DNA of 64,000 nucleotides, from contig CAMEGQ010000002.1 of the NCBI GenBank assembly GCA_945916235.1, positions 4,786-68,785 on the forward strand. The letters are read 5' to 3'. Of the stretch, positions 1-64,000 are shown piece after piece (position 1 is the first letter of the stretch; the number at the start of each line of letters is the position of its first letter). Below the pieces are notes generated by a model. The model had not been told where the DNA came from and did no database searches. It saw only the letters and a program-made list of their open reading frames with translations. The translations under genes were made by a program, and so were the position numbers. Origin of the DNA: an uncultured Porphyromonadaceae bacterium (GTDB taxonomy: Bacteria > Bacteroidota > Bacteroidia > Bacteroidales > Muribaculaceae).

Positions 1-915
1 GCCCATCGCCTGCCAGCAGGCATCAAAGCGGTCGGCATCCACAAGATTTTTCATAGCCGAGGCGTCGCCCTCGTCGGCCAGCTGGGCCGAGGTGCTGAAG
101 CTCTCCTGAGTGACTTCGCGCACGCGCGCCGCCAGACCGGCCGCTCCGACCACTATGGCCATAGTTTCGGCGCCGGCAAAGTCGAGCACACTCTGCGAAT
201 CTCCTTCCGATTCGCCGTCGGTATTGGCTGTGATCGACACGCTTTCGATCTTCTGCTCGGAAAGCTGTGTCTCGACGTTGAAAATGCGTATCGACTCTAT
301 ATCGTCGCCGAAAAGGTCGATGCGGTAGGGGAGTTCGCTCGAGAAGCCGAATACGTCGAGAATCGAACCTCGGATAGCGAAATGCCCGGGCTCGAACACA
401 TAGTCCACCTCCTCAAATCCGTTTTCGCGGAGCCAGCGGCGCGTCTGGTCAAGGTCGATCTGCTCGCCGACAGCCAGAGCCAGCGTGTGGCGCTCCAGAT
501 CCTTGCGCGAGGCCACCTTCTCGGCCATAGCTTCGGGATACGACACCACGGCGCGCAGACGCTCGTCGTCGTGCCAGCGGTTGAGCGTCTCGATACGCAT
601 AATCTGCGACGGCGGATCCACGCGGCCGTATTTTATCCCGCGCCGGTAGCCCGACGGGAACATCGACACCGCCTCCTCGCCCATCAGGCGCGAAAGGTCG
701 TGATAGAGATACCCGGCATCGTCGAGCGAATCGGCCACCACCAGCAGCGGCTCTTTGCGCCGGGGCATGGAGGCTATGGCCATAGCTGCCGACGACCCAG
801 ACAGTCCGCGCAATTCCACGCGCGAAGCCTTGGCCTGCGCGGCGGCCGACGCCTTGGCAAGAGCCGACGTGCGGCCCTTGGTGGCGAATATGGTCATAAG
901 CTTTGACAGTTCCAT
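1..915 (-). CDS. mfd: Transcription-repair coupling factor Mfd, N-terminal ~305 codons (gene continues past the left edge)
   Basis: Absent from the ORF track because no stop codon lies in the window. Hand translation of the minus strand from the ATG at 915-913 is open to position 1: MELSKLMTIFATKGRTS..VELRGLSGSSAAMAIASM..GHFAIRGSILDVFGFSSELPYRIDLFGDDIESIRIFNVETQLS. This is the UvrB-homology module typical of Mfd N-termini. The + strand ORFs 110-328 and 382-906 are antisense shadows. Confidence 0.75.
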   Translation of the reverse strand, partial: MELSKLMTIFATKGRTSALAKASAAAQAKASRVELRGLSGSSAAMAIASMPRRKEPLLVVADSLDDAGYLYHDLSRLMGEEAVSMFPSGYRRGIKYGRVDPPSQIMRIETLNRWHDDERLRAVVSYPEAMAEKVASRKDLERHTLALAVGEQIDLDQTRRWLRENGFEEVDYVFEPGHFAIRGSILDVFGFSSELPYRIDLFGDDIESIRIFNVETQLSEQKIESVSITANTDGESEGDSQSVLDFAGAETMAIVVGAAGLAARVREVTQESFSTSAQLADEGDASAMKNLVDADRFDACWQAMG

Positions 916-921
916 CAGCTG

Positions 922-2589
922 TTATTTCCGGGCCTTGGGTTGCAGGATAGATTTGTAGCGCTCGGGGTTATGCAGCACTACGGCAGCCGAATCCAGCGCC
1001 TGGTCGTGCTTGAGCGTCTCGATGATGCTGCCGCGGTCGTAATAGTAGCGCTCAAGAATGTCGGAGGCGAGATACTGGCTGATAATCTGGCGGTTGAAGT
1101 CCAGATCGCGCTGGAGGTCATGGTGGAGTGTCGATTTCAGGGTGTCAAGCTGTGCCTGCACCTGATCGTTGAGATACCCTTCGGTCTTGACAGCCTTCTC
1201 GAGTTGCTCGAGAATCATATCGGTAGTGCGGTCGTATTTGAATTTATCCGGGTCAACGAAGCGCTTGAAGTCGGCATAAATCGAATCGGTGATCACGAAG
1301 TCCTCGGGACGGGCCACTGTGTCGTGCTCAGCCGCATACTTGTTGGCGAAGTCGAAGCTCCAGTTATCGCGCACCACATTGAACACCAGACGGTTCACAT
1401 CGGGATACTCCACATTGACATCTGGGGTGATTCCGCCGCCGTCGCGCACCTCGCGGCCGCCGAGTGTATGCCATACGGTGGTCAGGCTGTCGGGAATGCG
1501 GGCCACAGACCCGTCCTCGTTGCGGCGGCTATAGTCGATGGCCTGAATCAGGCGCCCCGAGGGGATGTAGTATTTTGCCGTGGTAATCTTCAGAAGCCCG
1601 TTGTAGGGGATCTGACGCGTCGACTGCACAAGCCCCTTGCCGTACGACCGCTCGCCTACTATCACGGCGCGGTCGAGATCCTGAAGCGCTCCCGTCACGA
1701 TCTCGGCCGATGAAGCCGACAGTCCGTTGACTATTACAGCCAGCGGGATTTTGGTATCCACGGGGTTCACCGTGGTCTTGTAAACCTTTTCGTTGAGCAG
1801 TCCGCGGCCGCGTGTGCGTACCACTTCAGTGCCCTTAGGCACGAACAGACCCACAATCTTCACGGCGCTCTCAAGCAGTCCGCCGCCATTGCCGCGCATG
1901 TCGAGCACTATCGACTCCACCGCCGGATTCTCCTTCAGAGCCATCAGCGCCTCGCGTGTCTTATCGTATGATTTCTCGTTGAATGTGGTCAGCTGTATGT
2001 AGCCGATGTTCCCATGGTGGACGCCATAGTACGGCACAGGGTCGATCTCTATCTTCTCGCGCGTAATGTCGAACGAGAGGATGGAATCGTCGGTCCACGG
2101 ACGCTTTACGGTCACTTTCACCGTGGTCCCGGCCTGTCCGCGAAGCTTCTTGCTCACCTCGTCGGAGTGGGCGTTGGTGACGGTGTCGCCGTCGATGGTC
2201 AGGAACAGGTCGCCGGGCTTAAGACCCGACAGCTGCGATGGAGTACCTTTACGCGGCTCAGATACGATCACACCCTTGCCCGGACGCTCCTGGATGTAGG
2301 CGCCGATGCCGCCGTATTCGCCCGTAGAGATGGTCAGGAAGTTGTCCTGAGCGCTCTCGGGGATGTATTCGGTGTAAGGGTCGATTTCATCGAGCATGGC
2401 CGCGATGGCCGTGTTCATCGATTTGTCGGCGTCGATGGTATCCACATAGTTGGTCTGAAGGGTCTTGTAGATCGACGTAAAAATGTCGACATTCCTTGAA
2501 ATATCGCTCTTGGAGCTGCGGGTTGCCGCGCCGGTCAGCGCCGTTGCCGCTATTGCTCCGGCAATCAAAAATATAGGTAATCTTCTCAT
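922..2589 (-). CDS. Carboxy-terminal processing (tail-specific) peptidase, family S41
   Basis: 555-aa ORF with an N-terminal signal peptide and a PDZ-like segment (GIGAYI..GVIVSEPRKGTPSQLSGLKPGDLFLTIDG). The S41 core motifs GNGGG, SASSAEI and GERSYGKG are present. Confidence 0.9.
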   Translation of the reverse strand: MRRLPIFLIAGAIAATALTGAATRSSKSDISRNVDIFTSIYKTLQTNYVDTIDADKSMNTAIAAMLDEIDPYTEYIPESAQDNFLTISTGEYGGIGAYIQERPGKGVIVSEPRKGTPSQLSGLKPGDLFLTIDGDTVTNAHSDEVSKKLRGQAGTTVKVTVKRPWTDDSILSFDITREKIEIDPVPYYGVHHGNIGYIQLTTFNEKSYDKTREALMALKENPAVESIVLDMRGNGGGLLESAVKIVGLFVPKGTEVVRTRGRGLLNEKVYKTTVNPVDTKIPLAVIVNGLSASSAEIVTGALQDLDRAVIVGERSYGKGLVQSTRQIPYNGLLKITTAKYYIPSGRLIQAIDYSRRNEDGSVARIPDSLTTVWHTLGGREVRDGGGITPDVNVEYPDVNRLVFNVVRDNWSFDFANKYAAEHDTVARPEDFVITDSIYADFKRFVDPDKFKYDRTTDMILEQLEKAVKTEGYLNDQVQAQLDTLKSTLHHDLQRDLDFNRQIISQYLASDILERYYYDRGSIIETLKHDQALDSAAVVLHNPERYKSILQPKARK

Positions 2590-2771
2590 AAATCTGTCTT
2601 AGTGAGGTCGCCTTCAGGGGCAGCCGGTTATCCCTCCCTTGAATCAGAGAGCGAAGTTAGTCATTATTACAACAACTTTCCCTCTCTTTTGGCCTAAAAA
2701 AACTAAAAGAAGGAGATGCGTCCGATTTTCTCCATTTTTAGCAAAAACTCTCCCAAATTGGCATAGTTAGT

Positions 2772-2816
2772 CTTATTGGCCTTATTGACTTTATTGACCT
2801 TATTGGGATTATTGGG
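2772..2816. repeat. 9-bp tandem repeat, 5 units (cttattggc/cttattgac/tttattgac/cttattggg/attattggg)
   Basis: Read directly in the divergent intergenic region between the S41 peptidase and the NSS transporter. It generates the artefactual LLTLLTLLGLLG N-terminal extension of ORF 2776-4302. Confidence 0.9.
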
Positions 2817-2862
2817 GCCATCTATTCTTTTTCAATCTGTTCGCTATTTTCCAAATTTATAC

Positions 2863-2870
2863 TATCTTTG
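2863..2870 (+). promoter_or_regulatory. Candidate Bacteroidota -7 promoter box (TAtcTTTG) for the NSS transporter
   Basis: Matches the TAnnTTTG consensus of Bacteroides sigma-A promoters, 68 nt upstream of the ATG at 2938. No clean -33 TTTG was seen. Confidence 0.4.
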
Positions 2871-2937
2871 CCCCTCAAGCGAACCTTCCTCACTCTCTTT
2901 CGCGGTTTACTTACGATTTGTAACCAATCTGTATCTA

Positions 2938-4302
2938 ATGGCTTCCAGAACGGAATTTGCGAGCAAGTTAGGTCTAATTGCCGCAACAGTAGGCTCGGCC
3001 GTAGGGCTGGGCAATGTATGGCGCTTCCCCGCCGAGACTCAGGCCAACGGCGGCGCCACCTTCCTCCTCCTCTATATCGTATGTACACTGCTGCTGGGCA
3101 TCCCCGTGATGCTCGGCGAATTCGTGCTTGGCCGCGGCGGGCGCTCCGACGCTATCGGAGTGTTCCGCAAGCTCTCGCCGGGTAAAAAGTGGTGGCTGGC
3201 CGGAGCCGGCGGCATCCTCGCCTCCTATCTGATTGTAATCTTCTACATGGTGGTAGCCGGATGGACTCTGGAATACCTCGTTGGCTCGCTCACCGGACAA
3301 TTCTACACTTCGTGGGGCCTCGCTCCAGCCGGCGAAGACAAGTCGCAATATCTCGCCACCATGACCGAGATGGTCACCGGCGTCTGGCCTCCGATCCTCG
3401 CCACTGCCGCCGTCATCGCCATCAACATCGCCATCCTGCTGCGCGGAGTGCAGAAAGGGATTGAGCGCCTGAGCAATGTGCTGATGCCGCTGCTGTTCGT
3501 TATCCTTCTGATAATGTGCGCTGTATCGCTCACGCTGCCTGAAGCTGCCGACGGAGTGGCCTTCTTTCTGAAGCCCGATTTCTCAAAAGTGACACCACTG
3601 GCGGTAATGGATGCCCTGGGTCAGACCTTCTTCTCGCTCTCGCTGGGAATGGGAATCCTCATCACCTACGCCTCCTACTATCCCATCACCACCAACCTGC
3701 CGCGCACGTCGCTCACCGTGGTGCTCCTGTCGCTGATGGTGGCCCTGCTCATGGGGCTGGTCATCTTCCCCGCCGTCACCTCCTTCGGCCTGCAGGACGA
3801 GAGCCTCGAAGGAGCCACGCTCATCTTTGTCACGCTCCCGCAAGTGTTCGGCCATCTGCCGCTGTCGTGGCTCTGGTCGGCCCTGTTCTTCATTCTGCTG
3901 CTGGTAGCGGCCATCACCTCCACCGTATCGCTCTCGGAGGTAGCCATCGCCTTCATGTGCGACACATTCGGTCTCTCGCGCCGCCGGGCCGTGCTGCTGG
4001 CGCTCTGCCCGATGTTTATCCTCAGCAGCATCTGCTCGCTGTCGATGGGTCCGCTCAACGATGTTCGCCTGCTTGGCATGAACATGTTCGACCTGCTTGA
4101 TAACTTCGCCACCAACATCCTGCTCCCTCTGGTCGCCATCAGTACCTGCATCTACCTCGGCTGGTTTGCCCCAAAAACGCTTCTGCGCGAACAGCTCACC
4201 AACGAAGGCAAACTCCGCTCGCACCTCGTCAAGCCCGTCGCCTTCATCCTCCGCTGGGTGGCCCCCGCCCTCATCCTCCTTATCCTCCTCGGAAACCTGT
4301 AA
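2938..4302 (+). CDS. Sodium-dependent transporter, neurotransmitter:sodium symporter (NSS/SNF) family
   Basis: The GLGNVWRFP motif lies near the N-terminus, followed by about 11-12 hydrophobic spans. The start is placed at the internal ATG at 2938 (MASRTEFASKLGLIAATVGSAVGLGNVWRFP) because the longer ORF runs through the 9-bp repeat. Confidence 0.9.
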   Translation: MASRTEFASKLGLIAATVGSAVGLGNVWRFPAETQANGGATFLLLYIVCTLLLGIPVMLGEFVLGRGGRSDAIGVFRKLSPGKKWWLAGAGGILASYLIVIFYMVVAGWTLEYLVGSLTGQFYTSWGLAPAGEDKSQYLATMTEMVTGVWPPILATAAVIAINIAILLRGVQKGIERLSNVLMPLLFVILLIMCAVSLTLPEAADGVAFFLKPDFSKVTPLAVMDALGQTFFSLSLGMGILITYASYYPITTNLPRTSLTVVLLSLMVALLMGLVIFPAVTSFGLQDESLEGATLIFVTLPQVFGHLPLSWLWSALFFILLLVAAITSTVSLSEVAIAFMCDTFGLSRRRAVLLALCPMFILSSICSLSMGPLNDVRLLGMNMFDLLDNFATNILLPLVAISTCIYLGWFAPKTLLREQLTNEGKLRSHLVKPVAFILRWVAPALILLILLGNL

Positions 4303-4470
4303 AAAGCTTACCTAAGTCAAAATTGCATTCGGCTTTGCAAACTCAAAGCGTAGATTCCGCCAAAAAGCTACCTTAGCTGCAAAAAATATCTTATGCGACA
4401 TGAAAGACCCTGTCTGCAGCGGAGCTAAGATTGGCCGAACGGGGGATTTTGCTTAAATTTGCGGGTGAAG

Positions 4471-5316
4471 ATGATGGAAAGTATGGCAACGAAACATACC
4501 GAAACTGGCGCTTGCGGCGGGATGAAGCTGGAGGGCTTTGGCGTGGGATACGGGGAGCGCCGGCTTCTCAGAGCGGTCGATGCGCAGTTTGAGGCCGGCG
4601 AGCTGACAGCGCTCATCGGGCGCAACGGAGCGGGAAAGTCAACGCTTCTCAGGGCTATGGCCGGGCTGAATCCGCGCTATGAGGGCAAAATCCTTATTGC
4701 TGCCGGCGAGCCGGGCCGGGGCGCCTCTGCTACCCGGACTTGGCAGGAACTGCGCGAAATGGGCCCGGGCGAGATGGCCCGCTGTCTGGCTTTCGTGAAC
4801 ACGGAGCGCACGAGAATCCCTAACCTCAGATGCGAGGATGTGGTGGCTCTGGGGCGCGCGCCTTACACCAACTGGATCGGAAGGCTTGAGGGCGACGACC
4901 GGCGCATCGTGTCCGAGGCGCTGGAAGCTGTAGGAATGGGCGCTTACGCCCGCCGCACGATGGATACGATGAGCGACGGCGAGTGTCAGCGTGTGATGAT
5001 AGCGCGCGCGCTGGCTCAGGATACTCCGGTGATTCTGCTCGACGAGCCAACATCTTTTCTGGATATGCCCAACCGCTACGAGCTTGTGGCGCTGCTCCGG
5101 CGGCTGGTGCGCGACAGCGGCAAATGTGTGATTTTTTCCACTCACGAGCTCGATATTGCCATGAGCCTGTGCGACCGTGTGGCGCTGATTGACTCTCCCA
5201 ATCTGAGGGTGCTTCCTACCGGAGAGATGAAGCGCAGCGGATATGTGGAAAAGCTTTTCCAGAACGATTGTGTGCGCTTCGATGCCCTGACGGGCCGCGT
5301 GGAGCTGATTGAGTAA
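4471..5316 (+). CDS. ABC transporter ATP-binding protein (FepC/BtuD iron-siderophore/cobalamin type), no cognate permease in window
   Basis: Walker A GRNGAGKST, signature MSDGECQR and Walker B VILLDEPTSFLD are present. The start is uncertain (ATG 4471 or 4522). A TAaaTTTG box lies at 4454-4461. Confidence 0.8.
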   Translation: MMESMATKHTETGACGGMKLEGFGVGYGERRLLRAVDAQFEAGELTALIGRNGAGKSTLLRAMAGLNPRYEGKILIAAGEPGRGASATRTWQELREMGPGEMARCLAFVNTERTRIPNLRCEDVVALGRAPYTNWIGRLEGDDRRIVSEALEAVGMGAYARRTMDTMSDGECQRVMIARALAQDTPVILLDEPTSFLDMPNRYELVALLRRLVRDSGKCVIFSTHELDIAMSLCDRVALIDSPNLRVLPTGEMKRSGYVEKLFQNDCVRFDALTGRVELIE

Positions 5317-5349
5317 ATCGAAAAGTTGGACACACCGGGAAGAAATGGT

Positions 5350-5357
5350 TAACTTTG
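5350..5357 (+). promoter_or_regulatory. Candidate -7 promoter box (TAacTTTG) for the SpoU/TrmH gene
   Basis: Matches TAnnTTTG, 47 nt upstream of the ATG at 5404. Confidence 0.4.
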
Positions 5358-5403
5358 CGCCGGGAAAATCTTATTTTGACTTACTTATCCAAGAGCCTGA
5401 CTG

Positions 5404-5931
5404 ATGAAGAAGAAAACGATATGGGAGATGGGGCGCGATAGCGTGGAGCAATACAGGCGGAAAGGGAAGTTGCCGCTGGTTGTAGTGCTCGATAATGTGC
5501 GCTCGCTCAATAATATAGGTTCGATTTTCCGCACATCGGACGCTTTCCGTGTGGAGCGTATCTGCCTGTGTGGCATTTCCGCCACTCCACCTTCGCCTGA
5601 AATCCACAAGACGGCTCTCGGCGCCGAGGACTCCGTGGCGTGGAGCTATTTCCCTGACACTATGGAGGCCGTGGCGGCGCTGAAAGAGGCGGGCTACACC
5701 ATTTGCGCCCTCGAGCAGGTCAACGGATCGGTGGCGCTCGACCGGTTTGAGCCATCGCCGCAGCAACGTTATGCTGTCGTAGCCGGCCACGAGGTCGACG
5801 GGGTGGCTCAGGAGGTAGTCGATGCGGCCGATGTGTGTCTGGAAATCCCTCAGGAGGGGACGAAACATTCGCTCAATGTGGCTGTCAGCACCGCCTTAGC
5901 CATCTGGCAATTCTACCTGAAGCTCCGCTGA
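5404..5931 (+). CDS. SpoU/TrmH-family RNA 2'-O-methyltransferase
   Basis: 175 aa with NIGSIFRTSDAF and the C-terminal knot motif LEIPQEGTKHSLNVAVSTALAIW characteristic of SPOUT methyltransferases. Confidence 0.85.
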   Translation: MKKKTIWEMGRDSVEQYRRKGKLPLVVVLDNVRSLNNIGSIFRTSDAFRVERICLCGISATPPSPEIHKTALGAEDSVAWSYFPDTMEAVAALKEAGYTICALEQVNGSVALDRFEPSPQQRYAVVAGHEVDGVAQEVVDAADVCLEIPQEGTKHSLNVAVSTALAIWQFYLKLR

Positions 5932-5952
5932 CACTTTCAGCAAACAGAAATA

Positions 5953-5993
5953 ATGCAACAAATGCGGATTTAACCCATTTGTTGCATTTTTTG
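5953..5993 (+). terminator. Rho-independent terminator after the SpoU/TrmH gene
   Basis: Perfect 12-bp stem atgcaacaaatg/catttgttgcat with a 12-nt loop, followed by TTTTT. Confidence 0.65.
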
Positions 5994-6113
5994 CTATTAT
6001 GCCTCTGCAAAAGATGCTTCATAAGCAGTAATTTTGCGTCATAGAAAACCTATTACCTGAAAAACATGGAAAGAAAAATCTTTGCATTTGGGATTCCTCA
6101 TAAGAGAAAAACT

Positions 6114-6806
6114 TCAATCAATCCGTTGTGGCTGGTGGGGGCGGGGGTTGGGGATGATGAATTCGGTCTTGTCGGGCATGTTGGTGTTGCTGACGCGGAT
6201 GCGCAGGGCGGACACGTTGGGATACGACCATAGGTTAGCTACCCGGTAGGCGGTATAATACTCCTGCATGTAGCTGTCGGCCGGCTGTGTGATCTTGTGA
6301 TAAAGGTAAGCTGTCGGGATTTCGTCGCCGAGTGTTGACTCATCGACAATCAGGCGGTAATAACGCGGGGCAGGGCTATGCTCGATTTTCGCACGGACGA
6401 TTACGTAATCTCCTGCGCGCCAGAGGCTCATAAGCCATACGCCGTCGGTGTCCCACCCGGTCAGGTTTTCGGGGACGGCCTTCATCAGATTGGTAGTGGT
6501 GATGGGTGCGTATTGCCTGAGGGTGATGTCGGTGGTGGTGTAAGCTTTCCCGTTGGTGGGGATGTAACGGATCATGGCGCATTTGCCTGGCTCCATCCCT
6601 TTCAGGGTCTGCCCGCGTGCTGTCAGCACAGCTGCCTCTTCGGCATCGGGCAGATAGACACGGAACACGGCTCCCGGCTCGCTGTTGCTGACAAGTTCGG
6701 CGATATCGTAGAGTGTCTGGGGCTGCGGCTCGTCGTTTTCGTCGCGGCAAGAAGGGAATATCAGGAGCGAAACTATCAGCAGAAGCGGGAGGTATAGCTG
6801 TTTCAT
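6114..6806 (-). CDS. Lipoprotein, possibly NigD-like
   Basis: Start chosen at MKQLYLPLLLIVSLLIFPSC (lipobox Cys). The size (~230 aa) and the two-beta-domain feel resemble Bacteroides NigD-like proteins. The family call rests on recollection only. Confidence 0.5.
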   Translation of the reverse strand: MKQLYLPLLLIVSLLIFPSCRDENDEPQPQTLYDIAELVSNSEPGAVFRVYLPDAEEAAVLTARGQTLKGMEPGKCAMIRYIPTNGKAYTTTDITLRQYAPITTTNLMKAVPENLTGWDTDGVWLMSLWRAGDYVIVRAKIEHSPAPRYYRLIVDESTLGDEIPTAYLYHKITQPADSYMQEYYTAYRVANLWSYPNVSALRIRVSNTNMPDKTEFIIPNPRPHQPQRID

Positions 6807-6857
6807 GATGGATAAGTCGGTGAGGGAACGGCCTGAGGGCCAACGCATTGACGGCGG

Positions 6858-7511
6858 TCAGGGGATTATGAGGCCGTCGGCCATGTGGATGGTGCGGTCG
6901 CACAGCCCGGCGAGCGATTCGTCGTGGGTTACGATTACGAAAGTCTGTCCGAAGTCGCGGCGCAGATTGAAGAAGAGACGGTGGAGTTCGCGGCGGTTGT
7001 TGCTGTCGAGACTGCCGGAGGGCTCGTCGGCAAGGATTACCGACGGACGGTTGACCAGAGCGCGGGCCACTGCCGCACGCTGACATTCGCCTCCTGAAAG
7101 CTCGTTGGGCCGATGCGAGGCGCGGTCGGCAAGCCCCAGATAATCAATCAGCTCCATGGCGCGGGCGAAGGCGTCCTTGCGTTTGGCGCCGCCTATCAGC
7201 GCCGGCATGGCCACATTCTCCATCATCGAGAATTCGGGCAGAAGCTGATGAAACTGGAATACGAATCCTATCTCACAATTGCGAAATGCGGCCAGACGCC
7301 GCCCCGTGAGGGCTGTGGCGTCGATACCGCCTATTTCCACTTTGCCGGCATCGGGGCGCTCGAGAGTGCCGAGAATCTGCAGCAGGGTGGTCTTTCCGGC
7401 TCCGGAGGGGCCGACGATGCTCACCACTTCGCCGCGGCCGACCGCGAGGTCGACTCCGTGGAGCGCCTCGAGAGTGCCGTAACTTTTCCTGATTCCGGTG
7501 GCCTTGAGCAT
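6858..7511 (-). CDS. ABC transporter ATP-binding protein, LolD/MacB-type
   Basis: Walker [10 protein letters not shown], signature LSGGECQR and Walker [12 protein letters not shown] are present. The 217-aa length is typical of LolD/FtsE-like ATPases. Confidence 0.85.
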
Positions 7512-7555
7512 GGCTTTCTGGGGTTAAATGTATGAGGACTCCCTGCGGCGGGGCG

Positions 7556-8563
7556 TCAGCCGAGTTGCTCGGCGATGGCGGCGATGGCGCGGTCGGCGCG
7601 TACCCGGCGGTAGATGATGTCGTAGACCGCCTCGGCGATGGGCATGGCCACCTGATAGCGCTCGTTGATCTCGTGGATACATTTGCAGCCGTAGTAGCCT
7701 TCGGCTGTCTGCTCCATCTCCATCTTGGCGGCATTGACCGAATATCCATTGCCGATCATAGAGCCGAAGTTGTGGTTGCGGCTGAACCGGGAGTAGGCAG
7801 TGACCAGAAGGTCCCCTAAGTAGACGCTGTCGCAGATGTGGCGCGGACGCGGATTCACGGCGTCGAGGAAATGCTCCATCTCGCGGATGGCGTTCGACAC
7901 GAGCATGGCCAGGAAATTGTCGCCCTTCTTCATGCCGTGGACGATGCCTGCGGCGATGGCGTAGACGTTTTTCAACACTCCGGCATATTCCACACCGTCG
8001 ACGTCGGTGGTGGGGATGGCGTGGCAGTTTTTGGCGCCGCACAGAGCCAGACCGAAGCGGTTGGAGGCGACGATATCCTTACATCCGATGGTCAGGTAGG
8101 TGGGGCGGTCGAGCGCCACCTCCTCGGCGTGACAAGGGCCGCTGACTACCAGCAGATGGTCGTCGGCGACGTGGAATTTGTCGCGCATATAGTCGGTGAT
8201 GAGGATGTTGTCGTCGGGAACTATACCTTTCACAGCCGATACCACAAATTTTTTGCTGATGTCGACGGTGAGTTTTTCCAGATGGCTTTTGAAGTAAGGC
8301 GACGGCATCACCAGCAGCAGGGTATCGGCTTCGGAGGCGATATAGTTTATATCGGAAGAGAATTCGATACGCTGCACGTCGAATTGCACGTCGGTGAGGT
8401 AAGCCGGGTTGTGGCCCAGGCGCTGGAACTCCTCGATGCGGTCGTCGCGGCGCATATACCACAGTATGGTGTCGCGATTGCTAAGCAGAAGCTTGGCCAG
8501 CGCTGTGGCCCAGCTGCCGCCGCCCATCACGGCTACTTTCCCGGGGAAATCTTTGGGTAACAT
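7556..8563 (-). CDS. gpsA: NAD(P)H-dependent glycerol-3-phosphate dehydrogenase
   Basis: 335 aa with the N-terminal Rossmann motif VAVMGGGSWATALAKLL and the GpsA core ..GLKNVYAIAAGI.. / ..TAEGY... Confidence 0.9.
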   Translation of the reverse strand: MLPKDFPGKVAVMGGGSWATALAKLLLSNRDTILWYMRRDDRIEEFQRLGHNPAYLTDVQFDVQRIEFSSDINYIASEADTLLLVMPSPYFKSHLEKLTVDISKKFVVSAVKGIVPDDNILITDYMRDKFHVADDHLLVVSGPCHAEEVALDRPTYLTIGCKDIVASNRFGLALCGAKNCHAIPTTDVDGVEYAGVLKNVYAIAAGIVHGMKKGDNFLAMLVSNAIREMEHFLDAVNPRPRHICDSVYLGDLLVTAYSRFSRNHNFGSMIGNGYSVNAAKMEMEQTAEGYYGCKCIHEINERYQVAMPIAEAVYDIIYRRVRADRAIAAIAEQLG

Positions 8564-8582
8564 AATTGCAGAGATTATGATT

Positions 8583-10340
8583 TCAGCCTTCGATCCAGGC
8601 GGTCACTTCGTCGATGGTAGGGTTCTTCAGGCCGAGCTTGTATTTTTTGTTGATGCCGCAAAGCTCCTGATGGAGTTTTCCGGCCGTGGCGCCGTGGAGG
8701 GCCTCAACGGTGAGGAATCCGGCCTTCTGCACGGGAGCTACCCATTCGGCGGGGACTCCGGCGGCGGTGAACACTTCCTCCTTGTCGCGGCGGGCCACCT
8801 TCTCGGGGCGCATCTGCGGGAAGAGGAGCACCTCCTGGATGGTGGTCTGGCCGGTCATAAGCATTACCAGACGGTCCATGCCGATGCCCATACCCGATGT
8901 GGGGGGCATACCGTATTCCAGAGCGCGGATGAAGTCGTGGTCGATGATCATGGCTTCGTCGTCGCCCTTCTCCGATAGCTTCATCTGCTCTACGAAGCGC
9001 TCATACTGGTCGATGGGGTCGTTCAGCTCCGAGTAGGCGTTGGCGAGCTCTTTCCCGTTGACCATCAGCTCGAAGCGTTCGGTCAGTTCGGGATTGTTGC
9101 GGTGGCGCTTTGTCAGCGGCGACATTTCGATGGGGTAGTCGATGATGAAGGTCGGCTGGATGTAGAGGCTTTCGCATTTTTCGCCGAAGATCTCGTCGAT
9201 GAGCTTCCCTTTGCCCATAGTGTCGTCAACCTCGATGCCCATCCCCTTGGCTGCGGCGCGAAGCTCATCTTCCGATTTGCCGTTGATGTCGAAGCCTGTG
9301 TGCTCCAGGATGGAGTCGCGCATGGTGACGCGTTTGAACGGAGCCTTGAACGATATGACGTTGTCGCCCACTTTCACCTCCGTAGAGCCGTTCACCTCCA
9401 TGCAGATGCGCTGGAGCATCTGCTCGGTGAAGTTCATCATCCAGTTGTAGTCCTTGTAGGCCACATAGATTTCCATGCAGGTGAATTCGGGGTTGTGGGT
9501 GCGGTCCATCCCCTCGTTGCGGAAGTTTTTCGAGAATTCATACACTCCGTCGAATCCGCCCACAATCAGACGCTTGAGGTACAGCTCGTCGGCGATACGC
9601 ATGTAGAGCGGAATGTCGAGGGCGTTGTGGTGAGTGATGAACGGGCGGGCCGAGGCGCCGCCGGGGATGCTCTGGAGGATAGGGGTCTCCACCTCCATGT
9701 AGCCGTGCTCGTTGAAATAGTTGCGCATGGAGTTGAACACCTTCGTACGCTTGATGAAGATGTCCTTCACTCCGTCGTTGACCACCAGATCGACATAGCG
9801 GCGGCGGTAGCGGAGCTCGGGGTCTTCAAAGCCATCGTAGACCACTCCGTCTTTCATCTTGACGATGGGGAGCGGGCGCAGGCTCTTGCCGAGCACTGTC
9901 AGCTTGGAGGCGTGGATGGAGATTTCGCCGGTCTGAGTGCGGAACACATATCCTTCCACACCGACAAAGTCGCCGATGTCGAGGAGCTTTTTGAATACCA
10001 CATTGTAGAGGTCCTTGTCTTCGCCCGGGCAGAGCTCGTCGCGGTTGACATAGACCTGGATGCGGCCGTCGGCATCCTGCAGCTCCATGAAGGAGGCTTT
10101 GCCCATGATGCGGCGGCTCATGATGCGGCCGGCCACGCTCACCTGCCTCGGGGCGGGAGCGTCGGGCAGGGGGTTGCCTTCGGCGTCGGTGGGTGTATCG
10201 ACAAAGTTGGCTTTGATTTCAGCGGTGTGACCCGTCACGGGGTATTCGGCGGCGGGATATGGCTCAATGCCGAGATTGCGCAGCTGCTCAAGCGACTGGC
10301 GGCGCACAATTTCCTGTTCACTCAGTTCCAGTATGTTCAT
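8583..10340 (-). CDS. lysS: Lysine--tRNA ligase (class II) with Bacteroidota-type C-terminal extension
   Basis: 585 aa with [26 protein letters not shown] (motif 2 region), GGFDGVYEF and [18 protein letters not shown] (motif 3). Confidence 0.95.
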
Positions 10341-10389
10341 TTTAGTCTGTAAGCTAAAAGATTGGATTCAAATATGGCAATATTTTGTG

Positions 10390-10397
10390 CAAAGGTA
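10390..10397 (-). promoter_or_regulatory. Candidate -7 promoter box (TAccTTTG on minus strand) for lysS
   Basis: The reverse complement of caaaggta matches TAnnTTTG, about 50 nt upstream of the lysS ATG (10340). Confidence 0.4.
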
Positions 10398-10497
10398 CAA
10401 AAAAACCTGCAAATATCCGCGCTTTTTCTCCGCCCCGCCCCGGCGTGTGTGGAAGAATGCGCCTCACAGCCCCAGAAGCCTCGGGCTACAGCATACT

Positions 10498-10531
10498 GTC
10501 AGCCGCCCGGCAAAAGTGTCAGGCGGCTGAC
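10498..10531 (-). terminator. Hairpin downstream of the MFS transporter gene (putative terminator)
   Basis: Perfect 10-bp stem gtcagccgcc/ggcggctgac with a 14-nt loop, 29 nt past the stop at 10560. There is no strong U-tract. Confidence 0.45.
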
Positions 10532-10559
10532 TTTATGTTTGAAAACGGCTCTAAGTGCC

Positions 10560-12020
10560 TTAAAGTTCAATCTTCTTGTAGCGCGGCACGAGGATCTTGA
10601 TGGCGCACCAGGCCAGCAGGTAGCTGATGGCGCAGATGCTGAACACTATCATGTAGCCTGCGGGCTTGCCCGAGAATCCGGCGAATGAGAAGCTGTCGCC
10701 CATGGCTGCCGTATAGTCGAAGAACACACCGGCGTAGTAGTTGATCAGATAGCTGCTGATGCCGCCGGCCATAGTGCCGATACCGACGATGGAGGCTACG
10801 GTCGAGGTCGGGAACATGTCGCCGATAGTGGAGTAGAGGTTGGCGCTCCAGGCCTGATGGGCTGCTCCGGCCAGACCGATGATGATGGCGGGCCACCAGG
10901 CGGAGTAGGCGCCAAGAGGCTGAGCCAGCAGAGCCAATATGGGCACGAAGGCGAAAATGAGCATGGCGCGCATGCGGCCGGTGTAGGGGTTCATCTTCCG
11001 CTTCTCCACGAAGACTTTGGGCAGGTAGCCGCCGCCGATGGAGAGCACGGTGACGATGAAATACAGCGTGAAGATAAGCGCCTGACCCATCGGCGTATAT
11101 GTGGCGTAGCCGAACTGATCCGAGAAATATGCCGGAGCCCAGAAGAGGAAGAACCACCATACGCTGTCGGTCAGCGCTTTGCCGGCCACGAAGGCCCATG
11201 TCTGGCGGAAGCCGAAGCAGCGCCAGAAAGAGATGGTCTTGGTCTCTTCCTCCTTGATTTCCGCAGGCGTCTCGTCTTTTTCGTCCTGCATTATGTAGGC
11301 CAGCTCGGCTTTATTCACATGCTTGGAGCGCTCGGGAAGGGTGTAACATTCCATCCAGAAAAACATCCACACGAAGCCCAGCGCACCGATGATGATGAAG
11401 GCCATCTCCCAGCCCCACAGCTTTGCGAGCACGGGGATGCAGAGCGGAGCCACCAGTGCGCCCACCGAGGCGCCGGCGTTGAAGATCGAGGTGGCGAAGG
11501 CGCGGTCCATCTTGGGGAAATACTGGGCTGTCACCTTGATGGCGGCGGGGAAGTTGCCCGACTCGCCCACGGCAAGCAGGGCGCGGCATCCGAGAAACAG
11601 ATAAACGCTGACCGTCGCGATGCTGAGCGCCAGTGCCGATCCGCTCTCTACGGCGCGGAGAGCCTCAAGCGACTCCACGCCCTCGATTTTCATCGTGGCC
11701 CAGCCGCATCCGGCATGCATCACTGCCGCCAGCGACCAGATGAAGATGGCCAGGAGGTAACCCTTTTTCGAACCCATCTTGTCGATGATTTTACCGGCGA
11801 ACAGGCTGACGATGGCGTAGAACAGCGAGAATAAACCGGTGATGACACCATAGTCGGAGTCAGACCAGTGAAATTCGGGCGCGATGAAGTCTTTCCACGT
11901 CAGGGAGAGCACCTGACGGTCGAGATAATTGATTGTTGTGGCAAAGAAGAGCAGCGAGCAGATCACCCAGCGCCAGTTGGTCTTGCGCGCTGGGTCTGCG
12001 GCTTTCATTGTGATATTCAT
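10560..12020 (-). CDS. MFS transporter, hexuronate (ExuT)-like
   Basis: 486 aa with about 12 TM spans and N-terminal WRWVICSLLFFATTINYLDRQVLSL, typical of the ACS/ExuT subfamily. It neighbours uxaC. Confidence 0.75.
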   Translation of the reverse strand: MNITMKAADPARKTNWRWVICSLLFFATTINYLDRQVLSLTWKDFIAPEFHWSDSDYGVITGLFSLFYAIVSLFAGKIIDKMGSKKGYLLAIFIWSLAAVMHAGCGWATMKIEGVESLEALRAVESGSALALSIATVSVYLFLGCRALLAVGESGNFPAAIKVTAQYFPKMDRAFATSIFNAGASVGALVAPLCIPVLAKLWGWEMAFIIIGALGFVWMFFWMECYTLPERSKHVNKAELAYIMQDEKDETPAEIKEEETKTISFWRCFGFRQTWAFVAGKALTDSVWWFFLFWAPAYFSDQFGYATYTPMGQALIFTLYFIVTVLSIGGGYLPKVFVEKRKMNPYTGRMRAMLIFAFVPILALLAQPLGAYSAWWPAIIIGLAGAAHQAWSANLYSTIGDMFPTSTVASIVGIGTMAGGISSYLINYYAGVFFDYTAAMGDSFSFAGFSGKPAGYMIVFSICAISYLLAWCAIKILVPRYKKIEL

Positions 12021-12064
12021 GGCTGTATTTAAGGTTGTAGAAGTTTTCGGGGAGGGTCAGCGCA

Positions 12065-12988
12065 TCAGGGGAGGTCGATGGCCACCATGACGGGGAAATG
12101 GTCGGAGGGGGTGCGCGGTGTGACGTTTTTGATTTTCACCTCCTCGGGAGAGTCGCCCTGACGCGAGGCTGTGGGATCTTTCTCAAAACTGCGGTAGGTG
12201 TCGGTCAGCACTCCGTATTTCTCCACCTTTATGCCGGGCGACACGAATATATGGTCGATGCGCGATGGGGTATAGCCGTCGGTGAGGAAGCCGTTGTAAG
12301 TGCCGTTAGGCACAAATCTGATCGGGGCGATTTCGTAGGAGTCGAGCATCTCGCCGTTGGCGGTCATGGTGGCGTAAGAGTCGCTGTGCTGATCCACATT
12401 GAAGTCGCCCGTGACGATGGCGGGAAGGTCGGCGGCTATCTCGTGAAGGCGCTGCTTTACGAGGCGTGCGCCTTCGCGGCGCGCAGTGATGCCGACGTGG
12501 TCCATGTGAAGATTGGCGAACATGAACTCCTTGCCCGAAGGTTTGTGGCGGAATTTACCCCACGAGCAGATGCGCGGGCAGACGGCGTCCCATCCCAGTC
12601 CGGGCTGGTCGGGATGCTCCGAAAGCCAGAAATCGCCCGAGTCGAGCAGTTCGAACATGTCGGTGCGGTAGAAGATGGCGCTGTGCTCGCCGGCAGTCTT
12701 GCCGTCGTCGCGGCCGCGGCCTGTCCAGGCGTAGCCGGGCAGATGAGCCGACAGCGAGTCGAGCTGATGGCGGAAACATTCCTGAGTACCGAAAATGTCG
12801 AATCCGTGGAAACGTACCATTCCGGCCACCCACGGCATGCGCTGCGACCAGCCGTTGCCGGCCTTGGCATCCGATTGGTTGGCGTTGCGGAGATTGTAGG
12901 TAGCTGCTGTGAAGTCGGCGCCGCTCAGCGGCATCCAAGCGCAAATCGCTACAGCTATGATGGCAAGAAGGCGAATGTGTCTGTTCAT
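12065..12988 (-). CDS. Secreted endonuclease/exonuclease/phosphatase (EEP) family protein
   Basis: Start set at MNRHIRLLAIIAVAICAW (signal peptide). EEP motifs TYNLR, FGTQE, NLHMDH, TGDFN and the C-terminal SDHFPV are present. Confidence 0.8.
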   Translation of the reverse strand: MNRHIRLLAIIAVAICAWMPLSGADFTAATYNLRNANQSDAKAGNGWSQRMPWVAGMVRFHGFDIFGTQECFRHQLDSLSAHLPGYAWTGRGRDDGKTAGEHSAIFYRTDMFELLDSGDFWLSEHPDQPGLGWDAVCPRICSWGKFRHKPSGKEFMFANLHMDHVGITARREGARLVKQRLHEIAADLPAIVTGDFNVDQHSDSYATMTANGEMLDSYEIAPIRFVPNGTYNGFLTDGYTPSRIDHIFVSPGIKVEKYGVLTDTYRSFEKDPTASRQGDSPEEVKIKNVTPRTPSDHFPVMVAIDLP

Positions 12989-13091
12989 GGGTAAAAAATG
13001 AAGAGTTGTTATAAGGTTGTTTGAAAAGTGTTCGGATGAGCTGTGAGAGAGGACATCTGCAAAGGTAAGCAAAAAAAATCATGGAAAAAAT

Positions 13092-13122
13092 TTTGTCAAT
13101 TCGAAAAAAGACTTTACCTTTG
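13092..13122 (+). promoter_or_regulatory. Canonical Bacteroidota promoter (-33 TTTG, 19-nt spacer, -7 TAccTTTG) for tRNA-Lys
   Basis: TTTG at 13092-13095 and tacctttg at 13115-13122. The tRNA 5' end lies 47 nt downstream. Confidence 0.6.
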
Positions 13123-13168
13123 CAACGCAATTGCGAAAGGCGTTTCGCAGACAGATGCGCGACATAAT

Positions 13169-13241
13169 GACTCCGTAGCTCAGTTGGTAGAGCAACTGAC
13201 TCTTAATCAGTGGGTCGAGGGTTCGAGCCCCTCCGGGGTCA
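13169..13241 (+). tRNA. tRNA-Lys (anticodon CUU), CCA not encoded
   Basis: Cloverleaf read by eye. The acceptor stem is GACTCCG/CGGGGTC, the D-arm is AGCTCAGTTGGTAGAGC, the anticodon stem is ACTGA/TCAGT with loop CTCTTAA, and the T-arm is GAGGGTTCGAGCCCCTC. Confidence 0.9.
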
Positions 13242-13259
13242 CAAAGCATGACAAAGTTA

Positions 13260-13297
13260 GAATCCTGAAAATCATCCGATTTTCAGGATTCTTTTTT
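13260..13297 (+). terminator. Rho-independent terminator after tRNA-Lys
   Basis: Perfect 11-bp stem gaatcctgaaa/tttcaggattc with a 10-nt loop, followed by TTTTTT. Confidence 0.75.
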
Positions 13298-13410
13298 ACG
13301 CCCCTATCCCTCACTTCATCGGCCAGCATCCCGTATATAGTGGCCAGAAGCAAACCCGGTTGAAAAGTGTAATTTTCGATGACCACACCCGTAGATTATC
13401 CGGGAAATCA

Positions 13411-13633
13411 GGGTACAACCCGTCCTGGGCCTGCAGGCGCTTGATGGCCGATCCGGCGCTGAAGCGCCTGCAGGCACCACGGCTACGCCGGCGTCCGTCA
13501 CCCCCTTCTCGTTGGCGATGTCGATCTGCCAGTCGACAAAAGCGCGCAGAAAGTTGCCTTCGCCAAACTGAAGTATGCGCACCGGGCGCCCGGCGGGCTG
13601 CACCGCCACTTTGTTTAATTCCTTGAGCTGCAT
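13411..13633 (-). pseudogene. uxaB: Remnant of tagaturonate (altronate) reductase: first ~75 codons with a frameshift, remainder deleted
   Basis: ORF 13316-13633 opens with [36 protein letters not shown], matching the UxaB N-terminus (E. coli ..[31 protein letters not shown]). The next conserved block (..[13 protein letters not shown], cf. STQDGLYTT) appears only in another frame. Homology stops about 110 nt from the tRNA terminator. Confidence 0.65.
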
Positions 13634-13672
13634 CTGATTAATAATATACGATGGGAATCGGTGGGTCTGCGG

Positions 13673-15091
13673 TCAGAATTTGAAATATTCCTTGGCGTTG
13701 CCGTAGCTTATCTTGGCCACTATTTCGCGGCCGATGAAATCAATCTCGGAGGCTGGGAGAAGTCCCTGCTCTATGTCGTTGCCCAGGAGGTTGCAGAGCG
13801 TGCGGCGGAAATATTCGTGGCGCGGATAGCTCAGGAACGAGCGGGAGTCGGTGAGCATGCCGACGAAGCGGCTCAGCAGGCCCAGATTGCTCAGGGCTGT
13901 CATCTGCTTCTCCATGCCGTCTTTCTGGTCGAGAAACCACCATCCGGAGCCGAACTGTATCTTGCCGGCGCCGTAGCGGCCATCCTGGAAGTTGCCGATC
14001 ATCGTGGCCACGAGCTCGTTGTCGCGCGGGTTGAGATTGTAGATGATGGTTTTGGCCAGTTTGTCGCGCGAGGCCAGACGGTCGAGAAATTTCGACATCT
14101 TCTGAGCCACGGTGAAGTCGCCGATGGAGTCATAGCCGGTGTCGGGGCCGAGCAGAGCCATCATGCGGCTGTTGTTGTTGCGCAGGGCGCCGTAGTGGAA
14201 CTGCTGCGTCCAGCCGGAGTCGTGGTCCATCACGCCGAATTCCTCCAGCATGGCGCTGCGGAATTTGAGGATCTCCTCGCGGGTGAGGTGCTCGCCGCGG
14301 ACATATATCTTTTCGAAAATACCGTCGATTTCAGCCGGAGTGTACTCTTCGGCATAGAATTCCTCGATGCCGTGGTCGCTCAGGCGACAGCCCACGCTCG
14401 CGAAGAAATCGTGACGCTTCTGCAGGGCGGCTATGACATCGGCGAATTTCGAGATGCTGACGCCGGCCACTTCTCCCAGCCGGTCGATGTATGCCTTGTA
14501 GGATGCGGGGTCTTCTACGGCCATGGCTTTGTCGGGGCGCCATGTAGGCAGCATCTTGATGCCGAACGTCGGATCATTGGCCACTGTCAGATGATGCTCA
14601 AGCGAGTCGACGGGGTCGTCGGTAGTGCAGACCACTTCCACGTTGTAGTGCTTCATCAGTCCGCGCGCCGAGCGCTCGGCAGTCTGAAGCATGGCAGTGC
14701 AGCGGTCGTAGATGTCCTTAGCGGTCGAGGGGTTGAGCAGGTCGGTCACTCCGAAAGCAGTCTTGAGTTCCAGATGAGTCCAGTGGTAGAGCGGGTTGCG
14801 CATCGTGTAAGGCACCGTCTCGGCCCATTTTTCAAATTTCTCCCAGTCGGTGGTATCCGTTCCGGTGATATATTTCTCATCAACGCCGTTGGAGCGCATG
14901 GCGCGCCATTTATAGTGGTCGCCCTCCAGCCAGACTTTCGACAGGTTGGGGAACACATGGTCGTTGGCTACATACTCCGGGTTGAGATGGCAGTGGTAGT
15001 CGATTATAGGGAGTCCTTCGGCGTATTCGTGATAGAGCCGGCGAGCCGTCTCGGTCTGAAGGACAAAATCTTTATCGTTGAATGGTTTCAT
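13673..15091 (-). CDS. uxaC: Glucuronate isomerase
   Basis: 472 aa with N-terminal FVLQTETARRLYHEYAEGLPIIDYHCHL and end-to-end UxaC-like sequence. Confidence 0.95.
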   Translation of the reverse strand: MKPFNDKDFVLQTETARRLYHEYAEGLPIIDYHCHLNPEYVANDHVFPNLSKVWLEGDHYKWRAMRSNGVDEKYITGTDTTDWEKFEKWAETVPYTMRNPLYHWTHLELKTAFGVTDLLNPSTAKDIYDRCTAMLQTAERSARGLMKHYNVEVVCTTDDPVDSLEHHLTVANDPTFGIKMLPTWRPDKAMAVEDPASYKAYIDRLGEVAGVSISKFADVIAALQKRHDFFASVGCRLSDHGIEEFYAEEYTPAEIDGIFEKIYVRGEHLTREEILKFRSAMLEEFGVMDHDSGWTQQFHYGALRNNNSRMMALLGPDTGYDSIGDFTVAQKMSKFLDRLASRDKLAKTIIYNLNPRDNELVATMIGNFQDGRYGAGKIQFGSGWWFLDQKDGMEKQMTALSNLGLLSRFVGMLTDSRSFLSYPRHEYFRRTLCNLLGNDIEQGLLPASEIDFIGREIVAKISYGNAKEYFKF

Positions 15092-15209
15092 GGTTAGGTA
15101 TAGTTTATGGTTTAGAGCCTGGTCGTTAACATATATTGTCGAACCGGCTCTTATTTTAATAACGGAGTTATGTCTGGATTATTGACTGCGCAACAACCTG
15201 AAATTTCGC

Positions 15210-16157
15210 TTATGGAGATGTCACCTTCGACGTGTTCCGCGATATGAGCTGCGCGAGGGCGGCGATGTGGGAGGGGGTGGTGCCGCAGCAGCCCCCGACA
15301 ATGGAGAGCGACGGCAGAAGCGGGCTCAGAATGCCGGCGAACTCCTCGGGCGACGGGAGCTCTCCCGACCGGGGCAGACCCGCCGAGGGGTAATAGACGA
15401 TGGGGTAGGGCGATTCCTGAATAAGCCTGCCGATGGCCGGCAGGAGAGTGGCGGGGCCGGAGCCGCAGTTGAAGCCAAGGGCTGCCGGACTGAATGGAGC
15501 CACGGCTGTTAGGATTTCGCCGATGGAGTGGCCCGAATGGATGCGGCCTGTGGGGTCGGTCGAGGTAAACGAGAAGACTACCGGAAGTTCCCGTCCAAGC
15601 CGCTCCATGGCCCACCGGCATGCTATGGCGGCGCACAGGGTGCAGTTCAGGTCAAAGGCTGTCTCGATAAGAAGCAGGTCGGCTCCACCCTCGATCAGAC
15701 CTGTAGCCTGCTCGGTGTAGGCTTCGGTCAGGGCTGTGGGGTCTGCATTGGGCGCCACGGGGCCAATGGCTCCCGCCACATAGCGCGGACGCTCAGCGGT
15801 GGAATATCTTGCCGCGGCTTCAGCGGCCAGACGTGCGGCCTCGCGGTTGATTTCGCCCGTGAGCGAGACTGTGCCGAACCGGCTCTGCGAGAAGCGGATG
15901 GCGCAGCAGGTGTTGGTCTCGATGATGTCGGCTCCGGCGCTGAGATAGCTTTCATGTACGGACGTGACCAGCTCCGGACGGCTCAGACAGAGGATGTCGA
16001 AATCGGAGGCAAGAGCGCAGGGATGCTCCCTGAAGCGGTCGCCTCGCATGTCGGCCTCGCTCAGACGCAGGCGCATGAATTCGGTCCCGGTGCTGCCGTC
16101 GAGCAGCAGGGCGCCTCGGCTCATGGCCTGCACAAATGGAGGGCGAAGGTCGGACAT
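15210..16157 (-). CDS. Homocysteine S-methyltransferase-domain protein (stand-alone MetH-N/MmuM-like)
   Basis: 315 aa with LLDGSTGTE, IETNT and the zinc-ligand region GFNCG ... GGCCGTTPSHI. Confidence 0.8.
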   Translation of the reverse strand: MSDLRPPFVQAMSRGALLLDGSTGTEFMRLRLSEADMRGDRFREHPCALASDFDILCLSRPELVTSVHESYLSAGADIIETNTCCAIRFSQSRFGTVSLTGEINREAARLAAEAAARYSTAERPRYVAGAIGPVAPNADPTALTEAYTEQATGLIEGGADLLLIETAFDLNCTLCAAIACRWAMERLGRELPVVFSFTSTDPTGRIHSGHSIGEILTAVAPFSPAALGFNCGSGPATLLPAIGRLIQESPYPIVYYPSAGLPRSGELPSPEEFAGILSPLLPSLSIVGGCCGTTPSHIAALAQLISRNTSKVTSP

Positions 16158-16305
16158 ATCCTTAAATCTTTACCCTGCAAAATTAAGGGAAATCATCTGA
16201 ACTTGAAACTATCCGGCGCCGACGAATGTTAAAAATAGAAAAGATTCATCACATTCGTCAAATTGTCTGATTTATGATCACCCCGATATTTTTTCGCCTT
16301 GGCCG

Positions 16306-16578
16306 ATGCCTTGGCCTGAAATCGCGGCAGGACGCCCGGATAGCAGCAGCGGCCCTCTGCCTGTCAGCCTGCAGCGTCGCATCTATTTCTCGCTGGGCGA
16401 GCAGGAGCCGCTTACGTCGGTGGCAGCCTTCCGCCCGGTAGGCCGCGACACGGCAGCCGTGGTGGGATATTTCAAATCTCATGGCGTCGCAACCTGCTTC
16501 CAGTGGAATCCCGGCAATCATTACGCCCCGCTGAAGCCGCGCCTGACCAAAGCCTTTGTCTGGCTCTACGGCAAATAA
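16306..16578 (+). pseudogene. Possible C-terminal fragment of an esterase / alpha-beta hydrolase (or a small orphan ORF)
   Basis: The 90-aa ORF shows IYFSLGEQEP ... WNPGNH ... KAFVWLY, resembling the last third of PF00756-type esterases (..idcGteD.. / ..pGgH.. / ..al.fl). There is no room for the catalytic N-terminal two thirds before the convergent upstream gene. The call is weak. Confidence 0.3.
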
Positions 16579-16580
16579 AT

Positions 16581-16751
16581 TCGGTTTATTCTTCAATATC
16601 CCGGACGAAAGTGAGTAGATTCCCGACCTTTCATCGGTCAGATAATATGCTTCCTATCGTTCCGACGCGTTGCAACCCCTGCCGCACCCTTTCCCTTGGG
16701 CCTGCGGCATCTCCCGGAAAACACACACCGGGAGCCTGAAGAATAAACCGA
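16581..16751 (+). promoter_or_regulatory. rha operon leader bounded by a perfect 15-bp inverted repeat
   Basis: tcggtttattcttca (16581-16595) is the exact reverse complement of tgaagaataaaccga (16737-16751). Inside lie GTGAGTAG (16611-16618), TCGGTCAGATA (16634-16644) and a 7-bp-stem hairpin ctcccgg/ccgggag (16711-16734). The rhaB ATG is at 16759. Confidence 0.5.
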
Positions 16752-16758
16752 TAATATC

Positions 16759-18183
16759 ATGAACCCATCCTATTTTATAGCATTTGACCTTGGGGCTACC
16801 AGCGGCCGCACGGTGCTCGGTGTGCTGTGGCCTTCGGGCGAACTCTCCATGCAGGAGCTTACACGGTTTCCCAACCGGATGCTTCAGATCGGCAGCCGGC
16901 TTCACTGGAACATATATTCGCTCTATGAGGAGCTGATCAAGGGGTTGCGTGCCGCGGCCCGGCTCGGCGTCAGGCCGGAGTCGATAGGCATCGACACCTG
17001 GGGCGTCGACTATGTCTGCATAGCCCCCGACGGATCCATCATCGACTTGCCCAATGCCTACCGCGACCATCGCACTCTCGGCGCAGCCGCGCGCTTCTTC
17101 GAAGGAGCTATGTCGGCCTCCGAACTCTACGGGCGCACCGGCATTCAGCATATCGACTTCAACTCCGTATTCCAGCTTTACGAACACCGCGACGATTTCA
17201 GCCATAAGCATGCCGACAAGTTCGTGTTTCTCCCCGACGCTCTGGCCTATCTCTTTACCGGAAATATTGTTACTGAATACACCATAGCCTCCACCGGCGC
17301 CATCGTCGATGCGCGCAGCCGCCGCCTCGATGATGAAATCCTCAAGGCAGCCGCCACCGATGTGTCGAAGTTCGGGCCCCTGGTAATGCCAGGCCATACG
17401 GTTGGCACTCTGAAAAAGGAGATCGCCGCCGAGACGGGTTTGGGCCATGTGAAGGTAGTGGCTGTGGCAGGCCACGATACCGGTTCGGCTGTGGCTGCTA
17501 TCCCGGCTGAAGATGCCGATTTCGCCTACCTCAGCAGCGGCACATGGTCGCTGATGGGTATCGAGACCGACGCCCCGGTCATCAACGCCACTACCGAGAA
17601 ATACAACATCACCAACGAGGGCGGCGTAGGCGGCAAAATCCGCCTGCTGAAGAATATTACCGGAATGTGGATAGTGGAGCAATGCCTGCGGCAGTGGAAA
17701 CTCCAGGGTGCCGACTATTCCTATCCCGAGATGGTCGCTCTGGCCGAGAAGGCCGAGGCCGTATGCACCATCGACCCCGACGATGCCGCGTTTGTGGCTC
17801 CCGACAATATGATGGTGGCTATCGAAGAATACTGCAAGGCTACGGGTCAGCGCGTGCCGCAGACCCACGGCGAGATGATCCGCTCCATCTTCGAGAGTCT
17901 GGCTAAGAAATACGCCTCGACGCTTGATGTGTTCCGCTCGCTTTCTGACCATCCCATCAGGCGGCTCCACGTGATAGGCGGCGGCTCGCGCAATGCCTTC
18001 CTCAATCAGCTGACGGCCGACGCCTGCGCGGTGCCTGTGGTGGCCGGTCCTGCTGAAGCTACAGCCATCGGCAATATCATGGTTCAGGCCATGGCAGCCG
18101 GAAAAGTGGCCGACCTGGCCGATATGCGCCGGATTATCGCCCGCAATATCCCCACGGAGGTCTTCCACCCCCAGGCCCGTTAG
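16759..18183 (+). CDS. rhaB: Rhamnulokinase (FGGY family)
   Basis: 474 aa. The N-terminal sequence AFDLGATSGR is the FGGY phosphate-1 motif, and HVIGGGSRNAFLNQLTADA follows later. It is the first gene of a rhaBATD-ordered cluster. Confidence 0.9.
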   Translation: MNPSYFIAFDLGATSGRTVLGVLWPSGELSMQELTRFPNRMLQIGSRLHWNIYSLYEELIKGLRAAARLGVRPESIGIDTWGVDYVCIAPDGSIIDLPNAYRDHRTLGAAARFFEGAMSASELYGRTGIQHIDFNSVFQLYEHRDDFSHKHADKFVFLPDALAYLFTGNIVTEYTIASTGAIVDARSRRLDDEILKAAATDVSKFGPLVMPGHTVGTLKKEIAAETGLGHVKVVAVAGHDTGSAVAAIPAEDADFAYLSSGTWSLMGIETDAPVINATTEKYNITNEGGVGGKIRLLKNITGMWIVEQCLRQWKLQGADYSYPEMVALAEKAEAVCTIDPDDAAFVAPDNMMVAIEEYCKATGQRVPQTHGEMIRSIFESLAKKYASTLDVFRSLSDHPIRRLHVIGGGSRNAFLNQLTADACAVPVVAGPAEATAIGNIMVQAMAAGKVADLADMRRIIARNIPTEVFHPQAR

Positions 18184-18232
18184 CCCGCGCCGCTTACACT
18201 GCTGAAATATTTATCTTAACCCATATAGATCC

Positions 18233-19483
18233 ATGAAAGAAGAGACAATCAAGAAAGCATACGAGCTTGCCAAAGAGCGCTATGCAGCTATCGGAGTTGA
18301 CACTGAAAAGGTGCTCGGACTGATGCAGGATTTCCATCTGAGCATGCACTGCTGGCAGGCCGACGACGTGGCAGGCTTCGAAAATCAGGGCCCGCTGACA
18401 GGCGGCATCCAGTGCAACGGCAACTATCCCGGCAAAGCCCGCAATATCGACGAGCTGCGCGCCGACATCCTCTACGCCATGTCGGTAATCCCCGGCAAAC
18501 ATCGCCTCAACCTCCACGAAATCTATGGCGATTTCCGGGGTAAGAGGGTCGACCGCGACGAAGTGACCGTGGAATATTTCCAGAGCTGGATCGACTGGGC
18601 CAAGGCCAACGACATCAAGCTTGACTTCAACTCCACAAGCTTTTCCCATCCCAAATCGGGCGACCTCACGCTGGCCAACCCCGACAAAGCCATCCGCGAC
18701 TTCTGGATCGAGCACAGCAAGCGCTGCCGCGCCATAGCGCAGGCCATGGGCGAGGCTCAGGGCGACCCCTGCATTATGAACACATGGATCCACGACGGCT
18801 CCAAAGACCTCACCGTCAACCGTTACCTCTACCGCGAGCTGCTCAAGGATGCTCTTGACCAGATTTTCGAGCATAAATACGATTTTATGAAGGACTCGGT
18901 GGAGTCGAAGGTGTTCGGTATCGGTCTGGAAAGCTTCACAGCCGGTTCTAGCGACTTTTACACAGCCTACGCTGCCAAAAACGATATGATGATCACCCTC
19001 GACACCGGCCACTTCCACCCGACCGAGAGCGTGGCCGACAAAGTGTCGGCGATGCTGCTCTTCGTGCCTGAGCTGATGCTCCATGTCAGCCGCCCCGTGC
19101 GCTGGGACTCCGACCATGTGACCATCATGGATGACCCCACGCTCGACCTCTTTTCGGAAATCGTGCGCGCAGGCGCCCTCAACCGCGTACACTACGGTCT
19201 GGACTACTTCGACGGTACTCTCAACCGCATCGGCGCCTACGTGGTCGGCTCTCGCGCTGCTCAGAAGTGTATGCTTCGCGCCCTGCTGGAGCCTGTCGCC
19301 ACTCTGCGTCAGTATGAGCTTGCTGACAATAGATTCGAACGCCTCGCCCTGCTCGAGGAGTGCAAGGCGCTCCCCTGGAACGCTGTCTACGATATGTTCT
19401 GCCTGCGCAACAATGTGCCTGTAGGCGAGGACTATATCGCCGCCGTTCAGCAGTATGAAAAAGACGTGACCTCCAAACGTTAA
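18233..19483 (+). CDS. rhaA: L-rhamnose isomerase
   Basis: 416 aa, close to E. coli RhaA in length, with motifs HCWQ.DDV.GFE and LDTGHFHPTE. Confidence 0.9.
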   Translation: MKEETIKKAYELAKERYAAIGVDTEKVLGLMQDFHLSMHCWQADDVAGFENQGPLTGGIQCNGNYPGKARNIDELRADILYAMSVIPGKHRLNLHEIYGDFRGKRVDRDEVTVEYFQSWIDWAKANDIKLDFNSTSFSHPKSGDLTLANPDKAIRDFWIEHSKRCRAIAQAMGEAQGDPCIMNTWIHDGSKDLTVNRYLYRELLKDALDQIFEHKYDFMKDSVESKVFGIGLESFTAGSSDFYTAYAAKNDMMITLDTGHFHPTESVADKVSAMLLFVPELMLHVSRPVRWDSDHVTIMDDPTLDLFSEIVRAGALNRVHYGLDYFDGTLNRIGAYVVGSRAAQKCMLRALLEPVATLRQYELADNRFERLALLEECKALPWNAVYDMFCLRNNVPVGEDYIAAVQQYEKDVTSKR

Positions 19484-19504
19484 TCCAGGCATCCTTTTTC
19501 AGGT

Positions 19505-20539
19505 ATGGAAATACTGTTCGGACTTCTCATCATAGCCGTAGGCGCCTTCTGCCAGTCGAGCTGCTATGTCCCCATCAATAAGATAAAGGATTGGAGCTGG
19601 GAGAGCTACTGGATAGTGCAGGGCGTATTCGCCTGGCTTGTGCTCCCGTTTGTGGGCGCGCTGCTGGCCGTGCCTGCCGGACATTCGCTCTGCGAGCTTT
19701 TCACCGCCGCCAACTCGTTCAATATCCTGATGACGATCGTCTTCGGAGTGCTCTGGGGCATCGGCGGCCTCACCTTCGGCCTCTCGATGCGCTATCTCGG
19801 AGTGGCCCTCGGCCAGTCGATAGCCCTCGGCACCTGCGCCGCGCTGGGCACCATCATGGGCCCTGTGCTCCTCAACGTTTTCTTCCCCGAAAACGATCCG
19901 CTTTCGCAGCTCACCTTCTCGGTGGTGCTCGGAGTGGTGGTCACCCTTATCGGCATCGCCATCATCGGCATCGCCGGAGCCATGAAATCCGCTTCACTCA
20001 GCGATCAGGAGAAGAAGCAGGCTGTCAAAGACTTCAACTTCCCCAAAGGGATATGCATCGCCCTGCTTGCCGGCTTCATGAGCGGCTGCTTCAATGTGGG
20101 GCTGGAGTTCGGCGCCGGCATCAATTTCGGAGATCTGACCGACCCGATGTTCCGCACCCTTCCCGCCACCTTCCTGGTGACGCTCGGCGGCTTCGTGACC
20201 AACGCCGTCTACTGCTTCTATCAGAACACCCGCAATAAGACGTGGGGCGACTATGGAAAGCTGACGGTGCTGGGCCACAATCTGCTTTTCTGCCTTCTGG
20301 CCGGTGCACTCTGGTACAGCCAGTTCTTCGGTCTGGCTCTCGGCAAAGGCTTCCTGACCGGTTCGCCCACGCTGATGACCCTCTCATTCTGCATCCTGAT
20401 GGCCCTTAACGTGGTGTTCTCCAACGTATGGGGCATTATCCTGAAGGAGTGGAAGGGGTGCTCAGGCAAGACCATCGCAGTGCTCATCGCAGGCATCGCG
20501 GTCCTGATAGTGTCTACCTTCCTGCCGCAAACCCTCTGA
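19505..20539 (+). CDS. rhaT: L-rhamnose/H+ symporter
   Basis: 344 aa, the same length as E. coli RhaT. It is a 10-TM DMT-type protein with GAFCQSSCYVPINK...W.SYW. Confidence 0.9.
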   Translation: MEILFGLLIIAVGAFCQSSCYVPINKIKDWSWESYWIVQGVFAWLVLPFVGALLAVPAGHSLCELFTAANSFNILMTIVFGVLWGIGGLTFGLSMRYLGVALGQSIALGTCAALGTIMGPVLLNVFFPENDPLSQLTFSVVLGVVVTLIGIAIIGIAGAMKSASLSDQEKKQAVKDFNFPKGICIALLAGFMSGCFNVGLEFGAGINFGDLTDPMFRTLPATFLVTLGGFVTNAVYCFYQNTRNKTWGDYGKLTVLGHNLLFCLLAGALWYSQFFGLALGKGFLTGSPTLMTLSFCILMALNVVFSNVWGIILKEWKGCSGKTIAVLIAGIAVLIVSTFLPQTL

Positions 20540-20564
20540 AATCAAATGTGTAAATAGTAATAAA

Positions 20565-21380
20565 ATGAAACACAGTATATTAGACAATCGCCCCGGTCTT
20601 GCGAAGCAGGTGATGGATGTGGCCGAAGTGGCCGGCTATCTCTGGCAGAAAGGGTGGGCCGAGCGTAACGGCGGCAACATCACGGTCAATGTCACCGAGC
20701 ATGTCGACGATGAAATCCGCCGTATGCCCGCCATCTCCGAGCCGCGCCCCATCGGCATGACCCTCCCTCACCTGAAGGGGTGCTACTTCTATTGTAAAGG
20801 AACCAACCGCCGTATGCGCGACCTGGCCCGCTGGCCGATGGAGAACGGCTCCGTAATCCGCATTCTCGACGATTGCGCTCACTATGAGATCATTGCCGAC
20901 AATCCCGTGGCTCCCACCTCAGAACTTCCGTCGCATCTGGCTGTCCACAACTACCTCATAGCCAAGGGCTCACCATACAAAGCCTCGGTTCATACCCATC
21001 CCATCGAGCTGGTGGCCATGAGCCATAATCCGGAATTTCTGAAGAAGGATGTGCTCACCCGTCTGCTCTGGTCGATGATACCCGAGACCAAGGCCTTCGC
21101 TCCGCGCGGCCTCGGCATAGTGCCCTATATGCTCCCCTCAAGCGCCGAGCTGGCCGACGCCACCATCCGTACCATCGACGACGATTACGACGTGGTGATG
21201 TGGGAGAAGCATGGCGTATTCGCCGTGGATGCCGATGTAATTTCAGCTTTCGACCAGATCGATGTACTCAACAAGTCGGCCAACATCTACATGTGCGCCC
21301 GCTCGATGGGCTTCGTCCCCGACGGCATGACCGACGCCCAGATGCAGCAGATCACCGACGTCTTCCATCTCCCCAAATAA
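20565..21380 (+). CDS. rhaD: Rhamnulose-1-phosphate aldolase (class II aldolase)
   Basis: 271 aa. KGWAERNGGNITV and PTSELPSHL align with E. coli RhaD KGWDERNGGNLTL and PTSELPAHF. Confidence 0.9.
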   Translation: MKHSILDNRPGLAKQVMDVAEVAGYLWQKGWAERNGGNITVNVTEHVDDEIRRMPAISEPRPIGMTLPHLKGCYFYCKGTNRRMRDLARWPMENGSVIRILDDCAHYEIIADNPVAPTSELPSHLAVHNYLIAKGSPYKASVHTHPIELVAMSHNPEFLKKDVLTRLLWSMIPETKAFAPRGLGIVPYMLPSSAELADATIRTIDDDYDVVMWEKHGVFAVDADVISAFDQIDVLNKSANIYMCARSMGFVPDGMTDAQMQQITDVFHLPK

Positions 21381-21382
21381 CC

Positions 21383-21427
21383 CCTTATACGACTTATTAG
21401 ATTTATTAGAATTATAAGAATTATAAG
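21383..21427. repeat. 9-bp tandem repeat, ~5 units (ccttatacg/acttattag/atttattag/aattataag/aattataag)
   Basis: Read directly in the convergent intergenic region between rhaD and GH97. It has the same 9-bp period and TTAT core as the array at 2772-2816. Confidence 0.85.
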
Positions 21428-21444
21428 ATTTCTCTCCAATAAAT

Positions 21445-21477
21445 GACACCCCGGCAGGCTGATCCTCCCGGGGTGTC
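21445..21477. terminator. Bidirectional terminator hairpin between convergent rhaD and GH97
   Basis: Perfect 10-bp GC-rich stem gacaccccgg/ccggggtgtc with a 13-nt loop. Confidence 0.65.
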
Positions 21478-21498
21478 GTTTATCCGTGTTTCTTTAGC

Positions 21499-23691
<2,193 letters not shown>

Positions 23692-23728
23692 TTATATACA
23701 GGGATAGAGCCGGATCTGTCGGAGGGGA

Positions 23729-24304
23729 TCAGAACCAGAGCACGGAGAGGCCGCCGAGGAGCCGGCGCAGCTTGGTCAGGGCGCGGTGGAGTAGATTCAT
23801 CGACGACTGCTCCTTGATGTTGAGCATCAGGGCCAGCTCCTTGTGGGTCAGCCCCTTGACGTAGCGCAGATAGACGGCCATACGCTGGTTGCCGTTCAGG
23901 CGGTTGAAGGCGTTGATTACCTTCTGGCGCTCGTCGATCTCCTCGTCGCTCATCTGCTCGCGGATGGCCGTGATGATAAATTCCTCGCTGATCTCCGAGA
24001 AGGGGAGCTCGTCGAGCGGGAAGTGGGGCTTTACGGTTTTGAGGCGGTCGAATATGATATTTTTCAGCGCTACCAGGAGCCAGGGGCGCACGTATATCAC
24101 ATTCGAGAACAGCCTCGGATTGCAGATGAGTTTGACGAACAGATCCTGAATGCAGTCCTTGATGAAATCCGCATCATTGAAATATTTCAGGCCAAAATTG
24201 AGCATGAGCTCATAGTGGCGCTTGTAAAGCGTCTCTATGGCCTTGGTCTCGCCCCGGGAGGCAAGCCGACAAAGCTCCAGATCGGTCAGCTCCTTATATT
24301 CCAA
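23729..24304 (-). CDS. ECF-type RNA polymerase sigma-70 factor (apparent TTG start)
   Basis: 191 aa. Region 2 is ETLYKRHYELMLNFGLKYFNDADFIKDCIQDLFVKL and region 4 HTH is QRMAVYLRYVKGLTHKELALMLNIKEQSSMNLLHRALTKLR. No in-frame ATG lies upstream of region 2. Confidence 0.8.
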   Translation of the reverse strand: MEYKELTDLELCRLASRGETKAIETLYKRHYELMLNFGLKYFNDADFIKDCIQDLFVKLICNPRLFSNVIYVRPWLLVALKNIIFDRLKTVKPHFPLDELPFSEISEEFIITAIREQMSDEEIDERQKVINAFNRLNGNQRMAVYLRYVKGLTHKELALMLNIKEQSSMNLLHRALTKLRRLLGGLSVLWF

Positions 24305-24376
24305 TGTTATAGGTATCTACAGGTCAGTTATTTGTCAGCCTAAACGGCTTCTTCCGCAATCTAAGGGTGCGCCGGT

Positions 24377-26806
24377 TCAGCGCTTGTTCCATTTGCTGTC
24401 GAGCAGCTTGATGAAGTAGGCGCCTACCACCGAGCGGTTGCTGAATATCTGATGCTCGGGGCGGTCGGTCCAGAACCAGTCGGTCATCGGGACGCGGTCG
24501 ACGGTCTCGTCCATGAACATCCATACGGGATGCACCAGCGCCTTGAAGTCTGCCTCATTGCCGGCCATCGTAGCCGACCATATTATCCAGTCGGTCTTGG
24601 AGTATTTTTCGCGGCTGTCAAGCGGCAGGCCGTAGAGGTTCATCTTCGTCAGATAGTAGGCTGTCTCCTTGTCAAATACTTTCTTCGGGAAAAGATTCCA
24701 GCCGAACAGCTTGTCCCACACCAGATTGTACTTCTGGCTCCATGTGTCGGGACGGTCGAACGTCAGGCGGTAGTGGTCGCCGTCGTCGGCCATCTTCTCC
24801 CACTGCTTCGCCATCTCGGCCGCCTTCTTCATGTATGCTTTGCCGGTCTTTTTATCTCCCTGCATATCAGCCAAGTAGCCATAGGCTGCAATACCCAGAA
24901 TAGCTTTGCCCGAGAGGTTGGCGTTGTGAGCCACATGTCCGGCGAAATCGTCGGTGCAGAGCTGATTCTCCGGATCCAGACCATACTTCTCCAGGTAGTT
25001 GACCCATTTGGTCAGCGTGGCCCAGTGGCGGGCGGCGAAGTCGGCGTTCCCTTCGGCCTTGGCGATGGCGGCTGCCATGATGAGCATGTTGCCGCTCTCC
25101 TCCACAGGCATGTCGCCGCCGTAGTTCTGGCCCAGACCGCGCGGATAGCGGCCGATGTCGTGGGCGGCGAAATCCTTGTCCCAGCTGTCGGAAGCGCAAT
25201 AGTCAAGAATCGGGTTCATCAGCCCCTTGGCCAGCTCCACATTGTAGCAGAGGAACAGCGGCACCGAGGGGTAGGAGAGGTCGACCGTGCCGATGGAGCC
25301 GTTGCTGTTGTTCTCCTTCGAGAGATAGAGCAGCAGCCCTTCGGGAGTCTCGATGAGCTTGTGGGCGGCGAATGTCTGGCGCCATGCCAGAGTGCAGAGG
25401 TCGGCGTATTCCGGTCCGCCGGCGGCTGTGGCAGCCTCGACCATATCCCGGTTGAATTCCGAGCAGCGCTTCATGATTGAGTCGTAATCGCGGGCGGCGA
25501 GCTCAAACTGACGGGCTATCGTTTCCGTCCCCTTGCGGTTCCAGTAGGGGCGGATGGCGCGGCCCATATAGTTGATGGCCTCCACATCGTCGTATCCGGC
25601 CATGACGTACCCCTTGGCCTGAGCCTTGTCGCCAAGATCACGCACGATGGTCAGACGCTTGCCGGCCGTGGAGAAGGTGGTGTTCTTATTGTCGGCGGCC
25701 AGATAGAAATAGCCCCAGTCGATGCGTCGGTCGTCGCCCCACTTCTCGAGTGAGCGCTGACCGACCGTACCGGTGCGCAGCAGGGTCAGGTCGCCGGCTT
25801 TTTCAGCCGATTCCGCGGTAGGCTGGCCCGGATAATCCACTGCAAACAGCGGCGAAGCCTCCAGGCGCAGGCTGAGCTTGTGCGGCTTGCCGTCGAGCGA
25901 GCGCACATCGTAGGAGATGTAGTTCACCGGACGCCCGGCCAGCTCTATGTCGTCGGGGAGGAAGGGGGCAGTGAAAGTGATGTCGAGCGCTACAGGGCCG
26001 CATACGAAGCTGTATTTAGTCTGGGTGGGCATCAGGTCGATGTCGGTCTGCTGTGCCGTGCGCACATAGTCGCTTTTTGCCTGAGGCTGCGCGATGAGAG
26101 CGAAATCTATCACTCCGTAGCCCGTATTGTTCACGGCCTTGGCGGCGATAAGGTTTTTGCCCGGATGGATGGCTGCTGCGGCCTCGGCAGGCAGCTTCAC
26201 CAGACGATGGTCGGCGGGCGATGTAGCCTTCAGAGCCTGTACGCCGTTGATGTAGATGTCAGCTGCATCATCGTATGTAGCCTCCAGCAGCAGGGTGGCG
26301 GGGTCAGTCCCCTCGGGGATGTCGACCCAGCGGCGCACCCAGATATAGGGCGCATCCCAACGTGTGCGGGCGCCGGTCTTGCAGAATTCGTTCTTGATCA
26401 TCACGAACTCCCCGTTCTCGCCGTCGGTGGCGAAGGCGGCCTCACCATTGGTCCAGCTGCTGTCGTCATAGTCGGGCAAAGCCCAGCCTGCGGCAGGCGT
26501 CTCCGTGGTGTAGTTGGCTGACCAACGGCCCCACTCCGAGTTGGGAGCGATGCTCTCGGCTGTGGCAAACTCCTGCCCGAGGAAGCGGTAAGCTACCGAG
26601 TCGACCGTCAGCACTCCCATCAGAGGATGCTCTTTCATGGTCCAGTGGCGCGTGGCGTCGCTGTAGAGCGTGTCGGCACACGACCAAAGATTCACCGACG
26701 GGTCGATGGCAAAAAGCTGATAAGCCGGAGCTCGCAATCCGGTGCGGGCTCCGACTGTAGGGATCATAGCCGTAGCTATGACTAAGGATATGAATAATTT
26801 TTTCAT
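24377..26806 (-). CDS. Glutaminase-A-like putative glycoside hydrolase (DUF4964/DUF5127/DUF4965/DUF1793 architecture)
   Basis: Start set at MKKLFISLVIATAMIP (signal peptide). SKENNSNGSIGTVDLSYPSVPLFL, AAHDIGRYP..GGDMPVEESGNMLIMAAAI and LCTDDFAGHVAHNANLS match my recollection of the GtaA/DUF4965 family. Confidence 0.7.
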   Translation of the reverse strand: MKKLFISLVIATAMIPTVGARTGLRAPAYQLFAIDPSVNLWSCADTLYSDATRHWTMKEHPLMGVLTVDSVAYRFLGQEFATAESIAPNSEWGRWSANYTTETPAAGWALPDYDDSSWTNGEAAFATDGENGEFVMIKNEFCKTGARTRWDAPYIWVRRWVDIPEGTDPATLLLEATYDDAADIYINGVQALKATSPADHRLVKLPAEAAAAIHPGKNLIAAKAVNNTGYGVIDFALIAQPQAKSDYVRTAQQTDIDLMPTQTKYSFVCGPVALDITFTAPFLPDDIELAGRPVNYISYDVRSLDGKPHKLSLRLEASPLFAVDYPGQPTAESAEKAGDLTLLRTGTVGQRSLEKWGDDRRIDWGYFYLAADNKNTTFSTAGKRLTIVRDLGDKAQAKGYVMAGYDDVEAINYMGRAIRPYWNRKGTETIARQFELAARDYDSIMKRCSEFNRDMVEAATAAGGPEYADLCTLAWRQTFAAHKLIETPEGLLLYLSKENNSNGSIGTVDLSYPSVPLFLCYNVELAKGLMNPILDYCASDSWDKDFAAHDIGRYPRGLGQNYGGDMPVEESGNMLIMAAAIAKAEGNADFAARHWATLTKWVNYLEKYGLDPENQLCTDDFAGHVAHNANLSGKAILGIAAYGYLADMQGDKKTGKAYMKKAAEMAKQWEKMADDGDHYRLTFDRPDTWSQKYNLVWDKLFGWNLFPKKVFDKETAYYLTKMNLYGLPLDSREKYSKTDWIIWSATMAGNEADFKALVHPVWMFMDETVDRVPMTDWFWTDRPEHQIFSNRSVVGAYFIKLLDSKWNKR

Positions 26807-26870
26807 TTGCTGGATGTTATTTGACTGGTAAGGCCTGACGTCCTGTGCCGTGACCGGCATGATGAAAGGT

Positions 26871-28361
26871 TTATTTGGCGGGTACCACCGAGAGAATCGT
26901 GTTGGGAGCCAGCGTGAGCGTCACTGCTCCGTCGGTTACCTTGATTTTCTGAGCTGTCCCTTCTCCGTCGGGCTCCACGGGGGTAACCATGACGGCTTTC
27001 ACGTCGCTCCACCCCTTGGGAAGCTTCCAGGTGCGGTTCTGGTAGCCGTCCTGCGAGTAGGCCATGATTTCGCGGCCGTCCTGACGCCATACTACAGGGA
27101 AGAATACGTCGTTCCCCTGGCGCAGCAGCGTGTCGCCCTGCTTCACTGTCTTGGCTTTCCAGTCGGTTACCACTGAGTCGGAGTAGTAGACGCGCTCGTT
27201 GGCCTCGTCGTAGTTTTCCAGCTTCAGGGTGTTGTAGAAGAGATAGGGTAGGGTGCGGGTGGCCACGCCCAGTTTGGCGCGGTTCCAGGCCTCGGCCCAG
27301 TTCTTGTCTTTATGGAGGTCAACGAAGTTGAAATCGTCTTCTGCCTGATAGTTGTCGCCGAAGAGGAATGTCTCTTTCAGCCAGAGCTTGCCGAATTTGC
27401 CCTCCTGACCGCCGGCGAGCAGCGATGCGGGAATCTTGGCGCGCTCGGCGCCGCTGAGGTCGAGCCACCATGCGGCGGGGCTCAGGCCGATCATCGGGTC
27501 GCAGCGCTGGCCGTTGTGAATGAATTCGATGGTGACGTCCACACCCTTGTTGCGCATGTAGCGCAGCATCTTGCGCATGGCCTCCTCCTGCTGGGCCATA
27601 TTCTGGCCGTTCCCGGGGCTCATGCGGGCATAGTAGGCGTCGCAGTGCATCGTGCCGGCGTCTTTAAGCTCCACCAGCTCGATCAGGCCGTCGAGGCGCT
27701 TCTGCAGGAATCCTTTCTGCCATTCGTTGGCGATGTTGACGTCGTACATCGGCTGCCCGTTGAACACGGCGCGCGTGATCAGGTTCCCGTCGGTGTCGCG
27801 GCAGATGAAGTCGTTTTCGGAATACTCCTTCCAGAGCGGCGAGTCGGGCTCGGCGTCCTGAACCAGCACATGCACGCTGACTGTGGTGTTGTATTTCTTG
27901 GCCTCTTCGCGCAGCCAGCGGTAGCTGTCGCGCGCTGTGGCATCCTGCGGACGCTTCAGAGCCTCGTTGAATCGGTCGAAAGCCGGATATTTGCAGTCGT
28001 GGCCTTCAAACTGCCACCCCACGAGGTAGACAATCTTGGGCACTCCGCGGCTGATGCGGTCAAGCCCTTTGATCATCTCCAGAGCCTCTTCGAAGTTGAT
28101 GCCGACGTTCGAGCCTCCCTTCTGGTCGGGGCGCGCCATGAAGAATTTGTGCATCATTAGCTTGTCGTACTGATGCATGTAGGGGCGCTCGGGCTTCATA
28201 GTGGCGGTGTAGTCGTAGGGAGCGCCCGAGATGGTGTCGTTCCAGTCGGGCAGGGCGTTGAATCGCTTTTGGGCTTCTGCGGCGTCGAAAGCCTGAGCCG
28301 TCAGCCCTCCCAGAAGGAGAGCCGACGCTGAGGCGATGAGTAAGTGTGCTATCTTTGACAT
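26871..28361 (-). CDS. Secreted putative glycosidase, GH101/GH129-like (endo-alpha-N-acetylgalactosaminidase-family-like) domain, paralog 1
   Basis: 496 aa with an SPI signal peptide. Blocks shared with 28371-29903 and with the C-terminus of 44059-47832 are ERPYMH.YD, KIVYLVGWQFEGHDCKYPAF, YNTTVSVHV, HCDAYYAR, GVDVTIEF and WWLD. The family name rests on recollection of the VGWQ..GHD motif and is unverified. Confidence 0.55.
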   Translation of the reverse strand: MSKIAHLLIASASALLLGGLTAQAFDAAEAQKRFNALPDWNDTISGAPYDYTATMKPERPYMHQYDKLMMHKFFMARPDQKGGSNVGINFEEALEMIKGLDRISRGVPKIVYLVGWQFEGHDCKYPAFDRFNEALKRPQDATARDSYRWLREEAKKYNTTVSVHVLVQDAEPDSPLWKEYSENDFICRDTDGNLITRAVFNGQPMYDVNIANEWQKGFLQKRLDGLIELVELKDAGTMHCDAYYARMSPGNGQNMAQQEEAMRKMLRYMRNKGVDVTIEFIHNGQRCDPMIGLSPAAWWLDLSGAERAKIPASLLAGGQEGKFGKLWLKETFLFGDNYQAEDDFNFVDLHKDKNWAEAWNRAKLGVATRTLPYLFYNTLKLENYDEANERVYYSDSVVTDWKAKTVKQGDTLLRQGNDVFFPVVWRQDGREIMAYSQDGYQNRTWKLPKGWSDVKAVMVTPVEPDGEGTAQKIKVTDGAVTLTLAPNTILSVVPAK

Positions 28362-28370
28362 TGTATGTGC

Positions 28371-29903
28371 TTAGTTGGGAATTTGGATGGAGAGCATTTC
28401 GTTGGGTTCGAGCGAGAGCTGGATGGTGCCGTTGGTCACGCTGACCTCCTGAGGCTCGCCCAGGCCGCTTTCGCTGATGGTATAGACGGTCACATGGTCT
28501 GCGCCGGCCCAGTCGGCGGGCAGCGTCCACGTCTTGCGGTTGTAGCCGTTGACCGAGTAAGCCATTATCTCCTTATGGTCGGTGATCCACAGCAGCGGGA
28601 AGAAGATATTGTTGTGGTCGCGCAGGGTCACTCCGTTTTGGGTTACGGTCTGATTCTTGTAGTCAGACTTCAGCCCGTCGGAGTAGGTGACTGTCTGCTT
28701 GTCATTGTCGTATGCTTCCACCTTGTGACGGTTGAAATACATGTAGGGGATAGTGTACAGGCAGATCCCCTGACGTGCTTTCTTGAACGAGTTTTCAATA
28801 TTCTTCGACACATTGTTGTCGATATAGTTGAAGTCGTTCTCAAGCTGGTAGTTGTCGCCGAAGAGGAAGGCTTCCTGTTCCCAGAAGCTGTTGAACTTGC
28901 CCGACTTGCCGCCTGCGATGAGCGTGGCGGGGAGTTTGGCGCGCTGCTCGCAGTTGATGTCGAGCCACCATGAGGCCGGGTTAAGGCCGATCATCGGGTC
29001 GATGCGCTCGTTGTTGTCAAGGAATTCTATGGTGACGTCGACCTCCTTGTCGCGCATGTAGCGCAGCATCTTGCGCATCACTACCTCGATCTGCTCTACG
29101 GTGGTGCCGTGGTACGGGCTTTCGCGGGCATAGAAGGCGTCGCAGTGGAGGGTCTTGGTCTTATCCAGACGTACCAGGTCGGCAAGCTCCGTCAGGCGCT
29201 TCTGGAGCATCCCCTTCTGCCATTCCTTTACGATGTTGACATTGTACATCGGCAGGCCGTTGAGGGTACCGCGGGTGTAGAATGTGCCGGAAGCGGTCTT
29301 GCAGAGGAAGTCGTTCTTGACATAGGTGTGCCACAGCGGCGAGTTCTGCTCGGCATCGTGCACATTGATGTGGACCGACACGGTGGTGTTGTATTTCTCG
29401 GCCTCATCCTGAAGCCAGTAGAAGCTGTCTTTGGCCGTGGCGTCCTCCGGGCGTTTCAGAGCCTCGTTGAATTCGTGGAATGCGGGATATTTCCAGTCGT
29501 GGCCGGCATACTGCCATCCTACCAGGTATACGATCTTATGCACTCCGCGGGTGAGGTTGTCGATGCGCTTGATGATTTCCAGCGCATCCTCCATGGTCAG
29601 GTTGACATTGGGGGTATCGTCTGATTTGGGGCGCGCCATGAACAGCTTCATCATCATCGACTGCGAATAGTCGTGCATATACGGGCGCTCAGGCTCCATA
29701 GTGACGCTGTAGTCGTAGACATCGCCGTTGACCTGGTCGTCCCAGTCGGGCAGAGGCGTCACCTCTTCCATCATGGGGATTTCCTCCTCGTCGGAGCAGG
29801 AAGTGAGCACCATCGGGGCAGCTGCCGCCATGAAGGCGGCTGCTGTCAGGGCTGCTTTTCCGATGATTGCAGATTTTATATCGATTTTCATTTTGAAAGT
29901 CAT
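28371..29903 (-). CDS. Lipoprotein, putative glycosidase with GH101/GH129-like domain, paralog 2
   Basis: 510 aa with lipobox VLTSC and the same conserved blocks (KIVYLVGWQYAGHDWKYPAF, HCDAFYAR, DVTIEF, WWLD). It lies in tandem with paralog 1, 9 nt apart. Confidence 0.55.
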   Translation of the reverse strand: MTFKMKIDIKSAIIGKAALTAAAFMAAAAPMVLTSCSDEEEIPMMEEVTPLPDWDDQVNGDVYDYSVTMEPERPYMHDYSQSMMMKLFMARPKSDDTPNVNLTMEDALEIIKRIDNLTRGVHKIVYLVGWQYAGHDWKYPAFHEFNEALKRPEDATAKDSFYWLQDEAEKYNTTVSVHINVHDAEQNSPLWHTYVKNDFLCKTASGTFYTRGTLNGLPMYNVNIVKEWQKGMLQKRLTELADLVRLDKTKTLHCDAFYARESPYHGTTVEQIEVVMRKMLRYMRDKEVDVTIEFLDNNERIDPMIGLNPASWWLDINCEQRAKLPATLIAGGKSGKFNSFWEQEAFLFGDNYQLENDFNYIDNNVSKNIENSFKKARQGICLYTIPYMYFNRHKVEAYDNDKQTVTYSDGLKSDYKNQTVTQNGVTLRDHNNIFFPLLWITDHKEIMAYSVNGYNRKTWTLPADWAGADHVTVYTISESGLGEPQEVSVTNGTIQLSLEPNEMLSIQIPN

Positions 29904-29912
29904 TTGATTGGA

Positions 29913-31478
29913 TTAGATTGCATCGCCGTCGATTGCCGACACTTTGCTTATATATACCTCGCTGATCTTGGCGCGGTTGGCCAGCGACTGGCTTTTCGGG
30001 AAGGGGATAAGCACCACCTTGACGTACCGCCCGCGGTATTGCTGCGAAAGGATGCTCTGCGGAACATCGACCATGTAGGTGCCGCAGCATGCCGATGTCT
30101 GGGTCAGGCCTGTGACAGTGGCTACCTTGATCCATTCCACATGGCTGTCGAATTCCTTAAGCTTGGCGTGGACGGCCAGATAGTCGTCGGAAAGCAGGGC
30201 GTCTGTGCCGAAGTTCCCTTTACTGAACAGGAGGTTGTATTCCTTGGTCGATAGCCCGGGATCGAGCGAGGTGTCCTCGGTGACGTAGAATTCTACGGCC
30301 TGAGGGTTGGTATCGTACCATCCGGCGCCCCAGCCTACCTGCACTCCGAAGCGGCCTGCCATGAAGCGGCTTCCGACGTCGAGCACCACGTAGGGCTGTC
30401 CCAGATCCTGGTAGTAGTCCCAGCCTTCGGTGATATGCGAATACCATCCGTTGCTGTTCTCAACGCCGTCGATGATGTTGCTGAACGTACCGTAGGGCAT
30501 CGATATCGAGCCGTAAGCCACGCTCCACAGGCTCTTTTCGTTCATGTCAGTGTAGGTGTATTCGTGGAAGTTGCACGAAATCAGCATTTCGCTGCGCGAC
30601 ACATTGGCGCCGTCAGTCTTCGAGATGAGCTTCAGCGGGAGCACGAGCACACCTTTCTCCGAAGCCTCGCGTATCTTGTCGATATTGAAGGTGACGGGAT
30701 GGGAATAGAATTCCGTAGCGGCGGCCACCACAGCCTCCGTCTCCATCGAGAACATCTCCGGCGTCAGGGCCACATAGTTGACACCCTGCGGTATGCTGTA
30801 GTTTTCGTCAAGATATTCCTGAGTCATCTCCTCCAAGCGCACGTCTACGTCGATGTCGCCGCTCTTGCTGACGATGAATTCGCTGGTATAGGTGGATTCA
30901 TTGTCGGGGAGCTTCACTTTGGCGCTGGCCACATCGAAGCTGACCACGGCGGGAGTGACGTTGCACTGTAGGATCACCACGTCTTTGTCGGTCTTCACCG
31001 TTTTCGAAGCCGAAGCGATGCGCACCGGAAGCACCAGGCTTCGGCCTGCGTTTTCGGGCTTCTCAAGTTCGGCATAGATCTTCGGAGCGTTGAATATCAC
31101 ATGCACCGATTTGCCGCTTTCGCCGGCGGCGATCTTCAGGTGGTAGTCGGTGATGCGGTACATCGACGCGGGGATTACCTTATAGTTCGTCCCCTGCTTG
31201 TCGTTGTAGTTTTCATCGACCCATGCCTGATCGGGAGCCTCGACCATTACGTCGACCACTTCCTCAGTGTGCAGCCCTCCTTTGAGCACCGCCACTTCGC
31301 AGTCGTACTGCCGGTCGGCGATGGCCATGTTCACATCCTGCACGCCGGTGTCCTTCAGCGAGATGATGGTGTAGTAGCTGTCGGGCACGATCTCGTCGTA
31401 ATTGCCGTCGATGTCGCCACACCCTGACATGCCCGCCATTGCGGCCAGGCCTACAAGTATATTGAGATATCTTTTCAT
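29913..31478 (-). CDS. SusD-adjacent surface lipoprotein: DUF1735-like N-terminal domains plus C-terminal discoidin-like module (type I)
   Basis: 521 aa with lipobox MSGC. The YYTIISLKDTGVQ...VLKGG pattern is typical of DUF1735/BT_3987-like domains. The C-terminal NEKSLWSVAYGS...YVVLDVG...AVEFYVTED...GRYVKVVLIPF...AKISEVYI is an F5/8-C-like module. Confidence 0.7.
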   Translation of the reverse strand: MKRYLNILVGLAAMAGMSGCGDIDGNYDEIVPDSYYTIISLKDTGVQDVNMAIADRQYDCEVAVLKGGLHTEEVVDVMVEAPDQAWVDENYNDKQGTNYKVIPASMYRITDYHLKIAAGESGKSVHVIFNAPKIYAELEKPENAGRSLVLPVRIASASKTVKTDKDVVILQCNVTPAVVSFDVASAKVKLPDNESTYTSEFIVSKSGDIDVDVRLEEMTQEYLDENYSIPQGVNYVALTPEMFSMETEAVVAAATEFYSHPVTFNIDKIREASEKGVLVLPLKLISKTDGANVSRSEMLISCNFHEYTYTDMNEKSLWSVAYGSISMPYGTFSNIIDGVENSNGWYSHITEGWDYYQDLGQPYVVLDVGSRFMAGRFGVQVGWGAGWYDTNPQAVEFYVTEDTSLDPGLSTKEYNLLFSKGNFGTDALLSDDYLAVHAKLKEFDSHVEWIKVATVTGLTQTSACCGTYMVDVPQSILSQQYRGRYVKVVLIPFPKSQSLANRAKISEVYISKVSAIDGDAI

Positions 31479-31496
31479 TTCTTTCTGTTTGGAAGA

Positions 31497-33440
31497 TTAA
31501 TAACCGGGTGCCTGAATCAGCTGCGGGTTGCTGTAGATTTCGCTTGACGGCACAGGCAGCAGATACATGCGGTCGCTCCAGCTGAAGGGCTGGCTCACCT
31601 TGGTGCGCACGTTGAATTCCTCGAATGTCGGGTCAACCTTGCTCAGGGCGTTCAGGCCTTCGCGGGCGCCGCTCTTGAGCATCTGCGGAGCCGTCATCCA
31701 GCGGCGCAGGTCGTAGTAGCGGTGGCCTTCTCCCCACAGCTCGATGAAGCGCTCGTTGCGGATCCAGTCGCGCAGGCTCATCATCGAGAAGTCGGCGGTG
31801 GTGATGTCGCGCACGAAGTTGTGGCTGCGCACCTCGTTGAGGGCTGCGAGTGCAGCCTGGGTGTTGCCCAGAGCTTCCTCACATTCGGCCAGGTTGAGAT
31901 ACAGCTCCGACAGATGGATCAGGCGCACGCCGATCATGCGGGCGTTGAGCGACCCGTCGGGACGCCAGTTGATGTTGGGCTGTGTCCATTTCTTGGTGTA
32001 GTAGCCCGTCACATTGTTATCCCATACGTAGCGCGTGGGGTTGTAGCCCTGCTCGGCAGAGCTCTTGGTGTCGATAATCAGCGGAGCGCCGTTTTTGATC
32101 AGCGAGGAGTATTCGTCGCCGTCGAACGACAGATTGGCGTAGAAGCGCGGCTCGCGCTTGTCGTTGAGGTTGATGATGTCGGTGCGCCCGTTGTAGCCGG
32201 CCGATTCCAGCCAGTTGGAGCGCGGAAGTTCGGGGTCATCTTCGGGGAGAACGCCGTTGCGCGTGTAGAAATGCTCTACCGTATAGAGGCAGGGGGCGAG
32301 GGCTGTCACGCCGCCATACTGGCCGCCGCTGTTGCTCGTGCCGATATTGTGGGGATACATATCGGCCTGCCAGAAGATGTACGTGTCGGGCTTGGGAATG
32401 ACGCTCCAGATCACTTCGCGGTTGCCTTCGGGCTCGGTGGTGTTGTTGGCATAGCGCACTTTCATCACCTTACGCTTGAAGTCATCGTCCACTCCGGGGA
32501 TGTCGGGCAGAGGCACATCTTCCGACTGGCGCTGCACTTCGGCTGCCTCCAGCGTGTAGAATGAGCGGCCGCCTGCGCCGAGGGCGAATTCGAGGGCTTC
32601 CTGACATGCTTTGCGCGCACGCTCCCACTTTTCGCGGCTGTACTGGGTGCTTACCAGCTCATGGCCGTAGCCCGGAGTCTCGTAGTTGGTGTTGCGCCAG
32701 CTCGTGTTGGGGAAGGAGCCGTTCCAAAGAGGCGAGGCGGCATACAGGAGCACACGGCCCTTCAGTGCCTTGCAGATGGTCGATGTGGCGCGGCCTATCT
32801 CCGAGGTCTCCACTGTGGCGGGAAGCGCCGCTGCGGCCTCGTCGAGCCAGTTGACGATTGTGTTCACGCAATAGTCGAAATGGCTGCGGCCGGGGAATTC
32901 ATCTTTCGACACTGAGGTGTCGTAATAGTGGTCGATGATGGGGATAGGACCGTAGCATTCCAGCAGGCGGAAGTGGTAGTAGGCGCGAAGGAATTTCACT
33001 TCGGCCATCCAGCGCTTGCGGTCGGCGGCTGTCACCTCCTTGGGGGTAGTGGAGTTGAGGATCTGGTCAAACAGGTTCACCTGGCCCAGAGCGCTGTATG
33101 TATCGTTCCACGGCAGGCGGAAATAAGCGTGGTTGGAGCTGTATGTGGCCGACAGCTGATCCCAGGCTGCCACCTGGCCCGTACGGCCCCATGCCTGCGG
33201 GCAGACGAATTCGTCGGTCGACGATTCGTGGGCGCCCAGCGAGCCGAAACCCTGCATTTCTTCTGTTGTGGCGTAGCAGCTGTAGAGGAATTCGAGTGCA
33301 TCCTGCTTGTCCTTCATCGTGTCGGGGATGTCGGCGGTTTCAGGAGGCACCACATCAAGATAGTCGCAGCCGGTGGCGCCCATAGTGAGCACCAGGGACG
33401 AGGCTAAAAACCGGATATATGATTTAATCTGTGATTTCAT
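31497..33440 (-). CDS. SusD/RagB-family outer-membrane nutrient-binding lipoprotein
   Basis: 647 aa with lipobox ATGC followed by DYLDVVPPE. The TPR-like region (AEVKFLRAYYHFRLLECYG) and the C-terminal NPQLIQAPGY are typical of SusD. Confidence 0.92.
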   Translation of the reverse strand: MKSQIKSYIRFLASSLVLTMGATGCDYLDVVPPETADIPDTMKDKQDALEFLYSCYATTEEMQGFGSLGAHESSTDEFVCPQAWGRTGQVAAWDQLSATYSSNHAYFRLPWNDTYSALGQVNLFDQILNSTTPKEVTAADRKRWMAEVKFLRAYYHFRLLECYGPIPIIDHYYDTSVSKDEFPGRSHFDYCVNTIVNWLDEAAAALPATVETSEIGRATSTICKALKGRVLLYAASPLWNGSFPNTSWRNTNYETPGYGHELVSTQYSREKWERARKACQEALEFALGAGGRSFYTLEAAEVQRQSEDVPLPDIPGVDDDFKRKVMKVRYANNTTEPEGNREVIWSVIPKPDTYIFWQADMYPHNIGTSNSGGQYGGVTALAPCLYTVEHFYTRNGVLPEDDPELPRSNWLESAGYNGRTDIINLNDKREPRFYANLSFDGDEYSSLIKNGAPLIIDTKSSAEQGYNPTRYVWDNNVTGYYTKKWTQPNINWRPDGSLNARMIGVRLIHLSELYLNLAECEEALGNTQAALAALNEVRSHNFVRDITTADFSMMSLRDWIRNERFIELWGEGHRYYDLRRWMTAPQMLKSGAREGLNALSKVDPTFEEFNVRTKVSQPFSWSDRMYLLPVPSSEIYSNPQLIQAPGY

Positions 33441-33478
33441 GTCAGTTTCATGTAGTTAGATTGGATCTTCATCATCTC

Positions 33479-36400
33479 TCAGAAGGTCACCTGTGCGCCG
33501 ATATTGAACGTGCGCGAGAGAGGATAGGAATAATAGTTGAGCTCGGGATCCCAGAGCTTGAACGGGCCCCAGACTGCCAGGTTGTCGCCCGAGAAGTAGA
33601 CGCGGACATAGGGGAAGGTGTAGCCGATCTCCAGTGTCTTGAAGCGGATGAACGAGCCGTTGCGCATCCAGTAGGTGCTCGGCACCATATTGTTCTGCAC
33701 CTCGGTGGGCGTGGTGCCCAGGCGCGGATAGGCTGCGTCGAAGTTGTTGCGTCCTACCTGGAAATAATCCTCGGCGATGAACTTCATAAGGTTGCGGTCC
33801 TGATGGAAGTCGTCGGCGCAGAATGAGGCTATGCCGTCGATCATGATCGTGCGGTTGGCCGACCCGCTGAAGAACACACCGAAATCCCATTTGCGCCATA
33901 CGGCGTTCAGACCCAGACCGAACTGGATGCGCGGCTGGCGTCCGAATTCCGAAATCATCACCTTGTCGTCCTCGGTGATCATGCCATCGCCGTTGACGTC
34001 GCGGTATTTGATATCACCCACCATCGGGTTGCCGCCGAGCGGGGTCTGGCTGGGCGAGTTCTTGATGTCCTCCTCGCTGCGGAAGAGGCCTTCGGCGATG
34101 TAGCCGTAGGTGGCGTTCAGCGGCTTGCCCGTCTGCGTCTGCCATACGTAGGGGTAGTCGGGCTCGTCGTTGTAGATGTATTTGTTCTTGGTGTAGGTGA
34201 AGTTGGCGCGCATATCCACCGAGAGGTCTTCCTTGAGCTGCTTGCGCCAGTTGACGCTCAGCTCGATACCCTGGTTGTCGACCTTGCCGACATTGGCCCA
34301 GGGCGTTGACGAGGCGTAGCCGAGCATCGTGGGCCAGGAGCTGCGCTTCTGGAGGATGCGGTCGCGGCGGTCGTGGAAGTAGTCGAATGTGATATCAATC
34401 TGGTTGAACAGCGACACATCCACACCGATGTCGAACTTCTTGGCTCTTTCCCATCCGGCGTTGGCCACGGCGTATTTCAGGAAGGCCGGACCGGAAAGCC
34501 CCACGTTGGAGTTAGAACCGACGAAAGGACCGGTGATGAACGACTGGCCGCCGTTGAGCGACACCTCGTTGCGGTAGAGGAAGTGGGCGGCGCCTGCGAG
34601 CAGACCTGTCTCGTCAGATCCGACCAGACCGTAGCTGCCGCGGATCTTCAGGTGGTCGATGTAGGGGTTAAGGCTCTCCCACCAGCTTTCGTTGCTGGCT
34701 ACCCATCCCAGCGATACGGCCGGGAAGAACTCGAAGCGGTGGCCTTTGGCCAGACGCTCCGTACCGTTGTAGCCGAAGTTCATCTCCACCAGGTAGCGGC
34801 GGGCGTAGTCGTAGGTGAAGCGGCCCGAGAAGCCCTGGTTGCGGTTGGGAAGCACATCGCTGCGGAACTCCCTCATCATGTACATAAGCATGGCCGACAC
34901 ATTGTGCACCTTGTTGAACTGGCGGTTGTAGTTCAGTCGGGCGTCGAAATAGAATGTGCGGTCGTTGTAGCGCTGGATGGCGCCCTGTGCGATATAGTCC
35001 GTACCTTTCTGCAGCGACTCAAGCTGGAAGTAGGTAGGGTCGGAGGGGTCGTATGTATTGTCCATCACGCGGTAGTAGTAAGGCTCGATGGTGTTGGTGT
35101 AGGTCGAATAAGCGTAGCTCTTCATGTTCACCAGAGCCGTCACGCTCAGCCCTTCGGTCAGGAAGTCGAGCTTCTGAGTGGCGCGGAGCGAGGCGTTGAT
35201 GGTCGAATAGTTTTCTTCAGCATATGAGCTCATCATGTGAGCGTAGGGGTTCACATTCAGTCGGCTCGCTGTCTTGATCGAGTTACCGAAGCGGATGTGA
35301 TTGTCCCCTTCCTCCGACGGGTAATATGCCGGGAAGCTGACAGGGTTGGCATTGTATACATCGTCGAAGATGGTGGAGAGAGAGGTGCCCGGGCCCTTGC
35401 GGTTGCCAAACTGGGCGTTGATGTGCAGATCCACAGTAGTAGTGGAGGTCGGTTTGTAGCAGATATTGTTCTGGAAGATGTAGTTCCAGTCGTTGATGTT
35501 GGCATCGAACGAGTATGTCTTGGGCACATTCAGAATACCCGAGTCGTGGTTCACCTGCAGGCCCATGTAGTAGGTCACTTTCGAACCGCCGCCCGTGAGG
35601 TTCACGTTGGCGCGCTGGTTGTAGCTCCATTTGTTGAACATCAGATCATACCAGTCCACATTCGGATACACGTAGGGGTTCACTCCGCTGCGCGTGGCGT
35701 CGATGGTGGCCTGCGAGAAGCGCGGGGTGGCTGCCGGGTTGCGCGCCAGCTGGGCTTCGTTGTAGACTTCCATCCATGTCGGGCCGTCGACGTATTCCAC
35801 ACGGTTGCGCGGCTGCGAGAACGAGGCCTCCAGCGATACGTTGATTTTGGCGCGGGTGTTCTCCATACCTTTCTTGGTGGTGATGAGCATCACGCCGTTG
35901 GCGCCGCGGGCACCGTAGATGGCCGTGGCCGAGGCGTCTTTCAGAATCGAGAAGCTCTCGATCGACTCGGCCGGCAGGCGGTTGAGGTCGGCGCTGGAGA
36001 TTTCGATATCGTCAAGAAGAATCAGAGGAGTGGCGCGGCCGCCGAATGTGCCGACGCCGCGGATGTAGAATTCGCTGACGGCTCCCGGCTCGCCCGAGGT
36101 GGTCGATGAGATCACACCGGCAAGCTTACCGGCAAAGTTCGACGTCAGCGACGATGAAGGGGCCTTAAGCACATCGCCCTTGATGGCGGCGATAGAGCCG
36201 GTCACCGAGATCTTGGCCTGCGTACCGGCGCCGACCACTACCACTTCTGCCAGCTCGTTGCCCGTGGGCGACAGTTTCACGTCGAGCACACCCAGATCGC
36301 CTACCGAAAGCGTCTGCGGCGTGTAGCCGATGTAGCTGATTACCACTTCCCCGTTGTCGGGCACGTCGATGGTGTAGTTACCGTCGATATCTGACGAGGT

Positions 36401-36874
36401 GCCTCCCCCCTTCGAACCTTTTACCACCACGGTGGCCCCGATCAGGGGCTCGCCGGTGGTAGCATCGGTGATGGCGCCTCGCAGCGAGTGGGTCTTTTTA
36501 CCCGATTTCTTTTCTGTTTTTGCGGGCTCCTTTTTGGCCGGAGCTTCCGGACGAAGCGAAATCTGGCGGCCGTTGACCGACCATCCGATCCCGTTGTCCG
36601 TAAACACCTGGTTGAGCACATCGGCCAGGGGCTTCTGAACGGCGTTGACCGTCACCTTGCGGTTCAGGTCCAGCACTCCGCTCTGATAGAAGAAAATCAT
36701 ATTCGATTCCTTCTCGATTATCTTTATCGCCTCGCTGACCGGTCGGTTGTCGACTTTCACCGTGACGAGCTGGTCCTGTGCGCTCAGGCACACGAGGCTC
36801 CCCGCAGCGACGAGCAACAAGGCGGCAAACCATCGGCGGCATTCCGCGACGGATTTTTTGACAAGCTGATTCAT
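33479..36874 (-). CDS. SusC-type TonB-dependent transporter with N-terminal STN signalling domain
   Basis: Start set at MNQLVKKS. The STN domain is VTVKVDNRPVSEAIKIIEKESNMIFFY..VLNQVF and a CarboxypepD_reg-like domain (LRGAITDATTGEPLIGATVVVKG) follows. The plug carries a TonB box (AEVVVVGAGTQ). The beta-barrel ends ..RTFNIGAQVTF. Confidence 0.92.
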   Translation of the reverse strand: MNQLVKKSVAECRRWFAALLLVAAGSLVCLSAQDQLVTVKVDNRPVSEAIKIIEKESNMIFFYQSGVLDLNRKVTVNAVQKPLADVLNQVFTDNGIGWSVNGRQISLRPEAPAKKEPAKTEKKSGKKTHSLRGAITDATTGEPLIGATVVVKGSKGGGTSSDIDGNYTIDVPDNGEVVISYIGYTPQTLSVGDLGVLDVKLSPTGNELAEVVVVGAGTQAKISVTGSIAAIKGDVLKAPSSSLTSNFAGKLAGVISSTTSGEPGAVSEFYIRGVGTFGGRATPLILLDDIEISSADLNRLPAESIESFSILKDASATAIYGARGANGVMLITTKKGMENTRAKINVSLEASFSQPRNRVEYVDGPTWMEVYNEAQLARNPAATPRFSQATIDATRSGVNPYVYPNVDWYDLMFNKWSYNQRANVNLTGGGSKVTYYMGLQVNHDSGILNVPKTYSFDANINDWNYIFQNNICYKPTSTTTVDLHINAQFGNRKGPGTSLSTIFDDVYNANPVSFPAYYPSEEGDNHIRFGNSIKTASRLNVNPYAHMMSSYAEENYSTINASLRATQKLDFLTEGLSVTALVNMKSYAYSTYTNTIEPYYYRVMDNTYDPSDPTYFQLESLQKGTDYIAQGAIQRYNDRTFYFDARLNYNRQFNKVHNVSAMLMYMMREFRSDVLPNRNQGFSGRFTYDYARRYLVEMNFGYNGTERLAKGHRFEFFPAVSLGWVASNESWWESLNPYIDHLKIRGSYGLVGSDETGLLAGAAHFLYRNEVSLNGGQSFITGPFVGSNSNVGLSGPAFLKYAVANAGWERAKKFDIGVDVSLFNQIDITFDYFHDRRDRILQKRSSWPTMLGYASSTPWANVGKVDNQGIELSVNWRKQLKEDLSVDMRANFTYTKNKYIYNDEPDYPYVWQTQTGKPLNATYGYIAEGLFRSEEDIKNSPSQTPLGGNPMVGDIKYRDVNGDGMITEDDKVMISEFGRQPRIQFGLGLNAVWRKWDFGVFFSGSANRTIMIDGIASFCADDFHQDRNLMKFIAEDYFQVGRNNFDAAYPRLGTTPTEVQNNMVPSTYWMRNGSFIRFKTLEIGYTFPYVRVYFSGDNLAVWGPFKLWDPELNYYSYPLSRTFNIGAQVTF

Positions 36875-37036
36875 TAGCAGGAAAATATGTGATTCATGAT
36901 TCGTCCCGGCCATTCTGCAGCGCGGGCTTCAGCGCCGGTCGGGTGTGTTAAGGTTTCGATTTAAAAATCTGATCCGGTAGGTCGGTTCGATTCGCAATCT
37001 GTTGTGTTGTCAGTAAGGTCGGTAGATTATGCAGGA

Positions 37037-38110
37037 TTATGCAGGGTCGGTCCCCTTTGCTTTCTTGGCGGCTACTTTTACTGTGTCGCCGCTGCGTTCA
37101 AAGTTGACTGGTACGGAAAAACTGATGGCAGAGAGCACGTCGGAGGGGTTCTCCGCCAGCGACAGGCGGCCCGATACGTGCATGCGGCTGATGTCGCATC
37201 CGATGTCGAATTTCAGGCCGTAGTATGTCTGGAGTCTGCGGAACACTGACGTGAGCGATTCGTTGTCATAGACAAGCTCGTTGCGAATCCAGCTGATGTA
37301 GCTTTCCACATTCACCCGCTCCGCTGCTGTCAGAGCTTCGCCGTTGGCCGAAATCTTCTGCCCCGGGCTTATGCGGCGGTGGGCCGTTGCGGTCGACACG
37401 TCGACGCTGCCGTCAACAAGCACCACGCTGGGCTGCTCCCCCTCATAGGCGAAGACATTGAATTTCGTGCCGAGCACTTTCACATCGATATTGCCCGTGC
37501 GGACAATGAATGGACGGTCCTTGTCGTGGGCCACCTCCAGATAGGCTTCGCCCTCCACGTAGATCTCGCGGTTGCCCGTGCCGAAATGCAGCGGGTACAC
37601 CACTCGGGTGCCCGAGTTTACATAGATGGCTGTGCCGTCGCTCAGACGCAGGCGCGTGCGCTTGCCGTGAGGCACCACTACCTGGTTGTAGCGTACTGTG
37701 AAGTCGTTCGTTCGGTTCTCGATTGTGTCCCGGTCAACGATAATCTTGCCCGAGGTCGTATAGTCTATCTGCGATTCTTCGCTGCCGATATTCATCTCCG
37801 ATGCGTCGGCCATGATCAGGCGCACATCTTTCGATTCCGCAGCAGCCGCCGGCTTCTGCCTGAGCGCGTAAAGCTCGATGTTGGAGGGTTCGCGTTCGGG
37901 ATTCCAATTGACGGTTGTGACAAGGAACACCACTGCGCAAGCTGCCGCCACTGCTGTGGCAGCGCCCCATATCCATGTGCGCCTGCGACGCGCTGTGGCC
38001 GCCGTCAGATCCACCTGCCATAGCCTGTCGATCTGCTCTTCGGTAAGCCGCATGTCGCTCTTGCCAAGGAGTTCGAGTAAACGTTTGAGTGCTACTGCTA
38101 ACTTAGTCAT
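37037..38110 (-). CDS. FecR-type anti-sigma factor (with DUF4974 C-terminal domain)
   Basis: One TM span (IWGAATAVAAACAVVFLVTTV), a FecR domain (..LSDGTAIYVNSGTRVVYP..REIYVEGEAYLEVAHD..PFIV) and a C-terminal LTSVFRRLQTYYGLKFDI. The start is ATG 38110 (or 38137). Confidence 0.85.
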   Translation of the reverse strand: MTKLAVALKRLLELLGKSDMRLTEEQIDRLWQVDLTAATARRRRTWIWGAATAVAAACAVVFLVTTVNWNPEREPSNIELYALRQKPAAAAESKDVRLIMADASEMNIGSEESQIDYTTSGKIIVDRDTIENRTNDFTVRYNQVVVPHGKRTRLRLSDGTAIYVNSGTRVVYPLHFGTGNREIYVEGEAYLEVAHDKDRPFIVRTGNIDVKVLGTKFNVFAYEGEQPSVVLVDGSVDVSTATAHRRISPGQKISANGEALTAAERVNVESYISWIRNELVYDNESLTSVFRRLQTYYGLKFDIGCDISRMHVSGRLSLAENPSDVLSAISFSVPVNFERSGDTVKVAAKKAKGTDPA

Positions 38111-38152
38111 AATCGTTCGGTTTTCTTGCCCTCTCAAGATGCAGTGAATATA

Positions 38153-38201
38153 AACAGCGGCAACCTCCGGCCGACACGTCGACCACCCGGCCGCCGCTGT
38201 T
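38153..38201 (-). terminator. Long GC-rich hairpin separating the discoidin array from the anti-sigma/SusC unit
   Basis: Outer stem aacagcggc/gccgctgtt encloses the inner palindrome cgacacgtcg. It sits between the stop at 38315 and the anti-sigma start, so it is a plausible terminator or processing site. Confidence 0.4.
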
Positions 38202-38314
38202 CATAATCTACTTACCTATAACAATTTGAGTCCCTTAGATGAATTTTGATAAACTTTTCGTAGTTGAACCAAATAACTTACTTCCTATATTACTTTATCT
38301 TATTTCCGTGAGGA

Positions 38315-39982
38315 TTATTCCACGGGCTGGCCGTTGTGGCGGACCACATGCTTGAGGTAAAGCTCAGCACACGATACGCGCTCGCAGTAGGCGAATGCCT
38401 GAGGATATGCGTAGGGTATGAATACCACCTTCACGTAGCGGGTCTTAACCGGATTAGCCTCCATATCGGCCTCAGTGAAGTCGCTGCTGTATTTTACAAA
38501 GCCATCAATAGTGTTGTTGGATCCTACTTCGCCGATCTTGGTCCATGTTACGGTCTGGTCGATAGCGAAGATCTTGTCCATCAGAGCCTTTGACTCGTCG
38601 GCCTTGCCATCGATGCCGTTGCCGTTGACAAACATGTTGTTGAGGTCATCTTCGGTGAAGCCTTCGGCTTTGAGCTCTGCTGCGTCGGTTGCATAGAATT
38701 CAACACGTTCGAATGTCGTATCGCCGAAGCCTGCGGTCATGGCGGCCACACCTGCGAGCCACTGGGTCTTGCCAAGGTCGATTACAGCCAGTGCGGTGGT
38801 GTAAGGAGCTTCCCAGGGCACCTGATAGTCGGGTGCCATGCTGGTACCCTTCACAATCTGGTGCGACAGCCAGCAGTTGTTGAGCTGATGGTCGGAAGAG
38901 CCTTCCACGGGCAGACCGTCCCAAAGAGCGTCGATCTGAGCGTCTAAGCCCCAGAAGTTGTTGCAGGGAGTGGTATACAGAGCCTTCCAGTTGGTCTTGG
39001 AAAGTTCGGCGATGGTGAAGCCGTGTTCGTCTTCGCTCGGGTTGCCGCCGTTGATGTCGTCGCCGGTGGTCCAGTCGCCGACCACTACGTTGCCGCCCAG
39101 CTGTACGCCCTCTTTGTCAACCGACAGGTTGATGGTCAGGGCTTCGCCCGACTTGAGGCTCAGCTTGTCGTAGCTCCATTTGTAGGCCACGCCGGCTGCG
39201 TTGAAGGCGATGCTGATGGTGTTCTGGTCCTGAGGGATCGAGATGAATTCGTAGGTAGCCAGGCGCTTCTCTGCGTCGTGGTCGAATTCGAAGGGCTTGA
39301 TGACTTCGTCAGCACCGTTGGCGTTGAGGAAGAGGTCGCTGCCGGGCTGGCCGCCGCCCCATGTGGCGAGGTTGAAGATAGCGTCAACCTTCATGCCGCT
39401 TACCGTCAGGTTAGTGATGGGGTTGGCGCCTTCAGCAGCGTAAGCTTCGGGATATGTGATTTTTACAAATACCTTGCTGAGCATATGGTTCATGGTCACC
39501 ATCAGCTTGCCGTCGACCATGTCGTTGGCGGGCACGTAGGCGCCGTTCTTCATAGCTATGAAGTCTGATGATTGCACGGCGTCGGCTGTCGACTGGTCGG
39601 TAGCCACTTTGACGTCGATCTGCGACTGGGCGTTGACCTCGTCGGTGCGGTAGGGTGCGTAGGCGATTACGCAGTGGGCTGCGTTGCGGTTCGACCAATA
39701 CATAGTGCCGTCGGTGGTCCAGCCTTCGAGCGGGCCGCCGGTCATGCGCTTGTTGTTGTAGGTGTAATCAGCGTTATCGCTCTGGATGATAAGGCCGAAT
39801 TCGCGCAGGGTCTCGGTGGTGTAGCCGGCGCGGGCTTTCACACGGGCACGGAAATTGCCCATTTCGGTTGCAACGATGATTTCGTTTTGCGGATCGGCGG
39901 CGCCGATGAGTTCTTCCTCATTGGAGCATGAGCTGAACAGCGTCAGTGCAAGTGCCGGAAGAAGCAGAAGGTTTTTCTTCAT
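38315..39982 (-). CDS. Lipoprotein: fimbrillin (Mfa/FimA-like, type V pilin) N-terminal region fused to one discoidin-like module (type II)
   Basis: 555 aa with lipobox FSSC. F.A.VK...TT..L..FGL...N..Y.YNN......W..DG.MYW......H..IAYAPY...V..DQS......SSDF..A... MNHMLSKV is the pattern of Bacteroidales fimbrillin-family proteins. The C-terminal ~235 aa is ELSKTNWKALYTTPCNNFWG...CERVSCAELYL. Confidence 0.65.
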   Translation of the reverse strand: MKKNLLLLPALALTLFSSCSNEEELIGAADPQNEIIVATEMGNFRARVKARAGYTTETLREFGLIIQSDNADYTYNNKRMTGGPLEGWTTDGTMYWSNRNAAHCVIAYAPYRTDEVNAQSQIDVKVATDQSTADAVQSSDFIAMKNGAYVPANDMVDGKLMVTMNHMLSKVFVKITYPEAYAAEGANPITNLTVSGMKVDAIFNLATWGGGQPGSDLFLNANGADEVIKPFEFDHDAEKRLATYEFISIPQDQNTISIAFNAAGVAYKWSYDKLSLKSGEALTINLSVDKEGVQLGGNVVVGDWTTGDDINGGNPSEDEHGFTIAELSKTNWKALYTTPCNNFWGLDAQIDALWDGLPVEGSSDHQLNNCWLSHQIVKGTSMAPDYQVPWEAPYTTALAVIDLGKTQWLAGVAAMTAGFGDTTFERVEFYATDAAELKAEGFTEDDLNNMFVNGNGIDGKADESKALMDKIFAIDQTVTWTKIGEVGSNNTIDGFVKYSSDFTEADMEANPVKTRYVKVVFIPYAYPQAFAYCERVSCAELYLKHVVRHNGQPVE

Positions 39983-40042
39983 GGTTATGATAGTGATTGT
40001 TTATTTTGCAGAGCGGCCTCTGCGGATAAAGGATTGATAATT

Positions 40043-40094
40043 CGGGTTTGGTTAATTCTATGACGACAAATGAAATCCTTTCTACTCAATTTTT
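40043..40094 (-). promoter_or_regulatory. Conserved promoter-like element, copy B (AAAAAtTGAGTAG-N2-AGGAT-N6-TGTCGTCATA-N11-AAACCCG on coding strand)
   Basis: It aligns block for block with 43953-44003. It lies 76-112 nt upstream of the ATG at 39982 and just downstream of the terminator hairpin of the preceding gene. Confidence 0.5.
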
Positions 40095-40131
40095 GAAATT
40101 TTTAGTGAAAAAAAGTTTTAAATGCCGTTTT

Positions 40132-40165
40132 AAATGCCGTCGCACCCTCGGATGCGACGGCATTT
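40132..40165 (-). terminator. Rho-independent terminator after the 3x-discoidin gene
   Basis: Perfect 13-bp stem aaatgccgtcgca/tgcgacggcattt with an 8-nt loop, 8 nt past the stop at 40173. On the coding strand it is followed by a T-rich stretch (..aaaacttttttt..). Confidence 0.7.
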
Positions 40166-40172
40166 TGGGGGA

Positions 40173-42512
40173 TTAGAGATTTTTGGTCACGCGGTTGAGA
40201 TAAATCTCGGCGCAGGATACGCGCTCGGCATAATCCGGGCGTCCCTGAGGATAAGCGAAGGGATGGAATACCACCTTCACGAAGCGCGTATTCACCGGAT
40301 TGTCAAAGATCTGCTTGTCGGTCAGGTCGGTTGAGTATTTCACTCCCGGCTCGAAGCTGCCGTTGCTCGACACTTCGGCGAATTTCTTCCATCCGAGCGT
40401 CTCGTCGATGGCGAAATCTTTGTCCATCAGCGCTTTGATGGCATCAGCATTGCCGTCTATGTCGCCGCCGTCCACGAACATATTGTTTTTGTCCTCATCC
40501 GTCAGCGAGGAGGTGTCGATCGTCTCGGCGTCGGTGTAGTAGAATTCCACACGGTCGAAGGTGGTGTCGCCATAGCCTGCGGTGCGGGCGGCTGCCCCCG
40601 AGAGGAGCTGCTTCTCGCCCAGGTCAATCACTGCCATGGCCGTGGTATAAGGAGCATCATAAGGCACCTGATAGTTCTCGCCCAAGTTGGTGGAGGTACC
40701 TTTTACAACCTGATGCGACATCCACGATGTTTTGTTGCGGGCTGCGTTATCGGCGAAATCCTCGGCGCCGTCCCAGAGCAGTCTGATAGGCTCTACGCCG
40801 TCTTCATAGCCCCAGAAACGGTTGCAGGGCGAAGCATAGACAGGCTGCCAGTTGGTCTTGTCCACTGTGCCGCGCTCATAACGGTCTACTGCCGGAGTCT
40901 CGATGGCTACGTCTACGCCATTGACTTTGGTCACATGGTCCATGTAGATTTCGGCGCAGGATACGCGCTCGGCATAAGCGAAGGACTGCGGGTGTTCGTA
41001 AGGCACGAATACTATCTTCACAAAGCGGGTCTTGACGGGTTTGCTGTCAAGCTCATAGGTAGAGAAGTGATTGTTGTATGTCTTCCAGGGCGTCACATCG
41101 TCGCATGTCGACATTTCAGCCACTTTCACCCAGCCTACCTGATCGTCTATGGCGAACATCTTGTCCATCAGAGTCTTGATGGCCTCTCCGTTTGCATCGA
41201 TGTCATTACCGTTTACAAACATATTTTTGCGGTCGGCTTCGTCGAAGCTGTTGGTATTGATCTCGGTAGCATCGGTGGCATAGAATTCCACGCGTTTGAA
41301 GGTGGTGTCGCCGTAGCCGGCGGTCATGGCGCCGAAGTTGGAGATCCATTCGGTCTGGCCAAGGTCGACCACAACGAATGATGTGAGGTATTTACCCTCT
41401 ACCGGCATCGTGTGCTCGCCTTTGGAGTCTACGACAACCTGATTGGAGAGCCAGCAGTTGCCTTTGTCGGTATCCATATTGAATTCGCCGTCGGCAGCGG
41501 GCAGGCCGTCCCAAAGAGCCGAGGGAACTGATGTAGTACCCCAGTAGTTGTTGCAGTTGGTGGCGTAGAGAGCGTTCCATTTCGATTTGTCGAGCGGAGC
41601 GGTCTCGTAGGTGGTGCCTGCAGGAGCGGTCACATCGACAGGCTCACCGTCTACTTCCGTCACATGATTGAGAAAAATTTCGGCGCAGGATACGCGCTCG
41701 GCATAATTGTTGAAACTCTGCGGATATGCGTAGGGTACGAACACCATCTTTACGTAGCGGGTCTTGATGGGGTTATTTTCGAGTTCGTCTTCGGTGAATT
41801 TTCTGATGTATTCTCTTCCGGCGTCGAATACCTCGTTGCCGTGATTATCTCTGGATTTCACTTCGCCGAATTTCTTCCATACCACGGTCTTGTCGACTGC
41901 GAAACATTTGTCCATCAGCGCCTTGACGCCGTTAGCGTTACCTTCGAGATCCATGCTGCCGACATTCATATTTTTGAGGTCGGCTTCAGTGAAGCGCTCG
42001 GTGATAATATTCTGAGCGTCGGTGTAGTAGAATTCCACCCGGTCGAAAGTGGTATCGTTGAAGCCGGCTGTACATGCGCCGAACGATGAAATCCATTCAA
42101 ACTTGCCGAGGTCGACCACAGCGAAAACTTCAGTGTAAGGAGCATCCCAGGGCACCTGATAGTTCGCATCTTTACCGGTTCCTTTTACAACTTCGTGCGA
42201 CACCCAGCTGTGGTTGAAATCAAGGGCACCGTCCCAAAGGGAGGTGACCACTGCGGCCTTAGCCCAGCAGTGGTTGCTGGGAGAGGAATATACGGGCTTC
42301 CAGTTCGTCTTGTCGATAGGAGAGGTGGTAAATCTCGACAGGCGTGCCGGCTTGAGGGTTTCCACACCCACACGCACGATGTCTGACGAATTGAAGGTGA
42401 AGGTGCCCACCGACGTCTTGACGTCGACGCGAGTAATATCCGCCACCACATATGTAGCTGACACACCGACCAATGCGGCTGCCAGAGCGATTTTTATTTT
42501 ATTGAAATTCAT
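40173..42512 (-). CDS. Secreted protein: short N-terminal beta module plus three tandem discoidin-like modules (type II)
   Basis: 779 aa with an SPI-type signal (..ATYVVA/DIT), no lipobox and no T9SS CTD. Three ~240-aa repeats start IDKTNW, LDKSKW and VDKTNW, and each ends AERVSCAEI(F/Y)(L/M). Confidence 0.75.
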   Translation of the reverse strand: MNFNKIKIALAAALVGVSATYVVADITRVDVKTSVGTFTFNSSDIVRVGVETLKPARLSRFTTSPIDKTNWKPVYSSPSNHCWAKAAVVTSLWDGALDFNHSWVSHEVVKGTGKDANYQVPWDAPYTEVFAVVDLGKFEWISSFGACTAGFNDTTFDRVEFYYTDAQNIITERFTEADLKNMNVGSMDLEGNANGVKALMDKCFAVDKTVVWKKFGEVKSRDNHGNEVFDAGREYIRKFTEDELENNPIKTRYVKMVFVPYAYPQSFNNYAERVSCAEIFLNHVTEVDGEPVDVTAPAGTTYETAPLDKSKWNALYATNCNNYWGTTSVPSALWDGLPAADGEFNMDTDKGNCWLSNQVVVDSKGEHTMPVEGKYLTSFVVVDLGQTEWISNFGAMTAGYGDTTFKRVEFYATDATEINTNSFDEADRKNMFVNGNDIDANGEAIKTLMDKMFAIDDQVGWVKVAEMSTCDDVTPWKTYNNHFSTYELDSKPVKTRFVKIVFVPYEHPQSFAYAERVSCAEIYMDHVTKVNGVDVAIETPAVDRYERGTVDKTNWQPVYASPCNRFWGYEDGVEPIRLLWDGAEDFADNAARNKTSWMSHQVVKGTSTNLGENYQVPYDAPYTTAMAVIDLGEKQLLSGAAARTAGYGDTTFDRVEFYYTDAETIDTSSLTDEDKNNMFVDGGDIDGNADAIKALMDKDFAIDETLGWKKFAEVSSNGSFEPGVKYSTDLTDKQIFDNPVNTRFVKVVFHPFAYPQGRPDYAERVSCAEIYLNRVTKNL

Positions 42513-42533
42513 GATAGTTAGCGTTAAAATAGA

Positions 42534-43358
42534 TTACTCGCCCGGAGTGGCAACGTAGAATTCAAAAATTTTGGTGCGGTCCGCGGCGTTAGCGACATCG
42601 TGACCGAAGGGAGTCACGTTGAGCTTGATGTAGCGGGCACGAGTCCCTTTCTGCCTGTCGGAGAGCTGATAGAAGTAGCGGCCTACGTGTTCTGCCGTGC
42701 AGGTGGACACGGAGATAGCCCCCAGGCGAGTCCATGCCACCTTTTTGTCGGCCTCCTTGATTTTGTTGTGGACAGGTACATAGGCAGAGATGTTCTTGTC
42801 ATCATTTATGCCAATTCCATTCATTAAATTTCTCTCAGTTTCGGTGAGCTGGGGATCTTCTATGGTGGTGGAGCAGTAGAAGTCTACGGCTGCGGGCATC
42901 ACATCATAATATCCCATGTTTTCCAGACTGCCAGCCAGTATGCCGACGGCTGCAAGCTCTACTTCCTCGCCGAGGTCGATCACTACGAAGGGGTTGCCTA
43001 AGTTGTAGCTGTTGGCAAAGCCGTCATTGATATAGCCCATCCAGCCGTCGCCGTTTTCCGCGCCGTCAATCATCTTTGCGTAAGGGCCGTAACCCATGGC
43101 GATAGTGCCGTAGGCGATTTTCCAATTGCTCTTGTCGGTCAGATGGTTGCGCACTGGAGCTTCCGAGGGGTCGTTTGTAAGCGAGTGCTCGATGGTGACG
43201 CCTTCGGCAGCTTCGATGATAGTGCGCGTAAGGGCATCCTCACCCGAATATATTACGTAGCAGGTGGTCGCCTGGTCGTCGGCAGCCATAGCCGGAGCCA
43301 CACAGGCTGCTGCGCATGCCATTGCCATGGCAGATTTAAGTAAAGTATTGAAGTTCAT
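42534..43358 (-). CDS. Secreted single discoidin-like module protein (type I, diverged)
   Basis: 274 aa with signal peptide ..VAPAMA/ADD. LTDKSNWKIAYGT..MIDGAENGDGWMGY..PFVVIDLG..AVDFYCST..ARYIKLNVTPF..TKIFEFYV follows. It is closest to the C-terminal module of 29913-31478. Confidence 0.7.
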   Translation of the reverse strand: MNFNTLLKSAMAMACAAACVAPAMAADDQATTCYVIYSGEDALTRTIIEAAEGVTIEHSLTNDPSEAPVRNHLTDKSNWKIAYGTIAMGYGPYAKMIDGAENGDGWMGYINDGFANSYNLGNPFVVIDLGEEVELAAVGILAGSLENMGYYDVMPAAVDFYCSTTIEDPQLTETERNLMNGIGINDDKNISAYVPVHNKIKEADKKVAWTRLGAISVSTCTAEHVGRYFYQLSDRQKGTRARYIKLNVTPFGHDVANAADRTKIFEFYVATPGE

Positions 43359-43861
43359 TATTTTACAAATTTAAAGGTTGATGCCGACGACTGGAGTACA
43401 TAGACGCCTGCCGAGAGCGACTCGATGGATACTGTCACGCTGCCGGATGCATCCGCCTGCGCTGCGGCCACCTGACGGCCGTCGAGGGTGTAGACGGTTA
43501 CAGCCGACCCTGCCTCAAGCCCTACGGCCTGCACTGCCGTGCGCGTCAGGGTGAACAGGTTGGCCTGCTTGCCGCTCACGTCGGTGATGCCGGAAGGCGT
43601 GTCGGCGGTTTGGTAGTAGACGTGTTTGAACTCCGAAAGCGGGAACTGTATCTCATGCCCTTCGTTGAAGTTCACTTTCACTGCGTCTGCTGTCAGACTG
43701 ATGACTGGCTTTTCTACAATAAAGAAGTTGGTCTCGCTGTTGTCGTTTTTTACGACTGTCATCACATTCGAATGCGGTGTTTTGCAAAATCCCGTCAGGG
43801 CTGATGCGCACACCAGAAATGTGGCCGCAATTCTGCGGAGCATGTGTTTTTGTTTAAACAT
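43358..43861 (-). CDS. Small secreted protein consisting of a ~60-aa N-domain plus a T9SS (Por) C-terminal sorting domain
   Basis: 167 aa. The C-terminal VTVYTLDGRQVAAAQADASGSVTVSIESLSAGVYVLQSSASTFKFVK fits the type-A CTD pattern (..vYdl.Gr.v....g...i.l..l..GvY.l.....kk.ik). Its stop overlaps the start of the next gene. Confidence 0.7.
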   Translation of the reverse strand: MFKQKHMLRRIAATFLVCASALTGFCKTPHSNVMTVVKNDNSETNFFIVEKPVISLTADAVKVNFNEGHEIQFPLSEFKHVYYQTADTPSGITDVSGKQANLFTLTRTAVQAVGLEAGSAVTVYTLDGRQVAAAQADASGSVTVSIESLSAGVYVLQSSASTFKFVK

Positions 43862-43952
43862 TTGATATGGATTGATTTAGGTTGATATTGCGTATAGTGA
43901 GTATAATGTATAGGTAGCTGATATTGCTGATTTAAGGACGGGCGTGTGTCGC

Positions 43953-44003
43953 CGGGTTTTCTTCTTATGACGACACCGCCCATCCTGTACTACTCATTTT
44001 TTT
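43953..44003 (-). promoter_or_regulatory. Conserved promoter-like element, copy A (AAAAAAATGAGTAG-N3-AGGAT-N6-TGTCGTCATA-N6-AAACCCG on coding strand)
   Basis: It aligns with 40043-40094. It lies 92-142 nt upstream of the ATG at 43861, in the 197-nt AT-rich gap after the 1257-aa gene. Confidence 0.5.
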
Positions 44004-44058
44004 AGTTAATTTTCCGGGAAAAATTTCCGATTTTTTTCAGATTCCTTAAAATCTTGCG

Positions 44059-47000
44059 TCAGGGCATCTGAATCGCCATCAGCTGATTGGCTTCGAGCGT
44101 CAGTGTGATAGCCCCGTCGGCCACTTCGATGCGCTGCCCGGCGCCAAGGCCGTCCCGGGTCACGGGATAGGCCGTCACATACGTGGCCGAAGCCCAGTCT
44201 GACGGCAGCTTCCATGTGCGGCCGCTGTAGCCCTCCTCGGAATATGCCATGATTTCCTTATGGTCGGTGATCCACGGCATCGGGAAGAAGATATTGTTGC
44301 CGTCGCGGAGCGTCACTCCGTTCTGGGTGATGGTCTTGGAGCTGCTGCTGTAGGTGGCGGTAAGCCCGTCGGAATATCTGACGGTCTGAGTCTTCGATGT
44401 CGAGTAGCCGCTCTCGGTGTAGTCCTCCACCTTGTGGCGGTTGAGATACATATACGGCACAGTGGTCAGGGCGATCCCATTCTTGGCTCTGTCGAACGAG
44501 GCGTTGAAGTCTTTGGCTACTGACAGATAGTTGAAGTCGTCCTCAGCCTGATAGTTGCTGCCGAAGAGGAAATCCTCAGCGGCCCAGACGCCTTCGCCGA
44601 ATTTGCCCGACATACCGCCGGCGATGAGCGAGGCGGGGAGGACTTTGCGCTTGGTGCAGTCGATGTCGAGCCACCATGTGGCCGGGCTGAGGCCGTACAT
44701 GGCGTCGTTGCGGTTGCCGTTCTCAAGGAATTCCACCGTCACGTCCACGCCGTGGTTGCGAAGCAGCCTGAGCACCTTGCGCATCGTGGCTTCGCCCTGA
44801 TCGACGGTCAGATTATGGTAAGCGCTCTGGCGCGCATAGAAGGCGTCGATCTGGAGCGTATGGGTGAGGTCGAGGCGCACCAGCTCGTAAAGCTCCTGAA
44901 GGCGCTTGTGGAGCAGTCCGGTCTCCCACTCCTTGGTGAGGTTGACGTTGTAGAGCGGCAGCCCGTTGAGCTCGCCTACGGTATAGAGCGAGCCGTCGGC
45001 ATTCTTGCAGATCAGGTCGCGGCTGAGGTATTCCTGCCAGAGCGGCGAATTTTCGTAGGCGTCGTGGATGGTCACATGCACGCTGACGGTGGTGTTGTAT
45101 TTCTCGGCCTGCGCCTGAAGCCAGTAGAAGCTCTGGCGGGCTGTGGCGTCCTCAGGGCGCTTCAGCGCCGGGTTGAACTCATGGAAGGCGGGATATTTGC
45201 AGTCGTGGCCTTCATACTGCCAGCCCACAAGGTAGACCACCTTATGGATGCCGCGGCTCAGGGCGTCGATCCCCTTGATCACGTCGAGCGCCTCGGCAAA
45301 GTTAAGTGCCACTCTGGAGCCTCCGTTGCCGTCGGGCAGAGCCATGAAGAGCTTCATCATCATCGACTGGGAATAGTCGTGCATATACGGGCGCTCGGGA
45401 GCCATGGTTTGGGAGTAATCGTAGACAGCGTCGGAAGGGTTGTCGCTCCAGCTCTCCTTAGGCTCCGTAATCTCCTGACCGTCGACAGCCGTGACGTGGG
45501 TCAGCGAAATTTCGGCGCACGATACGCGCTCGGCATAGTCGAAGGCCTGGGGATATTCGTAAGGCACGAATACCACCTTGACAAAGCGGGCCTTAACCGG
45601 AGCATCGCGCAGGGCGCGGTCGGAGAGCGTCATGCCGTACTCCTGCCATGCCGCTGGGTTCCCCTCGGATTCCACTTCGGCAAATTTCTTCCAGCTGACC
45701 TTGCTGTCCACGGCGAAAATCTTATCCATCAGGGCCTTGGTGGCGGTGACGTCATTGTCGATTTCCCGGCCGTTGACCAGCATGTTGCGGCGGTCGGTGG
45801 CGGTGAACGACGAAACGTCGATGTCGGTGGCGTCGGTGTAGTAGAATTCCACGCGCTTGAAAGATGTGTCGCCATAGCCCGCGGTGATGGCGCTGGCTCC
45901 GGAGAGCCACTGCTTCTGCCCGAGGTCGATCACGGTGAATGCCTGGGTATAAGGCGCCTCCCAGGGCACCTCGTAGCCGTCCTTCATGTTGACTCCCTTC
46001 ACAATCTGGTGCGACAGCCAGCAATGGTTGAGCTGAGGCGGGATTTCGCCGCTGACGGGGATGGAGGGCAGGCCGTCCCAGAGCGCTGATGCCTGAGCGT
46101 CATGCCCCCAGAAATCGTTGCACGGGGTGGAGTAGAGCGAGCGCCACGTGGATTTGTCGACTGCCGAGCGCGTGTATTTGTCGGTGGCAGGCGAAACGTC
46201 TTTCCCATCCACGGAGGCCACGCGGTCGAGGTAAAGTTCGGCGCAGGATACGCGTTCGCAGTAGGCGCTGCTCTGCGGATATTCGTAAGGGATAAATACC
46301 ACCTTGACAAATCGGGTCTTGACGGGGTTGCTGTCGAGCTGAGAGTTGGAGAAAGTGGTCTTGTAAGTGGTCCACGACTGGAAGTTACCTTTGCTGTCTA
46401 CTTCGCCGAACTTCCTCCAGCTGACTTTGCCGTCTACGGCGAAAATCTTATCCATCAGGGCTTTGGTGGCGTCGGCGTCATTGTCGATTCCGGTGCCGTT
46501 GACCAGCATGTTGTCGCGGTCGGCCTGGGTGAACGATGAAGTGTCGATGTCGGTGGCGTCGGTGCAGTAGAATTCCACGCGCTTGAAGGTCGTGTCGCCG
46601 TAGCCGCCGGTGCGGGCGCCGAACGAGGAGATCCATTCCTCATGTCCCAGGTCGATTACGGCAAAGGCCTGGGTGTAGGGTGCATCCCAGGGCACCTGAT
46701 ATTCCGGCCCCTTGCTGACTCCCTTTACGATCTGGTGCGACAGCCAGCAATTGTTCAGGTCGGCAGGAGCCTGTGTGCCGCCGACGTTGTCCCAGAGCGC
46801 GTCGATCTGAGCATCGTAGCCCCAGTGGACGTTGCAGGGGGTGGTGTAAAGCGCCTGCCAGGTAGATTTGTCGATAGTTTCGGTGGAGTATTTGCCGTCG
46901 TAGACCGGAGCCACCGGCTGACCTTCGAATTTGGTCACATGGCCCAGATAAAGCTCGGCGCATGATACGCGCTCGGCATAGTCGCCGCGGTTCTGCGGAT

Positions 47001-47832
47001 ATGCGTAGGGGTGGAATACCACCTTGACATAGCGAGTCTTGACGGGCCGGTTGTCCAGATCGTCGGTGGAGAAGGCGTGCTCGTAGGTCTTCCACGGGGT
47101 GAAGTCGCCGTTGGTGTTTACCTCGCCGAATTTTTTCCACTGGATGCCGTGATCCACCGAGAAGGTCTTGTTCATCAGGGCCTTGACGGCGTCGACATTG
47201 AGCGTGGACGCGTCGAGGTCGCCGCCGATACCGCTGCCGTTGACAAACATGTTGTTGCGGTCTTCATCGCTAAATGTTTCGGTATCAATCGAGTAGGCGT
47301 CGGTGTAGTAGAACTCCACACGCTCGAAGGTGGTATCGCCCCAGCCGGCGGTACGGGCGCCGAACGACGATATCCATTCGAACTGGCCGAGGTCGATCAC
47401 GGCAAATGCCTGGGTGTAAGGCGCTTCCCAAGGCACCTCGTAGGCATCACCTTTTCCGGTTCCCTTCACAATCTGGTGCGACAGCCAGCTGTTTTTCAGG
47501 CCGTCGGGAGCGCTTTCACCCTCCACGCCGTCCCAAAGGGCGGACGGGACGGAGGCAGTGCTCCAGCAGTTGTTGCAGGGGGAGGCGTAGACGGCCGTCC
47601 AGCCCGACTTGTCGAGCGCGGCGGTGGTGTATCTCTCCCGTTTGTTGACCTTTATGGTCTCCACGGTGATTTTTGCCACATCGCGGTGGTTGAATGTGAA
47701 CACTTCGCCGCCCGGAATCTTGATGTCCAGGCGGGTGTCGGCGGAGCCGGTGATGTCTGCCAGAGTAGCGATTGCTCCGAACGACGCCGCAAGTACGGCC
47801 ATGGGGAGCGCTTTTTGTATGTTGAGCTGCAT
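44059..47832 (-). CDS. Secreted multidomain protein: N-terminal beta module, three discoidin-like modules (type II), C-terminal GH101/GH129-like putative catalytic domain (paralog 3)
   Basis: 1257 aa with an SPI-type signal (..IATLA/DIT). The repeats start LDKSGW (~47620), IDKSTW (~46880) and VDKSTW (~46165). From about nt 45450 down the protein shows ERPYMHDY, KVVYLVGWQYEGHDCKYPAF, QIDAFYAR, GVDVTVEF and WWLD, as in 26871-29903. Confidence 0.75.
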   Translation of the reverse strand: MQLNIQKALPMAVLAASFGAIATLADITGSADTRLDIKIPGGEVFTFNHRDVAKITVETIKVNKRERYTTAALDKSGWTAVYASPCNNCWSTASVPSALWDGVEGESAPDGLKNSWLSHQIVKGTGKGDAYEVPWEAPYTQAFAVIDLGQFEWISSFGARTAGWGDTTFERVEFYYTDAYSIDTETFSDEDRNNMFVNGSGIGGDLDASTLNVDAVKALMNKTFSVDHGIQWKKFGEVNTNGDFTPWKTYEHAFSTDDLDNRPVKTRYVKVVFHPYAYPQNRGDYAERVSCAELYLGHVTKFEGQPVAPVYDGKYSTETIDKSTWQALYTTPCNVHWGYDAQIDALWDNVGGTQAPADLNNCWLSHQIVKGVSKGPEYQVPWDAPYTQAFAVIDLGHEEWISSFGARTGGYGDTTFKRVEFYCTDATDIDTSSFTQADRDNMLVNGTGIDNDADATKALMDKIFAVDGKVSWRKFGEVDSKGNFQSWTTYKTTFSNSQLDSNPVKTRFVKVVFIPYEYPQSSAYCERVSCAELYLDRVASVDGKDVSPATDKYTRSAVDKSTWRSLYSTPCNDFWGHDAQASALWDGLPSIPVSGEIPPQLNHCWLSHQIVKGVNMKDGYEVPWEAPYTQAFTVIDLGQKQWLSGASAITAGYGDTSFKRVEFYYTDATDIDVSSFTATDRRNMLVNGREIDNDVTATKALMDKIFAVDSKVSWKKFAEVESEGNPAAWQEYGMTLSDRALRDAPVKARFVKVVFVPYEYPQAFDYAERVSCAEISLTHVTAVDGQEITEPKESWSDNPSDAVYDYSQTMAPERPYMHDYSQSMMMKLFMALPDGNGGSRVALNFAEALDVIKGIDALSRGIHKVVYLVGWQYEGHDCKYPAFHEFNPALKRPEDATARQSFYWLQAQAEKYNTTVSVHVTIHDAYENSPLWQEYLSRDLICKNADGSLYTVGELNGLPLYNVNLTKEWETGLLHKRLQELYELVRLDLTHTLQIDAFYARQSAYHNLTVDQGEATMRKVLRLLRNHGVDVTVEFLENGNRNDAMYGLSPATWWLDIDCTKRKVLPASLIAGGMSGKFGEGVWAAEDFLFGSNYQAEDDFNYLSVAKDFNASFDRAKNGIALTTVPYMYLNRHKVEDYTESGYSTSKTQTVRYSDGLTATYSSSSKTITQNGVTLRDGNNIFFPMPWITDHKEIMAYSEEGYSGRTWKLPSDWASATYVTAYPVTRDGLGAGQRIEVADGAITLTLEANQLMAIQMP

Positions 47833-47846
47833 AGGAATGAATCGGG

Positions 47847-50504
47847 TTACAAGATTTTGCCGTCTTTTACGCTGACGGTATATGTGCCTGACCCGTAGGT
47901 CTTTGTTTCGTATTTGCCGTTGCCCGTGGGGATGCAGACGTCGGCTGTGGTGTTGGCCGGGATGGTGAAAGTCCAGCTAAACAGTCCGTTACGGTTGGTC
48001 CAGGCGCTCCCGACGGGGCCGTAGACGCTCCGGTAGCTTGCCGATACGCTTTCAAGCCCTTCAGGCACTACTGGCTTAAGCATCAGATGCTTGTAGCCGT
48101 GGCTCCCCTCAGCGTTGTTTATTCCGGCCAGGTAGGCGTATTCCCAGATCAGAAGGTCGCCGAGGAGCATCACATGGTTGCCCGAATTCATGTCGGGGGC
48201 GGCGGTGTTGCCGTTCCAGAGCTCCCAGATGGTAGTGGCGCCCTGGTCGGCCATATAGCCCCACGAGGGGTAGTCGCGGTTGGTGGCCAGCTTCAGGGCC
48301 AGGTCGGTGCGGCCGTTTTCGGTGAGTCCGCGCATCAGATGCTGGATCCCCATCACTCCTACGCTCACATGACCTTTGAAATCGCCCATGGTCTTGTCGA
48401 CGATGTTCTGCATCACCTTATGCTCATATCCCTGTGGCACCATGCCGAAGCGCAGGGGGAGCAGATTGGAGGTGACGGTATTGTTGGCATACTGAGCCGT
48501 AGCCTCGTTGAAAAACCGGCGGTTGAAGGCGTCGCGCACCTTTACGGCTTCGGCTTCCAGAGTCCCGGCGTCGGCATCCTTACCGGCGATGCGCGCGAAT
48601 TTTGCCAGCAGCTTCGACAGGTAATAGCGGTGGGAGGTGGCGAGCAGGGCGCCGTCGGTAGTACGTGTGGAATCTTTCGAATGAATCAGCCACTTGTTCT
48701 CGGGAGGGAGACACCAGTCGCCGTATTCGTCGCGCTCGATGATGTAGTCCTTCTCGTATACGGCACACATGTGGTCGAACCATCGCTTCATGGCCGGATA
48801 ATGTCTGAGGATAGGCTCAGAGTCGCCATACTGCTGATATATCATGTCGGCCACGGTGAGAAACGCCGCGGGCCAGGTCATATTGTCGGAGTTGACATCC
48901 CAGTAGAGCGGAGCGATATCGGGGATGCTCCCGTTGGCCATCTGCACCGATTCGATATCGTCGAGCCATTTGGTGTAGAGTAGATGGTTGCCGAAGGGGA
49001 AGGCTTCGCCGTAGGCTCCCGTGGTGCGGTCGCCGAGCCATCCCATGCGCTCGTCGCGCTGCGGGCAGTCGGTGGGCATGCCGCAGTAGTTGCTGCGTAT
49101 TCCCCAGAATGCGTTGCGGTAGATCTGATTGATAGTCGGGTCGGAGGTGGAAAATTCGCCGGTGGTGGGCATGTCGTCGTAAACCACCATCCCCCAGAAT
49201 TCATTGGGCGAGGCCTGATAGTTGAGCCCTTCGATCTCCACATAGCGGAAGCCGTGGTAGGTGAAGCGCGGCTCCCACCTCTGCTCGCCCCATTCGGCCA
49301 GGCGGTAGGTGTCGGCGGGTTTGGCCGAGCGCAGATTGGTCACATACAGGGTGCTGTCGGGGTTGAGGGTCTCGGAGTAGCGTACCTTGATCTCCTTACT
49401 GTTGATGCCGCCGCGGAATTTGCAGCGCAGCCAGCCGACCATGTTCTGCCCCATGTCGATGACGAACACACCGGGGCGCGTCTCGAACATGCGCTTGGGG
49501 GTGATGATGTCTTTAATCTTCAGCGATGGGTTCATCTGAGGCTCCAGGCGGCCGCCGGGGGAGCCGGTCAGCGGAGCGGCCATCCAGGTCGAGTCGTTGT
49601 AGCCGTTGCAGTTCCAGCCGTCCATCTCCATGGTGGCGTCGTAGATTTCGCCGTCGTAGATGCTGGCGGCGCGTACGGGCCCCTGGTCGGTCAGACGCCA
49701 GCTGCCGTCGCTGACCACACTCTGGCGCGCGCCGTCTTTGTAGACTATCTCCAGGCGGCTGAGCATGCGCGGATAGCCGAACGAGCGGTTGGAGGGCATG
49801 CGCTCGGGCATGTAGCGGCCGTTGGAGAGCGTCACTCCGATGGTGTTGCGCCCGCGCTTCAGCAGCGCTGTCACGTCGTGGGCGTTGTAGCGCACGAGCT
49901 TGTTGAACATGGTGGGCATCTGCAGGAGCACCTCGTCGGTGACGTTCTGCCCGTTGAGCGAGGCCTCATACAGGCCCAGACCCACGATGTAGAGCGTGGC
50001 ATAATCCACCTCTTTATCTTCCGTGGCGAACTCCTTGCGCAGATAGCGTGCCGGCACGGCCTCGGCGGGGTTGTCTCCCTTGAGCTTTCCGCCCAGCCAT
50101 TCGGCGCCCCATCTCATCTCGCCGCCGGGGATGCCGGTCTGAAACATTTCAGCCTCGGAAGTGGCCGTCTGGCCGTGGTTGTCGCTGACGGTGACGGTCC
50201 ACCGGTAGCGCGTCATGGGCTGCAGAGCCTTCCCGGCGTAGGGGATATAGACCGACTGCTCCGATGTTACTTCGCCCGAGTCCCATACGGGGCCGTTGGC
50301 GTCGCTGACGCGGATGCGGTAGGTGTTCTGGAGTGTATTTTGCCGGTCGGAATCGAGTTTCCAGCTGAAGCGCGGGGCCTGAGCCTCGACGCAAAGCGGC
50401 CGCCGGGCCATCTCGGTGGTCAGATCGTTCACTTCAAGCTTGGCTGCCGCCTGCATTGTCGCCAGACTTATCAGCCCGATAGAAGCTACTCTTAACAGGT
50501 TCAT
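47847..50504 (-). CDS. Alpha-L-rhamnosidase, glycoside hydrolase family 78
   Basis: 885 aa with a signal peptide and N-terminal ..APRFSWKL.S......Q..YRI.V. The catalytic (alpha/alpha)6 motif is DCPQRDERMGWLGD. Confidence 0.9.
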   Translation of the reverse strand: MNLLRVASIGLISLATMQAAAKLEVNDLTTEMARRPLCVEAQAPRFSWKLDSDRQNTLQNTYRIRVSDANGPVWDSGEVTSEQSVYIPYAGKALQPMTRYRWTVTVSDNHGQTATSEAEMFQTGIPGGEMRWGAEWLGGKLKGDNPAEAVPARYLRKEFATEDKEVDYATLYIVGLGLYEASLNGQNVTDEVLLQMPTMFNKLVRYNAHDVTALLKRGRNTIGVTLSNGRYMPERMPSNRSFGYPRMLSRLEIVYKDGARQSVVSDGSWRLTDQGPVRAASIYDGEIYDATMEMDGWNCNGYNDSTWMAAPLTGSPGGRLEPQMNPSLKIKDIITPKRMFETRPGVFVIDMGQNMVGWLRCKFRGGINSKEIKVRYSETLNPDSTLYVTNLRSAKPADTYRLAEWGEQRWEPRFTYHGFRYVEIEGLNYQASPNEFWGMVVYDDMPTTGEFSTSDPTINQIYRNAFWGIRSNYCGMPTDCPQRDERMGWLGDRTTGAYGEAFPFGNHLLYTKWLDDIESVQMANGSIPDIAPLYWDVNSDNMTWPAAFLTVADMIYQQYGDSEPILRHYPAMKRWFDHMCAVYEKDYIIERDEYGDWCLPPENKWLIHSKDSTRTTDGALLATSHRYYLSKLLAKFARIAGKDADAGTLEAEAVKVRDAFNRRFFNEATAQYANNTVTSNLLPLRFGMVPQGYEHKVMQNIVDKTMGDFKGHVSVGVMGIQHLMRGLTENGRTDLALKLATNRDYPSWGYMADQGATTIWELWNGNTAAPDMNSGNHVMLLGDLLIWEYAYLAGINNAEGSHGYKHLMLKPVVPEGLESVSASYRSVYGPVGSAWTNRNGLFSWTFTIPANTTADVCIPTGNGKYETKTYGSGTYTVSVKDGKIL

Positions 50505-50546
50505 GTTTCAGACAATATATTGGATTTTTAAAATTCTTTCACGCAG

Positions 50547-51935
50547 TTAAAACTCTTTTACGCAGGGCTTGCCGTCGAGCCATGCCATCATATTCATTAC
50601 CAGGAAGTTCCAGTTCTGAAATCCCCGGTTGAGCATCGGCTCGCCGCTCACGGGGTCGTAATATTCATGCAGGGCACCGAACCGCTCGTAATCGCGGCCG
50701 AGGAGCAAGACGGTCTTCTCGGCCAGCTCGCGGGCTTCATCCTCGTAGCCGTAGTCCACGAGGCTGCGCCATACGAAGTAGTTGGCGCAGGTCCAGATCG
50801 GGCCGAGCCACGACGAAGGGTTGCCGCTGGCCTTGATATTGTACATCTTTTCGGTGGGCGACAGCGTGTAAACGCCTGCCGGGGCGTGAAACAGCTTGTC
50901 GTTGCGGTAGTTACGCTCCACGATCTCCCTGGCCTGCTCCTCAGTGGCTATACCGGCCCACATGGGCAGAAAGCCGCTCCATACGCTGAAGCGCTGCAGC
51001 AGGCAGTCGTAGTCGCGCGGCGCTCCCTGATGGAGCGTAAATCCCGAATGGTCGGGCTTTTGGACCGGAAGCAGATTAAGGTCGACGCTGTAGTAGAATC
51101 CGTCGCGCGGATCCCAGCAATGCCGGTTGATGGCCTCAGCCAGCTCGCGGGCCATCCCTTCGTAGTCAGCGGCGGCTGATGTCATGCCCAGACACTCGCT
51201 GATGTAGACCATGGCTTTGAGCTCGCGATACATCAGAGCGTTGAGAAAGACAGAGCCGGAACTCTCCTCCGGGCGGTAGAAGGTCGAGGGGTCGTTGTCG
51301 ACTCCGATCATCTCATCGTTTTCCCAGTAGAGCAGCCCCGTGGCCTTATGGCGGTGGAAGGTCATGTATCTGTTGACGAAAGCGGCGAGCTTTGCAAAGT
51401 CTTCGCGCAGCCATTCGGCGTCGCCGTCCATGTTTCTGACGATAAATGCCGCATGCTGAGCCAGGCAGGGCTTGTGCATGTTGTTCTTGTAAGTGTTGCG
51501 TGAGCGGAGCATCTCGTCGCGCGAGGGGGAAGAGGCGGAAATGAGGATGGGGACATATCCGTCGAATCCTCCGTAGCTTAACGAGTTGAGCACACACCCC
51601 TGCTCATATTTCAGCGCTTCTTTGCGGTCGGCTTTTGAGCCGTAATCCTGCAGAATCTGGCGCAGGGCCACGCTGGTGAGCCATGAGTCCCAGTCCCATA
51701 AATCGTTGAGATAGGCTGCGCTGCCGGGCACGATAAAGGGGTATCTGAGCGAACCGGCAGGCTCGCGGTACATCTTCTTAAGGTTGGTGCTGATGCTGTC
51801 GCGGCAGATTTTCTTATACTTTTCAAGGTTGGCTGCAGTGCGCTCGGGCATCGCACCCGCAAGGCTCAGGCAGGCTGAAAGGGTCAGCGCAGTACAGATA
51901 AAGATGCGTTTAAAGGGTTTTAGCGTGGTGTTCAT
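50547..51935 (-). CDS. (alpha/alpha)6 six-hairpin glycoside hydrolase, GH63/GH37-like (MGH1/trehalase-like)
   Basis: 462 aa with possible lipobox LSAC. LNDLWDWDSWLTS and WLGPIWTCANYFVWRSLVDYGY parallel the trehalase/GH63 signature positions but are not canonical GH37. Confidence 0.6.
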   Translation of the reverse strand: MNTTLKPFKRIFICTALTLSACLSLAGAMPERTAANLEKYKKICRDSISTNLKKMYREPAGSLRYPFIVPGSAAYLNDLWDWDSWLTSVALRQILQDYGSKADRKEALKYEQGCVLNSLSYGGFDGYVPILISASSPSRDEMLRSRNTYKNNMHKPCLAQHAAFIVRNMDGDAEWLREDFAKLAAFVNRYMTFHRHKATGLLYWENDEMIGVDNDPSTFYRPEESSGSVFLNALMYRELKAMVYISECLGMTSAAADYEGMARELAEAINRHCWDPRDGFYYSVDLNLLPVQKPDHSGFTLHQGAPRDYDCLLQRFSVWSGFLPMWAGIATEEQAREIVERNYRNDKLFHAPAGVYTLSPTEKMYNIKASGNPSSWLGPIWTCANYFVWRSLVDYGYEDEARELAEKTVLLLGRDYERFGALHEYYDPVSGEPMLNRGFQNWNFLVMNMMAWLDGKPCVKEF

Positions 51936-52000
51936 AAGGTGATGAATCAGTGAGAATAGTCAGGCAATTCGCCCTTTCGGGCGCGGCTGGACGGGGAGGC

Positions 52001-53392
52001 TTATTCTCCGTAGAGATATTTATATGCCGCGAGATATGTGCCGGCAGTCCAGCCGAGGAATTCGCCCGAAAGGTCATATTCATGGTGGGCTTCGTGGTTC
52101 CCCTGCAGGGCGTTGTGCTTCTCCCAGAGGCGGCGGGTGGCGCCGAAGATGTCAGTCTGAACGTCGACATACTTGCGGGCTATGCGTGCGGCTTCCGCGG
52201 GATATCCGGCGCGGTCAAGTCCGGCGAATGCTGCATAATGGAGCGGGGCCCAGCCATTGGGGGCGTCCCATTGGGCGAAAGGCTCCTCGCCGGGGCGAAG
52301 CTCACAGGTAAGGATACCGTAGGCAGTCTCCAGACGTGGCAGAGATTCCACCACTCTGGCTGCGCTCTCAGCTGAGGCGGCTCCCTGCCATAGCGGCCAG
52401 AAGACAGCGGCGCTGTATACGTCAGAACGACAATCGTTTACGTAGTCATAGTCGAAATACAGATCCGTAGCGGGGTCGATCATCGTGCTGTCCATCAGCG
52501 CCTTGCGCTTTGCGGCCTTGGCTTCCCAGCCCCCGGCCCCTTCGCGGCGGAGGATGCGGATGAAGTCGGCCATATTGCGCTCATAGCCGTAAAGGATGGC
52601 GTTGAGGTCTACGGGGTTGAAGTCCATGCAACGGCCTTTGAATCGCGGATTGAAGTCCCAGCCCGATTCGGCCTCGGCCAGCAGATGGGCGCCTAAGGTC
52701 TTCCGGGCTTCGTCGCTGAGCGTGGACGGATCGATGCGCACACGCTGCGCAATCTCTTTGCAGAAATCTATCAGCTCGGCGTCGGTGGCGCTGTGACCGT
52801 AGCGGTTAAGCCCGTTGGGGGCGAGTCGGTTGGTCATCCAGTAGGTGTATTCCTTCTCCAGGCGCGGCATCATGCGCTCCAGGAAGAGAGTGTCGGCCGT
52901 GGCGTCGAAGTAGTCGCGCACCATCATGCAGAACAGCGGCGGCTGGGTGCGGTTGATCAGCCCTCGGCCCGTGCCGTTCGGCATGTAGCCGAGGGTGTCA
53001 ATCAGCCATGCTATATCTTCTATATTGTTGAGGGCTTGGTCTTTATCGCCGATGGTGAGCAGGCCGGCATTGGTGAAATAAGTGTCCCAGTAGAACATGT
53101 CGCGGAAACCGCCGCCGCGGCAGGGGACGCTGTAGGGCTTCGGAAGCTTGAAATACCCCTCGGAGGTGATCGGGAGCACACTCTCCGGCATCGCTCCGGC
53201 TATAAACTGACGCAACTCCAATGCGCCTTGGCTCGGCTTGGCTTTCCTCTCAGCGGCCGGGGCCTGTGCTGAAGCAGGGCAGACCGCCGGGGTCCGGCCC
53301 ACATAATATTCACTTTCGGCTGCGACCGAATGGCTGCCGCAGAATCCGCTGACTAATAAAGCTAAAAGTAATTTGGCAGAAATGTCTTTCAT
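52001..53392 (-). CDS. GH37 trehalase-family glycosidase
   Basis: 463 aa with a signal peptide. Both GH37 signatures are recognisable: GGGFRDMFYWDTYFTNAGLL (cf. PGGRF.E.Y.WD.Y) and QWDAPNGWAPLHY (cf. QWD.P.GWAP). TQPPLF and ESGWDFNPRF are also present. Confidence 0.8.
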   Translation of the reverse strand: MKDISAKLLLALLVSGFCGSHSVAAESEYYVGRTPAVCPASAQAPAAERKAKPSQGALELRQFIAGAMPESVLPITSEGYFKLPKPYSVPCRGGGFRDMFYWDTYFTNAGLLTIGDKDQALNNIEDIAWLIDTLGYMPNGTGRGLINRTQPPLFCMMVRDYFDATADTLFLERMMPRLEKEYTYWMTNRLAPNGLNRYGHSATDAELIDFCKEIAQRVRIDPSTLSDEARKTLGAHLLAEAESGWDFNPRFKGRCMDFNPVDLNAILYGYERNMADFIRILRREGAGGWEAKAAKRKALMDSTMIDPATDLYFDYDYVNDCRSDVYSAAVFWPLWQGAASAESAARVVESLPRLETAYGILTCELRPGEEPFAQWDAPNGWAPLHYAAFAGLDRAGYPAEAARIARKYVDVQTDIFGATRRLWEKHNALQGNHEAHHEYDLSGEFLGWTAGTYLAAYKYLYGE

Positions 53393-53587
53393 GATAATGA
53401 AGCGCGTCGGGACCGTCAGTCCCGACCGCGGATATTAGGTTATTCGACGTTAAGACTTATTTAAGAGCTTTAACATACTCACTTTTTGACCGCCTGCCGG
53501 AAAATTTTATTGGATTTTTTGTTAATTTTGCTCTCGGCAGCAAAGGACATCAGGCTGAATGACAGCAGCATTGAACACAATGTTATC

Positions 53588-54184
53588 ATGAAAAAATTAA
53601 TCCTCACCGCCCTCATCGGCGTTTTATCGCTTAATGTTATGGCACAACAGAAAATACTGCAGACCGCCGGACAGACTCAGCTCGGCGACTTCGCTCCGCA
53701 GTTTGCCGAGCTCAACGACAAGGTGCTGTTCGGTCCCGAAGTGTGGAACGACTCCACCCTCAGCCTTCACGACCGCGAGCGCTTCCAGCAGGAGATGATT
53801 TTCCCCATCGGCGAACCCAACACGGCCTATGCTCAGTATTTCGTCGGCAACAGCTATCTGGCTCCGCTGTCAGCGGCTCAGATTCCGTTCTCCAACGTCA
53901 CGTTCGAACCCGGCTGCCGCAATAACTGGCACATCCACAAAGCTACCTCCGGAGGCGGCCAGATGCTTGTAGGCGTGGCAGGCCGCGGATGGTATCAGGA
54001 AGAGGGAAAACCCGCAGTGGAGATCCTTCCCGGCACCGTAATCCATATCCCTGCGAATGTGAAACACTGGCACGGCGCTGCCAAAGACAGCTGGTTCGCC
54101 CATCTGGCTTTCTCCGTGCCGGGCGAAAACACTTCGAATGAATGGCTGGAACCCGTGGACGAAGCTACCTACTTCGCCCTGTGA
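53588..54184 (+). CDS. Cupin-domain protein with residual carboxymuconolactone-decarboxylase-like N-terminal segment
   Basis: Start at MKKLILTALIGVLSLNVMAQ. FAPQFAELNDKVLFGPEVWNDSTLSLHDRE resembles about 30 aa of a CMD domain. A complete cupin follows (FEPGCRNNWHIH..GGQMLVG..G.G...EEG......PG.V..IP..V.HWHGA). Confidence 0.7.
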   Translation: MKKLILTALIGVLSLNVMAQQKILQTAGQTQLGDFAPQFAELNDKVLFGPEVWNDSTLSLHDRERFQQEMIFPIGEPNTAYAQYFVGNSYLAPLSAAQIPFSNVTFEPGCRNNWHIHKATSGGGQMLVGVAGRGWYQEEGKPAVEILPGTVIHIPANVKHWHGAAKDSWFAHLAFSVPGENTSNEWLEPVDEATYFAL

Positions 54185-54223
54185 TGAACCGCATAGGATG
54201 TGTAATTGTTAGAACCTTTGGAA

Positions 54224-54871
54224 ATGAAACATCTTCTGATATTAATCCTTACGGTTATGATCAATGCTACGATGTCGGGCCTCAATGCCAAGGCTCGCGA
54301 AGTAATCAAACTCAACGAGCCCGATATGTCGCGGCCCGTAACCATGATGCAGGCGTTCGCCCAGCGTCATTCCGAGAGAGCGTTTGCTCCCGAAATGCTC
54401 ACGGATCAAGACTTGTCCGACCTCCTGTGGGCCGCTGACGGCATCAACCGCCCCGACGGTCACCGCACCGCTCCCTCGGGCATGAACGCCCACGACGTCG
54501 ACATATATCTGCTCACCGCCGAAGGCGCGTATCTCTTCAATCCGGCGGAGAAATGCCTGACGCTCGTGGCCGAAGGCGACCACCGCGCCCTCATCCGCGG
54601 ACCGCAACCTGATTTCCCGCTTCCCGCTGTGGCCTTCGTAATGACCACGACCCCTTCGCGCTTCAATTTCCCCGACGCTCATCTGGCTGAAGTGATGGGC
54701 AATGTCGATGCCGGCATCATATCGCAAAATATAAGCCTCTTCTGCGGCGGCGCAGGTCTGGCCAACGTGCCGCGCGTCTCGATGGACTATCCCGGCCTCG
54801 CCGCGCTCCTGCGCCTCCCGGCCGGCACCACCCCCGTAATCAACAACTGCGTCGGCTACCCCGCCCGCTAA
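54224..54871 (+). CDS. Nitroreductase-family (SagB-type) protein with N-terminal signal-like segment
   Basis: Contains RHSERAF......DLSDLLWAADGINRP..HRTAPS..N...V.IY followed by ..G.ISQNI.LF. Confidence 0.7.
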   Translation: MKHLLILILTVMINATMSGLNAKAREVIKLNEPDMSRPVTMMQAFAQRHSERAFAPEMLTDQDLSDLLWAADGINRPDGHRTAPSGMNAHDVDIYLLTAEGAYLFNPAEKCLTLVAEGDHRALIRGPQPDFPLPAVAFVMTTTPSRFNFPDAHLAEVMGNVDAGIISQNISLFCGGAGLANVPRVSMDYPGLAALLRLPAGTTPVINNCVGYPAR

Positions 54872-55022
54872 CAACCTCCATACTGTAAGCCCCGGTTCTC
54901 ATCTATTATTCTAAGCAATATTAGTCGGTACCGGGGCTTGCTGTCTCCGGCGATGGCTCTGTCAGGGGTAAGCCTTTATCGCACTGGTAAATAGCGCCGG
55001 GGTGCTTTTGTTGGCGAAAGAC

Positions 55023-55075
55023 TGTTCGGTAATTTGGCGCGGTTTTGTTCGGTAATTTGGCGCGACTTTGTTCGG
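55023..55075. repeat. 23-bp tandem direct repeat, 2.3 units (gttcggtaatttggcgcg + 5-nt spacer)
   Basis: gttcggtaatttggcgcg occurs at 55023-55040 and again at 55046-55063, and a partial gttcggg lies at 55069-55075. The array sits 108-160 nt upstream of the RHH antitoxin gene. Confidence 0.85.
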
Positions 55076-55182
55076 GAGTCTCGAAATATTTCTCTATTTT
55101 GATGCGGTGGCCCTGCGATGGATCTGTTTTATTTGCATTTGTGATATAAATGTATTTGTTTTGCATACAAAAGAAAGTTATT

Positions 55183-55434
55183 ATGGATATAACAATACAA
55201 AAAAAGGCACAGAGCTTCCGCTTGCCGGTAGATTTAATTGAACGTCTGAAAATGATGGCCAAGCGTCAGAATCGCAGTCTTAACAATTTCGTTGAGTGCG
55301 CATTGCTCGATATAGCTTATAATGAACCCAATGCCGAGACTAAAGCTGCTATGGAGGAGGCTCGCTCCGGCAAATTGAGTGGGCCGCTTGATGTATCGAG
55401 TGTAGAAGCCATGTATAAGTCTATGGGCTTATGA
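55183..55434 (+). CDS. Ribbon-helix-helix antitoxin (RelB/DinJ-like) of a type II TA pair
   Basis: 83 aa beginning MDITIQKKAQSFRLPVDLIERLKMMAKRQNRSLNNFVECALLD, which reads as beta strand plus two helices. Its stop overlaps an ATG (ATGA) as in TA operons. Confidence 0.7.
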   Translation: MDITIQKKAQSFRLPVDLIERLKMMAKRQNRSLNNFVECALLDIAYNEPNAETKAAMEEARSGKLSGPLDVSSVEAMYKSMGL

Positions 55435-55492
55435 AGCCGAAAACACTATAGGCGTCTTACGTCTTGGATCTCATTCGGAACTATTCGGATAA
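55431..55492 (+). pseudogene. Internally deleted RelE/YafQ-type toxin remnant
   Basis: The overlapping ATG opens MKPKTL and then hits a stop. In another frame, 451-492 encodes GVLRLGSHSELFG*, matching the characteristic ..L.RTGSHSDLF C-terminus of Bacteroidales YafQ/RelE toxins. Confidence 0.5.
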
Positions 55493-55619
55493 ACAAAATG
55501 CAAGCCGGGGCTTCGGCTGATTCCCGGCGGCATAATATGCAAAAAGAGAGCTAAGTCAAACGGCTTAACTCTCTGATTTTATTTGGGATGTCTCCGGATG
55601 TCAGTTCATCGGGCGGAGG

Positions 55620-56243
55620 TTAGGGGCGGGGGAGGGAGCCTTCGCGGGAGAGGATGGCCCGGAGGTCGGATTCGTATTGCCCGGCGTTCTTGAACTGGAT
55701 GGCGTGGAGGCCGAAGCGGCGCGCGGCCTCCACGTTTGCCTCCACGTCGTCGGTAAAGACGCTCTCATCGGGCCTCAGCGAGTAGCGGTCGCACAACAGG
55801 GCGTAAATCTCGGGTTCGGGCTTGATGATCTTGTCTTCCGACGAGATTACGCGCCCGTCGAGCAGGCTGAAGATGGGATACTTTGCCATGGTGTGGTACA
55901 CTTTGCTGCACCAGTTGGAGAGGCCGTAAAGTTTGTAGCCTTCGGCTTTCTTTTCGGTCAGCAACCGGCGCATTCCGGCCACTTCGCCCAGCACGAAGTC
56001 GTTGTAATGCAGTGCGAACTGCGCTATCTCGGCGGCATACTGCGGCATGGCCTGCTGCAACTGCCCGATGATGCTGTCGAAGGGGATGTCTTCGCGGTCG
56101 AATCGCTCTGTCCATTTGTCGCCCATCAGGCGGGTGTAGAAATCGAGCGCCCGGGCGTGGGTGGAAAATATGCGGTCGATTATGAAGAAATAATCATAAT
56201 CCACGAGTACTTTCCCAAAGTCAAATATCAGGTTTTTAATCAT
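55620..56243 (-). CDS. HAD-superfamily hydrolase (subfamily IA)
   Basis: 207 aa with motif I IFDFGKVLVDYD, motif II LSNW and the C-terminal motif FTDD. Confidence 0.8.
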   Translation of the reverse strand: MIKNLIFDFGKVLVDYDYFFIIDRIFSTHARALDFYTRLMGDKWTERFDREDIPFDSIIGQLQQAMPQYAAEIAQFALHYNDFVLGEVAGMRRLLTEKKAEGYKLYGLSNWCSKVYHTMAKYPIFSLLDGRVISSEDKIIKPEPEIYALLCDRYSLRPDESVFTDDVEANVEAARRFGLHAIQFKNAGQYESDLRAILSREGSLPRP

Positions 56244-56418
56244 GTCTCTTGGCTTTACCTTTGCGCTTGTAGCGCGTCAGGGCGTCGTTGATGATCCATT
56301 GGAGCTGGCCGTTGACAGAGCGAAATTCATCGGCCGCCCATTTTTCAATGAGCGACATAGTCTCGGGATCGATGCGGAGCAGGAATCCCTTGTCGGCTGT
56401 CTTTTTCGGCGCGGGCAT
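56236..56418 (-). CDS. Arc/MetJ-type ribbon-helix-helix DNA-binding protein
   Basis: 60 aa. FLLRIDPETMSLIEKWAADEFRSVNGQLQWIINDAL reads as beta strand, helix, helix. It overlaps both flanking genes (SPFH and HAD), so it is probably translationally coupled. Confidence 0.6.
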   Translation of the reverse strand: MPAPKKTADKGFLLRIDPETMSLIEKWAADEFRSVNGQLQWIINDALTRYKRKGKAKRHD

Positions 56419-57386
56419 TACTGATAGAGTGTTCCGGTGTTGACTACGGGCTGTGCGGGTTCGTCAGCGCAGAGCACTACCAGCAGGTTGCTCACCATGG
56501 CAGCCTTGCGCTCTTCGTCGAGTTCGACCACTCCGTCGGCTGAGAGCTGGTTGAGCGCCATCTTGACCATCGACACCGCACCCTCTACGATCTTCTCGCG
56601 GGCGGAAATGATGGCTGAAGCCTGCTGGCGGCGCAACATCACGGCGGCGATTTCGGGTGCGTAGGCCAGATAGTTGATGCGGGCTTCCACCACTTCTATG
56701 CCGGCCATGGCCAGGCGGTCGTTGATCTTGTTTTCGAGTAGGTCGTTGATTTCGTCGCCGCCTGAACGCAGCGTTATGGCCTCGTCGCCGGGCTCCATGG
56801 CGTCGTAGGCATAATGGCCCGTCACCTCGCGCAGGGCGGCGTCGCCCTGAATGCGTACGAACGAGTTGAGCCCTTTGGTGAATCCGTTGTTTTCGGTGAT
56901 TTCGCCCTGCTTGTTGACTACGGCGGTGTTGGGTGGAGTGTCCACATCAAACACAGCGCGGTAGGTGTCTTTCACTTTCCATACCAGCACCATGCCGATC
57001 ATCACCGGGTTGCCGATCTTGTCGTTGACCTTGATGGGGTCGATGTCCATATTGTTGATGCGCAGCGAGATCTTCTTACGGCTCATAAAGGGGTTGACCC
57101 AGAAGAAACCCGTCTGATGAAACGTGCCGCGGTATTTGCCGAAAAATATCATTACGCGACACTGGTTGGGTTGCTGCGAGAACAGGCCGATGGTGAGGAT
57201 GAGGTTGGCGACGAAGAGCACAAAGGCACCGACTGCCCCGATGGCGATGGTCGTATTGCTGGCGGCGGCGGCTGCCATGACTATGAGGAGCACCATGGCT
57301 ACGACAATCAGCAGGATGAGGCCAAGCATGACGAAGCCATTCATAATAAAGCCTGTGTAGGCTTGTTCCTTGTTTTTTGATTCCAT
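56418..57386 (-). CDS. SPFH/band-7 (stomatin/prohibitin-like) membrane protein
   Basis: 322 aa with two N-terminal TM spans. The SPFH core follows (..VMIFFGKYRGT..GFFWVNPF....ISLR..N......V.D..GNPV.I..V.VW.V.D) and then a coiled Ala-rich tail. Confidence 0.8.
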   Translation of the reverse strand: MESKNKEQAYTGFIMNGFVMLGLILLIVVAMVLLIVMAAAAASNTTIAIGAVGAFVLFVANLILTIGLFSQQPNQCRVMIFFGKYRGTFHQTGFFWVNPFMSRKKISLRINNMDIDPIKVNDKIGNPVMIGMVLVWKVKDTYRAVFDVDTPPNTAVVNKQGEITENNGFTKGLNSFVRIQGDAALREVTGHYAYDAMEPGDEAITLRSGGDEINDLLENKINDRLAMAGIEVVEARINYLAYAPEIAAVMLRRQQASAIISAREKIVEGAVSMVKMALNQLSADGVVELDEERKAAMVSNLLVVLCADEPAQPVVNTGTLYQ

Positions 57387-57550
57387 TTAAGTGATATTAT
57401 TTTGATATTATTCTGATGTCGCAAATTTACTCATAAGTCTGATATCAGCAAACATTTCCCGATTTTTTTTCATTAAAGTAATAGATGAAGTTCGCAGAAA
57501 TTGTGTAGCTTTGCGGACGAAGATTACCATTTACCAACCAACGAAACCTA

Positions 57551-58435
57551 ATGAACAAGCTCAGCATATTATTTTCAGCGGCGCTGCTATCAGCTGCAAT
57601 GTGCGCCTGCAGTAGCCACTCTAACGCAAATGATACAGCCGCCGACGGCGCGGCAACCGACTCCGTCGCAACCGCAGAGGAGGTGAACGCTCAGGCGTTT
57701 GCCACTGTCCCGGCGCTCTTTGCCGATTCCATAGATATACAGGGGATTAAAGGCCGCGTAAAGATCAGCGGAGAGTATCCCGAAGGGGAGTCGCCGGCAG
57801 TCGACAGTGTGCGCCACTGGCTGGCCAACATCCTTATCAGCCAGTCGGAAAACAAGGACGCGCACCCGCAGCTTGCCGCCGGACAGTCGCTGGCCGACCA
57901 GGTAGGACGGCTGTATATGGCTGATGCCAAGGAGAATATAAAGGCTATGGAGGGTATCGGCGTAAGCTATGGCTACGAAGCCGACATCAATTTCGGCAAG
58001 GAATTTCTGACCGACAGTCTTGTGACGTATTACTGCACCAGCTATTTCTATCTCGGAGGTGCTCACGGGAGTACATCGGCTATGGCTGCCACGTTCCGCC
58101 TCGGTAACGGAGAGCAGCTTACGTTTGCCAACACTTTCCTTCCGGATGCCACTCCCAAGCTTATCGACTTGATCCGCAAGGGCCTGTGGACCCAGTATTT
58201 CAACCCCGAAGCCTCCGACGACGGCATACATTCGCTTCGCGACGCGCTGCTCATCGATCCCGACACCCTGCCGCTCCCCGCCACCGGGTTAACCTTCATG
58301 ACCAAGGGGATGAACGTCACCTACCAGCAGTATGAGATCGCCTGCTACGCCGCCGGAATGCCCTCCTGCACCCTTCCGTATGCGGCCATCCGCCCGCTTA
58401 TGCGCCCTGCCATGCGTCAGCTTCTCCCGAAATAA
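57551..58435 (+). CDS. Lipoprotein with DUF4163/DUF3298-like domains
   Basis: 294 aa with lipobox AMCAC and a characteristic YLGGAHG motif (SYFYLGGAHGSTS) in the second half. Confidence 0.7.
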   Translation: MNKLSILFSAALLSAAMCACSSHSNANDTAADGAATDSVATAEEVNAQAFATVPALFADSIDIQGIKGRVKISGEYPEGESPAVDSVRHWLANILISQSENKDAHPQLAAGQSLADQVGRLYMADAKENIKAMEGIGVSYGYEADINFGKEFLTDSLVTYYCTSYFYLGGAHGSTSAMAATFRLGNGEQLTFANTFLPDATPKLIDLIRKGLWTQYFNPEASDDGIHSLRDALLIDPDTLPLPATGLTFMTKGMNVTYQQYEIACYAAGMPSCTLPYAAIRPLMRPAMRQLLPK

Positions 58436-58490
58436 GCTCTGGTTCGCAATCAAAGACAGGGGATAGTTCGCTGATTGTTTGTGTCGGGGG

Positions 58491-58973
58491 CTATTCCTTG
58501 CATTTTCCCACCGGAGGCTCGGTGAGGACTATTCTGACCACATTCGTACAGGCCAGCGAGCGCTCGATGGCCGCATCGAAGTGGCTCATCTGTTTAGGCA
58601 GAAATCGCCGGCATAAAAGACGCAGGGCCTCGGTCTTTTCCTCGGGGTCTACCACTTGCTCAGCCCGGCCTATGGCTATGGCCGAATGGTAATGTTCCGT
58701 AAAATTGTTTTTCTCTTCCTCGTAGGCCGGCGTGCATTTTGACACCGCCGACAGGCTGACCGTGGGACAATGCAACAGGCAGTCGAGCTTCTCCCCCTCG
58801 AAAGCGCAGTGGAAATAGAAGGTCTGCTCATCCTTTCTGACTATGGAAAGCGGCACCCCATAGGGCGAGCCGTCGGGCCGTACCATGCTCAGAGTGACGT
58901 ACGGCGCCTTGTCAAACACCTCCAGTGCCCACCGGGCATCCTTCATCCGTTGGTATTTTCGCATTTGTTTCAT
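58491..58973 (-). CDS. Pyridoxamine 5'-phosphate oxidase-family (flavin-binding, NimA-like) protein
   Basis: The start is at MKQMRKYQR. WALEVFDKAPYVTLSMVRPDGSPYGVPLS...FYFHCA.EG.K is a split-barrel FMN-binding pattern. Confidence 0.75.
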   Translation of the reverse strand: MKQMRKYQRMKDARWALEVFDKAPYVTLSMVRPDGSPYGVPLSIVRKDEQTFYFHCAFEGEKLDCLLHCPTVSLSAVSKCTPAYEEEKNNFTEHYHSAIAIGRAEQVVDPEEKTEALRLLCRRFLPKQMSHFDAAIERSLACTNVVRIVLTEPPVGKCKE

Positions 58974-59211
58974 AGCGATATTTCTTTTTACGGCCTCAAA
59001 ATTACGAAAAATCTGCGTAGGGAGCGATGCAGACAAAGGGGCAAAGTTAAATCTCGAGCGGAAGTTTTTAAAATAAATTAGCGATTTGGCAGTCAGATGG
59101 TTAAAATCCGGTTAAACACGAGCCGGATTTTAAACTCCGGGGTTTTATCTGCATCTTAGAGTTGTACGAAAATCATAAAAACAAAATCATAAAAACAACA
59201 GATACACTACT

Positions 59212-59742
59212 ATGAAAAAGAAAATTTTGACCCTTTCGCTCGCAGCCATCGCGCTGATGGGCTTCAACGCTAAAGCTCAGGATACCGCTGCATGTCCCGA
59301 AAATATGTGCCCTCAGGCACCCTGCCCTCAGGCACCCTGTCCTGATGCTCCGAAAGGCAACTTCGGTCCGTGCGACCCTGCATGCTTCGAGGGGATTACC
59401 CTTACCGACGCCCAGAAATCGGAGTTCAAGGCTCTCAACGACAAGGTTCGTGCCGAGCGTAAAGACCGCATGAAAGCCCATCGGGCACAAAAGCAGCGTG
59501 TCGATTCGCTTGCCCGCTTAGAGCGCCGCGCCGCAAAGAAATCGTATCTCGACGGCGTGAAGTCGATTCTCACCCCCGAGCAGTATACAACTTTCCTCGA
59601 AAACTCCTATTTAAACGGAGGCGCTAAAGGAAAGCGTGGCCCGGCCTTCAAAAAGGGACGCCACCATGGCGGCCACCCCGGCTTTGGTCCCGAAGGCCGC
59701 CCCTTCGGCAAGAAATTTGACAAGAAAGCAGACAATAAATAA
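59212..59742 (+). CDS. Periplasmic LTXXQ-motif protein (Spy/CpxP/ZraP-like) with Cys-Pro-rich N-tail and His/Gly-rich C-tail
   Basis: 176 aa with a signal peptide and two LTXXQ motifs (LTDAQK, LTPEQY). The N-terminal CPENMCPQAPCPQAPCPDAP...CDPAC carries 6 Cys, and the C-terminus is GRHHGGHPGFGPEGRPFG. Confidence 0.65.
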   Translation: MKKKILTLSLAAIALMGFNAKAQDTAACPENMCPQAPCPQAPCPDAPKGNFGPCDPACFEGITLTDAQKSEFKALNDKVRAERKDRMKAHRAQKQRVDSLARLERRAAKKSYLDGVKSILTPEQYTTFLENSYLNGGAKGKRGPAFKKGRHHGGHPGFGPEGRPFGKKFDKKADNK

Positions 59743-59835
59743 GCAACCTTTTCCCATAGTGTCTACAAGCGATTAAGATAGTTTTTCATAAATAGATTTA
59801 GGTTATATAGGTAATTTCAGGTTAATGAGAACTCT

Positions 59836-59871
59836 CAGAGGCTGCCCTTCCCACCGAAGGCGCAGCCTCTG
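59836..59871 (+). terminator. Hairpin downstream of the LTXXQ gene (putative terminator)
   Basis: Perfect 10-bp stem cagaggctgc/gcagcctctg with a 16-nt loop and no U-tract. Confidence 0.4.
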
Positions 59872-59929
59872 CGGCATTCCGCCCCTCCGCCCCGGCGCCA
59901 GGTACGGTCATAATAAGCCGCGCGATTCA

Positions 59930-59961
59930 TTTGGGACATTTGAAAAAAATGCCTACATTTG
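59930..59961 (+). promoter_or_regulatory. Bacteroidota promoter (-33 TTTG, 20-nt spacer, -7 TAcaTTTG) of the thi operon
   Basis: TTTG at 59930-59933 and tacatttg at 59954-59961, about 75 nt upstream of the TPP riboswitch P1 stem. Confidence 0.55.
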
Positions 59962-60037
59962 CTTTTGAAATATGGAGACGCGTTCGGCCGAGTCATGTAG
60001 CTTCTGTCTCATCCCGCGCCAATGCCTCCGATTGACA

Positions 60038-60120
60038 ACAAGAGGGGTGCCCCGGAACGACTGCGGGCTGAGATCATACCCTTGGAACTTGATGCAGTTA
60101 ACGCTGCCGGAAGAACTTGT
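60038..60120 (+). promoter_or_regulatory. TPP (THI-box) riboswitch
   Basis: P1 is acaag/cttgt. The conserved cores are GGGGTGC..., GCTGAGA and ACCC...GAACTTGATGCAGTTAACGCTGCCGGAAG (cf. CUGAGA / ACCUGAUCUGGAUAAUGCCAGCG). It lies directly upstream of thiS. Confidence 0.85.
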
Positions 60121-60176
60121 GTCCACCGCATCCTCCAGTCCCCCTTCGACTAACGTTTAAAAACTCATTTACGCAG

Positions 60177-60380
60177 ATGTTGGTAATGATCAACAATCGG
60201 CCGGTCGAGGTCGCAGACGATGTAACCACTCTCGCTCAACTGCTTGAGCGAGAAGGATGTGCCGGCCCGGGTCAGGCTGTAGCCGTAGGCGAAACGGTGG
60301 TGCCGCGCACCCGCTGGGGCGCCACGCCGCTGAAAGAAGGGATGAAGATAATAGTGATTCGCGCCGTGTGCGGCGGCTGA
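60177..60380 (+). CDS. thiS: Sulfur-carrier protein ThiS
   Basis: 67 aa from the internal ATG (MLVMINNRPVEV...). It has a ubiquitin-like size and a C-terminal ..CGG. Confidence 0.85.
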   Translation: MLVMINNRPVEVADDVTTLAQLLEREGCAGPGQAVAVGETVVPRTRWGATPLKEGMKIIVIRAVCGG

Positions 60381-60422
60381 CCGCCTGCAGCATACGATTT
60401 AATCGCTGTGGAAACCCTGAGG

Positions 60423-61655
60423 ATGAAGAAGATAGCCATTACCATGCCGGAATTCTACCCCGGCGAGGCCGAAGCTATAGTCCGCGCGCTGAGCGACGAT
60501 GCGGACTATGGTGGTTTTGCGCGTGTGCATATACGCAAGCCCGGTGCAGATCCAGAGCAAATCGCCGGACTAATCTCGCAGATCCCCACCCGATTACGCT
60601 CGCGAATCACCATCCACGACGGCTTCTCGGCTCCGGGGGCGGGCGGGGTGCATCTCAATAGCCGCAATCCTCAGGCGCCGCAGGGATGGAGCGGGCTGAT
60701 AAGCCGTTCGCTCCATACGCTCGCGGAGCTGGAAGGCGTCGGTCAGGAGGTGGACTATGCCTTCATCAGCCCCATCTACGAGAGTCTTTCCAAGCCGGGC
60801 TACAAGCCGGCTTTCACTCTCGCCCGGGTGGCCGAAGCCATCTGCCGTCTGCGCAAGCATAACCGCCACACCGAAATCTACGGTCTTGGTGGCGTCACAG
60901 ACTCAAACATTTGCAAATTAGCATCATACGGACTGGACGGAGGCGCCATGCTCACGGCTGCATGGCTGCCACGGTCGGCCGCAAACCATGAAATGAAAAC
61001 GACTGATAAATTTTCGCTCCGCGACTTCGCCCTTCAGCTGATCACTCATCCCTACGAAGGGATGGGTTTGGCCGACGGAGCGCGCAAGGCGCTGGCCGGC
61101 GGATGCCGCTGGGTGCAGCTCCGCCATAAGGACGCGCAGGAGGAAATCCTACTGGAGCAGGGGCGCGAGATTGCGGCCATGTGCCGTGAGTACGGAGCTG
61201 TGTTCATTGTCGACGACCATGTCGACCTGGTCAGGCCTCTTGGTGCCGACGGCGTTCATCTTGGCAAAAACGATATGCCGGTGGCTGAGGCTCGTGCCAG
61301 CCTCGGGCCCGAGGCCATCATCGGCGCTACGGCCAACAACTTCGCCGACCTTCGGGCTGCTGCCGAAGCCGGAGCCGACTATGTGGGTGTAGGGCCGTTC
61401 CGGTTCACTCAGACCAAGAAAAATCTCAGCCCTATCCTGGGGTTCGAGGGCTACCGCGCCATAGTGGAGCAATGCCGCCGCGAGCGGATTACCATCCCCA
61501 TCGTGGCCATCGGCGGGATTACCCCTGCCGACATTCCGGCGATTATGGCCACAGGAGTCGGCGGCATCGCCGCCAGCTCCACCATCCTCTCGGCTCCCGA
61601 CCCGACGGCGCAGACGGCCACGCTGCTGGCCTCAATCCTCGAATCAGCTCATTAA
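60423..61655 (+). CDS. thiE: Thiamine-phosphate synthase, tandem (degenerate ThiE/TenI-like domain plus canonical ThiE domain)
   Basis: The second half is canonical ThiE (VQLRHKD....L....I...C...[11 protein letters not shown]....[11 protein letters not shown]...AR..LG...IIG.....F.....A...[13 protein letters not shown]......G......IP.VAIGGI). The first ~195 aa has a similar TIM-like layout (HIRKPG...). Confidence 0.8.
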
Positions 61656-61681
61656 CAGATATTTCAATATTACAACCATAC

Positions 61682-62452
61682 ATGAAAGATATTCTCACCA
61701 TCGGAGGACGCGACTTCACCTCGCGCCTCTTTGTCGGAACGGGCAAGTTCCGCAGCAACGACCAGATGTCGAAGGCCATAGCCGCCTCCGGCAGCCAGAT
61801 GGTCACCGTGGCCATGAAGCGCATCGACATGGACAACCGCCAGGACGAGATGCTCTCGCACATAGTGCGCGACGGAGTGCAGCTGCTTCCCAACACCTCG
61901 GGCGTGCGCAATGCCAGAGAGGCCGTATTCGCCGCTCAGCTTTCGCGCGAAGCCTTCGGCACCAATTTTATCAAACTTGAAATCCACCCCGATCCCAAAT
62001 ATCTGCTCCCCGACCCGGTGGAGACGCTCAAAGCTACGGAGGAACTGGCCAAGATGGGTTTTGTAGTGCTTCCGTACATCCAGGCCGACCCTGTGCTCTG
62101 CAAGCGTCTGGAGGAGGCCGGAGCCGCTACGGTGATGCCTCTGGCCGCTCCTATCGGCTCGAACAAAGGGCTGGTGACGCGCGAACTTATTAAGATTATT
62201 GTGGAGCAAAGCCGCGTGCCTGTGGTGGTCGACGCCGGTCTGGGCGCGCCCTCCCATGCCGCCGAGGCTATGGAGCTGGGGGCCGACGCCGTGCTGGTCA
62301 ATACTGCAATCGCCGTGGCCGGCGACCCCGAAGCCATGGCCCGCGCCTTCGCCAAGGCCACCGAGGCCGGCCGCGAGGCTTATCTGGCCGGGCTGGGCGC
62401 CATAGCCGACTGCGCCGAGGCTTCATCGCCCCTGACCTCTTTCCTCGATTAA
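61682..62452 (+). CDS. thiG: Thiazole synthase
   Basis: Start placed at [23 protein letters not shown]. The 61472 extension overlaps thiE in a different frame. LLPNTSG, IKLE..PD...LLPD, VLPY..D.....RLE..G...VMPL..PIGSN.G and VVDAG.G.PS.A..AME.GADAVL.NTAIA are present. Confidence 0.9.
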
Positions 62453-62470
62453 AAAAGAAGATACCACGAT

Positions 62471-63583
62471 ATGTTTTCTGATTTTTTAGCTGAAAATTAC
62501 GACTGGGAGCAGACCACGGCCGACATTATGGCCATGACGGCGGCCGATGTCGAGCGTGCCCTGTCGCGCGAGAATCTCACCGACCGCGACTTCATGGCTC
62601 TGATTTCGCCTGCCGCCGCTCCCTACATCGAGCAGATGGCCCGTCGCAGCCGCGCTATCACCGAGCGCCGCTTCGGAAAGACCATCTCGATATTTATCCC
62701 GCTGTATATCACCAATTCGTGCACTAACTCGTGTGTATACTGCGGGTTCAACCGCCACAACAAGATCCCGAGGGTGGTGCTCACTCCCGAGCAGATCGAG
62801 ATGGAATGTAAGGCCATCAAGAAGATGGGGCCGTTTGAAAACCTTCTGATTGTCACGGGCGAAAACCCCGTGGTGGCCGGTACTGACTACATTGAGAAGG
62901 CCCTGCAGGTGTGCCGTCCCTACTTCAGCAATCTTACCATCGAAGTGATGCCGCTTTCGGCCGAAGACTATGAGCGCCTGACCCACTCGGGCCTCAACGG
63001 CGTCACCTGCTTTCAGGAGACCTACCACCGCGAGCGTTACAAGGTGTATCACCCCGCCGGGATGAAGTCGAAATTCGAATGGCGTTGCGACGCTTTCGAC
63101 CGCATGGGGATGGCCGGGGTGCATAAGATCGGCATGGGAGTACTCATAGGTCTGGAGGACTGGCGCACCGACGTGACGATGATGGCGCGCCATCTGCGCT
63201 ATCTGCGCAAGCGCTACTGGCAGACGAAATATTCGGTCAACTTCCCGCGTATGCGCCCGTCGGAGTCGGGCTTCCAGCCCAACGTCGTGATGAGCGACCG
63301 CGAACTGGCCCAGCTCACGTTCGCTTTCCGCATCTTCGACCCCGACGTCGACATCTCATACTCCACCCGTGAGGAACATAAATTCCGCAACAATATGGCC
63401 ACTCTGGGCGTCACCACCATGAGCGCCGGATCGAAGACCGACCCGGGAGGCTACGCCGTGAACCCCGAATCGCTGGAGCAGTTTGCCATCAGCGACCCCA
63501 CCAGCCCCGATCAGGTGGCTGCCGACCTACGCGCCTTGGGCCGCGAGCCGGTGTGGAAAGACTGGGACCGCTGTTTCGACTGA
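62471..63583 (+). CDS. thiH: 2-iminoacetate synthase (radical SAM)
   Basis: 370 aa with radical-SAM cluster motif CTNSCVYCGF and ThiH-like length and context. Confidence 0.9.
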   Translation: MFSDFLAENYDWEQTTADIMAMTAADVERALSRENLTDRDFMALISPAAAPYIEQMARRSRAITERRFGKTISIFIPLYITNSCTNSCVYCGFNRHNKIPRVVLTPEQIEMECKAIKKMGPFENLLIVTGENPVVAGTDYIEKALQVCRPYFSNLTIEVMPLSAEDYERLTHSGLNGVTCFQETYHRERYKVYHPAGMKSKFEWRCDAFDRMGMAGVHKIGMGVLIGLEDWRTDVTMMARHLRYLRKRYWQTKYSVNFPRMRPSESGFQPNVVMSDRELAQLTFAFRIFDPDVDISYSTREEHKFRNNMATLGVTTMSAGSKTDPGGYAVNPESLEQFAISDPTSPDQVAADLRALGREPVWKDWDRCFD

Positions 63584-63594
63584 AATTCACCCGT

Positions 63595-64000
63595 ATGAAT
63601 CCATCAAATTCCGACTTTGCCGAACGTTATTCCCGGCAGACGATGCTCGGGCAGCTGGGGCCAGAAGGGCAGCTGCGGCTGGCTGCGGCTTCAGTGCTGG
63701 TAGTCGGGCTGGGCGGCCTCGGGTCGCCTGTGGCCACCTACCTGACGGCGGCCGGCATCGGCCGTATCGGCCTGTGCGACCCCGATGTGGTGTCGCTCTC
63801 CAACCTTCAGCGCCAGACGCTCTACACTGCCGACGAGGTGGGGCTCCCCAAGGCGGAGTGCGCCCTGCGCAGGCTCCGCGCCCAGTCGCCCTCTACGCAG
63901 TTCGACCTTCATCCCCGGGGGATTACGCCGGCGAACGCCTCCGATCTTGTGGAGCACTACGACATTGTCGCCGACTGCACCGATAATTTCGCCACGCGCT
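63595..64000 (+). CDS. thiF: ThiF/MoeB/HesA-family adenylyltransferase, N-terminal part (continues past the right edge)
   Basis: Hand translation from ATG 63595 gives MNPSNSDFAERYSRQTMLGQLGPEGQLRLAAASVLVVGLGGLGSPVATYLTAAGIGRIGLCDPDVVSLSNLQRQ... It is absent from the ORF track because no stop lies in the window. ORF 63483-63986 is in a wrong frame. Confidence 0.85.
   Translation, partial: MNPSNSDFAERYSRQTMLGQLGPEGQLRLAAASVLVVGLGGLGSPVATYLTAAGIGRIGLCDPDVVSLSNLQRQTLYTADEVGLPKAECALRRLRAQSPSTQFDLHPRGITPANASDLVEHYDIVADCTDNFATR

Follow-up and report, generated by a model that had tools for sequence, protein, structure and literature searches.

The best described relatives of the enzymes treated here belong to the glycoside hydrolase families GH101 and GH129. 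GH101 is represented by EngBF from B. longum (2zxq) and SpGH101 from S. pneumoniae (3ecq, 5a55-5a5a); such enzymes are prized as tools for analysing O-glycans, and they serve as markers of mucin foraging. Classical members are cell-wall-anchored mucin enzymes of 1100-2000 aa in which a barrel followed by a beta-sandwich (PF12905, PF17451) is accompanied by GH101_N, galactose-mutarotase-like, domain-5 and C-terminal CBM domains. NagBb from Bifidobacterium bifidum (GH129; 5wzn-5wzr) has the same superfamily fold; it is small, free of the GH101 accessory domains, equipped with an extra N-terminal beta-sandwich, and intracellular. GH101 carries a DDE triad and EGHD and V/IHV/IN motifs (PMC11861894); the substrate-contact residues considered below are those listed in PMC10949244.

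Compact GH101 relatives in the window

The window, i.e., the whole stretch of 64,000 nucleotides that was analysed, contains three GH101-like copies, all on the minus strand. Paralog a (26871-28361) has 496 aa and paralog b (28371-29903) 510 aa. The third copy forms the C-terminal part (aa 787-1257, positions 44062-45474) of a fusion protein of 1257 aa (44059-47832). Pairwise identities are 53-61%. In a three-way alignment with a mean column identity of 71% over about 470 residues, the 496-aa copy shows 53% identity to either of the other two; BLASTP gives 61% between the 510-aa copy and the fused one. This similarity is far above chance and, judged by sequence, the copies are true paralogs, as had been claimed from their shared identical blocks. 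For each copy, other genomes encode closer orthologs, at 70-72% identity. A regex search recovered all motifs quoted in the original prediction in all three copies, with one trivial exception: the 510-aa copy has EVDVTIEF for GVDVT[IV]EF.

A relationship to GH101 and GH129 and a TIM barrel layout had been suspected, and a Pfam search and a comparison with crystal structures proposed. Both checks bear the suspicion out. The three copies score 32.4 (496 aa), 37.3 (510 aa) and 40.1 bits (fused) with PF12905, a small margin over the gathering score of 25 bits. PF17451 reaches 25.5 bits in the 510-aa copy and 23.5 bits in the fused copy (cut-off 25), and the Pfam search did not detect it in the 496-aa copy. 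Against PDB sequences, a profile built from 36 family members matched GH101 structures alone (5a55/3ecq with E 5e-15, EngBF with 5e-13); GH129 chains were absent at E up to 1, i.e., NagBb has no detectable sequence similarity to the profile, and the central catalytic stretch by itself found no sequence match in the PDB. The AF2 model (pLDDT 92, pTM 0.88) shows a (beta/alpha)8 barrel joined to a beta-sandwich; D255 ends strand 251-255 and E293 lies near the end of strand 289-294 (numbering of the 510-aa copy). Foldseek placed EngBF/SpGH101 first (E 1e-22, TMq 0.62, about 15% identity) and GH129 NagBb second (E 3e-10, TMq 0.51), followed by GH13 and GH36.

As had been remarked, the short proteins are far smaller than GH101 enzymes. 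Of the six or seven domains of classical GH101, their mature length of about 470 aa accommodates just two, the barrel and the beta-sandwich behind it. Pfam matches to GH101_N, the galactose-mutarotase-like domain 2, domain 5 and the C-terminal CBM32 are absent from all three paralogs. A fragmented SpGH101-like gene in another locus (L085), in contrast, has GH101_N, Gal_mutarotas_3 and GH101_dom-5. The short proteins are GH101-related, yet they stand outside classical GH101. They are members of a family of 315 clusters at 50% identity (E below 1e-30), which ranges from gut Bacteroidales, including Bacteroides ovatus, to soil Firmicutes and Actinomycetota. We found no paper, NCBIfam model, solved structure or biochemical data for any member of this short family.

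Catalytic and substrate-contact residues

An hhalign alignment with the catalytic and C-terminal domain of SpGH101 (probability 98.7%, E 2.4e-16, 373 columns) pairs D136 with D658, H178 with H694, D255 with the nucleophile D764 and E293 with the acid/base E796; the sequence of the 5a59 E796Q mutant confirmed which residue is E796. The DDE triad is kept in all three paralogs, at D122 (27996-27998), D241 (27639-27641) and E279 (27525-27527) in paralog a, at D136 (29496-29498), D255 (29139-29141) and E293 (29025-29027) in paralog b, and at D877 (45202-45204), D996 (44845-44847) and E1034 (44731-44733) in the fused copy. The original prediction had proposed the Asp of DA(F/Y)YAR and the Glu of VT(I/V)EF as a catalytic pair about 38 residues apart. 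They fall on D764 and E796, and the spacing, with codons verified, is exactly 38 in each copy. None of 94 relatives, drawn from about 80 genomes, deviates at D136, H178, D255 or E293; these include the Asp and Glu whose loss had been named beforehand as the outcome which would speak against the pair. (E/A)GHD is present in all three paralogs, and the second motif reads VSVHIN in the 510-aa copy and VSVHVL and VSVHVT in the other two. With the nucleophile, the acid/base and the third Asp at the same positions as in GH101, and the EGHD and VH(I/V)N motifs in common, a retaining mechanism is to be expected.

A different picture emerges for the residues which in GH101 bind Gal-beta1,3-GalNAc, i.e., H661, N696 and the Trp lid GW(D/N)WLD. 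The position of H661 is occupied by Tyr in 90 of 94 members. That of N696 is variable (N 77, L 16, T 1) and differs even within the window, with Leu in the 496-aa, N in the 510-aa and Thr in the fused copy. The Trp lid is unrecognisable; the region aligns to ..NG.P.Y.VN..(K/N)EW, with no GWxW. Therefore, GalNAc specificity is not to be assumed. Since the catalytic residues of GH101 are kept and the sugar-binding ones are not all kept, a different alpha-linked glycan is probably cut.

Gene order, export and binding modules

Paralogs a and b are part of a gene cluster on the minus strand, identified by domain search: SusC with an STN domain (33479-36913), SusD (31497-33440), an SGBP-like protein with a BT_3987-like N-terminal domain and DUF4973 (29913-31478), paralog b, paralog a, and a GtaA-like six-hairpin protein (24377-26860; DUF4964/DUF5127/GtaA_6_Hairpin) which has no PDB relative by sequence. 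The intervening gaps are 9-38 bp, and SusC through the GtaA-like gene apparently form one operon. An ECF sigma-70 factor (23729-24304) and its partner, a FecR-type anti-sigma factor (37037-38137), are encoded on the same strand, as is a SusB-type GH97 alpha-glucosidase (21499-23670; E = 0 to SusB 2d73/2jka) at the downstream end. Upstream are a GH78 alpha-L-rhamnosidase (47847-50504) and, from domain and sequence searches, a YgjK-like GH63/MGH1-like enzyme (50547-51935) and a trehalase-like GH37 enzyme (52001-53392), all on the minus strand. Divergent from these, on the plus strand (16759-21380), are genes of L-rhamnose catabolism (FGGY kinase, RhaA, RhaT, class II aldolase). Adjacent SusC/SusD genes, glycoside hydrolases and the ECF sigma/FecR pair mark the cluster as a PUL, and it is syntenic in B. 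ovatus and Muribaculaceae. Sialidase, fucosidase, GH20, GH2 and GH16 are absent from the window PUL. Such SusC/SusD PULs, and ABC-transporter loci of soil bacteria, are the setting of the short proteins, in contrast to GH101, and in this window they are linked to rhamnose use.

The gene order is conserved. SusC-SusD-SGBP, lipoprotein copy, second copy and GtaA-like gene follow each other in the window and in six loci from Muribaculaceae, Rikenellaceae and Cryptobacteroides (L004, L005, L007, L008, L010, L011); the second copy lacks a lipobox wherever its start is readable. At least six related PULs of Bacteroidales have the pair of a lipoprotein and a signal-peptide gene directly after SusC/SusD/SGBP. 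L006 has the same GH101-like pair, the B. ovatus locus (L001) a single copy, and the GtaA-like gene is directly downstream of the pair in 9 Bacteroidales loci. GH78, GH63-like and GH37-like genes are all co-located in L008 and L010; GH78 additionally occurs in L011 and GH63-like in L005 and L007. Only part of the family has the rhamnose link, as GH78 occurs in 5 loci out of about 80, and the B. ovatus PUL has no GH78, GH63 or GH37. Neighbours in other phyla are mostly galacto-active: GH110-like (13 loci), GH95 (7), GH36, GH123 and GH35 (6 each), GH20 and GH27 with NPCBM (5 each), and also GH109.

The three copies had been assigned to three export routes, and the N-termini, inspected by eye and not by a dedicated prediction tool, agree. 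Paralog b has a lipobox, LTSC, followed by the acidic SDEEE, and groups with the lipoprotein orthologs of L004, L005 and L007; it is a probable surface lipoprotein. The leader of paralog a (..TAQA|FD) fits signal peptidase I, and the protein is probably periplasmic. In the 1257-aa fusion, ATLA|D suggests signal peptidase I (signal peptide at 47650-47832); a lipobox and a T9SS C-terminal domain are both missing from the fusion, which makes a surface location doubtful. The predicted export sets the short proteins apart from the intracellular NagBb.

Ahead of its GH101-like part, the fusion carries three tandem modules of about 235-250 aa (45457-47649, minus strand; aa 62-310, 311-549 and 550-792), internal repeats which are 54-63% identical. 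Read originally as lectin modules, they are supported as such at the level of the fold, CBM32 / F5-8 type C. An AF2 model of moderate confidence (pLDDT 77, pTM 0.82) matched CBM32 modules in Foldseek (E 1e-6 to 1e-5, TMt 0.53-0.71), the C-terminal domain of BT_0411 and the SusE-like BT2857; the Pfam match to F5_F8_type_C (PF00754) is weak and below threshold (E 0.007-0.025). Nine copies of the module exist in the window, all on the minus strand. Besides the fusion, they are found in a 779-aa protein (40173-42512) which consists of three modules without a catalytic domain and has no Pfam match, at the end (aa 322-554) of a 555-aa Mfa/fimbrillin-like protein (38315-39982) kept in L004-L011, and, as divergent copies, in a 274-aa protein (42534-43358; aa 75-269) and in the SGBP (aa 310-521). 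Judged by the model, the module appears to share the beta-sandwich discoidin fold of the CBM32 of C. perfringens NanJ (2v72), the GH89 CBM32-5 (4a44) and the C-terminal domain of BT_0411 (3hnm), and like CBM32 it is found on glycosidases and on surface proteins of Bacteroides. In contrast to the approximately 140 aa of CBM32 it has about 235 aa, among them a helical insertion and a long loop modelled with low confidence, and it is 8-14% identical to its best structural matches.

Proposed role and alternative readings

We consider it likely that the three genes represent a minimal two-domain branch of the GH101/GH129 superfamily, retaining alpha-glycosidases which act as signature enzymes of an ECF-sigma/anti-sigma-controlled SusC/SusD PUL. 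Most likely they would operate by double displacement, with the Asp of T-x-H-x-D-A-(F/Y) as nucleophile and the Glu of D-V-T-x-E as acid/base, and the sugar would be held in the -1 subsite by the G-H-D Asp and the S-V-H His. The lipoprotein copy, perhaps together with the fused copy and its CBM32-like modules, may attack the intact glycan outside the cell, and the signal-peptide copy may cut imported fragments in the periplasm. The GH78 rhamnosidase and the GtaA-like, GH63-like, GH37-like and GH97 exo-glycosidases would then finish degradation, and freed rhamnose would feed the neighbouring rha genes. Sequential processing across compartments, and a key role of these enzymes in the locus, had been suggested before; both would agree with normal PUL logic. 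As substrate, our best guess is an alpha-linked, probably galacto-configured residue (Gal or GalNAc) within a non-mucin heteroglycan which here also contains rhamnose. The accessory enzymes in the window are of rhamnose and gluco type and suit a substrate of gluco configuration no less than one of galacto configuration.

Tentatively, we go one step further: the few hundred relatives might constitute a new GH family, a sister of GH101 and GH129, which neither releases core-1 O-glycans nor hydrolyses the Tn antigen. An endo alpha-glycosidase is one possibility: at the cell surface it would open a glycoconjugate of microbial or plant origin that contains rhamnose, possibly in partnership with a new CBM32-related binding module and an uncharacterised GtaA-like six-hairpin enzyme. 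The family is a solid lead for enzyme discovery and no conceptual surprise. It holds the position of lead enzyme in a conserved PUL, and one of its carriers, B. ovatus, is tractable. The activity, once found, would give the whole PUL type a function and would probably lead to a new CBM and to a new family or subfamily in CAZy; it might also supply a small alpha-glycosidase scaffold (about 50 kDa). Should the branch prove to have another specificity, surveys of mucin degradation in metagenomes would be misled by the automatic NCBI name, 'endo-alpha-N-acetylgalactosaminidase family protein'.

Among the alternatives, the one that survives best, unlikely as it is, has the enzymes cut alpha-gluco linkages in a rhamnose/glucose heteroglycan in the manner of the GH13 clan, as alpha-glucanase, alpha-glucosidase or transglycosidase; a rhamnose-glucose polysaccharide of Gram-positive cell walls or a bacterial exopolysaccharide would be examples of targets. 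The rank of GH13 behind GH101 and GH129 in Foldseek, the company of GH97, GH63-like, GH37-like and GH78 enzymes in the window, and the recurrence of the last three in L008 and L010 point this way. Yet the commonest neighbours across phyla are galacto-active rather than gluco-active, the Asp of GHD and the His of SVH, which contact GalNAc in SpGH101, are invariant, and the B. ovatus PUL does without GH78, GH63 and GH37.

Rather improbable are exo-acting alpha-N-acetylgalactosaminidases or alpha-galactosidases of GH129 type which trim terminal alpha-Gal(NAc) residues one at a time. NagBb ranks second among the structural matches, neighbours in other loci are galacto-active, and the proteins are small and single-module, as exo-acting enzymes often are. 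Against this stand the missing GH129 match at the sequence level, the redundancy with GH27, GH36, GH109 or GH110 alpha-Gal(NAc)-ases already present in many loci, and the conserved surface-lipoprotein copy in the first slot after the SGBP, which usually belongs to the endo-acting enzyme of a PUL.

We have little faith in the reading closest to the NCBI name, i.e., genuine endo-alpha-N-acetylgalactosaminidases which release the core-1 disaccharide from mucin-type O-glycoproteins and merely lack the GH101 accessory domains. It would accommodate the PF12905 scores, the preserved triad and motifs, and the resemblance of the CBM32-like modules to Gal- and Tn-binding CBM32s; ECF-sigma/anti-sigma control and BT_3987-like SGBPs, both found here, are typical of glycoprotein-glycan PULs. 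It conflicts, however, with the altered H661, N696 and Trp lid positions, with the 15% identity to GH101, and with a PUL which has GH78 and rhamnose catabolism genes in place of a sialidase, fucosidase, GH20, GH2 or GH16; rhamnose is not known from mammalian glycans. Also, members of the family are frequent in soil Paenibacillus, Actinomycetota, Acidobacteriota and Chitinophaga.

That one or more copies are catalytically dead glycan-binding proteins would suit a locus rich in binding modules, and inactive GH-like SGBPs are often found in PULs, but it is most improbable given that all three copies, like every one of the 94 relatives, keep the four residues at the positions of D136, H178, D255 and E293.

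Three paralogs of a compact GH101-superfamily glycosidase

ORF listing and translation place three GH101-like genes on the minus strand: a signal-peptide copy of 496 aa at 26871-28361, a lipoprotein of 510 aa at 28371-29903 and, at 44059-47832, a protein of 1257 aa in which the GH101-like region is fused to an N-terminal extension. The two short proteins were aligned with the final ~470 residues of the 1257-aa protein. Each of the other copies is 53% identical to the 496-aa copy (mean column identity 71%), and the 510-aa copy shares 61% identity with aa 787-1257 (window 44062-45474) at the C-terminal end of the long protein. This confirms the original prediction of three paralogs sharing long identical blocks. 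All of the motifs quoted with it are present in the three copies, the sole deviation being EVDVTIEF instead of GVDVTIEF in the 510-aa copy.

All three proteins match PF12905 (Glyco_hydro_101) with 32-40 bits at a gathering score of 25. PF17451, the C-terminal beta-sandwich of GH101 (cut-off 25 bits), scores 25.5 in the 510-aa copy and 23.5, just under, in the fused copy. A single-sequence search of the PDB returned only weak matches to EngBF, the GH101 enzyme of Bifidobacterium longum. With a profile of 36 family members SpGH101 from S. pneumoniae (E 5e-15) and EngBF (5e-13) were recovered and no match beyond these; in particular GH129 was absent. The confident AlphaFold2 model of the 510-aa protein (pLDDT 92, pTM 0.88) has strands alternating with helices and, after them, a C-terminal domain made up of beta structure only. 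In a Foldseek search of the PDB the top hits are EngBF and SpGH101 (E ~1e-22, query-normalised TM 0.62, identity 14-17%), with the GH129 enzyme NagBb from Bifidobacterium bifidum second (E 3e-10, TM 0.51), ahead of GH13 amylases and GH36 enzymes. The resemblance to the GH101/GH129 clan that the original prediction named was therefore correct. Clearly GH101, not GH129, is the nearer relative; neither the PDB profile search nor Foldseek found a solved structure nearer than GH101. The paralog set is real, ancient and conserved, and it represents a compact GH101-superfamily glycosidase. None of the three proteins has an NCBIfam model, and public records name such sequences 'endo-alpha-N-acetylgalactosaminidase family protein' or 'hypothetical protein'. 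We found no paper characterising the short family or this type of polysaccharide utilisation locus (PUL), Naumoff's GHL/GH101-subfamily papers, which possibly list the group bioinformatically, being outside the comparison.

Catalytic residues and departures from classical GH101

A profile of the central catalytic stretch alone (aa 200-345) found no GH101 in the PDB, only two chance-level matches; therefore the residue mapping was taken from hhalign. Searching for homologs with a 107-aa piece of SpGH101 yielded gene fragments only, and the SpGH101 catalytic region was rebuilt from a frameshifted metagenomic gene copy corrected against PDB alignments. In these, the mutant 5a59 (E796Q) has RFAIQW in place of the wild-type RFAIEW, which fixes the position of E796; D764 is located 32 residues upstream, within FIYVDVW. 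Between the family alignment and the rebuilt segment hhalign aligned 373 columns (probability 98.7%, E 2.4e-16). In the numbering of the 510-aa copy, D136 (GHD), H178 (SVHIN), D255 (HCDAF) and E293 (VTIEF) pair with D658, H694, D764 and E796 of SpGH101, respectively. H135, D136, H178, W228, D255, D289 and E293 are invariant in 94 family members from ~80 genomes, and the codons for the catalytic positions were verified in all three window genes. Because of this mapping and invariance the Asp and Glu proposed as a catalytic pair can be equated with the nucleophile and acid/base positions of GH101. A loss of these residues in close orthologs had been named as one observation that would speak against this; 94 of 94 members keep both. 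From here one would naturally infer a retaining double-displacement mechanism of an alpha-glycosidase, for which homology gives good support. That the copies are inactive binding proteins was rejected on the conservation of the catalytic residues.

Compared with GH101, the short proteins retain only the barrel and the adjoining beta-sandwich. Pfam detected no N-terminal GH101 domains, no domain 5 and no C-terminal CBMs in the three proteins, whereas a genuine metagenomic GH101 gene searched for comparison does give such matches. SpGH101 contacts its substrate directly through six residues, D658, H661, H694, N696, D764 and E796 (PMC10949244), of which four are conserved in the short family. In place of H661, 90 of 94 members have Tyr. 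At the position of N696 the window copies differ: the lipoprotein has Asn, the signal-peptide protein Leu and the fusion Thr. Across the family, Asn occurs here in 77 members, Leu in 16 and Thr in one. The Trp lid motif described for GH101 (PMC11861894) is not recognisable in the region aligned by hhalign. The machinery of the -1 subsite is therefore kept, whereas the determinants of Gal-beta1,3-GalNAc recognition are not. As judged from the alignments, then, the GH101 catalytic triad is intact while substrate-recognition residues have diverged. On sequence grounds we would not file the short proteins as endo-alpha-N-acetylgalactosaminidases, and GH101 matches in Bacteroidales should be taken for mucin degradation only with caution.

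The gene cluster and its binding module

The GH101-like genes belong to one long minus-strand cluster. In the order of transcription it comprises a GH37-like, a GH63/YgjK-like and a GH78 rhamnosidase gene, the 1257-aa fusion, a small protein with a T9SS tail, a 274-aa protein, a 779-aa protein, an Mfa-like protein, a FecR anti-sigma factor, SusC with an STN domain, SusD, a BT_3987-like surface glycan-binding protein (SGBP), the GH101-like lipoprotein, the signal-peptide copy, a GtaA-like six-hairpin protein, an ECF sigma factor and a SusB-type GH97. The gaps from SusC through the GtaA-like gene measure 9-38 bp. A complete rhamnose catabolism operon (kinase, RhaA, RhaT, aldolase; 16759-21380, plus strand) adjoins the cluster in divergent orientation. 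Beyond it, at 10560-15091 on the minus strand, are genes for UxaC glucuronate isomerase, an MFS transporter and an endonuclease/exonuclease/phosphatase-family protein. The small ORF (43358-43861, minus; 167 aa), in which the T9SS C-terminal sorting domain TIGR04183 scores 28 bits, shares one base with the start of the 274-aa ORF; the related loci yielded no homolog of it.

In the 1257-aa protein the first 800 residues contain three repeats of ~235-250 aa, mutually 54-63% identical (45457-47649). In total the window has nine copies of this module in five different proteins, all on the minus strand: three more in the 779-aa ORF (40176-42350), one that ends the Mfa-like protein (38318-39031), and two more distant ones (26-29% identity), of which one ends the SGBP (29916-30566) and the other lies in the 274-aa ORF (42537-43157). 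The module likewise forms the C-terminal end of the SGBP in L001 and L004-L012, which are syntenic PULs, and of the Mfa-like protein in L004-L011. Pfam F5/8 type C matches are sub-threshold only, and NCBIfam has no model for the module-bearing proteins. Foldseek relates the AlphaFold2 model of the module (pLDDT 77) to CBM32 modules, SusE-like BT2857 and the C-terminal domain of BT_0411, with E ~1e-6. Because of the CBM32 matches the 'lectin modules' postulated for the fused protein are supported at fold level. This looks like the dedicated substrate-binding module of the PUL, and it may be a new CBM family.

For the GtaA-like protein (24377-26860, minus; DUF4964/DUF5127/GtaA_6_Hairpin) a sequence search gave no relative in the PDB, and NCBIfam lacks a model of it. 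In nine Bacteroidales loci its gene is always 3' of the GH101-like gene or genes; the Bacteroides ovatus counterpart is at 11504-13612 of locus L001. Evidence for glycosidase activity in this family is weak, i.e., probe labelling and low beta-galactosidase activity of a Streptomyces homolog (PMC9668830).

Relatives and possible substrates

The B. ovatus ortholog, 48% identical, occurs on ~600 contigs. Its syntenic PUL (L001) encodes FecR, SusC, SusD, SGBP, a 703-aa protein, the GH101-like and GtaA-like proteins and a GH97. The 703-aa protein (L001 7862-9973), between SGBP and GH101-like gene, has no Pfam match and no counterpart in the window. The window GH97 (21499-23670, minus) is very close to SusB-type alpha-glucosidases (E = 0 to PDB 2d73/2jka) and only 25% identical to that of B. 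ovatus. Because of this low identity the two are not orthologous partners of the GH101-like family, and GH97 was rejected as a conserved partner. GH78, GH63-like and GH37-like genes are absent from the B. ovatus locus.

The tandem pair is also present in Muribaculaceae, Rikenellaceae and Cryptobacteroides loci (L004-L008, L010, L011); a search of plasmid DNA with it found nothing. In the related loci the first gene encodes a lipoprotein whose Cys is followed by acidic residues, and the second lacks a lipobox where the start is readable (L004, L008, L010). In a neighbour-joining tree each of the two window tandem genes clusters with the genes at its own position in other genomes rather than with its neighbour, and the fused copy is placed as the sister group of the lipoproteins. 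This grouping by position argues that the tandem duplication is old and has been maintained, as would be expected if the copies differ in role. L008 and L010 carry GH78, GH63-like and GH37-like genes together with the pair; of these genes, L011 has GH78, and L005 and L007 have the GH63-like one. We infer that the GH101-like enzymes are the lead activity of the PUL and that the copies are split between compartments.

A scan of a genome collection yielded 454 relatives from Bacteroidales, Paenibacillus and other Bacillota, Actinomycetota, Acidobacteriota, Chloroflexota and others. An exhaustive HMM search gave 315 clusters at 50% identity (E < 1e-30), many within larger multidomain proteins of up to 2283 aa. 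In at least one of them, P0164 (927 aa), the profile matches two separate stretches, which may be two catalytic modules in one chain. Outside Bacteroidales, the GH101-like genes lie in ABC-transporter loci. Their commonest neighbours are GH110-like (13 loci), GH95 (7), GH36, GH123 and GH35 (6 each), further GH20 and GH27 with NPCBM (5 each) and, in one Paenibacillus locus, GH109. Taken over the whole family, these neighbours suggest galacto-configured substrates. In contrast, the accessory enzymes of the window point to rhamnose and alpha-glucose instead. Pectin, RG-I and RG-II were set aside because no polysaccharide lyase, GH28, GH105 or GH106 was found in the cluster. The compact GH101-like enzymes are a good target for enzyme discovery.

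GH110-like, GH109, GH123, GH35, GH95, GH36 and GH27 genes flank the family in L082 (Paenibacillus), L020 and the Parabacteroides loci L025, L029, L030 and L047. In Paenibacillus two or three metallophosphoesterase/phosphodiesterase genes also flank the GH101-like gene, and in the Parabacteroides loci two or three GH101-like copies surround a GH123 gene.

Follow-up and report, generated by a model that had tools for sequence, protein, structure and literature searches.

Module array and its genes

Five consecutive minus-strand genes in the window, i.e., the whole 64,000-nt stretch of DNA that was analysed, encode proteins with export signals, four of which carry copies of one module. The bacterium is a member of the gut Bacteroidales, probably of the Muribaculaceae. 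The locus raises the question of what this module is for and how the proteins that bear it would be held at the cell. The initial annotation had described eight copies of a discoidin-like module in this array and a ninth in the gene at 29913. The five reading frames and their coordinates were confirmed, and a module HMM run over the open reading frames of the window gave exactly nine copies, three in E, three in B and one each in A, C and g29913, with domain E-values from 1e-69 to 1e-118. The genes and their parts are as follows.

38315-39982, minus strand: gene A, 555 aa; lipoprotein with Mfa_like_1 stalk and one C-terminal type II module
38318-39031, minus strand: module of A (aa 318-555), module HMM 378 bits
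40173-42512, minus strand: gene B, 779 aa; signal peptide, N-terminal element, three type II modules
42351-42440, minus strand: N-terminal element of B (aa 25-54), element HMM E 3e-5
41637-42344, 40908-41621 and 40176-40892, minus strand: modules of B, module HMM 349-357 bits
42534-43358, minus strand: gene C, 274 aa; signal peptide, N-terminal element, one type I module
43179-43268, minus strand: N-terminal element of C (aa 31-60)
42537-43166, minus strand: module of C, divergent, module HMM 231 bits
43358-43861, minus strand: gene D, 167 aa; signal peptide, N-terminal domain, linker, T9SS type A sorting domain
44059-47832, minus strand: gene E, 1257 aa; signal peptide, N-terminal element, three type II modules, GH101-like domain
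47650-47739, minus strand: N-terminal element of E (aa 32-61)
46912-47643, 46195-46902 and 45469-46188, minus strand: modules of E, module HMM 375-390 bits
44062-45468, minus strand: GH101-like catalytic domain and GH101C beta-sandwich of E (PF12905, PF17451)
29913-31478, minus strand: g29913, SusE-position surface lipoprotein with BT_3987-like_N, DUF4973 and one type I module (Pfam)
29916-30566, minus strand: module of g29913, divergent, module HMM 235 bits

The architectures proposed for the individual proteins agreed with the profile searches. A matched Mfa_like_1 (PF13149, Pfam) with E 2.7e-28 and has a lipobox, LFSSC|SNEEE, read directly from the sequence; it combines the HMM match and the lipoprotein signal of type V pilins and Mfa-like fimbrillins. 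As its C-terminus is taken up by the module, A would be of the tip type or a non-polymerising stalk. E scored 40.1 bits with Glyco_hydro_101 (cut-off 25) and matched Glyco_hyd_101C as well. No Pfam family exceeded its cut-off in B, and no catalytic domain was found there. Both B and E have type-I signal peptides only, with no lipobox or T9SS sorting domain, and the short N-terminal element that they were said to share is present. Homologues of C are P0001-P0006 and P0019.

The seven type II copies share 45-63% pairwise identity over ~236 aa and contain the sequence blocks quoted initially, while the two type I copies (C1 and S1) are 23-31% identical to type II and 34% to each other; lengths vary from 210 to 244 aa. 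Nucleotide identity between copies is 60-80%, and the repeat period within B and E is ~720-747 nt. The copies are therefore old duplications, the product of neither chance nor recent conversion. Three cysteines had been called invariant, of which only that of VSCAE is (7/7 type II copies); the cysteine of PCN is found in six of the seven and that of NCW in four. The ~45-aa insert, described as a feature of type II, is indeed present there, but occurs in both divergent copies too. Loop blocks are near-invariant across the seven type II copies, which are otherwise only ~55% identical, and this suggests a binding function common to all copies. The family is small: it comprises 33 clusters among 1.84 billion (1.84e9) representatives, a word-indexed search of 5.8e9 clusters gave only 6 matches to the module, and no relatives of type II were found in 185,579 species genomes.

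Predicted fold of the module

The AF2 model of the module (pLDDT 76, pTM 0.80) is a discoidin/CBM32 beta-sandwich, in accordance with the F5/8-type-C / CBM32 fold proposed from the outer sequence blocks. Model residues 25-64, which cover the conserved loop region, are its low-confidence part. Foldseek gave 165 PDB matches at E <= 1e-3 with discoidin and CBM32 domains on top, and CBM32s and Bacteroides discoidin domains were matched with probability 1.00, E ~1e-6 and target-normalised TM 0.6-0.72. Among the best matches, the discoidin domains of Bacteroides "putative chitobiase" lipoproteins (3hnm, 3f2z, 3ggl, 2kd7) and the SusE-like BT2857 (7m1b) are structurally the closest; the others include the CBM32s 2v72 and 4a44, in complex with galactose or Tn antigen. 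The module shares 10-15% sequence identity with its structural matches. The insert was modelled as two helices (model residues 126-132 and 143-157) and is absent from all structural matches (targets of 137-180 aa, query-normalised TM ~0.45).

On the module PF00754 scored 13.2-16.3 bits, where its cut-off is 28.2; E was 0.01-0.1, and only partial stretches were matched. Pfam, NCBIfam and PDB-sequence models gave nothing at threshold for the module, and its profile found no discoidin match among PDB sequences. The module thus lies outside CBM32 by the PF00754 gathering score and inside it by the galactose-binding-domain-like sandwich of the predicted structure, and it is unlike the compact CBM32 domain, which has ~130-160 aa and no internal sub-domain. 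The hmmscan results agree with the earlier statement that the insert could not be assigned to a characterised CBM, and an end-to-end match including it, named in advance as counter-evidence, was not found by HMM or Foldseek. Most likely, the module represents a branch of the discoidin / F5-8 type C / CBM32 fold that is restricted to one lineage, had not been classified before and carries a helical insert.

Two known groups are useful for comparison. The CBM32 of C. perfringens NanJ (2v72) and GH89 CBM32-5 (4a44) have the same predicted core (E ~3e-6, target-normalised TM 0.69-0.72), and CBM32 modules are likewise appended in several copies to extracellular glycosidases. However, the present module is ~236 aa long instead of ~140, contains the two-helix insert and, in type II, has N-terminal loops longer by ~25 residues. 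The "putative chitobiase" lipoproteins and BT2857 are comparable in layout to g29913, which has a C-terminal discoidin-type domain after BT_3987-like_N and DUF4973 and lies in the SusE position, but their domains of 150-170 aa have no helical insert and no detectable sequence similarity to the module. Structural genomics is the source of most of these entries, and for those we know of no reported ligand.

GH101-like enzymes and locus context

Besides E, the locus encodes two GH101-like paralogues, and both are part of a wider set of transport, regulatory and glycosidase genes.

28371-29903, minus strand: g28371, GH101-like paralogue without module (PF12905)
26871-28361, minus strand: g26871, GH101-like paralogue without module, type-I signal peptide only (PF12905)
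31497-33440, minus strand: SusD, transport core
33479-36913, minus strand: SusC, transport core
37037-38137, minus strand: FecR-type anti-sigma factor, regulation
47847-50504, minus strand: GH78 alpha-L-rhamnosidase, upstream of the array in the same orientation (Pfam)
50547-51935, minus strand: GH63/MGH1-like enzyme, upstream of the array in the same orientation (Pfam)
52001-53392, minus strand: trehalase-like enzyme, upstream of the array in the same orientation (Pfam)
16759-21380, plus strand: rhaB, rhaA, rhaT and rhaD, other flank of the locus (Pfam)
21499-23670, minus strand: GH97, other flank (Pfam)
24377-26860, minus strand: GtaA-like DUF4964/DUF5127 putative glycosidase, other flank (Pfam)

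All three GH101-like proteins exceed the PF12905 cut-off of 25 (32-40 bits), and the catalytic domain of E shares 61% identity with g28371 and 53% with g26871. The only solved relatives are GH101 endo-alpha-N-acetylgalactosaminidases of the EngBF type (2zxq). The C-terminal beta-sandwich matches, but the kinship is weak: the profile of the catalytic domains gives E 4e-9, and the alignments to EngBF comprise the first half of the barrel and the C-terminal sandwich only, with the catalytic Asp/Glu region outside them. The invariant D203 and E241 (alignment A4) are catalytic candidates by spacing alone. The lipobox of g28371 runs into acidic residues (LTSC|SDEEE), and this protein is probably surface-exposed; g26871 is probably periplasmic.

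Homologous Firmicutes enzymes carry 2-3 copies of another module, NPCBM (PF08305). Their catalytic domains are alike (33-39% identity), and in two of the three enzymes that were scanned NPCBM occupies the position equivalent to that of the present module. P0021, P0025 and an 827-aa enzyme of L002 have one copy of the present module N-terminal to the GH101-like domain. By sequence, however, NPCBM belongs to another family, and the module HMM has no match in those Firmicutes loci; the enzymes there have SLH, FIVAR or LRR wall anchors in place of a lipid or T9SS.

FecR, SusC, SusD, the module lipoprotein and the glycoside hydrolase genes together make up a Sus-like polysaccharide utilisation locus (PUL); the flanking stretches that were scanned showed no ECF sigma factor gene. 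Pfam families of the SusD, SusC and FecR core were assigned on the near-identical contig L001. Given the GH78, GH63-like, trehalase-like and GH97 enzymes and the rhamnose catabolism genes, a heteroglycan that contains rhamnose is the probable target; this context does not resemble mucin core-1 release. An activity-based glycosidase probe has enriched a fungal protein of the DUF4964/5127/4965/1793 family (PMC9668830), to which the GtaA-like protein belongs.

Because of this genomic context and the replacement of NPCBM, we read the module as one that binds carbohydrate within a Bacteroidales PUL built around a putative GH101-like endo-glycosidase, and give this reading, together with its surface model and docking to D, a probability of roughly 0.6. 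Judged by its context, the module would constitute a new CBM32-like family dedicated to the GH101-like locus. Several near-identical binding loops acting together would provide avidity for a repetitive polymer, E would cut the polymer outside the cell, and SusCD would import the products, on which g26871, GH78 and the other enzymes would act. The weakest step of the scheme is retention: B, C and E would be held at the surface by docking of the N-terminal element onto the N-terminal domain of D, and D itself would depend on the type IX secretion system for export and anchoring.

Possible retention at the cell surface

All members with a signal peptide only carry the N-terminal ~30-aa beta element, and all lipoprotein members are without it. 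D has the C-terminal sorting domain of type A T9SS cargo (28.3 bits with TIGR04183, cut-off 23), as the initial annotation had it, although PF18962 stays below its cut-off (22.5 bits against 27). In its AF2 model six strands form the N-terminal domain (aa ~31-85), and a linker leads to a seven-strand C-terminal sandwich (aa ~102-167), which has weak Foldseek matches to the sorting domains of RgpB, Kgp, PorZ and mirolase. D had been treated as an unrelated mini-protein. In each of the five independent loci with the module (5/5), a D-like gene lies immediately upstream of the module proteins. The overlap with the next gene is 4 nt in four of these and 1 nt in the window, where it joins the stop codon of D and the start codon of C. 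The next gene is C-like in L002 and L050 and encodes a multi-module protein in L048 and L049.

Proteins with a signal peptide only are periplasmic by default in Bacteroidota, and B, C and E might accordingly be ordinary periplasmic proteins whose modules bind imported oligosaccharides or stabilise the enzyme, with D unrelated and co-transcribed by chance. Their want of a lipobox or sorting domain fits this, as do the undetectable homology between the N-terminal domain of D and the element (HMM E 0.5-4, hhalign probability 0.4%) and the presence of g28371 as a probable surface enzyme in the same locus. We nevertheless consider it unlikely. Repeated modules and a non-catalytic three-module protein are ill-suited to short periplasmic oligosaccharides, and the homologous Firmicutes enzymes, with their multiple NPCBMs, are extracellular and wall-anchored. 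A related Barnesiella enzyme has a T9SS sorting domain of its own, and T9SS surface export would therefore have a precedent in the enzyme family. Moreover, D-like genes share an operon with the gene of an element-bearing or element-like protein, which they overlap or adjoin, in 8/9 loci, L055 being the one where such a neighbour was not found. Among these are three loci with unrelated cargo (L052/L059, L056 and L058), each with a signal-peptide-only, element-like protein; the segments were matched by eye, with element HMM E 0.002 for the L052 protein and no significant score for that of L056.

The pairing suggests a T9SS-anchored docking scaffold built on D and the N-terminal element. A tentative form of it, to which we give well below even odds, is that D-like mini-proteins (~160 aa), made of a six-strand N-terminal domain and a T9SS type A sorting domain, are dedicated carriers or anchors. 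The former domain would bind the three-strand element behind the signal peptide of proteins that have no other anchor, the partner being co-exported by the type IX system or captured at the surface. The retention of B and E, initially called unexplained, would then have a candidate explanation in a D-like T9SS partner. RgpB-type cargo resembles D in its type A sorting domain at the C-terminus, but the passenger of D is only a ~55-aa six-strand domain, and D would carry separate polypeptides through the element. We found no description of such use, nor literature on T9SS co-export or docking of proteins without a sorting domain. If true, this would be a modular cohesin-dockerin-like system in Bacteroidales, serving module proteins and GH101-like enzymes and, elsewhere, unrelated proteins (one of 1158 aa) in peptidase-rich loci.

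Alternatively, B, C and E might leave the cell, either in free form or on outer-membrane vesicles, and serve as shared scavenging factors, with an independent role for D. This would suit proteins without any covalent anchor, and many Bacteroidales glycosidases are packed into vesicles. It seems improbable, since Bacteroides packs mainly lipoproteins that bear an acidic export signal, a feature missing from B, C and E, and since the strict pairing of the element with D-like genes would be left unexplained.

Distribution of the module

A binding role need not concern sugars, as the discoidin fold is also used for lipid and protein binding. The modules might be adhesion or protein-interaction domains, directed to host surfaces, bacteria or each other, of an adhesin or variable-surface family inside a sugar-utilisation locus. 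The Foldseek list includes factor V/VIII C2, muskelin, APC10 and SUN, A has a fimbrillin-like stalk, and a ligand site was not definable on the module. The distribution makes this explanation improbable as well. Of the 44 species loci that encode the GH101-like family, module HMM matches were found in only ten, all Bacteroidales (L004-L013); in this set of species-representative loci the module occurs only beside or fused to this glycosidase family, and always within SusCD loci. It also replaces NPCBM at the same architectural position, and sugar-binding CBM32s and SusE-like proteins are its best structural matches.

For the preferred reading of a glycan-binding module, the same loci indicate how the array may have arisen. 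In L004-L013 the module is always on a lipoprotein directly upstream of the enzyme genes, where the g29913-type gene is kept. SusD, SusC and FecR are syntenic at 52-83% amino acid identity in L004-L012, the GtaA-like gene follows the GH101-like genes in the same loci, and the order FecR-SusC-SusD-lipoprotein-GH101L-GH101L-GtaA(-GH78-Treh-GH63L) is kept in most of them. The GH101-like pair is likewise kept in most Bacteroidales loci with the module. The five-gene order is no conserved apparatus, as it was found only in the present species (L001 and L051). Other genomes have three recurring sub-blocks: the SusE-position lipoprotein, A upstream of FecR (A-like genes in L009-L011), and D-C-enzyme, which adjoins the GH78 / GH63-like / trehalase-like trio in L002; the trio is similarly placed in L010-L012. 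An ancestral arrangement with one copy, on the SusE-position lipoprotein, would have expanded in the present species, where two surface lipoproteins (A and g29913) bear the module, three copies have been added to a third GH101-like paralogue (E), and the non-catalytic B is made of three.

Gene Array and Module Copies

The initial annotation had described five minus-strand genes assembled largely from one discoidin-like module, and all five open reading frames are present. Type II modules, the seven similar copies, were delimited by translation and motif anchoring followed by alignment; the two divergent copies are referred to as type I.

Genes of the array and neighbouring genes, with module positions
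38315-39982, minus strand: gene A, 555 aa; type II module at aa 318-555
40173-42512, minus strand: gene B, 779 aa; type II modules at aa 57-292, 298-535 and 541-779
42534-43358, minus strand: gene C, 274 aa; type I module at aa 65-274
43358-43861, minus strand: gene D, 167 aa
44059-47832, minus strand: gene E, 1257 aa; type II modules at aa 64-307, 311-546 and 549-788
29913-31478: g29913, lipoprotein in the SusE position; type I module at aa 305-521
26871-29903: g28371 and g26871, paralogues of the E catalytic domain without the module (61 and 53% identity to it, respectively)

Domain matches agreed with the earlier view of A as a fimbrillin-like lipoprotein (Mfa_like_1, E 2.7e-28; lipobox LFSSC↓SNEEE), of D as a T9SS mini-protein and of E as carrying a catalytic domain. 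In D the T9SS type A sorting domain TIGR04183 was detected with 28.3 bits (cut-off 23), and PF18962 stayed under its cut-off of 27 with 22.5 bits. E matched Glyco_hydro_101 with 40.1 bits against 25, and also Glyco_hyd_101C, while g29913 contains BT_3987-like_N and DUF4973.

The nine copies were combined into an HMM, which returned exactly nine domains from the six-frame ORFs of the whole window, as had been counted, i.e., eight in the array and a ninth in g29913. Mutual identity is 45-63% among the seven type II copies; between the two type I copies it is 34%, and between type I and type II 23-31%. At the DNA level the copies share 60-80% identity, with a period of 720-747 nt inside B and E. 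The duplications are therefore old, and the idea of a recent tandem duplication or gene conversion of the modules was dropped. The three cysteines first taken to be invariant are not so: only the VSCAE cysteine occurs in all seven type II copies, while that of PCN is found in six and that of NCW in four.

Family Assignment and Predicted Fold

From the sequence, the insert and the cysteines had not been assigned to any characterised CBM, and Pfam searches likewise placed the module in no existing family. PF00754 scored 13-16 bits, below its cut-off of 28.2, NCBIfam gave no match, and neither DUF5000, DUF4998 nor NPCBM matched at E <= 0.1. The nine-copy profile searched against PDB sequences returned no discoidin protein and nothing else of relevance.

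The second module of E was modelled by AF2 with the nine copies as alignment (pLDDT 76, pTM 0.80). The core of the model is confident; residues 25-64, comprising the conserved loops specific for type II (PCN..WG, LWDG, NCWLSHQIVKG), are poorly defined. The insert following the TDA block is predicted as two helices, residues 126-132 and 143-157. Foldseek comparison with the PDB gave 165 matches at E <= 1e-3, with discoidin domains from the C-terminus of Bacteroides "putative chitobiase" lipoproteins (3hnm, 3f2z, 3ggl, 2kd7), CBM32s whose structures contain galactose or Tn antigen (2v72, 4a44), the SusE-like BT2857 (7m1b) and Factor V at the top of the list. TM scores were 0.6-0.72 when normalised to the targets, which are 137-180 aa long, and about 0.45 when normalised to the query. 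The core of the module is thus a predicted discoidin sandwich, as the outer sequence blocks had suggested, and the insert is absent from the listed matches; none of them corresponds to a characterised family from end to end. We regard the module as a new and very rare branch of the CBM32/discoidin fold, marked by its insert. No curated model recognises this combination of a discoidin fold and a helical sub-domain, and the module would stand as a new CBM-type family.

Distribution, Architectures and Gene Order

Exhaustive search of 1.84 billion cluster representatives with the module HMM gave only 33 proteins at E <= 1e-3. A word-indexed protein search with the nine-copy profile returned only C-like proteins and overlooked the 779-aa and 555-aa proteins of L001, a near-identical metagenome contig (99.5% nucleotide identity), despite their presence in the collection. 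Since the word-indexed search underestimates the family, the rarity claim rests on the exhaustive one. The module-bearing proteins fall into five architecture classes:

Architecture classes of module-bearing proteins
Mfa-like lipoprotein with module
BT_3987-like_N/DUF4973 lipoprotein with module
C-like proteins of about 270 aa
B-like multi-module proteins
GH101-like enzyme with a single N-terminal module (P0021, P0025)

The complete set of type II hallmark motifs was found only in the species of the window and in P0008, an A-like lipoprotein; partial sets occur in module 2 of P0009 and in the A-like gene of L009, a Muribaculaceae locus. When 185,579 species genomes were scanned by pattern for type II relatives, 24 matches came up, of which none was confirmed.

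The same array is present on L001 and on a second near-identical contig, L051, showing that it is stable within the species. The order A-B-C-D-E is not conserved beyond it, and in this respect the proposal of a five-gene apparatus was not borne out. Three sub-blocks are conserved outside the species: the lipoprotein in the SusE position; A upstream of FecR (L009-L011); and D-C-enzyme (167, 279 and 827 aa in L002; 166, 266 and 761 aa in L050). B and the tripling of the module in E represent expansions at the species level, and amplification in this species has brought the module to nine copies. In A, E and the other genes of the locus GC3 is 0.70-0.82, mostly 0.76-0.82; in B, C and D it is lower, at 0.64-0.67, which may reflect later insertion or a different expression level.

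Association with a GH101-like Enzyme

Scanning with an alignment of the catalytic domain of E retrieved 44 species loci, the best match being an uncultured Muribaculaceae MAG with 73% identity; the window thus probably derives from Muribaculaceae or a closely related Bacteroidales lineage. Within these enzyme loci the module HMM matched only in ten, all from Bacteroidales (L004-L013), and in each of them the module is carried by a lipoprotein encoded directly upstream of the enzyme gene(s). Synteny defines a conserved core of FecR-SusC-SusD-lipoprotein(module)-GH101L_2-GH101L_1-GtaA-like, where GH101L denotes the GH101-like enzymes, often followed by GH78, trehalase-like and GH63-like genes; the window additionally has rhaBATD and GH97. 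In Firmicutes the homologous enzymes are large and anchored to the wall, with two to three NPCBM domains where the Bacteroidales enzymes have the module. A homologue from Barnesiella has a T9SS sorting domain of its own.

This replacement of NPCBM, together with the sole association with one glycosidase family in SusCD loci, provides the main arguments that the module serves a conserved Bacteroidales sugar-utilisation locus as a carbohydrate-binding module, presumably for the substrate of that locus. The kinship of E's catalytic family with GH101 is only distant (E 4e-9 in a profile comparison), and the catalytic residues lie outside the alignment. Literature searches on the GH101-like enzyme family or the locus gave nothing relevant. 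Members of the same catalytic family (L014-L042) were seen in Paenibacillus, Cohnella, Lachnospiraceae, Clostridia and a Bifidobacteriaceae MAG, as wall-anchored enzymes of 1100-2200 aa with NPCBM, FIVAR, SLH or BspA-type LRR domains. Among these Firmicutes loci and the one Bifidobacteriaceae locus, we found none whose enzyme has been characterised.

GH78 and the rhamnose genes point to a rhamnose-containing target glycan. Just beyond the rhamnose genes are an MFS sugar transporter (10560-12020) and the glucuronate isomerase UxaC (13673-15091), and with these neighbours the glycan may also yield uronic acid. A GH63/MGH1-like protein in the region 50547-53392 has a weak match to the rhamnosidase six-hairpin domain (E 4e-6). 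Counting this protein and its trehalase-like neighbour, the (alpha/alpha)6-barrel enzymes of the locus number three, and all of them may have the same rhamnose-rich substrate. For the DUF4964/5127/4965/1793 family, to which the GtaA-like protein belongs, the enrichment of a fungal member with an activity-based glycosidase probe has been reported, and its authors suggest glycoside hydrolase activity as a possible function of the family (PMC9668830).

The whole conserved locus is thereby flagged in Muribaculaceae and related gut Bacteroidales, with a distant GH101 relative as its key enzyme. Muribaculaceae are abundant gut bacteria, and to our knowledge few of their glycan systems have been characterised. 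The module proteins would be ready-made affinity reagents for locating the substrate of the enzyme.

Localisation and the T9SS Mini-proteins

A, g29913 and g28371 have a lipobox followed by acidic residues, the pattern of surface-exposed lipoproteins in Bacteroidota. The two largest proteins, B and E, have a type I signal peptide only, as was noted initially, and the same applies to C. The short N-terminal module reported for B and E is present, but it is not limited to them: each signal-peptide-only member of the family starts with one or two such elements of about 30 aa (h-x-h-x4-G-x4-F-x-h-x2-h-x2-h-x-h-E), while none was found in the lipoprotein members. Across all loci collected, the element HMM matched only signal-peptide-only proteins of the module family.

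In all five independent module loci (the window, L002, L048, L049 and L050) a D-like gene lies directly upstream of the module proteins. It overlaps the gene that follows, by 1 nt in the window and by 4 nt in each of the remaining loci. More loci, with unrelated cargo, came from a search for relatives of D with a profile:

D-like genes with unrelated cargo
L052:9256-10124 and L059:6001-6725, peptidase S8/S9 SusCD locus
L056:1936-5885 and 6606-6965, 1158-aa protein
L058:980-4353, S8 peptidase locus

In these, a signal-peptide-only protein of the same operon begins with a segment resembling the element by eye; its gene comes next after the D-like gene in L052/L059 and L056 and is the second one after it in L058. 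The element HMM gave E 0.002 for L052 and no significant match for L056. A further D-like locus, L055, showed no element-bearing partner; in total eight of nine D-like loci have an element or element-like partner, three by-eye matches among them. A second D-like gene follows the cargo gene in L056.

For D, AF2 predicts a six-strand N-terminal domain (pLDDT about 80), which a flexible linker connects to a sorting domain of seven strands. Foldseek gave only weak matches to the sorting domains of gingipain, PorZ and mirolase, none below E 1e-3. That the N-terminal domain of D might consist of two copies of the element was unsupported by the element HMM (E 0.5-4 on D proteins) and by hhalign against tandem elements (probability 0.4%). 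With the homology tests negative, only co-occurrence ties D to the element. From this co-occurrence we propose that D may act as a T9SS-anchored scaffold onto which the element would dock. Such a docking cassette for element-bearing proteins could be new in kind; we hold it to be rather unlikely. The pairing offers a testable explanation of how Bacteroidales enzymes that are neither lipoproteins nor equipped with a sorting domain might reach the surface, and, if confirmed, would establish a new principle of secretion or anchoring. Literature searches on T9SS piggyback or hitch-hiking returned nothing relevant.

L049 encodes, after the D-like gene and that of P0009, a protein with two modules, a further 1114-aa protein (2621-5965) whose C-terminal end resembles a T9SS sorting domain (…GIYIIKAGKTTAKVALR), so that several T9SS-related products are clustered in this locus. 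Mature B and E (42440 and 47757 in the window) start with Asp-Ile-Thr after the predicted cleavage (A↓DIT), and the enzymes of L002 and P0025 with (I/A)(T/A)DEIT; this type of mature start may serve as a conserved site for processing or recognition.
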